Virus record (IMG/VR): IMGVR_UViG_3300037504_000748
Coordinates: 1-59,722 of that record
Source: a virus
Taxonomy: Duplodnaviria > Caudoviricetes
Reading direction: 5' to 3' (one strand)
Length of the DNA stretch: 59,722 bases
Shown: positions 1 to 59,722 of the stretch, one piece after another
Layout of the letters: each line of letters opens with the position of its first letter
Numbering within the stretch: position 1 is the first letter of the stretch
Program-made: the position numbers and the translations under genes
The notes under the pieces: generated by a model
Told to the model about the DNA's origin: nothing
What the model saw: the letters and a program-made list of their open reading frames with translations, nothing else
The model's database searches: none

Positions 1-127
1 CATCTTGAGCCGCCTCGCAGTCCAGTATCCGTTCAACTTGCCGATGGTGCTGCGTGTGATAAACCAGGACCATATACTGACGGAGAAAAGACGATGAGAA
101 CGGACATCGCGTTGTTGGGCGGATGCC
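1..127. repeat. Terminal direct repeat, left copy (identical to 59596-59722)
   Basis: Exact 127-nt duplication of the window end. The ORF at 59426 continues across the junction. The length is typical of an assembler k-mer overlap, so the genome is circular and complete. Confidence 0.95.
105..120 (-). repeat. Truncated attC-like half site
   Basis: Minus strand reads GCCCAAC-AACGC-GATG, matching the R''-spacer-L'' start of the full sites. The rest of the hairpin is missing. Confidence 0.5.
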
Positions 128-146
128 CAAAGAATAAGGAAACACA

Positions 147-398
147 ATGAAAGAGATCACAGTCACAATACAGGCATTCGACAAGGCTATCGAAGCCCTG
201 GCGTTCTACGCCAACCCCGAAAGCTACCACGCAATTTCAATCTTCGGGGATCGCCCGTGCGGGGAATTTGCCGACGATATGGACGAAAACCACGGTTTTG
301 ACCTATATGATAGGCCCATGCCGGGAAGCCGCGCAAGAGAAGCGTTGCGCGCAATGGGAATCAAAGTGGGCGGAACAGCAGAGGACGATGACACCTAG
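147..398 (+). CDS. Hypothetical protein (attC-flanked cassette gene 1)
   Basis: 83 aa ORF with a GAGGA RBS, lying between attC-like sites. Confidence 0.8.
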   Translation: MKEITVTIQAFDKAIEALAFYANPESYHAISIFGDRPCGEFADDMDENHGFDLYDRPMPGSRAREALRAMGIKVGGTAEDDDT

Positions 399-402
399 CC
401 CA

Positions 403-460
403 CCCAAACCCACCAAGATCAGCGGCGCCGAAGGCGTCCGCCTGCATCGCCTTGTTGGGC
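403..460 (-). repeat. attC-like integron recombination site 1
   Basis: Minus strand: GCCCAAC-AAGGC-GATGCAGGCGG...CCGCTGATC-TTGGTGG-GTT, an imperfect palindrome with unpaired bases. Confidence 0.75.
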
Positions 461-478
461 GAGGAGGAGTAAGAAATC

Positions 479-727
479 ATGAGCATGAATGTCATCGACA
501 TCATTGCGGCAGTGCTGGCCGAGCACCAGGAGACACTGGGGGGCCATATCGCGCTCGCCGAAATCACCAGCGAACGTAAAGGACGCTCGCAGCCAAGCGA
601 TGTGCCTGGCGTTTCCACGGAATGGGTGGAGCAGTTCGGCGACGAGGCCGCCGGCGTGCCGTACCACGGAAACGTGTACATTGAACTGGCCCCAGGCCAG
701 TACGGGCGCTTTGAGTTTCAAACCTAG
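479..727 (+). CDS. Hypothetical protein (cassette gene 2)
   Basis: 82 aa ORF with a GGAGGAG RBS right after the attC-like site. Confidence 0.8.
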   Translation: MSMNVIDIIAAVLAEHQETLGGHIALAEITSERKGRSQPSDVPGVSTEWVEQFGDEAAGVPYHGNVYIELAPGQYGRFEFQT

Positions 728-731
728 CCCA

Positions 732-788
732 CCCAAACCCACCAAGATCAGCGGCGCCGTAGGCGTCCGCTGCATTGCCTTGTTGGGC
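732..788 (-). repeat. attC-like site 2
   Basis: Minus strand GCCCAACAAGGCAATGCAGCGGACGCCTACGGCGCCGCTGATCTTGGTGGGTT shows an R''-5nt-L''...L'-R' layout with two extrahelical bases. Confidence 0.8.
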
Positions 789-829
789 GGCGATGCAACG
801 CATTTACCAAGCCCATCGGAGAAAAACAC

Positions 830-1171
830 ATGGACCTCAGTATTGACATGGCCGCCGTGCAGGCGGCGGTGAACGAAACCATCACGAAGCAGGTCGCAAA
901 CGCCGCAGTGGGGTATGAGACACAGCAAGCCATCGCGGATGCAATCGGGGATGCGTTTGCCAGCGGAGCGGTCATGGATGCAGTCACCCAAGGGGTGCAG
1001 AGAGCCGACCTAGACGGCATCGCGGATGCCATCTCAAAAGAGATCACAAGGACGGCGGCCAAGATGGCCACTGTAGTCATGCGGGAAGCCATGGTTGATG
1101 CTGTGTGCAAACTCCGTAACATCTACACTGATGAGGCTAAGGCGCGGGTTGCCGCTGAGCTTTCACGCTAG
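830..1171 (+). CDS. Hypothetical protein (cassette gene 3), Ala-rich and probably helical
   Basis: 113 aa ORF with a GGAG RBS. Confidence 0.8.
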   Translation: MDLSIDMAAVQAAVNETITKQVANAAVGYETQQAIADAIGDAFASGAVMDAVTQGVQRADLDGIADAISKEITRTAAKMATVVMREAMVDAVCKLRNIYTDEAKARVAAELSR

Positions 1172-1174
1172 GCT

Positions 1175-1235
1175 GCCCAACCCCAAGCGGTCAGGCGCGC
1201 CGCGAAGCGGTCCGCCTGCAGCGCCGTTGTTCGGC
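1175..1235 (-). repeat. attC-like site 3
   Basis: + strand GCCCAAC...CAGGCG...CGCCTGCAG...GTTCGGC, the same palindromic architecture. Confidence 0.7.
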
Positions 1236-1252
1236 GGCAGATTGGAGATTAC

Positions 1253-1564
1253 ATGAGACGCTACAGGGACAATTACGCCAACCCGGTAGCCGACCAGTGG
1301 TATCGATCGCTCGATGTTCACAAACGTCTTTTTCTGAAAGAGACGTTTGTGGATGTATGTGGGCTATCCTGGGAGACTGCTGGGGTATGTCTCAATATGC
1401 GCGAACGCATTGCGATTTATCACACCAAACTCGTTGCGGAGGGCGTCATCCGGTCGCGTGGGCACGGGGCTCAGCTGCCTAACCCCACCGGGATCATCGA
1501 CGCGTTAGCGTCCGCTGCATTGCCTTGTTGGGCGGTGCTTACGGAAAGGGAAGATCATGGATAA
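1253..1564 (+). CDS. Hypothetical protein (cassette gene 4), reads through attC site 4
   Basis: 103 aa ORF with a GGAG RBS. Its C-terminus LPNPTGIIDALASAALPCWA is translated attC sequence. Confidence 0.7.
   Translation: MRRYRDNYANPVADQWYRSLDVHKRLFLKETFVDVCGLSWETAGVCLNMRERIAIYHTKLVAEGVIRSRGHGAQLPNPTGIIDALASAALPCWAVLTEREDHG
1477..1533 (-). repeat. attC-like site 4
   Basis: + strand GCCTAAC...GTCCGCTGCATTGCCTTGTTGGGC; the right half is identical to site 2. Confidence 0.7.
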
Positions 1565-1784
1565 TAAGTTACGCCAAAAGCTCAAAGAGATCGAAGAGGA
1601 GCTTACGCGACTAACGCATAATGGCGTGCCTACCTGGATGGATTCAGGCAGGCTGGACGTTGGCATACAAGCAATGATGATCGGCTTGGCTGTGAAGGAC
1701 TACGACAAACGGCACTCGGAGGGCATTACCGACGAGTCGCCAGAGTTCGGACCCGGCGGACCACGGGAAAACAGCGGGGCCTGA
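1557..1784 (+). CDS. Hypothetical protein (cassette gene 5)
   Basis: 75 aa ORF with an AGGGAAG RBS. Confidence 0.75.
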   Translation: MDNKLRQKLKEIEEELTRLTHNGVPTWMDSGRLDVGIQAMMIGLAVKDYDKRHSEGITDESPEFGPGGPRENSGA

Positions 1785-1787
1785 TCC

Positions 1788-1846
1788 GCCCAACCACCAA
1801 GATCAGCGGCGGCGGAGCCGTCCGCTCTGAATCGTCCTTGTTGGGC
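1788..1846 (-). repeat. attC-like site 5
   Basis: + strand GCCCAACCACCAAGATCAGCGGCGGCGGAGCCGTCCGCTCTGAATCGTCCTTGTTGGGC with perfect GCCCAAC/GTTGGGC ends. Confidence 0.8.
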
Positions 1847-1865
1847 GCATACGAGGGAGAAGCGA

Positions 1866-2165
1866 ATGCAACGCAGACATACACACACCATACGCGACGG
1901 GCGCGTGACCCGGTTCGCTGAGTCATTTACCGGCACCGGCCGCGACGCTTTCGGGCGAATCTACGAGGACGAGGCCGTCGGACCATATGAGGTCAGCGCA
2001 TCGCGCAGCGAGGTGAGGGTGCACTATGCTAGAATCGCACACCCGAATCGCCTGCCTGAGTTCGTTGCCGCGCTTGAGGCGGCATGGAATGAGCACGAGC
2101 ACTTACTTGCGTGCGACGGCAGGCCGAAGGACGGCGATAATGGCGAGCCGCGCGACTGCGGCTAA
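1866..2165 (+). CDS. Hypothetical protein (cassette gene 6)
   Basis: 99 aa ORF with a GGGAG RBS; the stop codon lies inside the next site's end box. Confidence 0.75.
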   Translation: MQRRHTHTIRDGRVTRFAESFTGTGRDAFGRIYEDEAVGPYEVSASRSEVRVHYARIAHPNRLPEFVAALEAAWNEHEHLLACDGRPKDGDNGEPRDCG

Positions 2166-2216
2166 TCCACAAGATCAGCGGCGCGGTAACGCGTCGACTG
2201 CAGCGCCTGGTTAGGC
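2160..2216 (-). repeat. attC-like site 6
   Basis: + strand GGCTAATCCACAAGATCAGCGGCGCG...CGCGTCGACTGCAGCGCCTGGTTAGGC; one end box is degenerate (AAT for AAC). Confidence 0.65.
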
Positions 2217-2238
2217 CCGGGCAGAGAGGATAAGAACA

Positions 2239-2625
2239 ATGCGTATCCCACCAAGTTACGAAGAAAGAACCATACTACTCGAGCACATCGCCAACGAGGT
2301 CATGGATCATGTGATGCCGGCGCGAAGGAGTGCCGGTGTTGAAGCGACCGACAATCACGCGCTTGTGCGCGCAATCGTGGACAAGACGTTGTGGGAACTA
2401 GAAGAACGCGAGGCAGAGAACCCGATCGACGTCTGCGGAGTACATAATGCGCGCATCGTAGACGAGTGCAGTAACGATGGAATAACACTTGATGAATGGG
2501 TGAAGGACATGGCGGACAAGCTCCGTAACTTTAGAGAAAAGGTGGAGTGTACTGACATGCCAAGCACTATGCTGCCCGGCGATTGGGATGAACAGTTCTT
2601 TGCTTTTCTCGGCTTACAAGAATAA
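2239..2625 (+). CDS. Hypothetical protein
   Basis: 128 aa ORF with a GAGGA RBS, following the last attC-like site. Confidence 0.8.
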   Translation: MRIPPSYEERTILLEHIANEVMDHVMPARRSAGVEATDNHALVRAIVDKTLWELEEREAENPIDVCGVHNARIVDECSNDGITLDEWVKDMADKLRNFREKVECTDMPSTMLPGDWDEQFFAFLGLQE

Positions 2626-2636
2626 AGGACAGCGAC

Positions 2637-3125
2637 ATGGAAACTAAGGATCAGATCATCACCCGTCTGGAGCGTGCTGCGTCGAACAACTGGGATTCGG
2701 CCAACGCTGCACAGGACAGCGCTGATCGGTACAGGCGAGAACGCGACGCGCTGCGTGAGGCCTTAGCGAGTATCTTGGACATGGCCGATCGACCGACCTG
2801 CGCCGAATTCACTGCTCATGCACTACGCATCGCTCGTGATGCACTCAATCCCAGTCGATCCAATGAAGAACCCGAGCGCACGACTGTATGGCAGGAGACG
2901 AAAAACAATTTACCAGCTATCGGAGCCCCGGTGATTCTGTGCAACCCAAATGAGTTCGAAAATTACCCGTTCGACGATCGCTCACGCTGCCGTCAGGAAG
3001 CAGCGTACTTCAACGTTATAGGAGGGGTCGGTTGCTGGAGTACCTTTGGAAGGCGCAGCGTCCCGCTCGTCAGCTTCCCATACTGGGCACACATGCCGAC
3101 GCTACCCGAATCGGACATCGAATAA
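2637..3125 (+). CDS. Hypothetical protein (N-terminal coiled coil; C-terminus resembles DUF551-type W...P.LP domains)
   Basis: 162 aa ORF with an AAGGA RBS, ending YWAHMPTLP. Confidence 0.7.
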   Translation: METKDQIITRLERAASNNWDSANAAQDSADRYRRERDALREALASILDMADRPTCAEFTAHALRIARDALNPSRSNEEPERTTVWQETKNNLPAIGAPVILCNPNEFENYPFDDRSRCRQEAAYFNVIGGVGCWSTFGRRSVPLVSFPYWAHMPTLPESDIE

Positions 3126-3201
3126 CCAGGAAAGGATCCTGCATGTCACAAACACAACCCCACTCAACCTCTGCGCCCGCGAAACGAAGGAGATCTGAAC
3201 A

Positions 3202-3363
3202 GTGAGTAAGGCACAAGAGGATCTGCGGGAGCGCCTGGAGAACGCAATCACCGCAGCAACGCAAGAGTGGGACCTCTGCGCATATGACATTGTTGGTGTG
3301 CTGTGTTGTTTATTATTCTGCTTCCAACACCAAATCGACTCTCTAGACGAAGGAGACAACTGA
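3202..3363 (+). CDS. Small hypothetical protein (53 aa, MSKAQEDLRERLEN...)
   Basis: Read manually: AAGGAG RBS, GTG start, stop overlaps the next ATG. Confidence 0.6.
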   Translation: MSKAQEDLRERLENAITAATQEWDLCAYDIVGVLCCLLFCFQHQIDSLDEGDN

Positions 3364-3554
3364 TGTCCAGGTTCTTCAACATCTGCTGCCTGAGGGCTGG
3401 GGTCGAACCTTCCCATAGGCAGTGGCGGAAATTCCTGAAGGGGCAAGGCTCCGCATATCATTACGCCATTCAGAGCGGCAATAAGAAACGGGCCCGCGAC
3501 GTGATCCGAGAGCACCGACCCGCAACGAAGCTTGAAACGAAACGGTTGATATGA
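3363..3554 (+). CDS. Small basic hypothetical protein
   Basis: AAGGAG RBS, TGATG coupling, begins MSRFFNICC. Confidence 0.65.
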   Translation: MSRFFNICCLRAGVEPSHRQWRKFLKGQGSAYHYAIQSGNKKRARDVIREHRPATKLETKRLI

Positions 3555-3718
3555 TCGCATCGGCCGACGACTACAACCTGCGTGTGCCACCGGTAGTCCG
3601 GCTCCCTGAGCCGTGCCTCTGCGGCGCCCCGGACTGCCCTGTGTGCTTCCCATACTCTTGGCGCGAGTCGCGGGCCGACGAGATAGGTAGCGACGATGAC
3701 GATGACGATGAATCGTAA
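3551..3718 (+). CDS. Small Cys-rich protein (CLCGAPDCPVC) with an acidic tail
   Basis: Read manually; ATGA overlap with the previous gene; 55 aa. Confidence 0.6.
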   Translation: MIASADDYNLRVPPVVRLPEPCLCGAPDCPVCFPYSWRESRADEIGSDDDDDDES

Positions 3719-3830
3719 GCGATTCGATCATCTGACGCTGGCATTGGCAGCTATCACGTGGCTGCTGGCACTGACTCTACTGGTCGTTGCCATCCAATGG
3801 CTATCAGGACCAGTAGGTCAACCGTTGTGA
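3708..3830 (+). CDS. Small single-pass membrane protein (40 aa)
   Basis: Read manually: MNRKRFDHLTLALAAITWLLALTLLVVAIQWLSGPVGQPL. Confidence 0.5.
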   Translation: MNRKRFDHLTLALAAITWLLALTLLVVAIQWLSGPVGQPL

Positions 3831-3919
3831 GCCCGGCTAGTCGGGCGTCAAATCTAGTTGTTGCCTTCTGCCGAGACGCGGGGATACTAGAGGTATCATC
3901 AATCATCATCAAGGAGACC

Positions 3920-4144
3920 ATGATGAGTGACCGCCCCTATCCACAACGCTCTGTCCAGACGTCATTGACGCTGGCCTTACGGGCTCGCGAGAGCCTGGTC
4001 AAAGCGCTCAATGATGTCCGTCATCTGGACAACGTTGCAGCGACTCAGCCTGCTATCGATTGCGCAGAGGTGGCCATGTCGGCCCTACTGCGGCAGTTGA
4101 TCGAAGTGATCGAGGACCGAACCGATCACCCGCGTCGCAGGTGA
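3920..4144 (+). CDS. Hypothetical early protein
   Basis: AAGGAG RBS before ATG 3920; promoter-like sequence at about 3861-3888. Confidence 0.7.
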   Translation: MMSDRPYPQRSVQTSLTLALRARESLVKALNDVRHLDNVAATQPAIDCAEVAMSALLRQLIEVIEDRTDHPRRR

Positions 4145-4211
4145 CTGATCTGAGGAAGGGGCGGCCCATGAGCTGCCCCTTCCTCCGAGCGCCGATCCGA
4201 GCGATTGGTTG

Positions 4212-4259
4212 TTGCCCTCCTCCCTAGTCGCCCTATCATATAGGCATAAGGAGAACAAC
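4212..4259 (+). promoter_or_regulatory. Repeated sigma70-type promoter plus leader (TTGCCC-16-TATCAT...GGCATAAGGAG)
   Basis: -35/-10 boxes followed by a conserved leader and RBS that recur before the neighbouring genes. Confidence 0.75.
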
Positions 4260-4472
4260 ATGACCGCTCAGAACTACACCGCGATCGCGGCCGACGGCAG
4301 CTGCATCACAGGCACTGCCCGGGACTGTAAGGAAGCCTGCTGCGCCATTCGCCGCAGCGCATCTGCTCTTGGCAAAGACATCGTCTGGGCTTTCGTCGGA
4401 AACGCCTACTGCCAATACACCCCCGCTGAAATCGCCGAGATTGCAGGGGTGGAAGATTCCCGCGAGTTCTGA
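4260..4472 (+). CDS. Hypothetical early protein
   Basis: TAAGGAG RBS and its own promoter. Confidence 0.75.
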   Translation: MTAQNYTAIAADGSCITGTARDCKEACCAIRRSASALGKDIVWAFVGNAYCQYTPAEIAEIAGVEDSREF

Positions 4473-4520
4473 TTCGCAACGGCCAGAGGGGGCGGCCTAT
4501 GAGCTGCCCCCGATTGGTTG

Positions 4521-4569
4521 TTGCCATGGTCTCTGCCGTGCCCTATACTATAGACATAAGGAGAACAAG
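4521..4569 (+). promoter_or_regulatory. Repeated promoter plus leader (TTGCCA-17-TATACT...GACATAAGGAG)
   Basis: Consensus-like boxes and the shared leader. Confidence 0.75.
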
Positions 4570-4812
4570 ATGAGTCAGAACAGCAGCCGGCCCAGCGACA
4601 CCTTCCTCAAGGCCTTCGCCATTGCCCGCATGATCCACCCCAACACGGTTGTCAAAGGCGATGAGCGCGGTTACACCCTTTGCGTCGGACGTCGAGCCGA
4701 CAACGACATGCGTCTGGAAGATGCGATGCAACGCGCGCTGGGTGTCGCCTCCTGGAAGATCGGCGTTTGCGCCGATTGCGTCGGTCCCGAAGTCAAGATC
4801 GTCAACATCTGA
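4570..4812 (+). CDS. Hypothetical early protein
   Basis: TAAGGAG RBS and its own promoter. Confidence 0.75.
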   Translation: MSQNSSRPSDTFLKAFAIARMIHPNTVVKGDERGYTLCVGRRADNDMRLEDAMQRALGVASWKIGVCADCVGPEVKIVNI

Positions 4813-4824
4813 AAAACAAAGGGG

Positions 4825-4872
4825 TTGCCCTCCCCCGCAGCCGCCCTATCATATAGGCATAAGGAGAACAAC
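4825..4872 (+). promoter_or_regulatory. Repeated promoter plus leader (TTGCCC-16-TATCAT...GGCATAAGGAG)
   Basis: Nearly identical to 4212-4259. Confidence 0.75.
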
Positions 4873-5064
4873 ATGACCCCTTCAATTCTCGACTTCGCCC
4901 TCGACCTGGCCATCGACGCCATGAACGACTACGACCTGGAAGCCAGCTCTGAATCAGGCATGCAGAGTGTGTTGGACCACGTGGTGGACCAGATCGAGGA
5001 AAACGGCTTGGACCCCGATGAGCTGAATCTCGATGAGTTGAAGGCGCATATTCGCAAGCTGTAA
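4873..5064 (+). CDS. Small, highly acidic early protein
   Basis: TAAGGAG RBS; D/E-rich, 63 aa. Confidence 0.75.
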   Translation: MTPSILDFALDLAIDAMNDYDLEASSESGMQSVLDHVVDQIEENGLDPDELNLDELKAHIRKL

Positions 5065-5107
5065 CCCCGCCAGGCAGGGCTGGCCGGCCCTGCCTGCCAG
5101 AAAGGCG

Positions 5108-5156
5108 TTGCCTGGCTGCCTGCTCTGTAGTATACTGTAGACATAAGGAGAAAGAC
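5108..5156 (+). promoter_or_regulatory. Repeated promoter plus leader (TTGCCT-17-TATACT...GACATAAGGAG)
   Basis: Consensus-like boxes and the shared leader. Confidence 0.75.
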
Positions 5157-5351
5157 ATGAGAGCCACCGTCCACCACGCCCTCCCCTCAGGCCGGACCTC
5201 GAAAACCATCATTGAGGCCGATGCGGCTACCATTTTGAGCCACGTCCAGACCGCCGCCAACAAGGCTGCCCGCGAGGTCGTGACCGTGTGGTTCGACGGA
5301 AAGGCTTTCAAGGGCCTGCCCTCCAACATCCGTGTTGACATCGAGAATTGA
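5157..5351 (+). CDS. Hypothetical early protein
   Basis: 64 aa, TAAGGAG RBS. Confidence 0.75.
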   Translation: MRATVHHALPSGRTSKTIIEADAATILSHVQTAANKAAREVVTVWFDGKAFKGLPSNIRVDIEN

Positions 5352-5383
5352 ACAGGTACAATTCAGGCATAAGGAGAACGAAC
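5335..5383 (+). promoter_or_regulatory. Repeated promoter plus leader (TTGACA-16-TACAAT...GGCATAAGGAG)
   Basis: Near-consensus sigma70 boxes. Confidence 0.75.
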
Positions 5384-5587
5384 ATGCCCAACGCCACCGA
5401 CATCATGACCGCTCTGAAGCATCTGAACGACATGGCTGCGGAGCAGGACCCATTAGGTCCCTCTCACGATCTGGCTGCGAGCCTTTTACAGGAGTTCCAG
5501 AGCTATTGCAGAATCCATAAGCTGGGGCCTGCAGATGAGGTCGAGCTCAATCCAACGCTGTTTGCCGATAAGGGACCGTCGTCCTGA
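5384..5587 (+). CDS. Hypothetical early protein
   Basis: TAAGGAG RBS, begins MPNATD. Confidence 0.75.
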   Translation: MPNATDIMTALKHLNDMAAEQDPLGPSHDLAASLLQEFQSYCRIHKLGPADEVELNPTLFADKGPSS

Positions 5588-5604
5588 GCACCAGCAAATA
5601 GGGG

Positions 5605-5652
5605 TTGCCCTCCCGAACAGCCCTCTTATATTGGGGGCATAAGGAGCACACA
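5605..5652 (+). promoter_or_regulatory. Repeated promoter plus leader (TTGCCC-16-TATATT...GGCATAAGGAG)
   Basis: Same motif family. Confidence 0.7.
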
Positions 5653-5778
5653 ATGACTAACATCGTCGCTTGGGAAGTCACCGTGAACGGCAAGACAAGC
5701 TCTCACGCATCTATCCAACTCGCAATGGACCACATGCGAGTCAATGGCACTGGAACCATGAAGGCAGTCTGGGGTTGA
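5653..5778 (+). CDS. Small early protein (41 aa, MTNIVAWEVTVNGK...)
   Basis: Read manually; TAAGGAG RBS and its own promoter. Confidence 0.7.
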   Translation: MTNIVAWEVTVNGKTSSHASIQLAMDHMRVNGTGTMKAVWG

Positions 5779-5822
5779 CCCTCACACTACACTCCAGACA
5801 ATACAGACATAAGGAGCCAACC
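5775..5822 (+). promoter_or_regulatory. Repeated promoter plus leader (TTGACC-16-GACAAT...GACATAAGGAG)
   Basis: Same motif family. Confidence 0.65.
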
Positions 5823-5975
5823 ATGCGTTTTGAAATCGGAGCCCGACTCACCGTCAACGGCCGCAAAGGCGAGATCATCAACTTCGCCGACACCTGGGAA
5901 TTCGTGGTCGAATGGGACGATGGCGAAGTCACCGTCATCACCGATGAGGAGCCCGGCCTGCTGATCGATTGCTAG
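5823..5975 (+). CDS. Small early protein (SH3-like beta pattern)
   Basis: TAAGGAG RBS; MRFEIGARLTVNGRKGEI...VVEWDDGE. Confidence 0.7.
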   Translation: MRFEIGARLTVNGRKGEIINFADTWEFVVEWDDGEVTVITDEEPGLLIDC

Positions 5976-6004
5976 TTGACTCGGCTTGCCCCGGCCTGTA
6001 TAAT
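5976..6004 (+). promoter_or_regulatory. sigma70-type promoter TTGACT-17-TATAAT
   Basis: Near-perfect consensus. Confidence 0.8.
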
Positions 6005-6085
6005 AGGGGCATGCACAGCCAAGCATTCAAAAGGCTCCACGGCAACCCCGCCGGCTCAACCATCCTTCAGAAAGAGGAGAGCATC

Positions 6086-6379
6086 ATGACCAAGATCGTC
6101 AAACCTACCACCGAGCGCAAGCTCGTCACCCTCACCGACGCCCAGAAGGGCACAGCCAAGCTCTGGTCAACCGTTTACAAGGGCAGCTCCAAAGGCAAGA
6201 TCTTCGACGCATCCTTGCCGAAGAAGTTCACCCTGCAAGACGTCCTCGAAGCCGTCCCGTCGCTGAAGCCGTTCAATGCGCGTCGATTGCTTCGGACCCT
6301 GCAACAAGACGGTTTGCTTTTCGTGGTCGATATCCTGGATCACAACACGTACGTGTACTCGTGGAATCCGACCCTGTGA
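6086..6379 (+). CDS. Putative winged-helix DNA-binding protein
   Basis: GAGGAG RBS; C-terminal FTLQDV...ARRLLRTLQQDGLL...YVY pattern. Confidence 0.5.
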   Translation: MTKIVKPTTERKLVTLTDAQKGTAKLWSTVYKGSSKGKIFDASLPKKFTLQDVLEAVPSLKPFNARRLLRTLQQDGLLFVVDILDHNTYVYSWNPTL

Positions 6380-6451
6380 AATTTTTGCGATTTACATCAC
6401 CAGTGATAGTTTGCAGAGATAACTTACACTGGTGAACTAGATCGCAAAATT
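6380..6451. repeat. Long imperfect AT-rich inverted repeat
   Basis: AATTTTTGCGAT..TCACCAGTG / CACTGGTGA..ATCGCAAAATT. Confidence 0.75.
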
Positions 6452-6560
6452 AAAAATTGGCGCTTGCCACAGTTTTGGAACCCGTTATACTCAAGCTTTC
6501 GATCATTCGATCATTCAAAAGGGCGGCCAGCCCTCAACCCTCCGAGAAAGGAGACCAACC

Positions 6561-7049
6561 ATGGCCAAGGAGTACAAGAGCTTCGCAATCGGCGTCAGCA
6601 AAGCCAACAAGCGCAAGCACGAGGCCCTCACCGGGCTCGCCGACAAACTCGGCTGCAAGCCCAGCAATCTCGTCTGGCTCGCCATCGACAACCTGCTGCA
6701 GAACCCGCCTACCACCGCCCCTGCCGGCGCTGCTCCGAGCGTGGGTACCGCCAGCGGCTTCTGGGTCCGCCCCGTGATGGAAGATGGTCGCGCCGTCGAT
6801 GTCGAGATCGTCGAAGTCGCCAATCGCAGTGACGCCGAAGGCCGCACTTTCCTGCGCTACAAGAGCGGCGATGCCAAGCTGCGCAACCGCGCCCTCAACC
6901 AGGCCAAGCGCGCCGCGGCCTTCGACTGCCAGATGCTGGGCATCGAGTTCGATGAAGACAACATCCTTCTGCTCGACATCCCCGAGGAGGACGCCGATAC
7001 TGAGGACGCCGATACTGAGGGCGCCGATGCTGAGGACGCCGGCGAGTAA
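6561..7049 (+). CDS. Putative DNA-binding protein (ribbon-helix-helix-like N-terminus, acidic repeat tail)
   Basis: AAGGAG RBS; upstream TTGCCA...TATACT promoter at about 6464; tandem 15-nt repeats encode DADTE. Confidence 0.6.
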   Translation: MAKEYKSFAIGVSKANKRKHEALTGLADKLGCKPSNLVWLAIDNLLQNPPTTAPAGAAPSVGTASGFWVRPVMEDGRAVDVEIVEVANRSDAEGRTFLRYKSGDAKLRNRALNQAKRAAAFDCQMLGIEFDEDNILLLDIPEEDADTEDADTEGADAEDAGE

Positions 7050-7081
7050 GGTTTAGAGCCTACTGCCCCTCGACACAACAT

Positions 7082-7117
7082 AAGCCTACCCGTTTCAACG
7101 GGTAGGCTTTCTTTTTT
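7082..7117 (+). terminator. Rho-independent terminator
   Basis: AAGCCTACCCGT-loop-ACGGGTAGGCTT followed by a T-rich tract. Confidence 0.85.
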
Positions 7118-7154
7118 CATCGCCCACCACACGAACCTTATCAAGGAGGTCGTA

Positions 7155-7901
7155 ATGACCACAGCTCTCGTTGTCCTCAGCGGCGGACAGGATTCTACTA
7201 CTTGCCTCGCCTGGGCACTCGCCGAGTTCGACACAGTACACTGTATCTCATTCGACTATGGCCAACGCCACGCTATCGAGCTCGAAAGCGCTAAGCAAGT
7301 CGCTAAACTGGCAGGCGTCTCTGAAGAGCGCCATCACTTCATCAAGGTTACTGCTCTTGCCGAGATCGGTGGAGCTGCTATGCTTGCCGGTGTCGCTCCA
7401 AAGGAAGGCGAAACGGTTGGTTCAGAAACCAGTTCTGGTTTGCCCAACACCTTCCTGCCCGGCCGCAACCTGATCTTCCTGACGCTCGCTAGTGCGCTGG
7501 CATACAAGCTCGGGATCAGCGACCTTGTCACAGGTGTCTGCCAGACCGATTACTCAGGGTATCCTGATTGCCGTCTCGAAACCATACAGCAACTCGAGCA
7601 CGCAATTACCTTGGGCATGTCCTACGACATCAACATCCATACGCCTCTCATGGACCTTACCAAAGCTGAAAGCGTCGATCTAGCGATGGAGCTGGCCATA
7701 GCGTTCGGCTCTGATGTCCCTGTGCAACAAATGCTCGCACACAGCCACACCTGCTATAACGGCCTGTTCCCTCCCTGTGGTGCCTGCCCGGCTTGTGAGC
7801 TGCGGCTTATGGGCTTCAAGGAGGCGGGCGTAGTCGACCCTGTTCTCACGCGCGCGTTCACGGATAAGGGCGAAAACATCCCCGAGAAGTACAACATTTA
7901 A
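7155..7901 (+). CDS. queC: 7-cyano-7-deazaguanine synthase
   Basis: SGGQDS PP-loop, YGQRH, PGRN, GYPDC, and C-terminal TCY...CGACPAC zinc motif. Confidence 0.95.
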   Translation: MTTALVVLSGGQDSTTCLAWALAEFDTVHCISFDYGQRHAIELESAKQVAKLAGVSEERHHFIKVTALAEIGGAAMLAGVAPKEGETVGSETSSGLPNTFLPGRNLIFLTLASALAYKLGISDLVTGVCQTDYSGYPDCRLETIQQLEHAITLGMSYDINIHTPLMDLTKAESVDLAMELAIAFGSDVPVQQMLAHSHTCYNGLFPPCGACPACELRLMGFKEAGVVDPVLTRAFTDKGENIPEKYNI

Positions 7902-7905
7902 GGGG

Positions 7906-7933
7906 TTGCTTTTTCAGAGTCTGACCCTATAAT
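7906..7933 (+). promoter_or_regulatory. sigma70-type promoter TTGCTT-16-TATAAT
   Basis: Consensus-like boxes preceded by GGGG, as in the early promoter family. Confidence 0.65.
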
Positions 7934-8006
7934 TTAGACTCGGTAGGCGCGTTGCCTATTTCGCGTGTGCGGCGCGCCTGCCTTATTTCCTTCTCAATGA
8001 GGAACT

Positions 8007-8432
8007 ATGAAAACCATCAACGAGCATATCCGCGACCACCTGTTCTCCCAATCACTGGTCGAAGAACATGGTGACAGCCTCCGCCCCGTCAAGCAAGAGC
8101 AAGCGCGAGCACCCTTCCCGGCTGCAGCTGTGCTCAAGCTATGGAAAACGGAATGGGTCCCCGAGTTCGAATGCTACATGCGCAACCGTTTCGTTATGGG
8201 CGCTTTGCGATACGGGACAATGGCGGAAAACAAAGCCCGTAGAACTCCCTACGATCGCGTTTCCAGCATGATCAAACGGTTGCAATCCTATCGGGCGAGC
8301 GGCAATCTTGAGCACCTGGTTGACGTGGCCAATCTGGCTATGCTCGAATTCGACCAGACTATTCACCCACAGGCCCACTTCGAGGCTCTGGACGGCGATC
8401 GCCGTATAGGCACAGAAAGACATCCATCATGA
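8007..8432 (+). CDS. Putative all-alpha dNTP pyrophosphohydrolase (MazG-like / dATP-dGTP diphosphohydrolase-like)
   Basis: GALRYG...SSMIKRL...GNLEHLVDVANLAML pattern; located between queC and thyX. Confidence 0.45.
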   Translation: MKTINEHIRDHLFSQSLVEEHGDSLRPVKQEQARAPFPAAAVLKLWKTEWVPEFECYMRNRFVMGALRYGTMAENKARRTPYDRVSSMIKRLQSYRASGNLEHLVDVANLAMLEFDQTIHPQAHFEALDGDRRIGTERHPS

Positions 8433-9049
8433 AGGTCGTTCCCCAGTCCGCCACCCTGCTCCATATCACTGAAGACGCCAGCCGTCTCATTGAGCGAGCT
8501 GGTCGTGTATGCTATAAGTCGGAAGACAGAATTTGCGAGGGCTCTGACGAGCGGTTGATCAACGGGACTCTTTGCGCCCGTGGTCACCTGTCTGTGCTCG
8601 AGCATGCCACCGCCACTTTCCTTTTCGTGACCGACCGAGGCGTCTCTCATGAGCTGGTGCGTCATCGTATCGCCGCCTACAGTCAAGAAAGTACTAGATA
8701 CTGCAATTACGGCAAAGACAAATTCGGCCAGGAAATTACCGTCATCGAGCCTCCTTTCATGACCGAGAAAGGTGCAATGTTGTGGCAGGGTACGATAGAG
8801 GAGACCGAGTCGAGCTATCTTGCCATGCTCGAAGCTGGTGAGCCTCCTCAGATCGCCCGCAGTGCGCTGCCTACCTGCCTCAAAACCGAAATCGTAGCGA
8901 CCATGAATTTTCGCCAATGGTTGCACGTGATCGAACTTCGCACGTCGTCCGCTGCCCATCCTCAGATCCGCGAACTCATCGGCATGGCCGCTGATCAACT
9001 GGCTGCGTCCTGCCCGATTATCTTCGCCTCAGCCGAGCGTACCGACTAA
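8429..9049 (+). CDS. thyX: Flavin-dependent thymidylate synthase
   Basis: HLSVLEH, ELVRHRIAAYSQESTRY, AR..LP, NFRQW, AHPQIR motifs. Confidence 0.95.
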   Translation: MKVVPQSATLLHITEDASRLIERAGRVCYKSEDRICEGSDERLINGTLCARGHLSVLEHATATFLFVTDRGVSHELVRHRIAAYSQESTRYCNYGKDKFGQEITVIEPPFMTEKGAMLWQGTIEETESSYLAMLEAGEPPQIARSALPTCLKTEIVATMNFRQWLHVIELRTSSAAHPQIRELIGMAADQLAASCPIIFASAERTD

Positions 9050-9405
9050 TGAACATCGATAAGTTTGAACACCTATTCGACCAAGCTATAAGAAACCCGC
9101 TGCTGCATCAGCCATGGCCGTCACGCTCGGGTTGGTATCTTTTCATGAGTGACGGCACGTGGCACATGGTGTATTTCTATGCACGGAAAGGCGTCAGGCG
9201 CCCGCGTGGAACCGCCCTGAAATCCCCCAAGCACTGGCGCAACGGCAAGTTCTGTCGCCTGCTCGGACCAGGTGTTCTGAGGGAGCTCGACAAGCTATGC
9301 ACAATCATACTGATAACTGACCGTTCAGCGTACGGTATTTGTCTCGCGATTGAGAGCGCCCTACACGAGAACCTTTCACCCAATAACCGTAACATGGACC
9401 GATAG
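9049..9405 (+). CDS. Hypothetical protein
   Basis: 118 aa ORF coupled to thyX (TAATG). Confidence 0.6.
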   Translation: MNIDKFEHLFDQAIRNPLLHQPWPSRSGWYLFMSDGTWHMVYFYARKGVRRPRGTALKSPKHWRNGKFCRLLGPGVLRELDKLCTIILITDRSAYGICLAIESALHENLSPNNRNMDR

Positions 9406-9412
9406 GAGTATC

Positions 9413-9814
9413 ATGGCTGACATCACACAAGATCCCGATCGTATCAAGCGTGACTTCCTCAGGGAACTGGAGGAGAAGGTCGCTGTCGCCTACGAGTTCA
9501 AACAATTCATGGTCATGGTGCGCACTAACGTCTTTGTGCCTCTGCATCTGCTAACACCTGTCGGCGCCCGGTGCATGGCGGTCGCCCGTGCTCTCGAGTT
9601 TATCGACACCGTCGTCGAAAAGGATCAGGGCGAAGACGTAGAGTTGATCATCCTCACCGTGCTGGGTAAATCTGTCATGAACTCTGTCGGCGATATGTGG
9701 CAAATGGACATCGTCGACGAGCTAAATGCCGGCGGTGATATCGACATGATCGCACATGGCCAGGAAGGCTATGACGAATACGGCAATCAACTTCCGATAA
9801 AGGATACACCATGA
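9413..9814 (+). CDS. Hypothetical protein
   Basis: AGGAG RBS before ATG 9413. Confidence 0.7.
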   Translation: MADITQDPDRIKRDFLRELEEKVAVAYEFKQFMVMVRTNVFVPLHLLTPVGARCMAVARALEFIDTVVEKDQGEDVELIILTVLGKSVMNSVGDMWQMDIVDELNAGGDIDMIAHGQEGYDEYGNQLPIKDTP

Positions 9815-10023
9815 ACAAGCCTCATGAACAAGCGATTTTCCTATTGCAAGAACGTATCAAGCGACTGCAATCCGGGATTGGTCGGGCGAAAGCCCTCGGG
9901 CGTATTCCGTACAAGACGGACAAGTCTATCAGTCTCGGTGAATACATTTGCCTGTGCCAGGAAAATATCCAGGAGGTGCTCGACAGCATCAAGGCTCTGA
10001 AAAAGGCCCAACGAGATGGATGA
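9811..10023 (+). CDS. Hypothetical protein
   Basis: 70 aa, ATGA coupling. Confidence 0.65.
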   Translation: MNKPHEQAIFLLQERIKRLQSGIGRAKALGRIPYKTDKSISLGEYICLCQENIQEVLDSIKALKKAQRDG

Positions 10024-10318
10024 TTGTAGCATTGGATGTCACGTTGACTGCCCAGATGGAGAGATGTTCCTACGAATGCTACGTCTCGGCGAGGACACGG
10101 CTGATCATCAGGAGCAAAAACTACTGGACGAGCAGCTCGCTGAGTCCGCGGGTTACATCGAGATCGCTGACGACGAAGAAGACCACTCGTGCGGTCTCAA
10201 CACGGACGAAGAAGAAGAGCCGCATAACACTCTCCTCGACGAGAACGGCATGAGTGAGGTGGGCTGGGCCGACCTTTGGATTCAAAGATTTGAAGATGAT
10301 GAGGTGGATGATGGATGA
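10016..10318 (+). CDS. Highly acidic hypothetical protein
   Basis: 100 aa, D/E-rich, overlaps its neighbours in operon fashion. Confidence 0.6.
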   Translation: MDDCSIGCHVDCPDGEMFLRMLRLGEDTADHQEQKLLDEQLAESAGYIEIADDEEDHSCGLNTDEEEEPHNTLLDENGMSEVGWADLWIQRFEDDEVDDG

Positions 10319-11351
10319 TTCGCTACTACCACTCACCAAGTTCGATATTGGCAAACCACTCAAAGCGTCGAACGATGTGCTACCTCTCAACCACCCCGAC
10401 ATCCCTTACCCAAGAGGGATGGTCAGCTCGCCGAAAATCGACGGCAATCGTGGCATGGCGATATGCGGTCGACTTCTATCATCGTCTGGCAAGGAACCTC
10501 GCAATGAACGGTTCCACCGACGGTTTGCTGCGCTTCGCGGGTTCGTAGCTAAATACGATATCATGCTGGACTACGAGGTGTACGCTCCGTCTCTAGCGCA
10601 TCACGCCGAGCTGTCAGGAGTGCTCAACTCGTATGATCAACCGTTGCCCGATGATTTGGCTCTCTACGTGTTCGATGGGTGCTTTCGAAACCAGTACTTG
10701 AACCAGTGCCAGGACACTCCTTTTCGGCAGCGCATTGATATGTACCACTCGTTCGTTGTGGCTCTGGACGACCCGTCCGTACGTGCCGTAACTCAGCGGC
10801 GAGTATGTGACGCGCAGCATGCCTCAGATTTGTTCAATCAAGACATTGCAAACGGGTTGGAAGGCTCGATGCTCAGAGCCCTTGATATCTGGGCAGGGCA
10901 ACGTGGGCCCTGTGGCGGATGGTATAAACACGGTCGAGCCACCAACAAACAGGGTATCATCTACAAGGCCAAGCTGTATGCGACCCATGACGGGCGCATT
11001 ACTGAGGTCGTTCAGAGGCGTGAGCTCAAGCCGGACTACCCACGTGAAAGAAACGAGTTTGGCGACTTGAAAGGCACCTACCCTAACGACGCATACACCC
11101 TGATCGAGGAAGCTGGTGCATTCCGCGTGGAATACGACGATCCTAAGACAGGTCAAACACAATCCTGTCTCTTAGGGTGGGGCAAAGGTTTTCCGCGCCT
11201 AGATCGCGTAGGATTTTGGCGAGAACGCGATAACTTGCTAGGTAAATGGGTGGAATTCAGTCATATGCCCCACGGGGCCGCGTCAGGGGGAAAGGCTCGC
11301 CATGGCCGCCTGATTCGATTCCGTGAAGATCTCGAAGGACAATCACAATGA
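10311..11351 (+). CDS. ATP-dependent DNA ligase
   Basis: KIDGNR (motif I), LYVFD, LEGSMLR, YKHGR, KAK, C-terminal OB domain. Confidence 0.9.
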   Translation: MDDSLLPLTKFDIGKPLKASNDVLPLNHPDIPYPRGMVSSPKIDGNRGMAICGRLLSSSGKEPRNERFHRRFAALRGFVAKYDIMLDYEVYAPSLAHHAELSGVLNSYDQPLPDDLALYVFDGCFRNQYLNQCQDTPFRQRIDMYHSFVVALDDPSVRAVTQRRVCDAQHASDLFNQDIANGLEGSMLRALDIWAGQRGPCGGWYKHGRATNKQGIIYKAKLYATHDGRITEVVQRRELKPDYPRERNEFGDLKGTYPNDAYTLIEEAGAFRVEYDDPKTGQTQSCLLGWGKGFPRLDRVGFWRERDNLLGKWVEFSHMPHGAASGGKARHGRLIRFREDLEGQSQ

Positions 11352-11572
11352 ACGCAGACAAGGCAAAACGATGTGCGCGCTGGGCGCATTCCCTGTGGCC
11401 TCGCATAGCTTCACTGGCTGAACAAGCAGGGGGCTTCCGGGCCCTCGAAAGACATCTGCACGTCGCAATCGGCTCCTTCAATCGGTACAATCTCGGCGAG
11501 AGCGTACCTACGAATGCTACTCTCGACAAGATCGAGCAAGGTCTCGACAACATAGCCAACGGAGAGACATAA
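11348..11572 (+). CDS. Small HTH-like DNA-binding protein
   Basis: 74 aa; GGFRALERHL...SFNRYNLGESVP...TLDKI resembles an XRE/Cro-type HTH. Confidence 0.5.
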   Translation: MNADKAKRCARWAHSLWPRIASLAEQAGGFRALERHLHVAIGSFNRYNLGESVPTNATLDKIEQGLDNIANGET

Positions 11573-12111
11573 TGATACACATATATACGGATGGTAGCGC
11601 CTCGCGCATAGGTGTGACCTGCTACGGCGGGTGGGCCGCTCTGCTCATCGACGACGACGACAACGCACTGATGCTAGGACAAGGCGTCAGAGACACTACC
11701 AACAACCGAATGGAGCTGACAGCAATTGCTGAAGGACTCGAAGCGATGATCCGTTCAGAGCTCGTACGTGTGTTCTCTGACTCCCAGTACTGTGTTCGGT
11801 CCATCAACGAGTGGATCAACGGTTGGCGGAAGAGAGGCTGGGCAAAGGCTGACGGGGGTCGTGTCAAAAACATCGATCTGATGGAGCGTCTTTTCGAACA
11901 AAAAACACGCCTGACAGTCGACGCAAAGTGGATTAAAGGGCACAACGGCCACAGGTATAATGAGGCCGTCGACGAGTGGGCTGTTTTTATGCGCTATGCC
12001 GCGGGCGACGCGGGCGACACATTGGACACGGAGACGATCCGCGGTCCTCTGGATTATGTTCTCGGCGAGGTCGACTACCAAATTACGACGCATGAGATAC
12101 ACCGCGGTTAG
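11572..12111 (+). CDS. rnhA: Ribonuclease HI
   Basis: IYTDGS, TTNNRMELTA, SDSQY, W...GW, KN.DL, WIKGHNGH..NE..D. Confidence 0.95.
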   Translation: MIHIYTDGSASRIGVTCYGGWAALLIDDDDNALMLGQGVRDTTNNRMELTAIAEGLEAMIRSELVRVFSDSQYCVRSINEWINGWRKRGWAKADGGRVKNIDLMERLFEQKTRLTVDAKWIKGHNGHRYNEAVDEWAVFMRYAAGDAGDTLDTETIRGPLDYVLGEVDYQITTHEIHRG

Positions 12112-12113
12112 CT

Positions 12114-12257
12114 ATGAGATACTGCGTTGCATGTCTACTTGGTCTTGCTCTCTCAGGGTGCTACATGCGCCCCAGCAGTGAAACGGTGCTTGAGCAAGAG
12201 GCGTTTCAGCAGTCGTACCGCGCCGACCGGCCTTTTTACACTCTGTACGAGAGATAA
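12114..12257 (+). CDS. Small lipoprotein (47 aa)
   Basis: Read manually: MRYCVACLLGLALSGC|YMRPSSE... with an LSGC lipobox; fills the gap between rnhA and the next gene. Confidence 0.65.
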   Translation: MRYCVACLLGLALSGCYMRPSSETVLEQEAFQQSYRADRPFYTLYER

Positions 12258-12259
12258 CA

Positions 12260-12655
12260 ATGGGTGACCCCTCTTCGAACACAATCGACGCCGAGCAAGT
12301 CTTCAAAGAAATGAAACGACTGCAGGAGGCGGTGCAGCACTTCATAGACATGATCCACGGTCTAGCCAAAAACGACGACCACGCTCTGGATTTATACGAT
12401 GCGGTGCAGAAGATCAATGTCAGTGCTGCATTATTAGGTCAGGCGGCCGCAAATTGCACGCGACAGCCTGTTGAGAGCGATGCCATACTCGAAGCGCTGC
12501 TGGCATGGATGGCTCAACTATACAGGGTCATTGAACAACCAGTGCCAACCTACTCAGCGGCCGTAGTGTTATACAAGTTCCTGCGCTCTTCCAAGGAAGA
12601 CACAGAGCTGCTTGTGCGCCGCCTCACAGGTCAACCGTTGGATTCTTTTCAATGA
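12260..12655 (+). CDS. Hypothetical protein
   Basis: 131 aa ORF within the operon. Confidence 0.7.
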   Translation: MGDPSSNTIDAEQVFKEMKRLQEAVQHFIDMIHGLAKNDDHALDLYDAVQKINVSAALLGQAAANCTRQPVESDAILEALLAWMAQLYRVIEQPVPTYSAAVVLYKFLRSSKEDTELLVRRLTGQPLDSFQ

Positions 12656-14031
12656 CCGATCAACTGAAGCCGTATCAAGACACTCTTTCTAAACGGGTAC
12701 GCAGAGATCGTAGTCTGATCAGCTTACGGTATGGTGCCGGCAAGACATGGGTTGCTCTCATAGCGATACAACGGTTGATATCGACCCTGGGAGATCGCGA
12801 CTATGGATGTGCCGCGCTCTGGTTCACTAAAAACCGTCTTGCGGGCACAGCTGTTGACGAAATCCTCAAACGCAGTTCATACCTTCCGGAGAAATGGGAA
12901 GATATGGACGGACCTCCGCAACCTTATTCCATTGTTGTTATTCCGCATACATGGATCCGTACCCGCACCAAAGAAATCAAACAGCTTATCCTTCATCACA
13001 AACCCGCATGCGTGACTTTCGACGAGTCCACCAAAATCAAATCCCCGAGTACCAAGATAAGTACAGAGCTCCACAAACTTGCCGGAGTACATCAGACCGC
13101 GGTACCTAAGGGACTTCGTCTGTGTCTGACTGGCAACCCCTGTCCAGAAGGGCCGCACGAATTTTGGTCCCAATTCCAGTTCCTCTATACATATGGAAAT
13201 CCTCTTGGCAATACTTATTACCGCTTTCTCAAAAAGTGGTTTATCCAGCTCGACCATGATAGGGTTTTGAACGCGCTTACCAGGAAACGGTTCTGGGAGA
13301 CTGTCAAGAAGCATACGCTCTACATGAACAAGGCTGAGTGGGCAGAGTATAAGAGAGAGTATGGTCTCGAAAAGAATTATGTCACTCTCACCTATACCCC
13401 GTCCGCAGAGCAGATCAAGCTTATGAAGCAGTTGCAGAATGAGTGGTCGCTACCAACCGGGGATGGAGGTGACGAAGAATGGTACGACTACTCGTTGACA
13501 GTGGGTGCTAAGGCGCTACAAATATCCAACGGCTTTTACTATTCAGAAGAGAGGGAAGTTGTATATCTCAAATCATCCCCCAAGGCCGACCTTCTCTGCG
13601 GCACGCTGGAAGACTTGCTCAATGAGGCTTCTCGCCAAGTCATCGTGTGGTTTCATTACGACGCAGACCGCCGTATGCTCATCCAGAAGATGCAACGCTT
13701 TATCGAATACGGGATCGCTATCGGTCCATCAGAAGAGGAGCTTCATAGGTTCGAGCGCGGGGAAGCGCGTATCATTCTCATGCCGGTCACAGTTTCAGAG
13801 GGCTTCAACGAACTTGTTGTTGCAGACACACAGATCTTTTTCACCAACACCTACTCCCAAGAGATGCGCGATCAGGCCGAGCATAGAATCGATCGTCTAT
13901 CCCAGCAATCGCCAACGGTCACGTATATCGATCTCGTGGGCGAAGGGATGCGGGACGACGAAATGCGTATCGCCGTAGCAGCTAAAAACCCTGAACTGAT
14001 CGCGCACGCAGTGCGGTCAATACTACCCTAG
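12652..14031 (+). CDS. SNF2/SF2-type helicase
   Basis: YGAGKT, TFDES, LTGNP, EGFN, QAEHRIDR motifs. Confidence 0.85.
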   Translation: MTDQLKPYQDTLSKRVRRDRSLISLRYGAGKTWVALIAIQRLISTLGDRDYGCAALWFTKNRLAGTAVDEILKRSSYLPEKWEDMDGPPQPYSIVVIPHTWIRTRTKEIKQLILHHKPACVTFDESTKIKSPSTKISTELHKLAGVHQTAVPKGLRLCLTGNPCPEGPHEFWSQFQFLYTYGNPLGNTYYRFLKKWFIQLDHDRVLNALTRKRFWETVKKHTLYMNKAEWAEYKREYGLEKNYVTLTYTPSAEQIKLMKQLQNEWSLPTGDGGDEEWYDYSLTVGAKALQISNGFYYSEEREVVYLKSSPKADLLCGTLEDLLNEASRQVIVWFHYDADRRMLIQKMQRFIEYGIAIGPSEEELHRFERGEARIILMPVTVSEGFNELVVADTQIFFTNTYSQEMRDQAEHRIDRLSQQSPTVTYIDLVGEGMRDDEMRIAVAAKNPELIAHAVRSILP

Positions 14032-14040
14032 GAGAATCAC

Positions 14041-14634
14041 ATGTACACGGTCAAGAAATCGATTGACATCGACTTCGCCCATCACGTTGATGGTCATCTC
14101 GGCCCTTGCATCAACATTCACGGTCACACCTGGAAGTTTGAACTCGAGGTGGAAGCAGAGGAGCTAGATGAGCACGGGTTCGTCATTGACTTTGGCGACC
14201 TCAAACGTGAAGTGCTGCAGCCTGTCCATCAAATGCTCGATCACGGTCTTCTGATCAGCGAAGCGACTATCGCTATGTGCAGCGCCTCTCTCACCCAACT
14301 CGGAAGGGTGCTCACCAACACCCGTAATAGCGAAGACGTGGCCGCACTCGAGAGGATAGGCGCAGAGACCAACCGTTGGTTGTTTCGTAGCGCACGGGTA
14401 AACTCCACTGAAGAAGGTTTGAATGGTGCTTACGACGTCGATATGGGAGGTATGAAGGTTATTATTTTCCCGCAAGCACCTACTTCAGAACGCATCGCCC
14501 GTTGGCTTGCTCGTTTGGCAGATAAACGTCTGGTACAGTCCGGCCGCTATGTCAATCTCTATTACATCACCGCATCCATTTACGAGACTATGCACCCCGT
14601 CAATTCGGTCGCCTCTTACCGCTTACTTGTGTAA
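14041..14634 (+). CDS. queD: 6-carboxy-5,6,7,8-tetrahydropterin synthase
   Basis: FAHH, CINIHGHTW, VIDFGDLK, LDH, PTSERIA, YET; carries a central insertion. Confidence 0.9.
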   Translation: MYTVKKSIDIDFAHHVDGHLGPCINIHGHTWKFELEVEAEELDEHGFVIDFGDLKREVLQPVHQMLDHGLLISEATIAMCSASLTQLGRVLTNTRNSEDVAALERIGAETNRWLFRSARVNSTEEGLNGAYDVDMGGMKVIIFPQAPTSERIARWLARLADKRLVQSGRYVNLYYITASIYETMHPVNSVASYRLLV

Positions 14635-14720
14635 GCAATTCGTTCGGAATACTGGAAAAATAAGACTTGATCTTGGTTTTCAGTGGTTACAATTATTGAT
14701 CCATCTTGAAGGAGCCCACA

Positions 14721-15173
14721 ATGGACCAGCTGCCAAAGGGCGAAATCCCCGACATCAATGAGGACGAAGAGGATATGCTCTCCGGTCTCAACTTGGATCT
14801 GCTCGCCGAAGATGCAGACGCAGACGCAGACGAAACACCTGAACCCCCTTCTTTTAGAAGACGCTTCTTCCGAGGGGAGTTTGTGCCTTTGACCAATTAT
14901 CCTGAAGGCGTAACCGAAGCATCGACTGCTGATGAGGGGGAAGAAACTACTCCCCTTGCTGATTGCGTAGTACCGGATAAGGAGGCTGACAAGAAGACTG
15001 AAATCTTCTACATTGGTCACGAGCGTACTCGCAAAGAATTTCGTGCCTTCGTCAACAAGAACCATCTCAATAAGTCACGCATCGTGACTCAGCTGCTCGC
15101 TGCTTTTATGAAAGGAGGAGTCACCCGTGACGGGCGCGTTGAAGTGCCGTCTTGTTTGATCGATCTACGTTAG
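14721..15173 (+). CDS. Hypothetical protein (acidic N-terminus, RHH-like C-terminus)
   Basis: AAGGAG RBS; NKSRIVTQLLAAF. Confidence 0.6.
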   Translation: MDQLPKGEIPDINEDEEDMLSGLNLDLLAEDADADADETPEPPSFRRRFFRGEFVPLTNYPEGVTEASTADEGEETTPLADCVVPDKEADKKTEIFYIGHERTRKEFRAFVNKNHLNKSRIVTQLLAAFMKGGVTRDGRVEVPSCLIDLR

Positions 15174-15181
15174 GAAGAAGT

Positions 15182-16291
15182 ATGACCCTTTTCAATGAGG
15201 CAACCCCAATCTCCCTTGACGCTTTGATGGTAGAAGGGGAGCAGATGACAGCGATGGAAGTATTTTCCATGTGTCGTCTGGATGAATACACGCAATCAGC
15301 TATCACAACCTGTATGCGTTGCGATATGAAGTTTTTCTTGCGCTACATACTGGGGATCACTCCCAGAGGTTTCAATAAGAATTTCCTTGTAGGCAAGATG
15401 GTACACAAATTCTTTGAGCTCTCTCTCGTCCCTCTCGTCAACGGTGAAAACATTGCGCCTGTCCTTCAGAAAGCAATGTTCAAATGGGACAAGATGATTG
15501 AGAAGATTCTCGAAGATAGCGATCTAGTAGGCGGCAACGATATGCACGCCCTCAATTACGCCCGCGCACAATCCACTGCAATGTGTCGGGCATGGCTAAC
15601 TCTCCACGGGGATGCTTTCGCCGACAAGTATGAAATCGTTTCCGTAGAACAGACTGTTCGTGCTACCGAAGACCCCAAATTCGAACACTTTATTTATCGC
15701 TGCGCAGGTCAGATGGACGGCGTACTGCGCGAGAAAGAAGATAAAGAAAAGTGGTGGTTGATAGAGCATAAGTCCCGTTCCCAAATCAACGCTCTCAATC
15801 AATTCGATCTCATGACCGACTTCCAGGCAAACTTCTATATTGCTTTGGCTGTCTTCCGTCTGGCCGAGTTCCTCCAGCAGTATTCTGATATCCAAGGTAC
15901 ATGGATGGGCTTTCTGTTCAATGCTATCAAGAAACCTCAACATCGTGTCAAGAAAGGCACCAACGATTACGAAGAGCTGGCCGGCCGTATGTACGAAGCA
16001 ATGCTCGGTGATCCTGACGGGTACTTTTTCCTTGATCGTGTATCGGTCGATATGGACACGGTTATTATGGCCATGACTGATGCCCGGCTCATGATCGATT
16101 ACATCAACTCCATGGTACCGGAGAAAGTCATTCGCCGCACTACTGCATGCGCTGACTACGCAGGATGCGAATATAAGCCCCTTTGCCAACACGGTGCAGT
16201 AGCTGTCGATCTCGACTCCATCATCTACAATCCTAACATCAACCTCTATCAGGGTAAAGCTGCTCACGAAGAGCTCAAGGAGGAAACATGA
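15182..16291 (+). CDS. PD-(D/E)XK exonuclease (Cas4/RecB-like recombination nuclease)
   Basis: C..KF, G..VH, E, GQMDG, IEHKS, Q...Y, C-terminal C....C.Y..LC. Confidence 0.8.
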   Translation: MTLFNEATPISLDALMVEGEQMTAMEVFSMCRLDEYTQSAITTCMRCDMKFFLRYILGITPRGFNKNFLVGKMVHKFFELSLVPLVNGENIAPVLQKAMFKWDKMIEKILEDSDLVGGNDMHALNYARAQSTAMCRAWLTLHGDAFADKYEIVSVEQTVRATEDPKFEHFIYRCAGQMDGVLREKEDKEKWWLIEHKSRSQINALNQFDLMTDFQANFYIALAVFRLAEFLQQYSDIQGTWMGFLFNAIKKPQHRVKKGTNDYEELAGRMYEAMLGDPDGYFFLDRVSVDMDTVIMAMTDARLMIDYINSMVPEKVIRRTTACADYAGCEYKPLCQHGAVAVDLDSIIYNPNINLYQGKAAHEELKEET

Positions 16292-17187
16292 ACAATCAAA
16301 TCGGTGACCCTGCTCCCGAACCTAAATCACAGGAAGAGCAGCTGCTCATAGCCGTCCTGCCCGGTAAGCCGCGTCCCCCTAAAAAGCATCTCGAAGGTGG
16401 TGTCTTCTGGTTATACGGCGACATGAAGATCGGTAAAACGACTCTCGCCTCTCGCTTCGATGGTGTGTGGTTTCTGGCTACTGAGAAGGGCCAAGACTTT
16501 GTCAAATGCCGCGAGCCAACGGTCATCACTTCTTGGGCCGGCTTCGTCAAGCTGGTGCACGTCCTCTGCACAACCAAGCCCGAGAAGTTCGCTGACGGAG
16601 AACCGATCAAATGGATCGCCATCGACGTTTACGGTGATCTGTATCGTATGTGCATGGAGCATACGAATCATAGCCTCGGTGTCGAAGACCCTTCAGAACT
16701 CGGACATGGTAAGGGATGGTCGCGTTTGCGCAACCACTTCTTCCAAACCATGAACAGGCTGCGCCGTGAAACCCCCTACGGCATCATCCTCATCGATCAC
16801 CGCAGAATTACGCAATTCGAAGCTGCAGGTAAAAAACAAAATCGTATAGAGCCAAGCGTAGGCGCTGCGGGTTACGATTGGGCAAAGAAGAACGCCGATC
16901 TCATCGCATACGCTGCGATTACCCAGGTCGCTGAACGAGTCGACGGTCAGCCTACGGGAAACATACTCGAGAAGCGAGTTCTCTACACCCATCCCAATAT
17001 CTCATTGGTGGCTGGTGGACGCTTTCATGAAGCACTTCCCGCCGTCATTGACCTCTCTTCTGACCTCGTTCTGGATAAGCTCCAGAATCGCGAACTCAAG
17101 GAAGAGAAACTTCAAAGCGACTCCCTCGAAGAGGCAAACATCCGCGCGCCTACTGTTGACGGAGAAGCTGCGAGCGAACTCGGGTAA
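16288..17187 (+). CDS. Sak4-like AAA ATPase (single-strand annealing protein)
   Basis: YGDMKIGKTT, TEKG, IAID, HGKGW; sits between the exonuclease and SSB genes. Confidence 0.8.
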   Translation: MNNQIGDPAPEPKSQEEQLLIAVLPGKPRPPKKHLEGGVFWLYGDMKIGKTTLASRFDGVWFLATEKGQDFVKCREPTVITSWAGFVKLVHVLCTTKPEKFADGEPIKWIAIDVYGDLYRMCMEHTNHSLGVEDPSELGHGKGWSRLRNHFFQTMNRLRRETPYGIILIDHRRITQFEAAGKKQNRIEPSVGAAGYDWAKKNADLIAYAAITQVAERVDGQPTGNILEKRVLYTHPNISLVAGGRFHEALPAVIDLSSDLVLDKLQNRELKEEKLQSDSLEEANIRAPTVDGEAASELG

Positions 17188-17243
17188 GCCCGCGCCCGGT
17201 TCGTCCTGTTAGGGCAATCACAGAAACAGACAAGGAGCTCACT

Positions 17244-17756
17244 ATGTCTGAAGGAAAAGACCCCCTCAACGATGACAACCTCGAAGGTGTCGATATGGGG
17301 TTGATGCCGGACGGCGCCAACGACGATCTCGACGGCCTGGATGATGTCTGGGGAGCTGGTCAAGAGCAGGTAGCCAAGGGCGAACCCCTCGGCACCTTCC
17401 GCGTCCAGATCGAGAAGGCTACCGTCGGCCGTTCCAACAGTTCGGGTCGTCTCCAGATCCATTACGAACTGACGGTCTGCGGCGAGCATGAATCCGCAGG
17501 TATTACCCTGCACAAGTACGATGGACTGGGCACGCCCCAGCAGGCCTCGATTACCCAGCGCCAGCTGGCCGCTCTCGGTGTCAACACCGGGCAGGTCAAT
17601 GGCAAGCAGCTGCCAGGCGTACTGCTGGCTCTGCAGGGTTCCGTGGTTGAAGTCATGGCCCGGAAAAACGGCGACTTCTACAACATCTACTTCCAGAAGG
17701 TGATCAACACCGAAGCGGACGGCATTGCTGCTGACGCCGGTGAGCCTCCCTTCTGA
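17244..17756 (+). CDS. Single-stranded DNA-binding protein (DUF669-like)
   Basis: PLGTFRVQIEKA...SSGR pattern, acidic tail ending PPF, follows the Sak4-like gene. Confidence 0.7.
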   Translation: MSEGKDPLNDDNLEGVDMGLMPDGANDDLDGLDDVWGAGQEQVAKGEPLGTFRVQIEKATVGRSNSSGRLQIHYELTVCGEHESAGITLHKYDGLGTPQQASITQRQLAALGVNTGQVNGKQLPGVLLALQGSVVEVMARKNGDFYNIYFQKVINTEADGIAADAGEPPF

Positions 17757-17763
17757 TCAGCCC

Positions 17764-17793
17764 CCTCCCCTAAGGAACCAACCTTAGGGGAGG
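17764..17793 (+). terminator. Stem-loop after the SSB gene
   Basis: CCTCCCCTAAGG-loop-CCTTAGGGGAGG; only a weak T tract. Confidence 0.5.
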
Positions 17794-17814
17794 TCCTTCC
17801 AGCGCGGATTCCAC

Positions 17815-20751
17815 ATGGACAATGATAGCCATTTACTCGACCTCGAACAAGGTTTCATGGTCGAGTTCACTCGCCCCAATCAAAACGTATATTGCCCGCA
17901 CTGTGAGACGGAAGGTGAGTCCAAATCCCCTTCCTGTTCTGCGAACATCAACGGTTACTATCGATGTCAGTCATGCGGCAAACGTGGATACGTAACACAG
18001 TTCTACGCCGCTAAGATGGGTATCTCTACGCGGGAAGCAAGAGATAAACTCCTTATCCGCGATGCCCACCGTAGAAACGCATTGACAAACTGCCTTCGTG
18101 ATCTGGAATACGAACTCAGAGAACGTAAAAGCAAGTCATCGTTATCTACTGACGTAGTAAATGACACGGCACAGATACTCCGGACACATGCCAAGTGGCT
18201 TCCTTATCTCGTTGAGGAACGCTGCCTGACTACAGATACCATCGTCCAGTTCGATCTCGGCGCTGATGAGTATCGCATTACAATCCCTGTGTATGATGAA
18301 GACATGGACGTGCGTACTATCCGGCGCTACGACCCAAATTGTGCCGATCAGAAGATGGTCAACCATATTCTCGGGGACAACACCCCTTCTCTCTACCCCC
18401 TGCAACGTTACGACGAAATCGCAAACGGAGACACAGTCATTATCTGTGAAGGTGAATTCGATTGCATGATGCTCTGGCAGGCGGGTTTCAAAGCACTCAC
18501 CAATACTGGCAATGCAGGGGTATGGTTACCCGAGTGGACAGAGAAATTGATGAGTGATCTTCCCCGCTGCAACTTCATCATTATCTTTGATGTCCATGAC
18601 AAGAAGATGGACTACGGCCAACGCATGGCCAAGAAGGTAGCGAAGGACCTGGCCGCTGTCGGATTGACCGTTAGTATCGCAGAACTGGATCTACCTACCG
18701 CCTATCGCGGAGGGGATATATCCGATTACTTCGCTAAGGAGAAGCGGACCTCTGAGGAACTGCAGCATTTGATTGATAATACTACGCCTATAAAGGCTTC
18801 AGATATTTCCCGCGAGGATATATATCCACCTGAATTAGAAGAAGAGGAGAGGAGTAGCAAAAAAGCTACAAAGACACCAATTTCATTTCAAACGCTTGCA
18901 AATGCTACGCACGCGCGTTACTACCACGAACCCATCCGAATCAAAGGTCTCGTAGCAGGTAAGCGGGTATCTCCCTATATCGTACCTAGTCGCTACACAG
19001 CAATCATCAAGACCTCTGAAGACGAATCAACGGTTGATAAAACGATTCGACCTACTGACGCTGTCGTGCTGCAGCTGCTTGATTGCTCAATCACAGCTCA
19101 AAAAGAAGTGCTTCGTCAGATGGTGGGTGCCCCTCGCGGCGCCGCAGTTCGTATCATGATTCACGACACAATGAATGTCGAGGAGATTTATCTTATCCCC
19201 GCAGTCGGTACAGATAGTGAGGAAGGTCCCTATGTCATGCGGACGGCCTACTACATCGGTCACGGTATCGCCACGAATCAGGTATATGAATTCCGGGGTA
19301 TTACTCTCCCTGACCCGCGTTCGCAAGCCGCGACCCATCTCCTCCACGTCGCGATCAAATCTGAAACAGAAATCGAAACCTTTCAGCTTGCACCTGACGA
19401 TGTAACTGAACTTCGTAGGACCTTCCACAGCCTTAATGTGATGGATAAGCTCGAGGAGATTGCAGATGATCTATCAGACCATGTTACACATATCTACGGC
19501 CGACGTGACTTGCATATTGCGATTGACCTTGCTTTCCACTCCGCTCAGGGAATCGTGTTCGATGATATACCTTTGCGAAAAGGATGGGTCGAATTACTAG
19601 TACTTGGTGACACTCGGACAGGTAAAGGATTTGTCACGGAAGGCCTCACTCGGTTCTATCGAGCGGGAGAGGTTGTTTCTGGCGAAAACGTATCACTAGC
19701 TGGTCTCATCGGCGGCCTTCAGAGAATCGGTGACAGATGGTCTCTTGTATGGGGCAAGATCCCCCTCAATGACAGACGACTTGTGGTTATCGATGAAGCC
19801 ACCGGTTTGGGTCATCAGGACATTGCCAGAATGTCCAGAATACGATCTGAAGGTATCGCAGAGATTACCAAGATCATCTCGGAGAAAACTACAGCTCGAA
19901 CTCGTCTCATATGGCTTGCAAATCCACGAGCTCACAATGATTCCACCCCCCGAATGATCGCAGACTACGATCACGGGGTCCAAGCGGTCGCGGAATTAGT
20001 TGGCGCCGCAGAAGACATCGCACGCTTCGACATGGTGCTCATTGTCGCACAGAACGAGGTCAATACAGATACTATCAACACGAAACATGTCAGCTCTAAA
20101 GCCCAGAAATACACGCAACCGTTATGCCAGAAGCTTCTTGCCTGGGCGTGGTCACGTAAGCCTGATCAGATCACTTTCACATCGTCTGCGCAGGCCACTA
20201 TCCTCAAGGCAGCTATAGCTCTCGGTCACCAGTTTAGTCCCCACGTTTGCCTCATCCAATCAGAAGATGTCCGCTTCAAGATCGTCCGCATCGCTACAGC
20301 GGCTGCCATGCGTACTTTTTCTGCATCAGAAAATGGCGAAGAAGTTGTCGTCGATGAATACCATGTGACGTTCGCTTACAACTTCCTTCATTACATCTAT
20401 TCGAAACCCTGTTGTGGCTACAGCAATCTCTCTGCTATTCACAAAGAGAGGGCTACTCTTCGTGATCCGAAGCTTGTGTTTCACACGCTGAAGAAGGCAG
20501 TCCAGATGTCTAACAACCAGACGAATATGATGGACCTTATCGACGGTTTACTCGAGCATCGCAAGCTCACCGGAACTGACTTAGCTGACTTCACAGGTAT
20601 TGATACTTTCCAAATCCGCACAATCATTTCCGACCTCGTGCGCTCACGTGCTCTTATCAAAGAGCACTCCTACTACATCAAGAAACCCGCATTCAAAACA
20701 TTTCTCAGCGCCCTGAAAGCTCGCTTATCGAATGAAGGAGTCACAACATGA
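17815..20751 (+). CDS. Primase-helicase: Zn finger + TOPRIM primase + MCM-like AAA+ helicase
   Basis: CPHC...CQSC; ICEGEFD, FDVHD, GDISD; GDTRTGKG Walker A, LVVIDE Walker B, ANP, ARFD arginine finger. Confidence 0.85.
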   Translation: MDNDSHLLDLEQGFMVEFTRPNQNVYCPHCETEGESKSPSCSANINGYYRCQSCGKRGYVTQFYAAKMGISTREARDKLLIRDAHRRNALTNCLRDLEYELRERKSKSSLSTDVVNDTAQILRTHAKWLPYLVEERCLTTDTIVQFDLGADEYRITIPVYDEDMDVRTIRRYDPNCADQKMVNHILGDNTPSLYPLQRYDEIANGDTVIICEGEFDCMMLWQAGFKALTNTGNAGVWLPEWTEKLMSDLPRCNFIIIFDVHDKKMDYGQRMAKKVAKDLAAVGLTVSIAELDLPTAYRGGDISDYFAKEKRTSEELQHLIDNTTPIKASDISREDIYPPELEEEERSSKKATKTPISFQTLANATHARYYHEPIRIKGLVAGKRVSPYIVPSRYTAIIKTSEDESTVDKTIRPTDAVVLQLLDCSITAQKEVLRQMVGAPRGAAVRIMIHDTMNVEEIYLIPAVGTDSEEGPYVMRTAYYIGHGIATNQVYEFRGITLPDPRSQAATHLLHVAIKSETEIETFQLAPDDVTELRRTFHSLNVMDKLEEIADDLSDHVTHIYGRRDLHIAIDLAFHSAQGIVFDDIPLRKGWVELLVLGDTRTGKGFVTEGLTRFYRAGEVVSGENVSLAGLIGGLQRIGDRWSLVWGKIPLNDRRLVVIDEATGLGHQDIARMSRIRSEGIAEITKIISEKTTARTRLIWLANPRAHNDSTPRMIADYDHGVQAVAELVGAAEDIARFDMVLIVAQNEVNTDTINTKHVSSKAQKYTQPLCQKLLAWAWSRKPDQITFTSSAQATILKAAIALGHQFSPHVCLIQSEDVRFKIVRIATAAAMRTFSASENGEEVVVDEYHVTFAYNFLHYIYSKPCCGYSNLSAIHKERATLRDPKLVFHTLKKAVQMSNNQTNMMDLIDGLLEHRKLTGTDLADFTGIDTFQIRTIISDLVRSRALIKEHSYYIKKPAFKTFLSALKARLSNEGVTT

Positions 20752-21470
20752 CCGAGAAACTCTATCGCATCGTCGAAATTTTCGACAGCGTCCAAGGCGA
20801 AGGACCTCAAGTAGGTATCCCGATGACTTTCGTTCGCTTCGCATGGTGCAACCGTGCTTGCGTATTCTGCGACACCCAATTCAACAAGCCGGCTTTTACA
20901 GGTACAGCCCGGCAGGTCGCGCAGATCATTGCCAACAGTAAACCTACCTGGGTCCTCTTTACAGGCGGCGAACCTCTAATGCAGCTCGATTGCCATCTTA
21001 TCGGTGCTGTCCGCCGTGCATGCGGCAAGAAGGTCAGGTTCGCCCTCGAAACTAACGGTTCACTATGGAATGATGTGTTGTACGACATGGACTTCATCAA
21101 CATCAGTCCTAAAGCTCATCCTATGGATGAGGACATTGCCTTCCATATCTCGAAACGTATCATCGATGCTGCCAAGGATCCCGCCGGGCTGGTCATCAAT
21201 TCCGTCCGCTATTCACTCGATAAGGAGGTCATCGGGGACCCTGAAACGTTCGAACCGATCGACATCAAGGCGGAATGTATCTGCTTCAGTCCTCTCTTCT
21301 TCCCGAAGGAAGAGCTGCCAGGGGGATGGAAGGTTGGTGACGGCTACGGTGCTCTCGAAGGTGATCCTGATGAGAAAGCTCTGAAGATTTGCACCCTGTT
21401 GGTACAGAAATTCAAGCTCAAAAACGCCCGGCTATCCCTCCAACAGCATAAGATAATGGGTGTGCGGTGA
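20748..21470 (+). CDS. queE: 7-carboxy-7-deazaguanine synthase (radical SAM)
   Basis: EIFDSVQGEG, FVRF, CNRACVFCDT, TGGEP, ETNG, SPK, RLSLQQHK. Confidence 0.95.
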   Translation: MTEKLYRIVEIFDSVQGEGPQVGIPMTFVRFAWCNRACVFCDTQFNKPAFTGTARQVAQIIANSKPTWVLFTGGEPLMQLDCHLIGAVRRACGKKVRFALETNGSLWNDVLYDMDFINISPKAHPMDEDIAFHISKRIIDAAKDPAGLVINSVRYSLDKEVIGDPETFEPIDIKAECICFSPLFFPKEELPGGWKVGDGYGALEGDPDEKALKICTLLVQKFKLKNARLSLQQHKIMGVR

Positions 21471-21489
21471 ATCGAAAGTATTCTGTACG

Positions 21490-21578
21490 GAATGCTACCG
21501 CATAAATCGCTTCAAAATTCAAGGGCATACTAATCCATAGCCCACCCGTAAATCTTCAGCCAATGCATATAGCATTTT
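21490..21578. repeat. ~88 bp dispersed element, copy A (inverted copy at 49561-49648)
   Basis: Reverse complement aligns with 49561-49648; TGCTA...TAGCA terminal inverted repeats. Confidence 0.6.
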
Positions 21579-21601
21579 GACTACATCGCAGGAGAATCTC
21601 A

Positions 21602-22294
21602 GTGAAACCAGGCAATGACAAGACAGATCCGAAACTCGGCCTCAAGGTACATGAAGCACTATCGAGGGAGGGTCTCGAAACACCTATGGTGCACCTCGAC
21701 AAGCGCATGGGGGCCCCTGAACAGCAGGATGCTATCCAAGGGGCCATGAAGCAGATGATGCATGCACTAAACCTGGATCTGAACGATCCTTCGCTAGTCG
21801 ATACACCCGGGCGCGTGTCCAAGATGTTTCTCAATGAGTTCTTCTACGGCCTCGACTATCATTATTTCCCTCGATGCACAACCGTTCCGAATACAATGTG
21901 TGATGATAGCACCGGGTTTGTAATCGAGCCAGGTATTTCAGTCAAATCGACGTGTGAGCACCACTTCGTTGTTATCGAAGGCGTTGCCTCTGTTGCCTAT
22001 ATCCCCGACAAGGTAATTCTCGGGCTTTCCAAACTCAACCGTATTGTGGACTTTTTCTCACGCCGTCCGCAAGTGCAGGAACGGTTGACAAGCCAGATTG
22101 CCTGCACGCTGCAAACGGTACTCGACACAAGTGATGTCGCTGTAATAATCGAAGCTGTGCACTATTGTGTGCGCCATAGGGGCGTAGAGGATCAGCACAG
22201 CTACACTCGTACCGCTTCTCTGCACGGAGCCTTTCGCCTGGGCCCTCTCCGTCAAGAGTTCCTCCAATGCGCCCAGACAGGACGGTTTCAATGA
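21602..22294 (+). CDS. folE: GTP cyclohydrolase I
   Basis: TPGRV, STCEHH, GLSKLNR, RPQVQERLT, HYCV..RG. Confidence 0.95.
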   Translation: MKPGNDKTDPKLGLKVHEALSREGLETPMVHLDKRMGAPEQQDAIQGAMKQMMHALNLDLNDPSLVDTPGRVSKMFLNEFFYGLDYHYFPRCTTVPNTMCDDSTGFVIEPGISVKSTCEHHFVVIEGVASVAYIPDKVILGLSKLNRIVDFFSRRPQVQERLTSQIACTLQTVLDTSDVAVIIEAVHYCVRHRGVEDQHSYTRTASLHGAFRLGPLRQEFLQCAQTGRFQ

Positions 22295-22905
22295 CTTTTT
22301 TTCATCCGCTGCTGCCGACTCATGTGATTCGAAGTTCGGCAATCGATCACGCACACAAGATGCTCTTGCCGATGATAGAATCGCAGCACCCACTGTATTT
22401 CTTTGTCGTATGCCAGGGCGGCCGGACGTATTGGAGCTGGCTTCGTGGGGCGCTAGAAACACTTCTCAAATACCACAATCGACCGGTGGACGACTATGAA
22501 CTGTCGTTCATTCGATCCGTGTCGTACGAGAATAATCAACCGCTATCAGACGATGCGTGCTATCTATCTTCCGACGCCGGCGCCTTGGAGCGAGCTAGTG
22601 CGAACCAGCATGCTTGGGTAGTGATCGTCGACGACATCTGTGAAAGCGGGCGCACTATCGCGCGCATAAAACGATACATGGCTCAATTCTATGTGCAACC
22701 GAGCTGTGCTATGACCCTGTTTTCAAGGCACACATCCGCAACTCCTATCGCCTTCAATGCCGACAACATCTCCCATGCAGTAGAGCATACTCGCGTCTTC
22801 TCCCCGTGGGTTGTTCAGCCTTCATTGTTCTTGGTCGGCTGCGGGCTGGACCACCGCAATAAGTACCGAGATCTTCCCTTCCTCGCTTATCTCAAGGAGC
22901 ACTAA
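22291..22905 (+). CDS. Type I phosphoribosyltransferase (HPRT/GPT-like)
   Basis: VCQGG, SY, VVIVDDICESGRTI PRPP-binding motif, FLVGCGLD...YRDLP; ATGA coupling to folE. Confidence 0.85.
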   Translation: MTFFHPLLPTHVIRSSAIDHAHKMLLPMIESQHPLYFFVVCQGGRTYWSWLRGALETLLKYHNRPVDDYELSFIRSVSYENNQPLSDDACYLSSDAGALERASANQHAWVVIVDDICESGRTIARIKRYMAQFYVQPSCAMTLFSRHTSATPIAFNADNISHAVEHTRVFSPWVVQPSLFLVGCGLDHRNKYRDLPFLAYLKEH

Positions 22906-23759
22906 TGCACTACGTCATGATCTGTAACGCAGGGTCCTTGCACACCCCTCTCGGGATGCTGTACCCCAACTTCCTCGCTCTCGCCCAGCTCTGGCACATC
23001 CCCGAATACCGCGCAGCTGTCAAACTCAAAGTCCAAATGGGGTGCTATGTCATCCTTGACAACGGCGCGCATGAAGAAGCTGATTTCGATATCGGCGACT
23101 TCATCGACATTGTTGACGAGCTACGCCCTCCTGAAGTCGTAATGATGGACAAGGGAGGCGAGCCCAGCGATGTTAGCTTCGACATGTCCGTTGAATGCCT
23201 CACCAAAATGCGTGAACGTATTCGCGACTATCATCCGCGCATCATGATATGCCCCCAAGGCAAAGATGCTGACGATGTGGTGAGAGGCTACGAGCACACC
23301 TACAACTATTTCCAGGAAGAGTATCACACAATCATCGTTGGTGTCGGAATGGGGTACATGCAGTTTGCCGCTAATGAAGAAGAGCTGCATCAAGAGAATA
23401 CTCGCCTGCGTCTCATGGACGAGCTGGTCAAGCTTCCTGTATGGCACAACTACGAACATCATATCCTAGGTGCGCGATGGGATTCAGGGCGTTCCAAAGA
23501 ATGGTACGCGCAGTATCCCGATGTTATTCGTTCTGTCGACACGGTGAAACCTTGCACGTGCGCCTTACATCGCATGAGCTACCCCCACAAGCCATCACCC
23601 AGCCGCATCGACCTCGGGGGCCTCTCCACAGACATCGATCAATTCTTGTGGTTCAACAATATCAACCGTTTCTGCAAGTCATACGGTATTGATCACCCTG
23701 AGTGCCCTGAACAACTTGAAGTATGTCTCAATCAACTTCAGAAATGGTTAGGGTTCTAA
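22905..23759 (+). CDS. TGT-fold transglycosylase-like protein (DpdA-like)
   Basis: VILDNGA, MMD, PQG, HILG, RSVDT match the order of TGT-superfamily motifs (DSG, D, QG, HLLG, S.D); located in a deazaguanine cluster. Confidence 0.65.
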   Translation: MHYVMICNAGSLHTPLGMLYPNFLALAQLWHIPEYRAAVKLKVQMGCYVILDNGAHEEADFDIGDFIDIVDELRPPEVVMMDKGGEPSDVSFDMSVECLTKMRERIRDYHPRIMICPQGKDADDVVRGYEHTYNYFQEEYHTIIVGVGMGYMQFAANEEELHQENTRLRLMDELVKLPVWHNYEHHILGARWDSGRSKEWYAQYPDVIRSVDTVKPCTCALHRMSYPHKPSPSRIDLGGLSTDIDQFLWFNNINRFCKSYGIDHPECPEQLEVCLNQLQKWLGF

Positions 23760-25699
23760 TGCTCGATCAATTCTATTCGGAACAAGACCTCCCCACATCC
23801 CTTAATTTCCAGCGCGTAGGGCTCGATACCGAAACTACCGGTCTCAACCCCTGGACTGGTGACAGAGTGTTCTGTCTTTCTATCGTTTTTCCAGACGGCC
23901 GTAAGATCTACTGGCATAAGGATGCGTCCCCGGGTACACGTCATATCGTAGAAAAGATCCTCAAGGACACGAATATCCACAAGGTGCTTGCTAACGCTAA
24001 ATTCGACGATCGTTTCTTGCGCTTCTCCGGTTTCCCTGCTATCAGAGGGCCAGTGTGGGATGTCCAGATATTTGGACATCTCCTCGACGGTCGTGACGCT
24101 GGATCGGGGATCTCCCTTGAGAATCTCTGCCGTAAATATCTTCCTTTTGGCTTCCGTAAACTGAAAGAAGAGATCCACAAATGGTTCGAAGAAAACGGGA
24201 TGAAAGACAAGGCGGACCTGGACTTCTCCAAGCTGCCTCTTGACCTTATCCGTCGCCGTGTCGAATCAGATGCTGAGCTTACGCTCATGCTCTTCGATAA
24301 GATGTACACAACAGTTAGAAAGCTGTTCCCTTATCTCCTCTGGATGGAGCATGCGCTGCTTCCTGTTATCATGGAAATGGAAGATCGAGGCATCCCTGTC
24401 GATCCTGTTGAGATCGAAAAGCAGTATGAATACTTTACCTATGTCATCGATGAGGTAACTGACTTCTTTGAGTGCATGACTGGTTGGCATCACTTCAACA
24501 TCAATGCCACGGCAGATCAAACAGCTGCATTCGAGATATGTAACATCATGGAGTTCCTGGAACGCGACTCTTCCACCGAGCGTACTAAAGTCAAGAAGAC
24601 TCCTAAGCTCAACGATTTCAATCTCCGGAACACACATCACCCCGCCGCTTTCATGCTGCTCGTAGGCAAAGCATGTCAGAAGATGAGAGACACATTCCTT
24701 GCACAAGCAGATCGCTTCCAGGTCGACGGCATCTTGCACGCGCAATTCAATCAAATCGGTACTTGCTCAGGACGATTCTCCTCCAGCAAGCCCAACATGC
24801 AGAACATACCAAAGGATGCAGACCATAAAGCGACTCTAACTGAAGACGAAGCGCAGGAAATGCTAGACATCACAGGTCTTCAGTTTGCCCCGCATATCAA
24901 ACGCATATTTCGTACGCGTGAGGGCTACGTCAATATGCATTCCGACAAATGTCAAGCTGAGATGTGCGTTCTCGCTCACTATGCAAATGACTCTTGCCTT
25001 TCTGAGATTGTGGAAAGCGGGCAGAATATCCACTCAGGCTTGTGCAGGCTACTCTACAACGACTTCAATGACGGCCTCAAGACCCGAACCAAAGCAACTG
25101 TTTTCGGCTACGTCTATGGGGCGGGTTTAGCAACTACAGCCAAGAAGATCAAGCAAGGTATCGAGGTAGCACGCGACGCACGAGAACGGTTGAGTTGTAT
25201 GGTTCCCGGTCTCCCTAAATGGCGTTCATGGCTCGAGCATCAGATCCAAACGCAGGGCTACATTACCACTATTCACGGACGACGGCATTATCTACGCGGC
25301 TTCGAGTCCTATAAGGCCGTGAACCGTATGTGCCAGGGTACAATTGGCGACGAGATGAAAGGCCGGATGATCGATATCGATAGATATATCAAAAGAGAAG
25401 GCATTGACGCCGGAATGCTACTGCAAGTACATGACGATATCGGTATGCAAATAGAAATAGGTTCAGCTGCAAAAGTAATTCCTGAGATCCGTAGCATTAT
25501 GGAGAGATCGCATCATAATTACAACGTTCCTTTGAGAGCCGACTGTGCTGTTACTTATACGCGCTGGGCGGATAAAATGGGTGTCGAAAACCCTGATGAC
25601 CCCTCCACGTTCGATCGTGCTGCATTCGATCGATACCTCGAACCCAAACTACGAGAAGAGGCTGAAGAATGGGCCCAACTGCAGAAAGCATATTCATAG
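23759..25699 (+). CDS. polA: DNA polymerase family A with 3'-5' exonuclease and no 5'-3' exonuclease
   Basis: LDTETTGL, NAKFD, SGRFSSSKPNMQNIP, D..QAE, KATVFGYVYG, GRR, QG, VHDD. Confidence 0.92.
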   Translation: MLDQFYSEQDLPTSLNFQRVGLDTETTGLNPWTGDRVFCLSIVFPDGRKIYWHKDASPGTRHIVEKILKDTNIHKVLANAKFDDRFLRFSGFPAIRGPVWDVQIFGHLLDGRDAGSGISLENLCRKYLPFGFRKLKEEIHKWFEENGMKDKADLDFSKLPLDLIRRRVESDAELTLMLFDKMYTTVRKLFPYLLWMEHALLPVIMEMEDRGIPVDPVEIEKQYEYFTYVIDEVTDFFECMTGWHHFNINATADQTAAFEICNIMEFLERDSSTERTKVKKTPKLNDFNLRNTHHPAAFMLLVGKACQKMRDTFLAQADRFQVDGILHAQFNQIGTCSGRFSSSKPNMQNIPKDADHKATLTEDEAQEMLDITGLQFAPHIKRIFRTREGYVNMHSDKCQAEMCVLAHYANDSCLSEIVESGQNIHSGLCRLLYNDFNDGLKTRTKATVFGYVYGAGLATTAKKIKQGIEVARDARERLSCMVPGLPKWRSWLEHQIQTQGYITTIHGRRHYLRGFESYKAVNRMCQGTIGDEMKGRMIDIDRYIKREGIDAGMLLQVHDDIGMQIEIGSAAKVIPEIRSIMERSHHNYNVPLRADCAVTYTRWADKMGVENPDDPSTFDRAAFDRYLEPKLREEAEEWAQLQKAYS

Positions 25700-26280
25700 G
25701 AATCGACCCTAGCGTCCGCAAGACAGGACTAGCGATCGCAAACGGGGACGATCATATCTCTGTGCTCAAGATCAACTGCAATGATGCAGGCGCCTATCAG
25801 ACACGTGCACTCTCCATAGTCCATACTCTCGGATTGGCTATTCAGGAGGTCTTACAGATATATGATCCGAATGATCGTAAGCAGCGCCATCTTATCTGTG
25901 AGTGCCCCGAACACTTCGACAGCGAGAGGGGCCATGACTCGGCACAAAATGAGGCCGTGCAAAAGCTCTATCTCGAAGTAGGCGCCATCATTCACATGGC
26001 TCTTTACTGGCCGGGCCTCAACTCCGTCTCAGTCGTCAACCCGATCAAGTGGAAGGGTAACGTCAAGAAGCACCTGATGGTGCGCAGAGCGCAAGGGTGG
26101 ATCGAGCGTAAATACAACCAGCGCATACCTCTCTCGCAGCTTACAGATGACGCAGCAGAAGCAGCTCTTCTCGTTCGTTACTTGATGAAGAACCAGGGCT
26201 CTGTTACTGCCTTTACTACTCTTCGCAATAGCCGTAAGGCTCTTTGGCAAAAAACGGTTGACATAGAGACGATCACCTGA
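25669..26280 (+). CDS. RuvC-like Holliday junction resolvase
   Basis: IGIDPS..TGLA, ICE, PIKWKG, DDAAEA. Confidence 0.8.
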   Translation: MGPTAESIFIGIDPSVRKTGLAIANGDDHISVLKINCNDAGAYQTRALSIVHTLGLAIQEVLQIYDPNDRKQRHLICECPEHFDSERGHDSAQNEAVQKLYLEVGAIIHMALYWPGLNSVSVVNPIKWKGNVKKHLMVRRAQGWIERKYNQRIPLSQLTDDAAEAALLVRYLMKNQGSVTAFTTLRNSRKALWQKTVDIETIT

Positions 26281-26295
26281 GCGCGGTATGTGCCT

Positions 26296-29200
26296 TCAAT
26301 CGTTTAGAGAAATCGACTCGCTCGTCGAAACGCTGATCGAGTCGATCCACACGGCCTCAGAGCTGCCAGCTGTTTCGCCGTAAATCCCTACTTTTCCTGG
26401 GCTCTGAATGAACTCGTCAGAGATCGACAGCGTATTTCCGTCCACAATCGCTATCAGATTGTTTGAGCTGTTTGAATCGTATTGAATAGACGCAGACACA
26501 AAGCTGCCCGGTATGTAGTTGATGGTAGTTGACACAAGTGTGGTTTTGCTGTTCAGACCGGTCAAACTGTCGTGCCACCAACGCACGATGCGCATTGTTG
26601 CTGCAGACGCTGACGCTGGCTCCATCTCCACGCTGTAGCAATAGATCCGGCCGTAGTATGCATCACTACTGTCCAGATGGAGTAGCAGACCGATCTTGCT
26701 TCCCACATCATCAGCTGCAAAACTCGCATCGACCGACATGTTCAGCAGACCTGGATTCGAATCCCATCGCTCGAGCCCGTACGTCGTGCATTTCGCCTTG
26801 TTGCTTTCGATATCCCAGCCGTTACCGCTCTGAATCATGATGTCCCAATGCGACCCAAGGTTCGAGTCATCAGCTCGCTCAAATGTCTCTGGGACGTAAA
26901 ACAAAGCACGCCAGTCAACATAGCCGTTGCTGGGGTCCCGTTCTCCTGGGAGAACCGCTCCAATTAGATCGTGCTGAAGACGAAGGCGTCGAGAGATATT
27001 GAACGGCGAACGTACAACCCCGTCTGTCTCGAGAACGGTTGATCGGATACGAGGGCTTGCGAACAGTCCTCCGTCCAGCAGTGATAAGTCTGTTTGACCA
27101 TATGGCAGATGTGTCAAAGTGCTGTCGTGGGCGTAGTTCGAACCTTCTGCACCAGCTTTTTCAATCCTTAGCTCCAGGTACTGTCCTCCCACATGAATTA
27201 AAGATACCCGAAGACTAATGTCGTAGCGCTCATGAGAGACATCCCTTACATTGTTCATACCCCAGTAACATATTACCTCGACAGACTGGAGGAGTGTCGA
27301 ATCGTTTTGCCACTTCTCCAAACGTAATACAGGGTCGTGATCTGCATATGAATCGTTGAGGTTGTACATACGCGACGTGTGCGGCTTAGGGGCCACGAGT
27401 AAGAAGTGCCAATCCTCAGTCGAGCAGTCGAGTTGGGCGATCACCATGTCCTCGTCCAAGGTTCCGAAGTCACCGATCGGTAGCCATTCAAGTTCAACGT
27501 AGAAATTGTTCGGGTCAGAAACAGCTGCAGTCCATTTGGCGCTTTCGATAGCTCTCGTCCCCTCTTCTGCCGGGTGCCATGTCATAGGACGCTTGCCTGC
27601 TGTTAGCATCCAGTTCTCTAGCACTAAGGGCTGACCATCAGTGTACGTCCGCATGTATAAACGCCCGCCATCTTCAAGCCTCGAGGTATATCCGGAACTC
27701 AGATCGATAGACGCACGATATTCATGCGTCCCCTTTATTGGAGCTGTCGTGTAGTAGTTTCGTACTCGGCGCGTAATATCCCTGCAATCAACCGCGTCGT
27801 CTTTGACGTTGAACGTCAAACGGTTGTACCCTGAAGTGTTCGCCTCAGCGCTTCGTGCCACAGCGGTCGCTGCGATACCTCCGGTGTTCGCAAGCGAATC
27901 GCCAACCCCTATCTCATCTTTGAATGTCATCTGATTGACAGCGGTCCAGCGTATTTCACCGTCTGCAGTCAGACGCGACGTGCTGAAATCATCGACGTAC
28001 AGAGCAGGCGTTGCTGTCAGGCCAATCTCATATGAAATCGATATACGCACAGGATCGGTCCCCGCTACGTAAAAACGCCATGTAGCTTCAGATAGCGGAC
28101 CGACAAGCGCCAGTGAACGCAAGGTCGTATCGCCGCTAGCGTCGTGCCGAATGATGCTCAATGTCGAAACTGATTCCTGCCACTCTATACGGTAGTGATA
28201 GGTAGTGGACGAGTCGTATCTCATTCGCAGCGAGAAATCGGCTGTCGTGCCCCATGCGATGGTAGCGCGAAATACCGACGTGGCACCTTTGCCCGAGTAT
28301 GAAGGCTGCCATCGCAGGGTCGTCCCCGCATTGACCGTTAGCTCACCGTCGGACGGGTAGCTCACACTCCCTGCCAGGATTGTGTAAGAGTCTTCACCGG
28401 AGACGCAGCTATCGAGAATCGTCTCCTCTGTGTCGGCTTCTATGCGACTCGAATAGCGCAAGTACCCGTAAGATACCTGCGAAGGATCCCCTATCAAGTT
28501 ATCGAATGGGTCGTACATATACACAGTGGCAAGGAGCTGAGAAGACGCGTCCTCGCCTCCGACAAGAAGCGCCATAGAGACCCCTTCGTCGGACATGTAT
28601 GGTGCCATCGCTGCCCCGACAATTTGCGTGGACCACAGGGCCGGCCCTGAATACTCCCCGATTTCGACATCATCCACAGAATTATTGACTGACGTCTCTA
28701 CCAGCTCCGTCGATCCCGGGGTGTACGCGTATACAACTGTACTCAATGTTCCGTCGGATCTCTTACCGCAGAAAACCATAACGCGATCCAAAACTTCATC
28801 GTAGCATAGGCTCGGGGATTCCAGACCGATGTACGACGCAGGCACTACGAGCCCTGATACGCTGGTCACAGAGAACGATGAAATATCCCACTCCAGCACT
28901 CCAAGATGGTACGTACCTCCTGTTGTTATCCCCCCGATGATGTACGCTTTCCCCGTATGATCTCCCGCGTGCACGTACGCGCATCCGCATTGCGTCAAAG
29001 CAAACGGCATTGTCGTAGAGGTATACGTGTCTGTGTTAGGATCGTATACGACAGCGCCCGACTGAGCGGTTGACACGTTGCTCGTTGTTTGTCCGCCGGC
29101 ATAATACGTGCGTACGTCGGCGTGAGAGGTCACAGCTAAACTATTGTCGCAGTACCCGGCGTAAGCTATGCCAGACGGTCGAGTTGTCTTCGCTGTCTCG

Positions 29201-30843
29201 GATGGTGTTCCGCTGAGGGCCGAAACCTCTGTCACTAAAGTAGTATGGCTGCCGTCAGATTTCACGCCGCCGATCAGTACGATCGAGTCTTCTGCGGCTC
29301 CTGGAGACGCGATGGCCCCTCGAAGACCATCGTGAGTAGTCAGAGAAATCACGGCAGGAGACAGCTTGAACGAACCGTACGTTTGACTGATATCAATTAG
29401 ATCAACCGTTCCTTCGCGTAACAAAGCAAGAGACGCGTTATCCGTAACAGAGGATAAACACATTGAAATATATGCAGCTGCTGACGGCAGTTCTATGCTG
29501 ATAGCTGCTTCGTATTCTACCGCAGCACCGTGATAGTCGTGCACTCTATCGCGACGTTTGCGCGCGATTCTAGCACGCCCAAGACGCGTCCACCCCGGAC
29601 GAAGTTCGTCAGGTTGCCATTGATCAAACCCGCTATTATTCAACAGGTTCGTCGCTGGCAACCCTTCGACGTACACAGCGGAGCGTTTCTGGCACGACCC
29701 AGTGGTCATCACCATTGCTGCGGAAAGTATGTAGTCCATTCTATAATTGCATGCGCCAGCATACGTCTCCGTACGTGCCAGCTCGGCCCTGGCAGCTTGA
29801 ATCTTGTTTTCTTCTGTCACAATAGAGACGCAGTTGAGAGGTGACGGGCGAGTCGAGAAATACGGGTGCAGATGAGGGCGCTTGCGCGAGCGATAGTACC
29901 TGATATACAGCTCGGGATCCCCATCCTCTTCAATTCGACGACGCTGCGCTGACAACTGGGTCTTATGCAATAACTGATCGGCGTACGTGTACAACCAGTC
30001 GTATGCGTCTTGGTCTCTCCAGCATCTGTCTCGCGATTGATATCGCGAACCGTCTCCAGCGGTTGAGTGCATATCTAACAAGAATTTAAAGTCGGCGTAA
30101 TGACCTCTGCAGCCGGTGCGCCAATACTTCAGCAGCCCAGCAACCTCTCCTGGCTGCTCTGGGTACGCGCCCTTTGATTCGGACGCACTAGGGTTGTAGT
30201 CCGCCCAGAACCAGTCAAAGACTCTGTTGCAATTGATTCCAACATAATTGACCCCGTCAGTGGACAACTGCAACTGACGAGTCAAACGGTTGAAATGAAC
30301 GATGCCGTCCGGGTTGATTGCTGGAACGAAGAAGATCGTCCATTCGTCTCGGAACGCTGCGAAGGCGTCATGCGTGCACAACAGTTCGATGCCTTTAAAC
30401 GATCCCGGCAGTCCGTCCACCTCGTTGCCATGGACCGCACAGGTGACTACGAAGTGCTTCTTGTCGCATGAACCAAGGCGGTACCCATAGATCGCTCGTC
30501 CTTCCCAGGAGTACGATAGCAAGATGGGTTCAAGATGCACATGTTTCGTGGCTCGTTCAAGCTCCGTAACGAGATCGCGAAATGTCTGCGTTGTTTCTGC
30601 AGGGTAGTAGCAAGGGTCCCGATAGATGTCGTCGTACGCAGTATACCCCGTCGTGGACGGAAATGAATACAGCTTGGGTACGTTGAATCGTGGAGAAAGC
30701 AGCACGTCCGAATCGAATCGCGGGATATCAACTCCGCACCATTCACCCGTCGGACACCACGCAACAGAGTCGCGAGAGAATTCCATGTCCAGCCAAGACA
30801 GGTCGGTATATTCTCCATGGTCACGAGGGAGATAACGTTTCAT
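26296..30843 (-). CDS. Large tail-region protein: M14 zinc carboxypeptidase + Kelch propeller + beta-sandwich domains
   Basis: VHGNE, NPDG, NCNR, LDMHS, TEE; Kelch-like IGG/AGG/VGG repeats; ATG 30843 overlaps the upstream stop. Confidence 0.75.
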   Translation of the reverse strand: MKRYLPRDHGEYTDLSWLDMEFSRDSVAWCPTGEWCGVDIPRFDSDVLLSPRFNVPKLYSFPSTTGYTAYDDIYRDPCYYPAETTQTFRDLVTELERATKHVHLEPILLSYSWEGRAIYGYRLGSCDKKHFVVTCAVHGNEVDGLPGSFKGIELLCTHDAFAAFRDEWTIFFVPAINPDGIVHFNRLTRQLQLSTDGVNYVGINCNRVFDWFWADYNPSASESKGAYPEQPGEVAGLLKYWRTGCRGHYADFKFLLDMHSTAGDGSRYQSRDRCWRDQDAYDWLYTYADQLLHKTQLSAQRRRIEEDGDPELYIRYYRSRKRPHLHPYFSTRPSPLNCVSIVTEENKIQAARAELARTETYAGACNYRMDYILSAAMVMTTGSCQKRSAVYVEGLPATNLLNNSGFDQWQPDELRPGWTRLGRARIARKRRDRVHDYHGAAVEYEAAISIELPSAAAYISMCLSSVTDNASLALLREGTVDLIDISQTYGSFKLSPAVISLTTHDGLRGAIASPGAAEDSIVLIGGVKSDGSHTTLVTEVSALSGTPSETAKTTRPSGIAYAGYCDNSLAVTSHADVRTYYAGGQTTSNVSTAQSGAVVYDPNTDTYTSTTMPFALTQCGCAYVHAGDHTGKAYIIGGITTGGTYHLGVLEWDISSFSVTSVSGLVVPASYIGLESPSLCYDEVLDRVMVFCGKRSDGTLSTVVYAYTPGSTELVETSVNNSVDDVEIGEYSGPALWSTQIVGAAMAPYMSDEGVSMALLVGGEDASSQLLATVYMYDPFDNLIGDPSQVSYGYLRYSSRIEADTEETILDSCVSGEDSYTILAGSVSYPSDGELTVNAGTTLRWQPSYSGKGATSVFRATIAWGTTADFSLRMRYDSSTTYHYRIEWQESVSTLSIIRHDASGDTTLRSLALVGPLSEATWRFYVAGTDPVRISISYEIGLTATPALYVDDFSTSRLTADGEIRWTAVNQMTFKDEIGVGDSLANTGGIAATAVARSAEANTSGYNRLTFNVKDDAVDCRDITRRVRNYYTTAPIKGTHEYRASIDLSSGYTSRLEDGGRLYMRTYTDGQPLVLENWMLTAGKRPMTWHPAEEGTRAIESAKWTAAVSDPNNFYVELEWLPIGDFGTLDEDMVIAQLDCSTEDWHFLLVAPKPHTSRMYNLNDSYADHDPVLRLEKWQNDSTLLQSVEVICYWGMNNVRDVSHERYDISLRVSLIHVGGQYLELRIEKAGAEGSNYAHDSTLTHLPYGQTDLSLLDGGLFASPRIRSTVLETDGVVRSPFNISRRLRLQHDLIGAVLPGERDPSNGYVDWRALFYVPETFERADDSNLGSHWDIMIQSGNGWDIESNKAKCTTYGLERWDSNPGLLNMSVDASFAADDVGSKIGLLLHLDSSDAYYGRIYCYSVEMEPASASAATMRIVRWWHDSLTGLNSKTTLVSTTINYIPGSFVSASIQYDSNSSNNLIAIVDGNTLSISDEFIQSPGKVGIYGETAGSSEAVWIDSISVSTSESISLND

Positions 30844-32189
30844 TCGATCCTCCACGCTGCGTAGCGTTTGATCCACGACGACATCACACGGCACTCGCTA
30901 CGCCCTAGCGGCAAGCGACCGCATAACACAGCATGGACGAAGCCATCGAATGCCTGACCCCCTGATACATCCCGTCCAAGATACACGTATGGAGGGGTGC
31001 CTGACGGCATCGACCCGTTCACCTCGACTTCGATGGCCACGCCATCGACCGCAAAGATGTAGGAGGTCGTACCACCTCTCTCAGTTGACCACGACCAGCA
31101 GAATGGGATCGGTTCGAATCTGCTCCATCCTCCTGGGAACAGATGGTAGGCCTGCGTGACACCTACTGATTTCATCCATACGTACGGAACCTGATATGTA
31201 CTTGAGAACCCTATACGAATGAAGTTGCTCGTGTCGACCGCCCACTCTACGGCCACTGCTGACGGGATCGAAGGATCGTCCGATTCAATCCACGGCAAGG
31301 CGATTACACCCGCGAGATACCCGTTTTCGACGTATGGCTCGTAGTCGTTAGCTGAAGGGGGGTCTGCAGGTTGGGCAAACGAAGACAGTTTGACGAAACT
31401 GTCTCCACACGTTCCGGAAGTACCTGATGTAAACGGCACTTTTAGAAACGGCACCTCCGTATTTCCTGAGCCCACGCTCCACCAATACGGAGCCTCGATG
31501 TACACCGCAGCTCCAGCAGCTAGCATAATCCCTACGTAATGGTTGACCCCTGTGATGCTATGAGCATTCCAAACAACCCACCAATCAGATCCAGGAAGTT
31601 GTGCGAATCTCGTACTGCCGAAGTATGACGGAAGGTCGGTACCGTCCGTATCGAACGCAGTGATCCGAACGCTACTTTCAGGAGACGAACCGTCAGACAT
31701 CCGTACAAATACTTGCAGCATCCTCTTGTACGATGAACTAGACAATTCGAGCTTTGCAATGCCCGACTCAGCCGTATGTACATTGGTGAATAGTGGAGTA
31801 GTACCGACACTATGCCCAGCGATTGCAGTAGGGTCCAGCATCTGAACGGTTGTCTGGTCCGTTCTGGTTATCTCACTGTTCCATATTTTGTCAAATCCAC
31901 GATCTGTACGATCCCATGAATCCCAGTAGTTGGTAGGACAAGCGCACAGTAATCCATCGTCGTCTACCAAAGGGGAGGACGCACCACGGAGGACGAGCTC
32001 AGCCGTCCCAGGGTGGTATGTGCCGTACGGCAAATCAGCGGTGAACGCATCGGGATCGAATATAGCGTAGTCCGCACGTCCTTCAGGTGTGTCGATGACC
32101 CCAGAGCTCCTGGACTGCCATAGCCATGACGCCCCGTACATAAAGGGGTCGATATCTGCAAGAATTCCTCCTTGTTCGAGCTTACGCAT
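30840..32189 (-). CDS. Putative tail/receptor-binding protein (C-terminal LamG-like region)
   Basis: Position in the tail module; ATG 32189 overlaps the upstream stop; AVDG...YLG..GQAFDGFV. Confidence 0.55.
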   Translation of the reverse strand: MRKLEQGGILADIDPFMYGASWLWQSRSSGVIDTPEGRADYAIFDPDAFTADLPYGTYHPGTAELVLRGASSPLVDDDGLLCACPTNYWDSWDRTDRGFDKIWNSEITRTDQTTVQMLDPTAIAGHSVGTTPLFTNVHTAESGIAKLELSSSSYKRMLQVFVRMSDGSSPESSVRITAFDTDGTDLPSYFGSTRFAQLPGSDWWVVWNAHSITGVNHYVGIMLAAGAAVYIEAPYWWSVGSGNTEVPFLKVPFTSGTSGTCGDSFVKLSSFAQPADPPSANDYEPYVENGYLAGVIALPWIESDDPSIPSAVAVEWAVDTSNFIRIGFSSTYQVPYVWMKSVGVTQAYHLFPGGWSRFEPIPFCWSWSTERGGTTSYIFAVDGVAIEVEVNGSMPSGTPPYVYLGRDVSGGQAFDGFVHAVLCGRLPLGRSECRVMSSWIKRYAAWRIE

Positions 32190-33603
32190 CGTCCCATCCT
32201 GACGCCGTGACCTTCCAGTCCACCCAGAAGTCCATCTGATCAATAGAGCCCTGGTTCCATACTTTCCAGTACAGCGCATCAGGATCCGTAGTGGAATCGT
32301 TCCACCACGGGACAGCACGAACCTCTGTAACCGTCACGATCACATCGCCGTTGTACATTGGGGCGTCGATTGAATCGTATATACTTAACTGATCGGTTGA
32401 AGGAGATCGTCCTGAGACACGTTGGTATTCTTGAGTCGTCTGAGTCAACCGGTATACACGGCACAACGAACCGAGATCGAATAGTCCGACATCATCAATG
32501 GTCAGTGTACCCCCCGACGCAACATCGGCTGTCAGGTGCGTCCCTCGCATCTGGCCGATGACCTGAAATAAGCGTTCGCGCTCCTCATAGTTTTCGTTAG
32601 GGTAGCACGCGAACCGAAACGTAGAGTCGAAGTTTCTAGTATTTGAGCTCGCATTGAACGCCCATATATTTGCTTGTAAAATCATTCCTCTACGACCACG
32701 CATTGCCAATAATGATGACGTAGCAGAACCCCCTGGCGTAACATTGTAAACCTTTTGTGTTTGCGTCTTGTGCCGGGTTGACAGCATTCGCCATTTCAAC
32801 GCAGAAGGTGTATCGTCGTAGCATTCGTACAACTCACCGTATATCGTACGGAACAAATGACCTACATCGTACGTTCCTACGCCCCCTGTCGAAGGAGGGA
32901 CTGAAGACATACTACGTGTGATCGACACTGAAGAAGGTCCGAATCGACACGTGCTAGGAATTACCTGATCAACTCCTGAACGAGCTATAGCATTTTCGAC
33001 CTCTAAGCCCGTAGATTTTCTCGCCACCTTGACGCTCGCGCCAGAGTTGACCTTTACGCGTACGTCGTCACTGCTGAATTCGAGCCCCCCTGAATTAGCA
33101 AGAGCCAAACGGGTGGCCCCCGTACCGTCTCCTTCAAGCCCTTGGCCCAAAGGGGTCACATCCGAGTACGACGGTGTACCGGCAATCAAAACTGTCGCCT
33201 CTGCTGTGATGTCAACCGTGATAGCGTTGTCAGTGCTATTGTAAACCGTGAAGTACAGAGTACCGTTCGCTGTATCGGCGTAAAAACGTCGAGGTTCGTT
33301 TGACGCAAGAGAAACGCTTTCACTTATTTCGAAATGCTTCTCGGCGACAAGATCGGTATATGCGTTGTCGGCGTAAACCTGGACGTACCCTCCCCCGGCT
33401 GTCGCTCCTGAAATCGACAGACTGATGTACACGAGCAAGCCATGTTGCAATTTATACGGGGACGGTGTGATCGCCACACTCGCTGACGAGTTGGCAGACA
33501 CCGGTAACCCAGACGACGAGTAGTACGTCAAGCTCCCTTTCGTTCCGACATTGTACACCGTCTGCGTAGTGCCGGCAGCGAGCGTCTTCTTGACAGATCT
33601 CAC
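32182..33603 (-). CDS. Putative tail fibre or minor tail protein
   Basis: 473 aa, S/T/G-rich, GQGLEGDG fibre-like motif. Confidence 0.55.
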   Translation of the reverse strand: MRSVKKTLAAGTTQTVYNVGTKGSLTYYSSSGLPVSANSSASVAITPSPYKLQHGLLVYISLSISGATAGGGYVQVYADNAYTDLVAEKHFEISESVSLASNEPRRFYADTANGTLYFTVYNSTDNAITVDITAEATVLIAGTPSYSDVTPLGQGLEGDGTGATRLALANSGGLEFSSDDVRVKVNSGASVKVARKSTGLEVENAIARSGVDQVIPSTCRFGPSSVSITRSMSSVPPSTGGVGTYDVGHLFRTIYGELYECYDDTPSALKWRMLSTRHKTQTQKVYNVTPGGSATSSLLAMRGRRGMILQANIWAFNASSNTRNFDSTFRFACYPNENYEERERLFQVIGQMRGTHLTADVASGGTLTIDDVGLFDLGSLCRVYRLTQTTQEYQRVSGRSPSTDQLSIYDSIDAPMYNGDVIVTVTEVRAVPWWNDSTTDPDALYWKVWNQGSIDQMDFWVDWKVTASGWDDA

Positions 33604-33612
33604 TATGTCTCC

Positions 33613-34242
33613 TTACGACGATAACGCGTATCCATAGACGTAAATATCGGCGGTAGCAGCGGATCCCTGGGCGGTAGTCAGCGCAAAATACAGCGACGAA
33701 ATTACGTCCGTACCCGCTGCGGACGCCAGGGTCAAGGCGAGCCATTTGTCGTTGGACAGATCTACTGCGTTGTAGGCTTGCGTAGATGCGACGATCGTGG
33801 TACCGGTCTTACCTGCCCCCGTGTAGAACCCGCCTTGTGCTGTCGATAAATTGATCGACGCATTCGCGACGATGATGTCCGTCACGATGCACTTACCGCT
33901 TCCGATGCGGAACAATGAGATCGCTTGATCGTTCGTCGTATTGAAGTCGGCCCCCAAGAGTTTACCGAGCAAGACTCGATCCCACCGGACGTCGCGTACG
34001 ATTAGCTTTTCCACGGTCGTAACGGTTGAACCCTGGGTGATCTGCAATTGGTAGGTGCCGTCAGGTACGTTGAACTCGTACTCGCCGTTGCTGTCGGTCG
34101 TAAGGGGATTCGGCTTCTGTGTGACTTCATCGTCCTCGTACAGAGTCACCGCACTTCCTGCGGGCCATGTCGATACCTGTATCTGCGCCCCGTAGACGAC
34201 ATCGCCGTCCTGTTGGGCGATTAGGCCTTGCACCTTGTCCAT
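33613..34242 (-). CDS. Tail fibre/spike adaptor-like protein
   Basis: N-terminal NPLTTDSNGEYEF..PDGTY attachment-domain pattern. Confidence 0.55.
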   Translation of the reverse strand: MDKVQGLIAQQDGDVVYGAQIQVSTWPAGSAVTLYEDDEVTQKPNPLTTDSNGEYEFNVPDGTYQLQITQGSTVTTVEKLIVRDVRWDRVLLGKLLGADFNTTNDQAISLFRIGSGKCIVTDIIVANASINLSTAQGGFYTGAGKTGTTIVASTQAYNAVDLSNDKWLALTLASAAGTDVISSLYFALTTAQGSAATADIYVYGYALSS

Positions 34243-34251
34243 CTGTATCTC

Positions 34252-34878
34252 CTACTTGGTTCTGAGTGCGAGTAGATGCACAGTCGCGGTAGTCGTGGAG
34301 TAGTACGAGACATCATTACTGGAAATCGAGAATTTATCTGTCTCAAATGACGAATTCGTGCCGCTATCGATCTCATCGAGAGTGACTTGATACGTGATCG
34401 CCCCATCGGTCACCCAACACATACCGACCGCATTTTTGTCGGAACTTGTTTTAGCCATCCCCAGAATCAAGTACTGACCGGGATTATCAACCGTGATATC
34501 GACCAAGGACGAGTCGCCATAGGATGACGACATCGTACCCCGACTACGCGACCAGTCGACCCACGCTACTCCGTTGCTCCCATTTGGGCGTAAGACCTTA
34601 TCTTGGTTCGTCTGAGAGGTATTCACGCCAGATGGAAAACGGAGTTCGGAAGGCTGACCGCTCCCCCCAAAGCCAAGCAGATAGCCAGCTGTTCCGTGCG
34701 CTAGCTTCGACAGCGTCACTGCATCGTTCGTAATCCCGTTGGTCGCGATCTTGTCGGCACCGCTAGCGCCTTCAGCGATCGCACGACACATATCACGAAT
34801 GCGTTTCGCCTTGCTGGAGGTGAAATACTTGCCCACCGCCAATTCGGTATCGGACGGGGGATCCCATGTAAAGGCCAT
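34252..34878 (-). CDS. Minor tail protein
   Basis: Directly downstream of the hub gene; AIAEGASGA motif. Confidence 0.6.
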   Translation of the reverse strand: MAFTWDPPSDTELAVGKYFTSSKAKRIRDMCRAIAEGASGADKIATNGITNDAVTLSKLAHGTAGYLLGFGGSGQPSELRFPSGVNTSQTNQDKVLRPNGSNGVAWVDWSRSRGTMSSSYGDSSLVDITVDNPGQYLILGMAKTSSDKNAVGMCWVTDGAITYQVTLDEIDSGTNSSFETDKFSISSNDVSYYSTTTATVHLLALRTK

Positions 34879-34887
34879 GTAGTTCTC

Positions 34888-36666
34888 CTAGGAAAGTCGG
34901 TAGCCTTCGCTACCGTCGCTGGGCATCACGTTGCTGTCGTTGCATAGGTACCCACCGCCAGCCTTTTCTTCGTCTGTAGCAGATGAGTAATTTTCAGTAT
35001 CGACACCCTCTTCCATGAGAATCAGGTAACGAGCGTCGAATTGATAATCCATAGCAGTGAAGATATACTCTGCCGCCCCCCGACGGCGAGTCATCTCTTG
35101 ACGCTGCAGCACTTGCATCGCCCGAGTATCGTGCTCTCCTGTAGGGCTTTGCATCGCACCTGTGCTCACACGACATGCATCAGTAAGTTCAAGAGACACC
35201 CCATCTTTGGCGTCCAGCGAAAAAGTCAGAACAGTCGGTGTGTTTTTCGAACGTAGTATCCAATTATTGGCGAGAGAAGTCGCGTCCAAGTGCTGGTTCG
35301 GACCAAGCCACAAAGCGTACACTTTGTGAATACGTTCTTCGTCATATAGAGAAGCTGTTTCTGCGTCTTGCCAGATCGCCCATCCACCGAAATTGCCCGC
35401 CTTCGACTCCCCGTCGAACGGGTTGATTTGACCGTAGTAGACAATAGCAGTTGACGCGCGATCCTTCGGAGAGTCAACTGCTTTCATACTATCGGCCAGA
35501 ATGTTTTCGTCATCAGTGTAGGTAGTTATACTGTCAGTGTTTGGGCGGATCGCACGACATCTCACCTTGCCAGTGAACGGATCTGCCCACATGTGGAACG
35601 CACGGTTCTCCCCTAAACTATTCAGCAGCTCGTCACACGCCGTAGGCTTAGCGATCAATCTCGTGACTTTATAGCTTTCCATCCAAGCAGCGTTTTCATT
35701 CGAGATGTCCGTAGTGTTGATATCGGCAGTGGCGATGTTGCAACCGTTTTCTAGGATGTCCTGAAACACCGTAAGTGCAAGCTGATCGTCGTAATACAGG
35801 CACTCTTGAACAACCTCACCCGCATCGTGCTCTTCGGCGTCTGTATTGAATTGAGCACGAGTCACACTGAACGTGTCTCCGCTACGGGTAAACGACATCA
35901 CTTCAGTACCAATAGCAATATAACCGGAGGTACCGTACGCAGCTCCTTCGCCGGAGCCCACCGAGAACGAAGTCGCCGTCTCGTTGAGATCAGCACTGAG
36001 TGTTTCAGTGTTAGGGCTCGGGTACACAGACTGCTCGCCAAAAGCTTTGATCAACACATCTTGTAAGTGAATTGAGACTCTAGCCCTCTTGCCCCCTGAC
36101 GGACCTTCAATCTTGTCAATGATGTAGTATCGTGGCTTGAAATTGCTGAAATCAAACACCTGACCCGCCGAGGGGTCGACGAACCCGGTCCAGATGATCG
36201 CTTTTGCACCGCGGTAGTACGGGTTCCGACCCTTGAACTTGCCCCAATAGGTACCTTGACTCATTGGATTGTAAGTCCTGTCGGAAACATAGGGATCTGT
36301 GTCGAGATCACCCCAGGGGAAGTCTTTGATCGTAACGGTTGCCTTGCCCCTGGTGCCCAAGCCTCCCATATACGTCAGCTTCGGGGGTGATATTCGGAAC
36401 CCGCCTCGCGTCACGCACGGGATCGCGTTGTCGACATATATACCGACATCTTCGTTGTAGTAGTATGATTTCGTTGCAGGGTTATAGTTGTCTGGATCAC
36501 CGCAGTCGTTCGACCCCCGGCAGCGTGTATTGAAGCACTTACCGTCACCTGTCTGAGTTGACGTACACGGCGCGACGCCTAGAGTCTCCTGGCAAAACGG
36601 CAAACGCAGTTCCAAAATACGCAGCTGCACACGTGCAGCTGTTGCGGCCAAGGTCTCGTACGTCAT
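34888..36666 (-). CDS. Tail tip/baseplate hub protein
   Basis: 592 aa; Cys-rich N-terminus; RNPYY, IGTEVM...RAQFNT.AEEH; follows the distal tail gene. Confidence 0.7.
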   Translation of the reverse strand: MTYETLAATAARVQLRILELRLPFCQETLGVAPCTSTQTGDGKCFNTRCRGSNDCGDPDNYNPATKSYYYNEDVGIYVDNAIPCVTRGGFRISPPKLTYMGGLGTRGKATVTIKDFPWGDLDTDPYVSDRTYNPMSQGTYWGKFKGRNPYYRGAKAIIWTGFVDPSAGQVFDFSNFKPRYYIIDKIEGPSGGKRARVSIHLQDVLIKAFGEQSVYPSPNTETLSADLNETATSFSVGSGEGAAYGTSGYIAIGTEVMSFTRSGDTFSVTRAQFNTDAEEHDAGEVVQECLYYDDQLALTVFQDILENGCNIATADINTTDISNENAAWMESYKVTRLIAKPTACDELLNSLGENRAFHMWADPFTGKVRCRAIRPNTDSITTYTDDENILADSMKAVDSPKDRASTAIVYYGQINPFDGESKAGNFGGWAIWQDAETASLYDEERIHKVYALWLGPNQHLDATSLANNWILRSKNTPTVLTFSLDAKDGVSLELTDACRVSTGAMQSPTGEHDTRAMQVLQRQEMTRRRGAAEYIFTAMDYQFDARYLILMEEGVDTENYSSATDEEKAGGGYLCNDSNVMPSDGSEGYRLS

Positions 36667-37463
36667 GACTTATAGCGTCCTACACACTTGACTGACAACG
36701 ATACATGCTGCACCGAAGAGTAGGTTGCCCTGGGTAGCTTTTTGTCGAGCTCACACCACAAAACCTCTGTAGGAGCGGTGACAGGCAATGGCTTGTAGAA
36801 GAACCCCCACTGCTCTGCGTGATCTTCGAACGGCAACCAGTTGTTTCGGTACCATGTGTTCGTCAGCCCTTTTAGAGCGATTGAGAAGTCGTACCCTTTG
36901 CGAACAATGATACGTGGCAGCTGCTGCCCGCCGTGAGTTTCGTTGCGGGTGATTTCGTTACTGCGCTGCATGAAAGGTGTTCCCTGGCCAGGCGCTAGAC
37001 CGCGTTCGCAGACCATATCCCACCCCATGTGCAGTACACCAATCTGCACTGCACCGGAGGCCCCTGTGATATAGGCGCGGACATACCCCGCATTGACGCC
37101 GTTCCAGATCTGGTAGATGCACTCATCGTCAGATGAAGGGGAAACCGAGCTGCCGAGGTTGCTCCATGTTGAACCTGCGTTGTCCGAGTATTGAAACTGA
37201 ACAGTAGCCCCGACCGTACCTAGATTGTGCCCATAGATAGCACCGTAGGTGACTAGAACGGTTGAATCCACTGCCTGGATCCATTGCGTGCCGCCCGCGG
37301 TACTCTTCCAGCGCACGTATGGCAGGTGGTCGCGGACATTCTCTTTTTGGCCGTTGTTGGCAGTGTCCTCGGACGATGCCGTGACTGTACCTGCATCGAA
37401 CATATTGAAGTAGCCGATGCGCGGGCGCATCACTGTGATATCGTCGACGATCGTGACTGGCAC
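36663..37463 (-). CDS. Distal tail protein (Dit-like)
   Basis: Immediately after the tape measure gene; AIYGHNL. Confidence 0.6.
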   Translation of the reverse strand: MPVTIVDDITVMRPRIGYFNMFDAGTVTASSEDTANNGQKENVRDHLPYVRWKSTAGGTQWIQAVDSTVLVTYGAIYGHNLGTVGATVQFQYSDNAGSTWSNLGSSVSPSSDDECIYQIWNGVNAGYVRAYITGASGAVQIGVLHMGWDMVCERGLAPGQGTPFMQRSNEITRNETHGGQQLPRIIVRKGYDFSIALKGLTNTWYRNNWLPFEDHAEQWGFFYKPLPVTAPTEVLWCELDKKLPRATYSSVQHVSLSVKCVGRYKS

Positions 37464-37464
37464 G

Positions 37465-40245
37465 CTACTCTCCTATGTTGACTGCTATAGTGCGGAAACG
37501 CCCACCGCTCTCGACGTATGTATCAATGGCCTCACCAATGTTGTCGGTGATATCTCCTACTGTGGCCACATCGGTACGACTCACGCCTTCCATGTTGATT
37601 GTCAAGGTGCCTTCGACGGCTTCTGGTGCCTCTTCGTCGACGTTACCGACCTCCGACAGTGTTGTTGCGACATCTTCAATGTTGTCTGTAGTTGCTGGTG
37701 GAGGCTGCGCTGCAACAGCACCCCCTCCCCCTGGTGCTGTAGGCGGTGCTCCGGAGCCTTTCTGAGCGCTTGTAATCGCTGCGATCTGTGCGGCGCCTGT
37801 AGCGGCAGCAAGGGCCATAGCTGGGATCGCTGCGGGCCACCCTAGCTCCATAGCTCGTGTGATGCCGATGGCCGTTGAAATCACAGCTTGAGCGACACCG
37901 AAAGCTTTGCTTTCAGCCAGTGCACTGTTGCCGGTCGCTATCAAGATCTGTTGGATGGCTAACATGGTGTTTTGCGCCATCATCAGACGAGTCATCCATT
38001 CGGCCCGCATCATGGCGGAACGCTGCTTCTCGTGTTTCTGTTGTATCTCGGTACGCTTTGCTTCGTACGCATCAATGGTTTTCGTGAGCAGATCCTCGCG
38101 CTCGTTGACGTAGGCAAATTCAGAGGATTTGAGCTCCTCCAAAAAGATTCTGCGTTCGTCGTACTGCTCGGCCAGCAGCTCCATTTCAGTAGCGAATCCC
38201 TCACGCAATGCTTCGAGCTTGGCTTGGTTTTCTTCCCTCTGTTGTTCAGCAGGGTCGTCTTCGGTACCGCCATTCATAGCGTCCATAGCTGCTTGTTGAT
38301 CTGCTTGAGCCTGACGCAGCTCCAGAAGAGCGTCTGTTTTCTCCTGTTCTGCGGCCACCTCGGCCTCGTTACGTGCTATCATCTTCTGACGAAGTTCCTC
38401 GTCGATCTCTTCGCTCTTCGCTTTGAATTCATCAATCTGTGCCTCAAGCTGTTGCAAGTCCGGCACGAGACTGCTGAACACGCCTCGGCTGCCTCTCTTG
38501 ATGCGATCGATAGCTTCCTCCATCTTAGGACCAGCATCGCCGGCGAGATAGTCTGCAGCGTCTTTGATGTCGCCCTTATAGGCTTCGATACCCTCACCGA
38601 GACCGCGGATCGAGTCGGCAACATCCTCGCTAAGATAGCTGACCATATCAGCAAGTTGATTCATCAGACCTCTAATAAGATCAAGCGTTGTACTTGCAAA
38701 CGCCGCAATGGACTGCACGATAGCCGCTAGAGGCGACTTTAAAGCCTCTTCGAAAAAGTCAGCGAAACCTTCGACTATCTCTTGCAGGTTGACAATCGCA
38801 TTGGCAAGCGGGCGAGCAAAGAACGCGTCAAAGAATGCCCCTACTTTCTGAAAGGTTGCACTTAGTCCGTCGACGACATCCGATACACTAAGCGTGCCAT
38901 CGACCAGCGCATCCATTGCCGAACCGGCCGCGTCGCCGAATTTACCCGTCTCCCCCATAAGCCAACTAAAGGCTTGACCGATCTTACTAAACCCGTCGCC
39001 GATCGTGTCCACGAGGAACATGATCGCGGCCGAGACCAGCTTGGTCGCTGCGGCCATGGCCTTGATTACGGGGTTAGCTTCTTCGATCGCTTCTTTGTTA
39101 CCGCCGAGGACACGCAGCAACTGCGTAGCAGTATCGACTACATCCCTCAGCCCGCCGGCTACACCGGAGTCGCCCAGTTCTAAATAGAGCTCTTCAAAGG
39201 CCGAACGCAACGCCTTGACCGCCCCGGCAAGATTGTCATCCATAATTCGGGCCACACGAGCAGCTGCTCCTTCGGCCGCCTGATTCTTCTCAATAAGTGT
39301 TTCCAGGGCGTCTGTTTGAGATGTGATTGCCAGCGCTGCAGCCACGTGACGTTGACCAAAGATGTCCAGCGCTTGACTTGCACCAAGATTGCGCTCTCGA
39401 AACGTCTTGAAGATATCTGTGAGCGAATGCATTTCTGGGTTGACGTCGGCAGCTGTTATTCCCATCTGCTCCAACGCCGCCCTAGCCTTGCCGGATGGAT
39501 TCAGAAGACGGGTTAGCACACCACGAAGGCCTGTACCCGCTGAACTCGCTTGAATACCGGCGTTGCCTAACACACCAAGTGCTGCCGCTGTCTCCTCGAT
39601 GGGCACTTGCAAAGCCCCGGCAACAGGGCCTACATATTCAAAAGCATCACCAAGCTGCTGCACATTGGTGTTAGCGTTATTCGCGGTCGTCAATAGCACG
39701 TCGACAACACGAGTGGTCTCGCTGGCCTGCAAACTGAATGCGCTAAGAACATTAGAGGCGATGTCGGCAGCCTCGCCTAGTTCAAGAGATCCGGCTGCTG
39801 CGAGATTCAAAGTAGCAGGTAGAGCCTCAGTTGCTTCCGCTACATCGAAACCTGCTCTAGCCAGAAACGTCATACCTTCGGCGGCTTCTGCAGCTGAGAA
39901 TCTGGTGTTCGCTCCTAGCTCTCGAACAGTATCCTCCATGATCTCCATTTGAATTGCCGTCGCATTAGTGACCCCTCGAAGTTCGGACATTTGCGACTCG
40001 AATCCTGCCATCGTCCGTATAGCGTCTCGAGCAGCTGCGAGAGCAGCGAACCCTCCTACCAATGTCCGCAGTTGACCACCTAAAGCGGAGGCCGCGGCGC
40101 GTGTTTTGCCTAAGGCTCCTTGTACTCGCTTTTGGCCTGCAGCAAAGCGCTTGTTGGAGTTCGACATTCGACCTACAGCATCAGTGTAGGTCTGCGCGCC
40201 TGCTTGAGCTCTTCGGCCGTCGATGCCTACGGAGAGGGTCGGCAT
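37465..40245 (-). CDS. Tape measure protein (TP901-family domain)
   Basis: 926 aa, Ala-rich; FSAAEAAEG..LARAG, AGTGLR; follows the tail chaperones. Confidence 0.92.
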   Translation of the reverse strand: MPTLSVGIDGRRAQAGAQTYTDAVGRMSNSNKRFAAGQKRVQGALGKTRAAASALGGQLRTLVGGFAALAAARDAIRTMAGFESQMSELRGVTNATAIQMEIMEDTVRELGANTRFSAAEAAEGMTFLARAGFDVAEATEALPATLNLAAAGSLELGEAADIASNVLSAFSLQASETTRVVDVLLTTANNANTNVQQLGDAFEYVGPVAGALQVPIEETAAALGVLGNAGIQASSAGTGLRGVLTRLLNPSGKARAALEQMGITAADVNPEMHSLTDIFKTFRERNLGASQALDIFGQRHVAAALAITSQTDALETLIEKNQAAEGAAARVARIMDDNLAGAVKALRSAFEELYLELGDSGVAGGLRDVVDTATQLLRVLGGNKEAIEEANPVIKAMAAATKLVSAAIMFLVDTIGDGFSKIGQAFSWLMGETGKFGDAAGSAMDALVDGTLSVSDVVDGLSATFQKVGAFFDAFFARPLANAIVNLQEIVEGFADFFEEALKSPLAAIVQSIAAFASTTLDLIRGLMNQLADMVSYLSEDVADSIRGLGEGIEAYKGDIKDAADYLAGDAGPKMEEAIDRIKRGSRGVFSSLVPDLQQLEAQIDEFKAKSEEIDEELRQKMIARNEAEVAAEQEKTDALLELRQAQADQQAAMDAMNGGTEDDPAEQQREENQAKLEALREGFATEMELLAEQYDERRIFLEELKSSEFAYVNEREDLLTKTIDAYEAKRTEIQQKHEKQRSAMMRAEWMTRLMMAQNTMLAIQQILIATGNSALAESKAFGVAQAVISTAIGITRAMELGWPAAIPAMALAAATGAAQIAAITSAQKGSGAPPTAPGGGGAVAAQPPPATTDNIEDVATTLSEVGNVDEEAPEAVEGTLTINMEGVSRTDVATVGDITDNIGEAIDTYVESGGRFRTIAVNIGE

Positions 40246-40597
40246 TAGGCTTCTCCAACGATTCGAGATGCTCTCGAATCCACTCTCGATCGGCAGTTGT
40301 CACAAGAAATGTGATGTCGTGCCGTTCTTCGGTGTCGTAAATCGCCATGAGTTCGAGCCATGCGAGTATCTCGGAGTACAGCAACGGTTGAATAGTGTGT
40401 GAGGGCCCGATCTGTCTTGATCCGGCCAGCGCGACGAAACACTCCCATGCCAGTACTGTGACGGGGTCGGACAGCTCTGGTCGCTCGTCGAGCGCGCGAG
40501 CAGATAGGCCGCGTGCTCGACGTCCTTCCAGATACTTCAGATACTTCGGGTCCCGGCCCCATGCTCGCTCCCAGATTACTCGCTGACGGACTTTCCC
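40181..40597 (-). CDS. Tail assembly chaperone frameshift extension (GT-like, -1 frame)
   Basis: Open -1 frame from the slippery site: KVRQRVIWERAW...PELSDP...AWECFVAL...QPLLYSEILAW... Confidence 0.75.
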   Translation of the reverse strand, partial: GKVRQRVIWERAWGRDPKYLKYLEGRRARGLSARALDERPELSDPVTVLAWECFVALAGSRQIGPSHTIQPLLYSEILAWLELMAIYDTEERHDITFLVTTADREWIREHLESLEKPNADPLRRHRRPKSSSRRADLH

Positions 40598-40989
40598 GCT
40601 TCGTCTTCGATCTTGGTCCGCCGATAGTTCTCTGTGCTGTTCGCAACTGCAATCACGAAGTTGTAGATGTCGGCATACTCGGAGTCTTCCAGCACCTTCT
40701 GACCGATTGCAGGAGTGTATTCGAGGGGCTGGCCTCTGTCGTCCTCGACGTTTCTCCAGTCGAGAAGCACAGTGTGCGCAATCGCTTCCTTGGACAGGCT
40801 CTCTAACGTTTCGTCGTCCAGCACGTCATGTCGCATCTGGGCCCGCAACGGTTTACCGAGCTTGCGCATGTAGCGGCGAAAAGCGGGGTTTCCAAGTCGA
40901 GCGATCTTGAATTGTATTCCTTCGGCGTAGTCGACCCAGACGCCGTTGATCTCGGTGTCAGAATCCAAACGAAGTTGACTGAGTTTCAT
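40576..40989 (-). CDS. Tail assembly chaperone (G-like)
   Basis: Between tail tube and tape measure genes; GVWVDY, IARLGN, VLLDWRNV. Confidence 0.85.
   Translation of the reverse strand: MKLSQLRLDSDTEINGVWVDYAEGIQFKIARLGNPAFRRYMRKLGKPLRAQMRHDVLDDETLESLSKEAIAHTVLLDWRNVEDDRGQPLEYTPAIGQKVLEDSEYADIYNFVIAVANSTENYRRTKIEDEAGKSVSE
40591..40597 (-). other. -1 programmed frameshift slippery site G GGA AAG
   Basis: Same heptamer as lambda G/T, four sense codons before the chaperone stop. Confidence 0.8.
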
Positions 40990-41046
40990 ATAAGGTTCCT
41001 CTGGACTGAGAGAGGGTTGAAAGAATGCCGGGTGGAGGGGCGTAAA

Positions 41047-42237
41047 TTAGGAGGAGGGGAATCGAACGATCCGTAGGGTGATCTGTTCGGTACTGTCGAG
41101 GATGGCCGAGTAGTTCAGCTCCTGCATGACATCACTGGACTGACCGCCGGCAACGGTCTGCCCGCTCGTCAACTTGACGGTGGGCATGTCGATGATGTAT
41201 CGATTGTTGTCACCGTCTTGTATCAGGAAGGCGATTGAGGTGCTTGTCCAATCACTGAACTTGGTCAGCAGAGTGTTATCCTCGAAGTACGCCTGAATCG
41301 ATCCTGTGACGTTGCAGATTCCTTCGCCGATACTCTCGGCTCCGAGCAGGCCGATGATGTTACGCGCACGCAGATTGTTGTTGAGTTCGATGGTGACCTG
41401 CATCGCTTCGAACGAACTCTGGCTCTCCAACAAACTGGTCACATGATCGACCGCATTCATCACCGGGGTTGTAGTAGCAGTCGTGTTGGACGCGCCACTG
41501 ATTGCCGAATCAGATCGAGTTTCGTTTGAACCGAGCAGGCTGAACGAGCCGGTAATAATGGCGGCAGCAGCAACGGTCAGCGACAGCGAATTGACCTGCA
41601 TACCCGTATAAACGGCGTACTTGCTAATGTCGCTGAACTTCTTTTGGAAGCTGTAACTGTGAGCAGTCGTGCCGTTTGTGATCGAAGATCCTTGAGTGAT
41701 GGTCACGCTATCGCCAGCTGCTTCGTCAGTAAGCGTGCCACCGCTTACCACAATACCGTCGTTGTCGGCCGTGCCCGGGTCGGAAGACGACACCGACTCG
41801 ATTTTGAACAGGCCGTTGTTTGCGGTCTCAGTGAAACCTGAAACAAGCACCCATTCACCTGCGGTGTAATTGGCAAAGTCGCCATCATCACCACGAAATT
41901 CATTTGAGGCGTTGATTGCCTGAATGCCTGTGTCGGAGCTGATATCGGTCACAGCGGATGACCACGCGCTGGCGAACAATGCCGCTTTGAGAAGCTCATC
42001 ATACGTTGAGTACGAGAACTCGAAACCGATATCACCAGACGCATTCTGGTTGAGACGAATTGCATCTGAAACATTGCGATCCGGGCGAATCTCTTTCGAG
42101 TCCTCCGCAGACGTTTCAGCATGCAAGCTTTCGCTTGTGAAGCGAAGATTCTGGAGGGTGGGTGAAGTGGGAGTTGTGCCCCAAACTGACTCAGCCACGT
42201 AGGCCAGCTCGACGCGATCAGCAACAGCTGCAGTCAT
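41047..42237 (-). CDS. Tail tube protein
   Basis: AYVAESVWGTTP, LRFTSESL, SKEIRPDR, VTGSIQAYF; no sheath gene present. Confidence 0.85.
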   Translation of the reverse strand: MTAAVADRVELAYVAESVWGTTPTSPTLQNLRFTSESLHAETSAEDSKEIRPDRNVSDAIRLNQNASGDIGFEFSYSTYDELLKAALFASAWSSAVTDISSDTGIQAINASNEFRGDDGDFANYTAGEWVLVSGFTETANNGLFKIESVSSSDPGTADNDGIVVSGGTLTDEAAGDSVTITQGSSITNGTTAHSYSFQKKFSDISKYAVYTGMQVNSLSLTVAAAAIITGSFSLLGSNETRSDSAISGASNTTATTTPVMNAVDHVTSLLESQSSFEAMQVTIELNNNLRARNIIGLLGAESIGEGICNVTGSIQAYFEDNTLLTKFSDWTSTSIAFLIQDGDNNRYIIDMPTVKLTSGQTVAGGQSSDVMQELNYSAILDSTEQITLRIVRFPSS

Positions 42238-42246
42238 GATCGACTC

Positions 42247-42648
42247 CTAGAGTGTGTCGTCATAGATGAAGGGAATAGTCAGGGTCACTTGCCACTGACC
42301 TTCTTGCCGACCGTTGTTGGTGTACGTAGGGGCTTGATAGATCACACCGTCGGCGGATGTGTTTGAGAAGATAGGTCGAATCACATCCACTAGCCCCAAT
42401 AGAGATGCGAGTCCCAATTTCAGATCACCGAATAGTTGCGCTTTGATGACCCCTGTCGTGCGATGCGATTTGACGTTACCATATTCTTTCTGCACCGTTT
42501 CTGCGGGTAGGACGGTGAGACGAGCCCACTTCGCAGCCTTCCGCTTTTCGTACGGCGCGTTATCGTACTGAGTCGGCAACGACTGAGGTGTCGCCACTAA
42601 AGTACTCCACCGCTGTGTGATTGCGTTCTGCATCGCTAAAAGACTCAT
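42247..42648 (-). CDS. Tail terminator protein (DUF4128-like)
   Basis: YDN.PY, WARL, G...QLF, WQV...IPF; position. Confidence 0.7.
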   Translation of the reverse strand: MSLLAMQNAITQRWSTLVATPQSLPTQYDNAPYEKRKAAKWARLTVLPAETVQKEYGNVKSHRTTGVIKAQLFGDLKLGLASLLGLVDVIRPIFSNTSADGVIYQAPTYTNNGRQEGQWQVTLTIPFIYDDTL

Positions 42649-43091
42649 TGCCTGATCTCTCTTAGTCGTTGCAGATTGACAGAGACCATACCCTGAGGCG
42701 CCTGTGTGCTGCTGCCGTCCTCAAGAAAGCCGATGTACTCAAGATTGTTTTGAATAAACGAGGTATCGCCCAGCCTAATCCGTTGGGTTTCTTGGGCACC
42801 TTCTTGAACCGCCTCCTCACCGGATGTACGATCAATCGTACCGGTTTTTTGCCCGCCAACAGACGATTGCCAGTTCCCCCGTGCTCGACCTGTGTCCACG
42901 GGCGTATCTTTCACTATGCCAGCGAGTAGATCCATGTGTATTTGACGATGAAACTGCTGCCCTGCTTGGCCAACAAGATCGATACTGTCTTTCAGAAAAC
43001 GGTTGAATTGCTCGGTACTGTCTGTGAGTTGGCGGCTGAGGCGTTGCATGCGTTGTTCGGTGTTCTCGCGCTTCTGTCTTGGGTTAGCCAT
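42645..43091 (-). CDS. HK97 gp10-like neck/tail completion protein
   Basis: TPVDTGRARGNW, NNLEY...LEDG.STQAPQGMV. Confidence 0.85.
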   Translation of the reverse strand: MANPRQKRENTEQRMQRLSRQLTDSTEQFNRFLKDSIDLVGQAGQQFHRQIHMDLLAGIVKDTPVDTGRARGNWQSSVGGQKTGTIDRTSGEEAVQEGAQETQRIRLGDTSFIQNNLEYIGFLEDGSSTQAPQGMVSVNLQRLREIRQ

Positions 43092-43464
43092 CGTTGCTCC
43101 TTTCGAGAATCAACTGGATGACCGCAATGGAGTCCCCGCTATAGATAGGGTTCGCCTCGACGATTCTGTACGTATCCCCTTGAAATACGAGTTCGGAAGC
43201 GCACTGATAGTCGATACCTGTGGTCGGATAGACCCAGGACTCTAATCGACTGACAACATCGTTGGATTCTGGTGACAATTGTTTGAGAGCTGGGTAAGGA
43301 GGCGCTATGTTGACCGTATGCTCAGTTTCCGCCCCCTCAGTTGTTGTGTTCGTCGTTGGGTCGAACACCTCGCTTGCCAGTGTCTTGACTGCAGCCTCGG
43401 ACCCGTACTGATCGATGAGACGAACAGCTAGCGGTACGAATGTCAGATCGAGCGCGGTAGTCAT
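43084..43464 (-). CDS. Head closure / head-tail joining protein
   Basis: LIDQYG, FDPTT, YRIV; position. Confidence 0.65.
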   Translation of the reverse strand: MTTALDLTFVPLAVRLIDQYGSEAAVKTLASEVFDPTTNTTTEGAETEHTVNIAPPYPALKQLSPESNDVVSRLESWVYPTTGIDYQCASELVFQGDTYRIVEANPIYSGDSIAVIQLILERSNDG

Positions 43465-43970
43465 ACTCTGTACACTCCGCCCAACCCTGTGAGGGCGCTC
43501 AAAAGGGAATGCGTCATCGAGTAGGATCGCAAGCTTGTCTTGGCGCCAGCGTATTCCTTCGTCTCCGAAATCGGCCCCAGCTTCACACTTTCTTTGATAA
43601 CGCCCGCTGCGGGATCAGATGTTTCGAGTAGCGGAGTTGATAGGGCATCGACAGCTAGCTGACAACATGCCTGCTGCAAACGGTTCGGAATCTCATCGGA
43701 ATCAATCGATCGCCCATCAGCGTAATACGCGAAGCTTCTCGGCCAATCGAGAGCCTGGGTGGTCAATCGACGCTCGCCGCCCCACTTCATCCCCCATTCA
43801 GAGTCGATGTATTGAGTCGCACGTCGAAGAGCGACCTCCTTTTCGGTGTCGGACGCGGCCGACCACGCTGAACTGCTGATGTAGTTGGTGTTGTAGGTAT
43901 CGGCATACGCGACGCTGGCGTAAGACTCAGCGTCGCTTTTGCCGGTACCATCTTCAACGACAAGCGCCAT
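43461..43970 (-). CDS. Head-tail adaptor (DnaT-like domain family)
   Basis: MALVVEDGTG...ESYAS, ALRRAT.YID, QALDWPR, IP..LQQA. Confidence 0.85.
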   Translation of the reverse strand: MALVVEDGTGKSDAESYASVAYADTYNTNYISSSAWSAASDTEKEVALRRATQYIDSEWGMKWGGERRLTTQALDWPRSFAYYADGRSIDSDEIPNRLQQACCQLAVDALSTPLLETSDPAAGVIKESVKLGPISETKEYAGAKTSLRSYSMTHSLLSALTGLGGVYRV

Positions 43971-43976
43971 GATTGA

Positions 43977-44300
43977 TCATCCTTTCACGGGTAGCTGGAC
44001 ACCGAGAGCACTTGCGAACATCTTGCGCGCCTCGTCCACCGTCTGGGCTTTATCCAGCGAGATATCGAGCTGATACAACACGCACTTCTGGCGCATTTCC
44101 TCAACAGTCATATTGAGGATGCGATCAGCTGTCGGTTTCGCCGGTGTCTTCTTGGCGGTATCCGGCGCTTCCAGCGTCATGGTTCCGCAACGCAGGCCTT
44201 CCCTGACATCGATGGGATGAGAGACGACCCATTTACCAGCAGGGACGTCCCACACGCGGCAAAGACCCGTTTCGCGATTGAGATTGTTGTTGGAAATCAT
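43977..44300 (-). CDS. Hypothetical head-region protein
   Basis: 107 aa, GAGG RBS. Confidence 0.7.
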   Translation of the reverse strand: MISNNNLNRETGLCRVWDVPAGKWVVSHPIDVREGLRCGTMTLEAPDTAKKTPAKPTADRILNMTVEEMRQKCVLYQLDISLDKAQTVDEARKMFASALGVQLPVKG

Positions 44301-44328
44301 ATTGTCCTCGAACTAAAGGAGTAGAGGC

Positions 44329-44353
44329 GAGACTCAGGACCGTCCTGAGTCTC
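44329..44353 (-). terminator. Stem-loop downstream of the capsid-associated gene
   Basis: GAGACTCAGGAC/GTCCTGAGTCTC palindrome. Confidence 0.55.
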
Positions 44354-44361
44354 GGGGGGTG

Positions 44362-44850
44362 TCAGGACTGTCTCGACAAATAGGCGCTGTAGTTGATGCC
44401 AGAGGCAATCGTGCCAGCGACGATCGTATACAGACGCATGTATCGATACAGAGTTTCGGCGTACCAGTTGTGGAAAGGCAAGATATAGCGGCCGATAACA
44501 TCATCGGCGTTAGCATCGGATTCTTGCACTTCGGCAGCAGCCAAGGTCAGCTGCATCGCATCCACGATATTAGTATCGGTGCCGAAATCGGAGTCCGACG
44601 ACAGCTGTACAACGATCTTGTAGATCTCATCATCACTGGCGATCTCCAGCGCCGTGACATCGATCACAATGTCGCCGCGAGTGAAGCCAACACCGCTGGT
44701 GAGAGTGGACGGGCCGGTCGAGCCGAGGTCGACCACCTTGGCTGATTCGTCGACGGTGGCTGCGGCGCTGGCCGCGACGAGCCCGGCGTCCTTGAGTTCC
44801 AGATTGGCGTCGAACGTGAGGCGACCCGGAAAGGCGAGAGGAGCAGTCAT
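44362..44850 (-). CDS. Capsid decoration/cement protein (putative)
   Basis: Directly after the capsid gene; TFDANLELKDAG, YRYMRLY. Confidence 0.6.
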   Translation of the reverse strand: MTAPLAFPGRLTFDANLELKDAGLVAASAAATVDESAKVVDLGSTGPSTLTSGVGFTRGDIVIDVTALEIASDDEIYKIVVQLSSDSDFGTDTNIVDAMQLTLAAAEVQESDANADDVIGRYILPFHNWYAETLYRYMRLYTIVAGTIASGINYSAYLSRQS

Positions 44851-44932
44851 TGGATATTCCTTATGGGTATAAAACGGTTGATGGTATGGTGTGGCACCTG
44901 CCTACGCGACAGGTGCGGTGAATTGCAGTGAA

Positions 44933-45859
44933 TCAGACGGTGACGGTGGCGTTCTTGATGCCGTACAGTCGAGCAGCGGCCCTGCCGTGATACACGGTGA
45001 GACCTGCGTACCACTCAACACGAGTACGATGCACGGGCTTGGTGTCGATCTCCCCGAGATCCCGAACATCCATCTCGCCGTTCTGGATGCCGTTGAGCAT
45101 GCCTTCCATCATGTCGACGACATAGATGGACGTGCCGACGTTGGAGCCACCGCCGGGGTTGACCTCGTTGAACGCCAGTACCGGGGTCTGACCGCGACCA
45201 TCGGTGGTCAGGATGGGCAGATCATTGTACTTGCTGATCTGCCGGCCGAACTCGTCCTGACCGTAGGTGATGTACCCCGTCACACTCGGGTTGCGGGCGG
45301 CACTGGTCATCAGACGGCGCATGGCGCGGCTCATAACCAAGTGAGTCGGCTCATCGACCTGATCGATCGCCTCATCGAGCTTGGCGAGGCTCAGGGCGTC
45401 GCCGCCGCTGGTCGAGCCGGCCGCGATGAGCTGACTGCCCACCAGACGCTTCTGCAGACCGTCGAACTCACGGGGGTCGGATTCGGAATCGCCCTTGATG
45501 AACTTGGTGGTCCACAGGTGAGCAAGCGCCTTGACCTTGAGGTTCTCGTGAGTCGTGCGAGTGCCCTCGCCTTGGGTCTGGATGATGTAGTTGTCAACAT
45601 CGAGATCACCGCCGGCGATCACGACCGGATCCATCACCGGGTTGAGGATACCGGTACTCTCGGTGTAGGCCTCGTTGATTCCGCGGAAGGCCACACCGGG
45701 AAGGGCGGCTTCCTGGTTGTAACGCACAGCGTTACCAGGGATGCTTTCGAACGGGAGGACGCGGAGTACGTCGCTTGCGCGAGCATACATTTCGATGATC
45801 GCCGACTTGACGACATCGGTCGTGTTGAGTTTGGCAGCTTCGACAAGGGTCATAGCCAT
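44933..45859 (-). CDS. Major capsid protein (HK97 fold)
   Basis: MTLVEAAK, LPF, E..LPGVAFRGINE, GGDLDVD, FIKGDS...EFDGL..R, AARLYGI. Confidence 0.92.
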   Translation of the reverse strand: MAMTLVEAAKLNTTDVVKSAIIEMYARASDVLRVLPFESIPGNAVRYNQEAALPGVAFRGINEAYTESTGILNPVMDPVVIAGGDLDVDNYIIQTQGEGTRTTHENLKVKALAHLWTTKFIKGDSESDPREFDGLQKRLVGSQLIAAGSTSGGDALSLAKLDEAIDQVDEPTHLVMSRAMRRLMTSAARNPSVTGYITYGQDEFGRQISKYNDLPILTTDGRGQTPVLAFNEVNPGGGSNVGTSIYVVDMMEGMLNGIQNGEMDVRDLGEIDTKPVHRTRVEWYAGLTVYHGRAAARLYGIKNATVTV

Positions 45860-45870
45860 GGGTTGTTCCT

Positions 45871-46668
45871 TTAGCGTTTATTGGTTTCGCGATATCGACG
45901 CAGGCGCTCCTGAGGAGACATCCCCTGGTCGTGAGTATGAGTGCCGCGCTTGCGGTCAGTTTTCCCGGTGTCGAAACCCTTGGCTTTCGAACCTTCAAAA
46001 GCCACTGCGAATTGGTCATCATCTTTGAGGGAGTGTACGAACTCTTCAATGGTCATGTTGGCTGTGGTGCCGGACTTTCTGGACATGCGCGGTTGACCAT
46101 CATCGCCGACAACGACAACGCTTTCGTTACCGTTTTCGTCGATGGTCATACGCACAGACGACTCGATATGAGGAAGCAACAATTTCGGGGCACGAGCGCC
46201 GGCCTCATTTAGGGCCTTCATCGCCTGTTCGACCACAAGTGCCTTGTGCAGGCGGCTTTCCAGTGTTTTCGTGCGCTCTTCGATCTTACCCAGCGCCTCT
46301 TGATGCTTTTCTGAAAGCTGCTTGGTCTTGCTCGAGTACTCACTTTCGATCTGCTTGCGCAGTGTCTCGATTTGAGTTTTGGTTTTGTCGTCCACTTCAT
46401 CGTCGAGCGTTTTCAAGCGATCGATAGCTTCCTTGGCGGTCTTGGGGTCCAGATCACCAAAAGCGGATAGTTTGGTAGCAGCACTCTTAGCAGCCTCACG
46501 CTCCTTGTTCAGTGCGCTCATCAGTTTGCCGACGTTGGCAATCTTGTGTCCGTCTCTTTCTTCTCCATCAAGGATGAATTTGCCTTGAAGGTCACCTTCA
46601 CCGGCAATGTAGTGCTCACGGAGGGGCTCATCGACGTCCTCCAGAGAGTCAATAATGAGTTTCAACAT
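45871..46668 (-). CDS. Capsid scaffolding protein
   Basis: GGAG RBS before ATG 46668; coiled coil; SALNKERE; upstream of the capsid gene. Confidence 0.8.
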   Translation of the reverse strand: MLKLIIDSLEDVDEPLREHYIAGEGDLQGKFILDGEERDGHKIANVGKLMSALNKEREAAKSAATKLSAFGDLDPKTAKEAIDRLKTLDDEVDDKTKTQIETLRKQIESEYSSKTKQLSEKHQEALGKIEERTKTLESRLHKALVVEQAMKALNEAGARAPKLLLPHIESSVRMTIDENGNESVVVVGDDGQPRMSRKSGTTANMTIEEFVHSLKDDDQFAVAFEGSKAKGFDTGKTDRKRGTHTHDQGMSPQERLRRYRETNKR

Positions 46669-46708
46669 AGGAATCTCCTGGGCATCACGCTCAGTCGGCT
46701 TCACGCCG

Positions 46709-47740
46709 TTATTTGCCGCGCCTTTCTAGCTCGGCAAGGGTTAAAGGTTCGTTGCGTCGATCGACCATATCTGTCAAAGACCGCCCTTGACGAAACATAC
46801 GGCCGCGGCGAACCCCAAGGACTTCGTTCTGGACATCGACGCTCTGACGCTTCAGCCATTCGCTGTAGGTCGTTTTGCCCGGGACGCTCCCGTCCATACT
46901 CGCACGAGTTGATGGAGCAGGATCCTTGAGTCCGTATTCTTTGTAGCTCTTGAGAACAGGAACAGTTGTGCTCCTGCAGCGATAGTGCATGGGCGGTCGC
47001 GGCCCCTCGTTCACCGGGAACTCTTGGCCGTCCAGGGAGGCACACTCAAGTGTGGTGCGTGCGTCCAGTGTCGCAACATACTGCACCGCTTTTATTACAT
47101 CATTCTGCTGGTACGTCTCCTCACGAGCTCGCGCCGAGGCGTGTGTAATGGACGTGCGAACAATAGACTCCGCTTGACGACGACTGAGACCTTCAGTCGC
47201 ATGTCGGAAGCGTGAAGCTATCTGATCAGTAGACTCTCCCCGGGCGAGACCCGTCAGAATCGACTCGCGAGCTGCCGTTCTCACCGAAAAGCCAGCCCTT
47301 TCCCACCAATCAGATAGCACCGCACCTTCGAACGGCGACTCAACAATCATCGCACCAAGCATTCTCAAATCCGGCTGCGCAAGACCAACACGTATGGGCA
47401 GGGCTTCTTGCATCGATGCCACCTGCCAAGATACTTCCATCTTGGCAACCTCACGTACGACTTGCGCGTTGTTTACGCCGAGTTGCTTGTAACCCTCAGA
47501 AATGATTTTGCCCATGGACTTGTCGAGATATTGCAACCGCTGATTGTACTTCCAATTGATATAAGCACTGCGAGCTCGTATGTTGGCAATACGCTCAACA
47601 ACCTCAGAGTGTAACGGTTGCCAAACCGTGTTGTACAGCGTGTCAAGCAAGACCCGGGCTTCGTGCGCCTTCAAACGTTCCATGTAGAACGAATGTTCGA
47701 TGCCTTTATCGAGGAGAATTTCATTCGTTGACGGCATCAT
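46709..47740 (-). CDS. Minor head protein (SPP1 gp7/MuF-like)
   Basis: IVRT, YVATLDARTT..C..LDG, PPMHYRCRS, TYSEWLKRQ. Confidence 0.9.
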   Translation of the reverse strand: MMPSTNEILLDKGIEHSFYMERLKAHEARVLLDTLYNTVWQPLHSEVVERIANIRARSAYINWKYNQRLQYLDKSMGKIISEGYKQLGVNNAQVVREVAKMEVSWQVASMQEALPIRVGLAQPDLRMLGAMIVESPFEGAVLSDWWERAGFSVRTAARESILTGLARGESTDQIASRFRHATEGLSRRQAESIVRTSITHASARAREETYQQNDVIKAVQYVATLDARTTLECASLDGQEFPVNEGPRPPMHYRCRSTTVPVLKSYKEYGLKDPAPSTRASMDGSVPGKTTYSEWLKRQSVDVQNEVLGVRRGRMFRQGRSLTDMVDRRNEPLTLAELERRGK

Positions 47741-49286
47741 TGCCTCGTGCGTTTTGTGCGTTTTGTGCGTTCAAATCGTTCGAATCGTTAGTCGCAGTGT
47801 TTTGGTCGTCGTCGCTCGCGAAGACCTCTTGCATACGTTTGGCCTTTTCCATCATTGCTTCTTCGGTTCGTATCATTTCGTCTTCGGCGTCCACTGTATC
47901 AGACAGTATACCGCGACGACGCCACTCCGCGATAAAGGTTTCTTGACTGAGGAGATTGTCTTTTGCGGCTGTAAGCAGCGTCTGCGCGTCGTTCCCGGAT
48001 CGGAGATCGATATAGAAGTCGCGGTCCAGTGTGATAGTGAAATCGTCGGGCAGAGATGTGTCCTGGTTCTGCCATTTGAGCATTCCGCGGATGGTATCCC
48101 TAAGGAACATTTCGGTCACACCGAGCCACTCTTCGACTTGCGTTTGATTCCGCCCTTCGTCGAGTGCGCGAGCAGTGGCGGTCTGATTACCCCCGGTCAC
48201 AAACGGTTTCATGCCGAGCACCTGCATACGATCTTCAATTGCTTTGATGTCTTTGGCGCCTGCTTCAATTGCGTCGCCCCGCCACTCGACCACTGTCAAT
48301 TGCGCATTCTCATTGGTCGTCGCTACTACAGCATTGCCGCCAACTGGTATCCCTTTGCGAATCTCGTCGTCAGTGAACCCAGAAGCAAAATAGGTGCCAG
48401 CGCGTGCGAATCGGAGAATGTTACGTTGATCGGAAGCCGACTGCCAGTGCTCCACATTGAGATAAGCAAGATCGACCAGGGGCGGCACAGCGAGTACCGG
48501 ATCCAAACTCTCGCCGTAAAACGCACTGACGAGAGGCACACTGCCATATGAATGCTCTGCCTCGTAGGTCATCTCCCAGCCGTTCTCGGTGGCCTGATAT
48601 ACCATCGTCGAATCGGTTGTGATGATTCGGATTTGCTCTGTTTCTGACGTGCTGTAGCTTGTCTCATCGGCGTCTTCAGACGTCTCGCGAATCTTGATCG
48701 CCCGCAAATACGGGCGCCCATCCGCACGATAGCCGACGAGCCATCCAATCAAGTTGAGCGGGTGTACAATTTGCGCATAGGGACGGATGCGGCTTTCTCG
48801 TTCATCAGCCAAGTTGTCAGTAAGGCTGGCGAGGGTAGGATTGTCAGCTATCTCTTCAGGGCGGTCAACAGTGTCAACGCGCGTATTGGGAAAGATCGGC
48901 AGAGCATGCACGACGCCGTAGGCGATACCGATCTCCATGCACTGCCGTCCAAAGCGCTGCAAGCTTGCTCCGCTGCCGTCGACATCATCCAACAGCGGTT
49001 TTATACGAGCGGCCGTATCATCTGGAGTGACTACCAGAGGCTGACCAAAGGGTTTCGATGCGATGAAGCGACATGTGTCAGCAAAGGCCCCGAACAAGAA
49101 CGAACGCAACACACGCGCTTGATATGATGCTGTAGGCTCTTTGTCCTCCTTGGGCAGCCAGCGTTCGCCGGCCTCACGCATTGCCTTGGTACCTCCCATC
49201 AAATCACCGATGAGATACCAATACTCCGTTAGCTGTTCGTTGTAGGCTTGATTGGCTTTGGCAATATGTGCGTTGGTATCAGCCAT
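47721..49286 (-). CDS. Portal protein (DUF4055-type)
   Basis: LMGGTKAMREAGERWLPK, Y..R, DVDGSG, RPY, PPLVDLA.LN..HWQS. Confidence 0.9.
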   Translation of the reverse strand: MADTNAHIAKANQAYNEQLTEYWYLIGDLMGGTKAMREAGERWLPKEDKEPTASYQARVLRSFLFGAFADTCRFIASKPFGQPLVVTPDDTAARIKPLLDDVDGSGASLQRFGRQCMEIGIAYGVVHALPIFPNTRVDTVDRPEEIADNPTLASLTDNLADERESRIRPYAQIVHPLNLIGWLVGYRADGRPYLRAIKIRETSEDADETSYSTSETEQIRIITTDSTMVYQATENGWEMTYEAEHSYGSVPLVSAFYGESLDPVLAVPPLVDLAYLNVEHWQSASDQRNILRFARAGTYFASGFTDDEIRKGIPVGGNAVVATTNENAQLTVVEWRGDAIEAGAKDIKAIEDRMQVLGMKPFVTGGNQTATARALDEGRNQTQVEEWLGVTEMFLRDTIRGMLKWQNQDTSLPDDFTITLDRDFYIDLRSGNDAQTLLTAAKDNLLSQETFIAEWRRRGILSDTVDAEDEMIRTEEAMMEKAKRMQEVFASDDDQNTATNDSNDLNAQNAQNARGNDAVNE

Positions 49287-49560
49287 CGTTTTCTCGTTTC
49301 TCGATATAAGCCGCCCAGTCGAACTCAGTCAGCGTCCAGCCCGTTTCAAGCTCTACCCAACCGTACTCGACCAACGAGTTACTCGCTTCTTCGTAGATAA
49401 AGACGCGAGCATGGTCGCCATCGATTTCTTTGATGACCATAGGCGAACCGGGGTGCACCATAAAGTCATACTTTCGAAATTCTAGACAACTCAATAATAA
49501 TAACAGCAAAAAACCCAAAAGCAACCGGGTTACGGTTTGTTTATATGTTTCAAAACGCAT
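49279..49560 (-). CDS. Lipoprotein, o-spanin-like candidate
   Basis: Hydrophobic signal peptide ending LLLSC; next to holin-like genes. Confidence 0.5.
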   Translation of the reverse strand: MRFETYKQTVTRLLLGFLLLLLLSCLEFRKYDFMVHPGSPMVIKEIDGDHARVFIYEEASNSLVEYGWVELETGWTLTEFDWAAYIEKRENDG

Positions 49561-49648
49561 ATTTTGCTACCTCATAAACTGAAGATAATTGGACCCTATA
49601 TCCTAATATGACCCAGAGATAAAAGTCGCAATTATCCTATAGCAATTC
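49561..49648. repeat. ~88 bp dispersed element, copy B
   Basis: Aligns with the reverse complement of 21490-21578. Confidence 0.6.
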
Positions 49649-49828
49649 AGTGTCCGCGCTTGATTTTGAATTATTTTCAGGGTCCAAGGAATCAATTACA
49701 TGCCGCCGCAACTCATCCTTGACCCGCTCGGAGCCCAGCACATGAATGCCATCTGGCTTTTCCTTGACCACTAAAGCCACAAATAGCTCCTTGAGGAATA
49801 ACACGATAGCTGACCAGAATCCGCTCAT
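49637..49828 (-). CDS. Small membrane-associated protein (i-spanin-like candidate)
   Basis: 63 aa with a hydrophobic N-terminus. Confidence 0.45.
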   Translation of the reverse strand: MSGFWSAIVLFLKELFVALVVKEKPDGIHVLGSERVKDELRRHVIDSLDPENNSKSSADTELL

Positions 49829-49855
49829 GGCGGGCCCCTAACGGTTGAATATCGC

Positions 49856-50092
49856 CTACTTGGCGCCAACGTCTTCGGATGAGACATCGTTGTCTCGTGC
49901 GAATTTACCGATCAGCGCGGCGGCGATGCCTCCGAAGGTGATACCACAACCCCGTAGCAGCTCGACGATCGTGGCGTAGTCGGGGTTGGTTTCCGGGTTC
50001 CCGTCCAACAGGAAACCGACGCCTCCAGTGACAGCAGAGATGAGGGCGAGCCACCCCGCAATGCTTGTCTTCCAGCTCTTCTTCTTCGACAT
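49856..50092 (-). CDS. Holin-like membrane protein
   Basis: 78 aa, two hydrophobic segments; KSWKTS..G and ARDNDVSSE patterns. Confidence 0.55.
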   Translation of the reverse strand: MSKKKSWKTSIAGWLALISAVTGGVGFLLDGNPETNPDYATIVELLRGCGITFGGIAAALIGKFARDNDVSSEDVGAK

Positions 50093-50116
50093 GAAATCTC
50101 CTTTCAGGGATGAGTG

Positions 50117-51529
50117 TTAGAGATCTTGGCGTACCAAGAATGATTGTGTAGTACTGTGCTTGCGTTCGATGTAGTAACCGAGGGCGTCCGACAAGTGAGT
50201 CAGTGCCGGGTCTTTCTTTTTATCGATTTCACCTGATCCACCTTGTAGGAGCGAAACACCTTCAAAGTCCTTAATGAGATATGTGCACGACGGATCGATT
50301 AGCATGCGCGTCACACCGGATGCATTTCGCAATCTTGTGTTGATAGCGTTTACGCGTGCCCGCTCTGAAGGGTTGGATTTCGGCACGTCGAACCGCAGCC
50401 GGTCACCAAAGACGGGGCGGAGCTCATCTCGAATGAGGTCCCAATCCGACCCGTGCACCTTCGCTGTACCTCGCGACCCACCGGTTGCGTCGCCGTAGCA
50501 GGTGATGATTCCTTTATGGTGGCCCCAGTCGTGGATAAGCTTTCGACATACTGCCGGGGTCGTGGAGTTTCTGGGGATGTGTACTTCGCCGAGGACCGCT
50601 GTAAACTCTCTAGCAAGAGAGCCAATTCGACCCAGGTAGATGCTTTCTTGAGCCACCGCCGCCGTTCCCGGCTGGACATTGAAGTCAAAACAGAATGCAA
50701 GAGGTGCCTCGTTATTGTAGTATCCGGATAGATCCTCACATCCATGGATCTCACGATCGAAGTTGTAGTATGCGAGACCTTCGAAAGAAACAAACGATCC
50801 TTCATATTCCTGCTTGTAAACAAGGTCATCCAGCTCGCGCTTAGCTGCCTCAATCTCCTTAGGATCAAGAACTGTCGACGAATACCACGTGTAGAAACTC
50901 CATTCTTCATTCTGCAATCCTTTGGCCATCATAGCGATGTCGTAGTAGTGATTACGGCCTTCTGGCACGCCGATGAGCCATGCCCATCCTTCACGACCGA
51001 GAGTCGACACCGCAGGTCTGACGTGCAGTGTCCAGGCTACTTCCTTCATGTTGCCGTACTCATCGAGCACGATCCCGTCCACTGGCGATCCCTCAACACG
51101 TTCGGGGCGATCCATACCGACGACCTGAATGTGTGCGCCGTTCCACAACCAGATTGTACTGGTGGTCTCTTTGATGGGCTCTCGTCCGTGAGACTTGGAC
51201 AGCGCCCATTTTGGCACTAGTCTTTTGAGATCCTCCCAGTAGATTTGTTTTGCCTGTGGAAGAGTTGGCGCCCCGCATATGAAACGGCCATCATCGAAAT
51301 CGCAAAAGGTTATCGCCTTCAGCACCAGCTTGCGTTTAGCTAGCTCTGTTTTACCGGAACGACGACCGGCGCTCACGACTTTGAAGCGAGCAGGGTCGAC
51401 CCATAATGCCGCTTGTTTCCGGTGATATTTGAGCGTGGTCCACCGAGGGGGAAGTGTCAATCCGCCGACCGACTGAGGGTGATGAGCCCCTGTTTGACTA
51501 TTTCTGACGAGTGTCGATGTATGAGTCAT
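50117..51529 (-). CDS. terL: Terminase large subunit
   Basis: AGRRSGKT Walker A, APT..QAK, VLDEY, GVPEGRNH, QEYEGSF, DFN, HLSDALGY. Confidence 0.95.
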   Translation of the reverse strand: MTHTSTLVRNSQTGAHHPQSVGGLTLPPRWTTLKYHRKQAALWVDPARFKVVSAGRRSGKTELAKRKLVLKAITFCDFDDGRFICGAPTLPQAKQIYWEDLKRLVPKWALSKSHGREPIKETTSTIWLWNGAHIQVVGMDRPERVEGSPVDGIVLDEYGNMKEVAWTLHVRPAVSTLGREGWAWLIGVPEGRNHYYDIAMMAKGLQNEEWSFYTWYSSTVLDPKEIEAAKRELDDLVYKQEYEGSFVSFEGLAYYNFDREIHGCEDLSGYYNNEAPLAFCFDFNVQPGTAAVAQESIYLGRIGSLAREFTAVLGEVHIPRNSTTPAVCRKLIHDWGHHKGIITCYGDATGGSRGTAKVHGSDWDLIRDELRPVFGDRLRFDVPKSNPSERARVNAINTRLRNASGVTRMLIDPSCTYLIKDFEGVSLLQGGSGEIDKKKDPALTHLSDALGYYIERKHSTTQSFLVRQDL

Positions 51530-52029
51530 GTGGGTTCTCTCCACGACTGCAAACTGACACCGTCGACATTCATCAACGATACTTGACGCCCTACGTAGTG
51601 CTCGGCAATTATGTTGAAAGCAGCCGACGACTTCATTTCGAGCCACTCGGCATCACCCAGTCGCACGAGCAGTCGAGCTCTTTGGAAATAGTCGTTCATG
51701 TAAAGAGAGAAGTCACGTGAACAATCCGGATACGGATCCTCATCAACCCAAGCCACAACGGTCAACGCCTGATGATGAGCGAGCGTGCGCCGGATCGCGT
51801 CTTGGGTGTTTTTGTCAAAGCCTGCTTTCTTGCTTGCCGTAAGATGAAATCGATGGCATACGTACCAAGAATCGATCTCACCGGACAGCTCGACATCGCC
51901 ACTTAGCGGCAAACCCCCGCGTGTGATGGGTGCATTGCAGATACCCCATTTGAGAGCGGCATTATGCACAGCCGATACCAGCGGCGATATGACGACATGC
52001 GTTATATGGTCACCCTCGACGATCAGCAT
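51526..52029 (-). CDS. Hypothetical protein
   Basis: 167 aa, translationally coupled on both sides. Confidence 0.7.
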   Translation of the reverse strand: MLIVEGDHITHVVISPLVSAVHNAALKWGICNAPITRGGLPLSGDVELSGEIDSWYVCHRFHLTASKKAGFDKNTQDAIRRTLAHHQALTVVAWVDEDPYPDCSRDFSLYMNDYFQRARLLVRLGDAEWLEMKSSAAFNIIAEHYVGRQVSLMNVDGVSLQSWREPT

Positions 52030-52454
52030 TACGTACCCTTCAATATGCGTGTAGTCTCACCCGCGTCGTTGCGATGAACGGGTAAAGGTCGCTGGTGTCG
52101 TACAGCACACTGCGCTTCGATCGCAGTGACCCGATTGGTCAATCGGTCCATACGGATATCCATATGACGTCGATACCGATCAGTGGATTCGATTTGCTTG
52201 TTGGTCTTGACAATGAGGACATCAATCGACTTCTGTAGCTCGGCCTGCTTCGAGTCGATCTGATTCTTGTCCGTCGCAGCTTTCCAGATCAGCCGCACGC
52301 TATACAGAAATGCTGTGCACAACATCCCAACTGCTGTGAGCGCAACCGCTGGCGACACACCGCCCTCCGCGGCTGCCTGGGCTACAGGAGCAGCGGCACC
52401 TGCCCCTGCCACAACGGAGATACTGATCAGATGAGGGACCGAAAGCATTGTCAC
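52029..52454 (-). CDS. Membrane protein with a coiled coil
   Basis: Hydrophobic N-terminal segments followed by a heptad region. Confidence 0.6.
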   Translation of the reverse strand: MTMLSVPHLISISVVAGAGAAAPVAQAAAEGGVSPAVALTAVGMLCTAFLYSVRLIWKAATDKNQIDSKQAELQKSIDVLIVKTNKQIESTDRYRRHMDIRMDRLTNRVTAIEAQCAVRHQRPLPVHRNDAGETTRILKGT

Positions 52455-52477
52455 AATAGCCCTTTCCTAGCGATTGA

Positions 52478-53344
52478 CTATTTCGTCACCGGCTGAGTCT
52501 TGTACGGGTTCGAGGCCGGCAATTGATTTGAGATACCGGCTTTGTGTGCAAGAAACGCAAAGATCCTCTGTCGCTTCTTGGTGGTCATGAAGTTGCTGTC
52601 ACCGGCGGCGATGATGACGTCCATGCCGACGATCGTCTGCGTAGGTGTAGCGCTGAGCCCTAGTGACAGATCGAGACTGTCAGTGGTGTCGAACGCTGAC
52701 CCGCTACCTTGCCACGTGGTGTCTTCATCTTCCTTGACGTCATCGACCCACGCCTCGACAGTGTCGTTGGCAGGAGACCAGCGCCCCGCAACCACATAGG
52801 TCGTTCGGGAGTCAGTAACCAGATCTGTGGATCCAATTGTAGCTGCGTAGGAATCGGCGTCAAGAATCCTCCCGCCAATTTGCAACGCATTTGGCGCGGC
52901 AGCACCAGAGTCGTCAATGATCATAGCCAGGCGCCCGCTAGATGTGCTGGTGCCGGTGCTGACATTGAGAAAGGTTCTGTTCGCGGCGTCAGCCGACCCT
53001 GGCTGGATAACGGTGAATACCCACACGTCAGCTGCGGCGTTAGTAAACGTGAGCCAGTCACCCCCGTTTGAGGCGTCCTCATCGAAGTTCTTACTCTGGC
53101 CGCACGACCAAGCAGGCAGGTTATTTATTGCGCCCAGGGAAGGTTCTGAATCGCTGAAAGGATCAACACCAAAATTGCCTTTCTGTGGGTCCCATCCTTG
53201 CCATAGATCGCTACCATCAATGCTGACACCATTATTGACGTCGAGCCAGCCGATGATATCGTCGTCGTCAAGAGGGGTCCATAGGGGTCTGCCAAAAGCA
53301 GACACAGTCCCTACAGTCCCGCGAACACCTTGAATACCCTTCAC
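52478..53344 (-). CDS. LamG/concanavalin-like virion-type protein
   Basis: WTP...WLD, W.....GN, WVDD, and C-terminal FLAHKAG...LPASNPYK. Confidence 0.55.
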   Translation of the reverse strand: MKGIQGVRGTVGTVSAFGRPLWTPLDDDDIIGWLDVNNGVSIDGSDLWQGWDPQKGNFGVDPFSDSEPSLGAINNLPAWSCGQSKNFDEDASNGGDWLTFTNAAADVWVFTVIQPGSADAANRTFLNVSTGTSTSSGRLAMIIDDSGAAAPNALQIGGRILDADSYAATIGSTDLVTDSRTTYVVAGRWSPANDTVEAWVDDVKEDEDTTWQGSGSAFDTTDSLDLSLGLSATPTQTIVGMDVIIAAGDSNFMTTKKRQRIFAFLAHKAGISNQLPASNPYKTQPVTK

Positions 53345-53355
53345 TTGGTGCCCCT

Positions 53356-53694
53356 TTATCCGTTGAAGTGCACCTGCGCGATAGCGGCGACAGTCGATCC
53401 GTCCAGCGATTCGACGTAGACGCTCGATGCATCGACAGGAATGGTCTCTTCGACACCGGCAGCCACGTGGGCGTTGCAGGCATCAGCAGCGTGACCGTGT
53501 TGAAAAGCCTCGCGATCGGTACCGTCAGCTATCGTCGCCCGGATCTTGACATCGAGGATCTGATTCGAGCTCAGGCCGCTGGAGCTCGCAACGGTTGACA
53601 GGATCAAACTCAGCAGGGTGGCCGCCGAGCCCGAGACTGGAATTGTGATCGCTACCGTCAGGTACCGATCGCAGGTTGTCAGGTTGCTGTTCAT
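53356..53694 (-). CDS. Hypothetical protein
   Basis: AAGGA RBS before ATG 53694; overlaps the 3' end of the upstream ORF. Confidence 0.6.
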   Translation of the reverse strand: MNSNLTTCDRYLTVAITIPVSGSAATLLSLILSTVASSSGLSSNQILDVKIRATIADGTDREAFQHGHAADACNAHVAAGVEETIPVDASSVYVESLDGSTVAAIAQVHFNG

Positions 53695-54067
53695 GTTGGT
53701 TTCCTTCTTCTTCGTTCTCTGAAAGAGGGACAGTGGCTTCGAGTTGACTGAGTTGTGCAAGTCCTCGTCGCACAAGCTCTGCAGGATCCTCGGTGCTCTG
53801 ATTGTCGGCGGGTTCGATCGTCGCCTTGCCAATGAGAGGCTTGATGTATGCATCGTAGAAAATCAACGGGTTATTGTCGAATGCTTCCTGGGCTGCCTCA
53901 TAGAATTTCTGGAGGTTATGCGGGTCCTGGCAAAGAACATCAAGAGCACCTACCATAAGACGACGGCCGTCTGTAACGATGGGTTGCTGCACACCGTTTT
54001 TGACTTGCAGAGCCTGTTCTTTTATTTTGGAAAGAAATTCCCCTGTGCCCATTTCATGAATGTTCAT
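53525..54067 (-). CDS. Hypothetical protein, terminase small subunit candidate
   Basis: GGGAGG RBS; helical; NPLIFY..YIKPL; upstream of terL in the operon. Confidence 0.4.
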   Translation of the reverse strand: MNIHEMGTGEFLSKIKEQALQVKNGVQQPIVTDGRRLMVGALDVLCQDPHNLQKFYEAAQEAFDNNPLIFYDAYIKPLIGKATIEPADNQSTEDPAELVRRGLAQLSQLEATVPLSENEEEGNQHEQQPDNLRSVPDGSDHNSSLGLGGHPAEFDPVNRCELQRPELESDPRCQDPGDDS

Positions 54068-55583
54068 ACAGAACCTCCCGCCCTAGAACATCATCGATAG
54101 TGTAGATGCCCTCTCTTCCGTATCTGCTCACCCACCGGTTATACCCGGTTCCTACGATGAACTCTTTAGTTCGTTTGTCCATATTGAAGGTAGACTGGAT
54201 GAACGCGTGCACCTGCATAGTGCGATAACGGTGCATGAATATATCCATGATCGACGCGTACCAAGTCTTTGTGTCTTCGGCCACAAACTCATTGACGAAA
54301 TCTAGCCAGTAGCCTTCCTCGTCACAGCGGTCCATGTCGATCTCAAGTTCCATCCATCCTTTATCCCTTTGCGCACTCCACCCCACAAGGGGAAGGAGAC
54401 GGTAGAACAGGGAAGCTTCCACATTGACGGGCTTGCGGGAGACAGGTGCTGTCTTCCATTCGCCACCGTTATCGGACATGTGTTTCTTCCAGCGAATGTT
54501 GACTCGCTCACGCGGAAGATTGTGCGTCGTTTCGAACATCCGCTCCATAATCATAGTACGGCTTCGGCGGTATTGTTGGCGCTCCCAGTCCGCATGATAG
54601 CGAGACACATTACCGAGGCACACGAGGCCCTCAATTAGGTCGATATGTCTTCGGCTGATGAAGAGCTGCTGGACGTCAGCGTCAATGACATCATCATCAG
54701 CCTGCTGCGCGTAACGGTTCCATATAGAGTGCCACTCGACAGGTGAGTTCAGATACCCGTCTAGTGCGCCTGGCAGTCCTAGCCCGACCATGATCGCCGT
54801 TACGTAGGAATTATCGATAGAGGTCGTCCTGATCTGTCGTCCCCACTCGACCACCCTTTCATGTACATTGGCGGGTATTTGAAATCTGACTTTTTCTTTC
54901 CATAACCGGTAGGAGAGGCACTCACGTTCTTTATTATTGCCGCCATTCTGGAACTTGCGCTTCCAGACATGGCGCTGGTTGAGAGATTCGACATCATACG
55001 GAGTTCGAACTTTGGCTGGGCGCAACATTGTTCCGAGACAAGCCACCGCAGCCAGCCACCTATCGGGCTCATCCGGGAACATTCCAATAAGCCACCCGGG
55101 AACCCATATTGAAATGGTTTTGACGGGGCGTGGTATGCAGCGGAACATCTCGCATACGTAACGCGGGCAATTCGAACCAAGAAAGTGCGTGTGAATTGCA
55201 CGACTAGCGACATTGTGTGTTGCATATATCGTGTGCTTCTCTTCCCCGGTAATGGTATTGTAAATGGTGTACCAGTCCGAGTTACCCGGCTCCAAACAGT
55301 CGATGATCTCTTTCGCATAAGGCATATCCCTGATAATCCAGGTGGACAAACAAGGGCGTTCACCGTACGGATGCACGAAAGGAGCCATGACCTTATTCAA
55401 GGGAAGATTGTCGGACCAGTCAGGATCAATATAAGAGGGATCAACGCCTGCTCTGTTGAGCGCGTCAGTGATGGAGATACCCTTTTCAAGTCGGAGCTCA
55501 AGGGCGTCCTGGGTCATATAGACTTTTCGCCCATGACTTCCTACCATCTCAACAAGACGCACATCAACCATCGCTCTCGTCAT
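54054..55583 (-). CDS. Large hypothetical protein (509 aa)
   Basis: Long ORF overlapping its neighbours; no motif recognised. Confidence 0.7.
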   Translation of the reverse strand: MTRAMVDVRLVEMVGSHGRKVYMTQDALELRLEKGISITDALNRAGVDPSYIDPDWSDNLPLNKVMAPFVHPYGERPCLSTWIIRDMPYAKEIIDCLEPGNSDWYTIYNTITGEEKHTIYATHNVASRAIHTHFLGSNCPRYVCEMFRCIPRPVKTISIWVPGWLIGMFPDEPDRWLAAVACLGTMLRPAKVRTPYDVESLNQRHVWKRKFQNGGNNKERECLSYRLWKEKVRFQIPANVHERVVEWGRQIRTTSIDNSYVTAIMVGLGLPGALDGYLNSPVEWHSIWNRYAQQADDDVIDADVQQLFISRRHIDLIEGLVCLGNVSRYHADWERQQYRRSRTMIMERMFETTHNLPRERVNIRWKKHMSDNGGEWKTAPVSRKPVNVEASLFYRLLPLVGWSAQRDKGWMELEIDMDRCDEEGYWLDFVNEFVAEDTKTWYASIMDIFMHRYRTMQVHAFIQSTFNMDKRTKEFIVGTGYNRWVSRYGREGIYTIDDVLGREVLYEHS

Positions 55584-55815
55584 ACCCCATGACAGCTTCC
55601 ATCAGGTGCTTTGAACGGTTGCCAAGTTGCTCTACCAGGCCTGCGACATGTATGAAGTTACCTTCGACTCTGGAGGTAGTCGTGAATTCGTCGTGCTCGA
55701 TATCACCTTCACTCCTGTATTGGCAGGAGACAGCAATGCTCGAACAGCGTGAACAGAGCTCATCCAAAAGCTCGTCGGTGGTCACACCTATCAACACCGG
55801 GTTTTTCATGCTCAC
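55564..55815 (-). CDS. Hypothetical protein
   Basis: 83 aa; first gene of the leftward arm. Confidence 0.65.
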   Translation of the reverse strand: MSMKNPVLIGVTTDELLDELCSRCSSIAVSCQYRSEGDIEHDEFTTTSRVEGNFIHVAGLVEQLGNRSKHLMEAVMGYDESDG

Positions 55816-55859
55816 CTATTGCACTCCATAGTCGACCAAGTTGCAACCGTGGTCGACCA

Positions 55860-56220
55860 TTATAGTACAGGATAGCGAAAAAAAATCAACGTGTTTTTTG
55901 GTTTTTCAAATTTTTTCAGTTGTTACAAACACCCGTCCTATTTCATCTTACTTTTATATATAGTTTCCGAGTATCATATTTTTATATATCAACATCCAAA
56001 AAATTTCAAATTTCCTTTCTGATTTTCTCTCTTATTTGAGTGATTGCTTGAGGAGGAGGAGGAGTAGTATAGAAAAGAAATAATCTAATTTTTTGGAAGT
56101 TATTATATATATAAGTATATCATATAACATATAGCCAATTCAGCATTTCTGCTGCTTTACTTTCCTTTCTTGATTTTCTGGCTTGACTCGCTTTTCTTCC
56201 CTCATATAATAAAGAACAGC
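55860..56220. other. AT-rich non-coding region between the divergent arms
   Basis: Long A/T runs and TATATA tracts in a GC-rich genome; strand switch point. Confidence 0.75.
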
Positions 56221-56252
56221 ACTTCACCCATCGTACCCAGGAAAGGGACCCC

Positions 56253-56672
56253 GTGGCAGCTACTTCCACCCCAATAATCCTCACCTGCCCTCTGCACGAT
56301 GGCACAGATCCCGACTCCCCGCTTGACCCTACTGTTTGTAGGGTCTTCGGGACGTTTTCCACGGCTAAGCGAGCCTGGATCGCCGCCGTCCAGCTCATAG
56401 AAGGCGTCTATCAGAAGCCCAATGGGCAGCTCTCCATGCCGCGATTCGAGATTGACGATGATCGGTCGGACTGGCATGCTTACTGGAAGTATACTAAGAG
56501 AGGGTGCGTGGGAATCCTACGGCGCAAGCACTCGGTTTTCTATGTGCGCTCGGATTACACCTACTTTAATCGCCCCAGCTGGTCGCCTCTCAGCGACCTC
56601 GAGACCGACATCCCCACTGCTGCCATCCGCTACGAAGAATGGCGCAACCCGAAGGTGATAGATGGGGGTTGA
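56253..56672 (+). CDS. Hypothetical protein
   Basis: 139 aa, GTG start with an AAGGGA RBS. Confidence 0.55.
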   Translation: MAATSTPIILTCPLHDGTDPDSPLDPTVCRVFGTFSTAKRAWIAAVQLIEGVYQKPNGQLSMPRFEIDDDRSDWHAYWKYTKRGCVGILRRKHSVFYVRSDYTYFNRPSWSPLSDLETDIPTAAIRYEEWRNPKVIDGG

Positions 56673-56696
56673 CACCCCTCAAGACTGGTGTATAAT
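56669..56696 (+). promoter_or_regulatory. sigma70-type promoter TTGACA-16-TATAAT
   Basis: Both hexamers are perfect. Confidence 0.85.
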
Positions 56697-56764
56697 ACAG
56701 ACAGATGCACACGACAACCACCTATCAACCAACCACCCGCCCCACAGGGGCACAGGAGACCATC

Positions 56765-57013
56765 ATGCACACCACCAATCCGAGCACCGTCACTGCCGCA
56801 GACCATAACATCATCGCCATCGCCGTCGGCACCCCGTACCGGGGGGATGGCCTGCTGGTCAACGTAGGGTCCGCGCATGTACGAACTGGCGACCATGTCC
56901 GTGTCTACACCGACGAGGACGCCTACATCGCGCGTACTGACGACTACACGCTGATGCAGATAGTCAAAGAGCCGGTCACGAACATCGTCACGGTCGTCGA
57001 CCACGGTGCCTGA
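56765..57013 (+). CDS. Hypothetical early protein
   Basis: AGGAG RBS in the repeated leader. Confidence 0.7.
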   Translation: MHTTNPSTVTAADHNIIAIAVGTPYRGDGLLVNVGSAHVRTGDHVRVYTDEDAYIARTDDYTLMQIVKEPVTNIVTVVDHGA

Positions 57014-57061
57014 CCACACCAACCACCCGCCCCAAACCAGGGGCACAGCAAGGAGACCATC

Positions 57062-57592
57062 ATGCCCGCCATCCCACACAATTCTGATGACCTCTTCGAG
57101 GTCATCATGGATCTGCTCTCATGCAAGAGCGACATCCTTGCAGGCGGAAGAGCCCTGCAACGCGAAGCCGCTAGGCAAGGCGGTGACGACATGCCTGACG
57201 TGGTGGACGCCACGGGACGGGTCGCTGCTGCTATCCGCGCGTTGGAGACCGCGCACGCCGCTGCCTTGCATGACAGGATCGTGCAGGCCGTCGTAGACGA
57301 CGGATTGGCCGAATACAGCACAACCGGCCTCGGTCACTATATTAGAGGCGGATGGCTCATCTGCACCCGCCAAAACCGGTATCTCATGGTTGGGCGCAGG
57401 TCTGTCGGCGCCGTGCGGGTCGACCAGGACGGGGTGATCATCAGCCGTATCGGCGAGACCCCTCCGAGGAGGTATTGCACACCGGGGTTTTGCTTCGAGG
57501 TACCGGGGATGGCGATCGGCCAAGCGATCCCGAGCCCTCTGGATATATCAGCCGCGAAATCGGGGCAAAAGATGATGCCTTGGGCCGGCTGA
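57062..57592 (+). CDS. Hypothetical early protein
   Basis: AAGGAG RBS in the repeated leader. Confidence 0.7.
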   Translation: MPAIPHNSDDLFEVIMDLLSCKSDILAGGRALQREAARQGGDDMPDVVDATGRVAAAIRALETAHAAALHDRIVQAVVDDGLAEYSTTGLGHYIRGGWLICTRQNRYLMVGRRSVGAVRVDQDGVIISRIGETPPRRYCTPGFCFEVPGMAIGQAIPSPLDISAAKSGQKMMPWAG

Positions 57593-57639
57593 TAGGAAAC
57601 ACACTCGCCCCACGGGGCATAGCACAAGGAGACATCGTC

Positions 57640-57960
57640 GTGTCTATTGACGACCACATTGACCAAGCTCAACTTAACGACGCCATCGCCGAGCTTGAAG
57701 GCACACCTAAGTGTGAGGAGGACATGCATCCACCCACCACTTACGTCTACATCACCTTCGGTCAACGCCACACTCACTCGCTACCTAAGCGACCAACGTT
57801 TGACAAGGACTGTGTCGCGCGCATCAAGTGTCGCAATTACAGCCACGGCAGGGAGCGTGCCTTCCAACTATTCGGCGACAAATGGCACAACGCCTATGCC
57901 GCCGAAGAATTCGACCCCTCCATCATGCGATACTACCCGAGAGGAATTATCGATGTCTGA
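57640..57960 (+). CDS. Hypothetical protein
   Basis: AAGGAG RBS, GTG start; YITFGQRH...FGDKW. Confidence 0.65.
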   Translation: MSIDDHIDQAQLNDAIAELEGTPKCEEDMHPPTTYVYITFGQRHTHSLPKRPTFDKDCVARIKCRNYSHGRERAFQLFGDKWHNAYAAEEFDPSIMRYYPRGIIDV

Positions 57961-58043
57961 TCGCTACGCGGGAGCGGTATCCGTTTCAGCCCACGATCTA
58001 TTCAATCACCCCACGACCACCTCTCTTTGAAAGGAGAACCATC

Positions 58044-58376
58044 ATGAATACCGAAGTCCAGATCTTACTCGACAGGATCGAGGTCAAAGTCGGCCGCACG
58101 ATCAATCTTGGCAACTATGAGAGCATGAGAGTCGACTGCACTCTGTCGGCAAGCCTGCGCGATAAAGACGGTCAACCGTTGACAAATCAACGCGGCTGTC
58201 TGGCCGAGGCCCATGAACGGTTGACCAAAGAGTGCAACCTCAAGCTCGACGAACAGGTCGACCTCAGCCTTAGAGCCCTCCAGAAAAAGGTGAACCAGGG
58301 GCGCTTTGAGGAAATGCTTGAAGAAACAGGTCTCAGCGAGGATGATGTTCGCGAAATGCTCCAGGGCCGTCTGTAA
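58044..58376 (+). CDS. Hypothetical protein (RTINLGNYESMR motif)
   Basis: AAGGAG RBS; the motif is typical of a small conserved phage protein family. Confidence 0.7.
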   Translation: MNTEVQILLDRIEVKVGRTINLGNYESMRVDCTLSASLRDKDGQPLTNQRGCLAEAHERLTKECNLKLDEQVDLSLRALQKKVNQGRFEEMLEETGLSEDDVREMLQGRL

Positions 58377-58381
58377 ACCGC

Positions 58382-58412
58382 CCGCCCGAGCGACCCTCAC
58401 TCGCTCGGGCGG
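58382..58412 (+). terminator. GC-rich stem-loop
   Basis: CCGCCCGAGCGA-loop-TCGCTCGGGCGG; no T tract. Confidence 0.45.
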
Positions 58413-58446
58413 ACCCAGCACTACCTGCCAATTATAGGAGACCATC

Positions 58447-58740
58447 ATGCCCGACCCCATCCCCACCCACTTGACGCACCTCGAATGGTATCCGCCTCAC
58501 CAGGCCTGGTTGCGCGACCAGGGCCTGCCGCACCACGATCCCGGCGATGCAGAGCCGTGTCGCGCCGACCTGCGTGGCGTCGATCTCTCCGGCGTCGATC
58601 TCAGCGGCGCCAACCTGGACGGCGTCGACATCTTCGGCCGACACAGCTCCGCAGACCTCACCCGCGCCGACCTAACCGACTCCCGGCTAATCGGCGTCAA
58701 CCCCGCCACGGTGCTGCGCTGCATGGGCGTCCTGATCTGA
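58447..58740 (+). CDS. Pentapeptide-repeat protein
   Basis: ADLRG VDLSG VDLSG ANLDG ... ADLTR ADLTD. Confidence 0.85.
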   Translation: MPDPIPTHLTHLEWYPPHQAWLRDQGLPHHDPGDAEPCRADLRGVDLSGVDLSGANLDGVDIFGRHSSADLTRADLTDSRLIGVNPATVLRCMGVLI

Positions 58741-58764
58741 CCCTACCCACCACAGGAGACCACC

Positions 58765-59004
58765 GTGGAACCGATGACCATTTGCCTCTGGGCACTCTTC
58801 GTCCTGGTCCTGATCGCCAGCAATCGATGGGCCGCCGCTGCAGACCGCTGCCACGATATGCAGCAGCAGTTGCAACACGCGGAGGATCGCATCGCCGGCT
58901 TGCAGTACCTCCTACGGTGCCATGTCGCCGACATCGAGCGTTTGGAGTCGCAGGTATCGGCGATATCGCATTCTCTGGACGTGGTAAGACATGACCCGCA
59001 CTGA
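58765..59004 (+). CDS. Small membrane protein with a coiled coil
   Basis: AGGAG RBS; hydrophobic N-terminus. Confidence 0.6.
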   Translation: MEPMTICLWALFVLVLIASNRWAAAADRCHDMQQQLQHAEDRIAGLQYLLRCHVADIERLESQVSAISHSLDVVRHDPH

Positions 59005-59051
59005 CTCCGTTTTCGGATCACAAGCCAGGAGATTAGAACAGGAGATACACC

Positions 59052-59321
59052 ATGCACGCGAGACCAATGACATACGCCCCGCCCGGCCAGATCTCCAGCC
59101 TGATCCGAGAGACACGGGCCAGGTATGAGTCCGGCACCCCACCCCATCGGATCGCCTACTGGCTGGCTGAGCGCCTGGACCGCATCCGCGCCCCGCGTCA
59201 GTGGTGCCCGGTCGACTCTGCCGGATGGCTGCGACTGGATTACTGCGATGTGCTGGGTATCGTCCACTCTATTCTGGGGGTTCGGTCCTCACCTTTCGAC
59301 GCGCCCGACCCGGTCTCCTGA
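59052..59321 (+). CDS. Hypothetical protein
   Basis: AGGAG RBS; 89 aa. Confidence 0.6.
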   Translation: MHARPMTYAPPGQISSLIRETRARYESGTPPHRIAYWLAERLDRIRAPRQWCPVDSAGWLRLDYCDVLGIVHSILGVRSSPFDAPDPVS

Positions 59322-59425
59322 CGGGCGTGTCCGCCGGAGTGGTGCCCGGCTCGCTGGTCGAGCGACCCTGTCCACCCGGTCCCGCGTAGTGCGGGCCGGG
59401 CTGAGGCAGTGAGAGGAGAAATGAC

Positions 59426-59692
59426 ATGAGAGGGTACCTGGATACCATGGACGCCTATGACGAGCGGTGCCCAAAACGCAACCAACGCAAGCGGGTCGAC
59501 ATCCTGCAGGAGAACTGCGATCGCATGGAGGCACATATCGAACATCTCAAATCGGATCGCGACAAGTGGCGGCGCAGAGCCGAGGCGGCCCAGCACATCT
59601 TGAGCCGCCTCGCAGTCCAGTATCCGTTCAACTTGCCGATGGTGCTGCGTGTGATAAACCAGGACCATATACTGACGGAGAAAAGACGATGA
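59426..59692 (+). CDS. Hypothetical coiled-coil protein
   Basis: GAGGAG RBS; 88 aa; precedes the attC array on the circle. Confidence 0.7.
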   Translation: MRGYLDTMDAYDERCPKRNQRKRVDILQENCDRMEAHIEHLKSDRDKWRRRAEAAQHILSRLAVQYPFNLPMVLRVINQDHILTEKRR

Positions 59693-59722
59693 GAACGGAC
59701 ATCGCGTTGTTGGGCGGATGCC
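59596..59722. repeat. Terminal direct repeat, right copy
   Basis: Identical to 1-127. Confidence 0.95.

Follow-up and report, generated by a model that had tools for sequence, protein, structure and literature searches.

A phage cluster of attC-type sites whose predicted recombinogenic strand is the coding strand

Introduction

In integrons, the gene of a cassette lies on the top strand with its attC site behind it, and the polarity of the site sets the sense of insertion and hence expression. The locus studied here raises the question of whether a phage can hold attC sites of the reverse polarity relative to its genes and, if so, what might move them. The material was the whole IMG/VR record IMGVR_UViG_3300037504_000748 (Caudoviricetes; 59,722 nt), hereafter the window. 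According to a preliminary description of this DNA, the recombinogenic strand of its attC array is the plus, mRNA-like strand, and all cassette ORFs are antisense to the canonical attC polarity.

Phage clusters of attC sites lacking an integron integrase (CALINs) are known: 17 were reported by Qi, Rajabal, Ghaly, Tetu, and Gillings (2023, Front Microbiol, PMC9892861), where IntI1 recombined five of the six phage attC sites tested. Those CALINs resemble the present one in being integrase-less attC arrays of lytic-type phages with accessory genes (DNA methyltransferases) between the sites. Tetrasphaera phage TJE1, whose attC sites were tested in that study (PMC9892861), differs from it, being described as having the typical bacterial structure; in our own check its bottom strand is opposite to the genes, and this canonical counter-example means that the reversal described below is not universal in phages. 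The text passages of Qi et al. (PMC9892861) do not mention gene-versus-attC polarity, and we found no published report of reversed attC polarity in phages, that paper being judged from its text rather than from its figures and supplements.

Layout of the phage array

The phage genome is complete (59.7 kb, with a terminal repeat of 127 nt) and siphovirus-like, and the array occupies its early-gene arm. Six attC-type sites (S1 to S6), all co-oriented and 59-66 nt long, lie within 1.8 kb at positions 400-2219, each with a stop codon on one side and the next ribosome-binding site on the other. Profile searches with TIGR02249 and PF00589 detected no tyrosine recombinase in the complete genome. With six sites and no integrase the region is a CALIN in the sense of Cury et al. 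(2016), and its sites are of the G+C-rich type common in bacterial integrons. The sites were delimited by an alignment (A2), and the search model R1 was built from these six sites only.

All features described here are on the plus strand. The array is preceded by a relic of a seventh site at 105-121 (CATCGCGTTGTTGGGCG; repeat family D4), of which only the 3' part (the L''/R'' side) is present. The relic lies inside the terminal repeat and thus has a second copy at 59,700-59,716; it is missed by model R1 and was found as pattern matches with one mismatch at 111-121 and 59,706-59,716. ORF1 (147-398, 83 aa, codon score +14.2) belongs to a conserved family of small phage proteins with nine homologues of 57-88% identity that share the YANPExYHA...RPMPG motifs (alignment A5). 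It is followed by S1 (400-463; 80.0 bits with R1 on plus, at most 10.5 on minus), ORF2 (479-727, 82 aa, +20.8), S2 (729-791; 84.5 bits on plus, 14.3 on minus), ORF3 (830-1171, 113 aa, +22.1), and S3 (1173-1238; 53.9 bits).

ORF4 (1253-1564, 103 aa, +7.8) overlaps S4 (1475-1536; 66.4 bits). Its homologues, 42 cluster representatives of 53-92 aa with two longer ones, match residues ~5-72 only, and by this comparison ORF4 is a real protein of ~72 aa, the final ~30 codons running through S4. The array continues with ORF5 (1557-1784, 75 aa, +12.9; no family, with Pfam matches below the cut-off only), S5 (1786-1849; 69.2 bits), ORF6 (1866-2165, 99 aa, +11.1), whose TAA stop falls within the R' box of the next site, and S6 (2158-2219; 59.5 bits), the last of the array. 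The first gene past the array is ORF7 (2239-2625, 128 aa, +20.9), a part of which (2257-2405) recurs in further contigs of the same metagenomes.

The coding strand

The assignment of the array genes to the plus strand is borne out by Shine-Dalgarno sites, a codon model, and the homologues of ORF1 and ORF4. Each plus-strand ORF spans its interval and begins behind a Shine-Dalgarno sequence, and the log-odds codon model is positive for all eight plus-strand ORFs. Codon-position GC by itself cannot distinguish a frame from the antisense frame that mirrors it. Two minus-strand ORFs compete for the region. One (748-1122) fills the interval of ORF3 and scores -16.6, compared with +22.1 for ORF3 itself; the other (419-991), in the mirrored frame, reaches a total of +23.7, but it crosses both S1 and S2 and scores 0.125 per codon vs. 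0.25 and 0.20 for the plus-strand ORFs it overlaps. No PHROGs match was obtained for the eight plus-strand or the two minus-strand ORFs, and no Pfam match above the cut-off for the former. Four of the six array ORFs are without homologues in the searches run: ORF2, ORF3, ORF5, and, among phage records, ORF6. When the array ORFs were compared with the bacterial arrays described below by tblastn, only weak matches appeared, between the mirrored minus-strand ORF and translated attC sites.

As a possible cause of the arrangement, the preliminary description proposed that attC sites had been joined to phage genes. This is supported in part, for the ORF1 family is phage-borne without such sites: its relatives occur in 11 other viral contigs, and in none of them is there an R1 site within 4 kb. 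Blastn of positions 1-8000 against phage records matched the QueC gene only, no loci related through QueC were found, and no match was obtained when every window ORF of 60 aa or more was compared with 19 viral loci by tblastn. Since no close relatives were found, comparative breakpoints of the window's own cassettes cannot be mapped. A pattern scan of the metagenome for relatives returned one unrelated contig (L189).

Site structure

The attC core consensus on the bottom strand comprises R' 5'-RYYYAAC-3' and R'' 5'-GTTRRRY-3' (Nivina et al., 2016). R' fits this consensus in S3, S4, and S5, reads CCCAAAC in S1 and S2, and reads GGCTAAT in S6, so that half of the sites have something other than AAC as the cleavage triplet (AAAC in S1 and S2, AAT in S6). 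R'' is canonical in five of the six sites, including GTTGGGC in S1 and GTTAGGC in S6, whereas S3 has GTTCGGC, which leaves one R-box mismatch against its GCCCAAC. In S4, a weak hairpin with two stem mismatches, a T·G wobble is part of the pairing between R' GCCTAAC and GTTGGGC. The best-formed of the six is S5, a textbook attC site with an 8-bp R box (CGCCCAAC/GTTGGGCG), 6-nt spacers (CACCAA and GTCCTT), and 3'-arm bulges T, CT, and A. Compared with shuffled sequences, the fold of S5 has z = -2.95, and that of S4 (z = -0.06) is no better than the shuffles.

The GTC with the bulged-T position is kept in all six sites; the T is extrahelical in S1 to S5, and that of S6 is able to form a G·T wobble. 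The T is the outermost of the extrahelical bases, and a second one lies 6 bp off within L'', as in known attC sites; this second base is C or A in the array and G, C, or A in the bacterial and viral relatives. S2 illustrates the order, with a T bulge, the 6-bp stem CCGCTG (found also in S4), and then a C bulge; an extra middle bulge is present in S1 (3'-arm bulges T, C, and C), S3, and S5. The central spacers (5-6 nt unpaired per arm) and the lengths (within 57-141 bp) are likewise those of attC sites. Although loops and spacers differ among the six sites, the R boxes, the spacer lengths, the bulged T, and its 6-bp spacing from the next bulge are retained. In an alignment of 55 viral sites 94% of cells are paired, with compensatory changes at 14 of the 20 pairs, a number reached by none of 500 shuffles.

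Polarity of the sites

For S2, the minus strand on rechecking reads just as first described, and in its fold the G of ATGCAG and the A of GGACG are indeed unpaired in the 5' arm adjoining GCCCAAC. The complementary bulges of the plus strand, C and T, lie in the 3' arm adjoining GTTGGGC. Read along the coding strand, the bottom-strand form is thus 5'-RYYYAAC, spacer, L', loop, bulged T, 6 bp, bulge within L'', spacer, GTTRRRY-3'.

Four independent tests agree that the bottom, recombinogenic strand is plus. The bulges of all sites lie in the GTTRRRY arm of the plus strand, with the T farthest from L'' and the second bulge 6 bp away inside L'', which is the arrangement given for the bottom strand by Nivina et al. 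(2016). Bacterial arrays of the same site type provide the second test, since the strand carrying the phage form points toward a divergent intI. Genes flanking the bacterial sites provide the third: they are on the strand opposite to this form at 124 of the 184 flanks and on the same strand at 15, the remaining 45 being uncalled. Finally, in other phage contigs the start of homology falls, on the coding strand, at the AA|C of the site's 5' end, as expected of a crossover there. The G·T wobbles, too, favor the hairpin of the plus strand; at one R-box pair, the 55 viral sites have 16 U·G wobbles, which on the other strand would give C·A mismatches.

With the bottom strand and the genes both on plus, the cassette ORFs are antisense to the canonical attC polarity, as had been proposed, and the canonical order, in which genes on the top strand are each followed by their own attC, is not found in this array. 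The polarity of the phage array is the reverse of that of bacterial arrays. As a consequence, the crossover-bounded unit is C-attC-RBS-ORF-stop-RYYYAA, with the attC ahead of its gene rather than behind it. Judged from sequence, the sites are attC-type, and an integron integrase would be expected to prefer their plus strand, for which the AA|C breaks of the other phage loci are indirect evidence.

Bacterial and viral relatives of the sites

Model R1 gave 119 matches at 80 bacterial loci, in co-oriented arrays, and 67 matches at 45 viral loci. Because the model was trained on six sites and yet finds bacterial and viral matches, the resemblance goes beyond chance. The largest bacterial arrays have up to 18 sites (L138, at E up to 0.05) and 21 minus-strand sites (L140); these two sequences replaced the shorter L070 and L048, which cover the same places. 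IntI scored above the NCBIfam cut-off in four of the five array-bearing genomes and adjoins the arrays in three of them (G001, G002, and G004), so that the phage sites match sites of intI-adjacent arrays. Array and intI diverge in G001 (a Lysobacteraceae MAG) and in contig C163 of a Holophagales MAG, G004, with the phage-form strand directed back toward intI. Bacterial chromosomal arrays of this attC type, such as those of these two genomes (consensus RCCYAAC...TCAGCGGCG...GTCCGCTG.A...GTTRGGC; length 59-80 nt) resemble the phage array in having the same bulges and differ from it in the adjoining intI and in having their genes opposite to the bottom-strand form.

The survey of orientations in viral contigs and bacterial arrays, which the preliminary description had called for, revealed opposite biases in the two groups. 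Viral flanks are mostly on the same strand as the bottom-strand form (96 same, 12 opposite, and 46 none or tied, of 154), as are the viral clusters of this attC type (36 same, 3 opposite, and 4 none or tied, of 43), whereas bacterial single-match loci are mostly opposite (26, with 3 same and 5 none or tied, of 34). Fisher P-values for the viral vs. bacterial difference are 4.7e-38 for flanks and 2e-11 for loci, in a survey confined to one attC type, with pattern-seeded loci, a home-made gene caller, and ~30% of flanks uncalled; many of the viral matches consist of one site, a near-identical one being common to several, so the lineages are partly non-independent. An earlier count of 56 intervals in bacteria gave 40 opposite and 5 same, with 11 unclear. 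In viral contigs, sites of this attC type are thus as a rule co-oriented with the genes.

L025 and L098, which are identical and have two matches each, are not part of the flank count; opposite-strand echoes of stronger matches and the partial match at 363-394 of L022 were also dropped. An initial search pattern, GTCCGC...CCTTGTTGGGCG, gave 14 single viral matches, about the chance number by a hand estimate, of which only L010 and L008 had R1 sites. A heuristic that took the longest ORF per flank was replaced by the codon model, as it was noisy in G+C-rich DNA and left 6 of the 12 flanks of the window itself unclear. The viral loci are phage-like, with terminase, portal, primase, and helicase genes, and no IntI was detected in 10 further viral records, three of which are at least 94% complete.

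Homology breaks and deletion joints

Eight viral loci share a site together with 120-800 nt downstream of it, with 98-100% identity in the 21 pairs without L149 and 75-95% in the 7 pairs with it. Upstream similarity was observed in none of the 28 pairs, and the shared identity begins after the AA of R' in all eight phage loci. One phage locus, L174, shows at AT|C a junction of the GWT type. This resembles attG insertion (Loot et al., bioRxiv 10.1101/2022.09.11.507474), an integrase-mediated insertion outside att sites at 5'-GWT-3'.

A joint within the array itself is of another kind. In run X2, one contig has 431 joined to 761 and skips 329 nt, so that the cassette with ORF2 is missing. It retains A431 of S1, which places the crossover between 431 and 441, in the loop and 3' arm and off AA|C; the deletion resembles a product of homologous recombination, or of slippage, between two sites of nearly the same sequence. 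Joints of 442 or 451 to 1175 in run X1 were not used, being supported by 26 letters on one side and perhaps coming from other genomes with like sites. The cores of S1 and S5 have extra copies in the same run (depth ~150 vs. 43).

Origin and maintenance of the reversed polarity

Taken overall, the observations are best explained, and probably so, by a phage-borne, integrase-less attC cluster whose bottom strand is the coding strand and which is moved by a host integrase. A host integron integrase would act on the sites during infection, and attC-first units may thereby be moved among phages. The cause of the reversal is a matter of conjecture. By our preferred guess, the coding strand would be found single-stranded more often, as the non-template strand in transcription and, if the genes run with the fork, as the lagging-strand template, which would make the sites highly recombinogenic. 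Another guess is that cassettes of bacterial polarity landing in a phage operon would be silent or harmful and thus lost. The direction of replication, to which the preliminary description proposed that the arrangement may be tied, cannot be read from GC skew, which is negative across almost the whole genome without a V shape. Artificial inversion of the Vibrio cholerae superintegron raised excision from <7e-5 to 3e-2 (Richard et al., 2024, Sci Adv, PMC13108822). There, too, the bottom-strand polarity of attC was flipped, but the whole array, genes included, was turned relative to replication, whereas here the sites are turned relative to the genes. Insertion in E. coli was without strand, replication, or transcription bias (Loot et al., bioRxiv 10.1101/2022.09.11.507474), so insertion bias alone fails to explain the phage orientation.

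We consider it unlikely that the array is instead a fossil, derived from a single entry from a host integron by secondary-site insertion or illegitimate recombination, with the use of an integrase since ended, gene gain and loss now proceeding by homologous recombination or slippage, and the orientation reflecting only which of the insertions persisted in an operon under dense transcription. The X2 joint, confined to the 10-nt stretch 431-441 and keeping the loop base of S1, is what such an array would produce, and slippage readily deletes folded attC sites (Loot et al., bioRxiv 10.1101/2022.09.11.507474). The lack of a clean AAC in S1, S2, and S6, the poor fold of S4, the half-site relic at 105-121, and the absence of an integrase from the phage point the same way. 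Against this, the recognition shape kept in the six sites and, with compensatory changes, in the 55 viral sites argues for continued selection, and the homology breaks of eight other phage loci are at AA|C. These breaks indicate DNA recombination and so also weigh against the idea that the hairpins are RNA elements (mRNA processing sites, stabilizers, or insulators) with an incidental likeness to attC and an orientation set by the RNA fold.

Such elements would account for every site being on the transcribed sense strand, behind a stop codon and ahead of the following ribosome-binding site, for the greater stability that G·U wobbles give the sense-strand hairpin, and for the array having no promoter-like site of its own and forming one read-through transcript. 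We nevertheless judge them quite improbable, given that the sites belong to a family that adjoins intI in bacteria, where the mRNA holds the other strand, and that none of the six is terminator-like and the Rfam search of the window matched no family. Least probable by far, and largely refuted, is an ordinary cassette array for which either the polarity or the gene strand was miscalled. The minus-strand ORF that fills one interval, the total score of the mirrored-frame ORF, and the four array ORFs without homologues could be read in its favor, but the interval-filling ORF scores negatively, the mirrored-frame one crosses two sites with a lower score per codon than the plus-strand ORFs it overlaps, the plus-strand ORF1 and ORF4 have homologues when neither minus-strand ORF has a PHROGs match, and the four polarity tests concur.

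Beyond the preferred reading of a host-mobilized cluster, we tentatively raise a broader one, which we hold to be possible though rather doubtful: that phages hold a mirror-image pool of attC-first cassettes with accessory and anti-restriction genes, moved by host integrases during infection. As bottom-strand recombination fixes polarity, a cassette that passed from a phage array to a bacterial integron, or the other way, would arrive antisense and silent; phage and bacterial cassettes would then share one recombinase and yet be expressed separately. The folding strand would be exposed by phage transcription and lagging-strand synthesis, which could turn the arrays into platforms of fast turnover.

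If the reversal is systematic, phage genes form a separate cassette class, orientation would filter the cassette traffic between phage and host, and tools that assume bacterial polarity would misplace cassette boundaries, and hence gene content, in phage arrays. The reversal also allows a direct test of whether single-strand exposure or expression sets attC orientation. The genes between sites in other phages encode Mom, Lar, a DNA methylase, and DUF1643 and suggest a route to anti-defense genes; the coding strand of the viral arrays is confirmed by the Pfam matches N6_N4_Mtase (1.5e-44), Mom (4.6e-42), DUF1643 (5.8e-40), and Lar (6.3e-10).

Anatomy of the attC-Type Sites

The phage genome is rated complete in IMG/VR (59,722 bases, the whole virus record) and carries a direct terminal repeat of 127 bases (1-127 = 59596-59722). 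Replication genes (ligase, helicase, primase-helicase, DNA polymerase, and a QueC-like gene) lie on the plus strand between about 1 and 26 kb, and structural genes (tape measure, minor tail protein, portal, and large terminase) on the minus strand; the portal shares only ~32% identity with those of the nearest isolated phages. Profile searches of the complete genome for an integron integrase (TIGR02249) and for tyrosine recombinases in general (PF00589) found neither.

Six copies of a 59-66-nt element between 400 and 2219 separate seven small plus-strand ORFs. A covariance model built from these copies places all of them on the plus strand, at 400-463 (S1), 729-791 (S2), 1173-1238 (S3), 1475-1536 (S4), 1786-1849 (S5), and 2158-2219 (S6), and the relic 3' half of a site is present at 105-121. 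The best-formed copy, S5, is foldable on either strand and has an 8-bp R box (CGCCCAAC/GTTGGGCG), 6-nt unpaired spacers, and a stem with a 3-nt loop. Folding of the plus strand puts the unpaired bases in the 3' arm. In S1-S5 a T is found four pairs from the loop; six pairs further out comes a second base, C or A, and S1, S3, and S5 have an extra middle bulge. The cleavage box is off consensus in three copies (CCCAAAC in S1 and S2, GGCTAAT in S6), S3 has an R-box mismatch, and S4, with two stem mismatches, folds no better than shuffled sequences. The minus-strand sequence of S2 reads exactly as in the preliminary description, and folding leaves unpaired the G and A that were placed there in the arm adjoining GCCCAAC.

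Predicted Recombinogenic Strand and Its Orientation to Genes

The recombinogenic (bottom) strand of these sites had been proposed to be the plus strand, and four lines of evidence concur in this prediction: the published bulge rule, bacterial arrays near intI, the gene strand in bacteria, and the crossover point in other phages. In the rule given by Nivina et al. (2016), the bottom strand starts with R' (5'-RYYYAAC-3'), and its bulged bases lie close to L'': the conserved T is furthest out, and six pairs separate it from a base, usually G, inside L''. A middle bulge may or may not occur, and each spacer measures 5-6 nt. The plus strand of the window matches this description. One R-box pair is a U·G wobble on the model strand in 16 of 55 viral sites, which becomes a C·A mismatch on the other strand.

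A pattern derived from the phage sites matched 108 bacterial genome stretches, and the 80 listed contain 119 model matches, arranged in co-oriented arrays. Such arrays occur, among the matches listed, in Lysobacteraceae, Acidobacteriota, Holophagales, Burkholderiaceae, and Gemmataceae, with the same consensus and the same bulges as in phages. Of five array-bearing bacterial genomes, four have an IntI that exceeds the curated cut-off. In a Lysobacteraceae genome and a Holophagales contig (C163), intI and the array are divergent, and the strand corresponding to the phage plus strand (the phage form) is directed back to intI. In an Acidobacteriota genome (L140, 493-1383 and 3024-16629), intI runs in the direction of the cassette genes, toward the array.

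Gene strands were called by a codon log-odds model, for which 449 ORFs of 350 aa or longer, drawn from all the fetched loci, served as the training set. By this caller, genes in bacterial arrays are on the strand opposite to the phage form (124 of 184 flanks of 92 sites, with 15 same and 45 uncalled), as they are at single-hit loci (26 of 34, with 3 same and 5 ties). A consensus pattern matched 47 viral stretches, 45 of which contain 67 model sites. Of 154 viral flanks (77 sites, including earlier hits), 96 were called as same and 12 as opposite, with 46 uncalled, a distribution different from that in bacteria (Fisher P 4.7e-38 for flanks and 2e-11 for loci). After merging of loci with at least 500 bp in common at 75% identity or more, 51 viral loci including the window formed 43 clusters. 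The polarity initially noted in the window extends to other viral contigs with this attC type, the bottom-strand form running mostly with the genes in 36 of the 43 clusters (3 mostly opposite, 4 tied or uncalled) and mostly against them in bacteria.

The viral loci look phage-like: L021 encodes terminase and portal, L010 and L147 primase-helicase, L177 helicase, and L149 a RecE-like exonuclease. Of ten ORFs scanned, four exceeded the Pfam cut-off: DUF1643, Mom, an N6/N4 DNA methylase that also has an Mrr-like domain, and Lar. These four lie between sites, on the strand of the bottom-strand form. No IntI above cut-off was found in 15 other viral records (5 searched by PF00589, 10 by TIGR02249, three of the latter at least 94% complete). 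One of the three opposite clusters is a provirus in the IMG/VR classification, and one has a generic tyrosine recombinase. A viral contig (L146) encodes a reverse transcriptase (8948-10405; phrog_1423, 1.8e-110) ~1.2 kb upstream of a three-site array (11632-12866). Group II introns that target attC sites are known, and this enzyme may belong to a candidate intron of that kind.

Phage CALINs are already known, and the attC sites of Tetrasphaera phage TJE1 have been tested, according to text passages of Qi et al. (2023; PMC9892861). In contrast to the window, TJE1 has canonical polarity, with model hits on the minus strand (241-295 and 1013-1077) between plus-strand genes and with classical T and G bulges; it is a counter-example to the reversal as well as a control. 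In full-text searches and in the text passages of Qi et al. (2023), we found no published statement of reversed gene-to-attC polarity in phages.

Crossover Points in Other Phages

One site and 120-800 nt downstream of it are common to eight viral loci (L149, L155, L156, L161, L162, L164, L167, and L186), with identity of 98-100% in the 21 pairs without L149 and 75-95% in the 7 pairs with it; upstream similarity was seen in 0 of 28 pairs. In the alignment, identity starts directly after the AA of the 5' box, and the preceding six letters vary by locus. Homology starts where the bottom strand is predicted to be cleaved (A|C), and this point is on the coding strand. The same break is seen in L145 and L174. 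The site common to these two (L174 2791-2846, L145 2022-2077) and 383 nt downstream are 99.5% identical in differing upstream contexts; in L174 the R' box is missing, and the AT|C junction resembles integrase insertion at a secondary GWT site, as described in the consulted part of a preprint by Loot et al. (bioRxiv 10.1101/2022.09.11.507474).

Genes of the Array

The evidence points to array genes on the plus strand, as previously claimed, by Shine-Dalgarno placement, codon scores, and homologues of ORF1 and ORF4. Plus-strand ORFs start 12-45 nt past a site, behind a Shine-Dalgarno sequence, and end at or inside the next site. All eight score positively in the codon model (7.8 to 22.1), and the minus-strand ORF filling interval 2 scores -16.6. 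A mirrored-frame minus-strand ORF (419..991) scores +23.7 but spans two sites and is lower per codon than the plus-strand ORFs. Nine homologues of ORF1 (147-398) were found, with invariant motifs. ORF4 (1253-1564) has lost its stop and reads through S4 (1475-1564), so that the C-terminal ~30 residues (…LPNPTGIIDALASAALPCWAV…) come from translation of attC; since its 42 homologous cluster representatives cover only the first ~72 residues, this tail is attributed to read-through. Several ORFs in L021 have the same kind of ending (…PNPQ…). The searches run gave no homologues of the other four array ORFs.

Natural Variation in Tidal-Flat Metagenomes

The stretch is present in three tidal-flat metagenome runs. 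In one (X2), 431 is joined to 761 in a 3,882-nt contig (depth 13.7), which thus lacks the 329 nt bearing ORF2 (479-727); a separate contig of that run (depth 5.1) has ORF2, so both forms coexist. The variant shows a cassette-sized gain or loss bounded by sites. S1 and S2 are identical over 393-430, and the joint is therefore informative at one base only; because the contig retains A431 of S1, the crossover falls within 431-441, away from AA|C. Taken alone, this variant is better fitted by homologous exchange or slippage than by integrase action. In another run (X1), site cores reach three to four times flank depth. Contig depth is 148-158 at 361-480, 1801-1920, and 2281-2400 vs ~43 in the flanks. 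This excess indicates like sites in other genomes of the sample, where the S1 core, the S5 core, and part of ORF7 (2239-2625) recur.

Possible Origin of the Genes and of the Reversal

It had been suggested that attC sites were joined to phage genes. The ORF1 family, encoded in 11 other viral contigs, favors this rather than wholesale uptake of cassettes from bacteria: 0 of the 11 have such a site within 4 kb, so the attC link is secondary, at least for ORF1.

According to Richard et al. (2024; PMC13108822), a bottom strand folds and recombines much more when it is on the lagging-strand template. For phage genes running with the fork, the coding strand would be the lagging-strand template; it is also the non-template strand in transcription. 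Insertions in E. coli had no bias by strand, replication, or transcription according to Loot et al. (bioRxiv 10.1101/2022.09.11.507474), which makes selection after insertion a more likely source of the reversal than a bias at insertion. By the mechanism in Nivina et al. (2016), bottom-strand recombination fixes polarity, and therefore a cassette passing from bacteria into a phage array, or in the other direction, would be antisense to local transcription.

Other Features of the Genome

GC skew on the plus strand is negative almost throughout the window, regardless of gene direction, and turns positive only over the initial 4 kb, where G+C content is likewise highest (0.58 vs 0.535 overall). 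A second intergenic repeat family is located at 4210-6491, immediately upstream of small plus-strand ORFs. A scan for promoter-like sites gave 10 vs 2.9 expected, all on the plus strand, and none in the attC array (1-3700). With the layout TTGCCC/TTGCCA, 16-17 nt, TATCAT/TATACT, then ..CATAAGGAGAACAACATG, the 4210-6491 repeats look like repeated early promoter and leader modules, one per gene.
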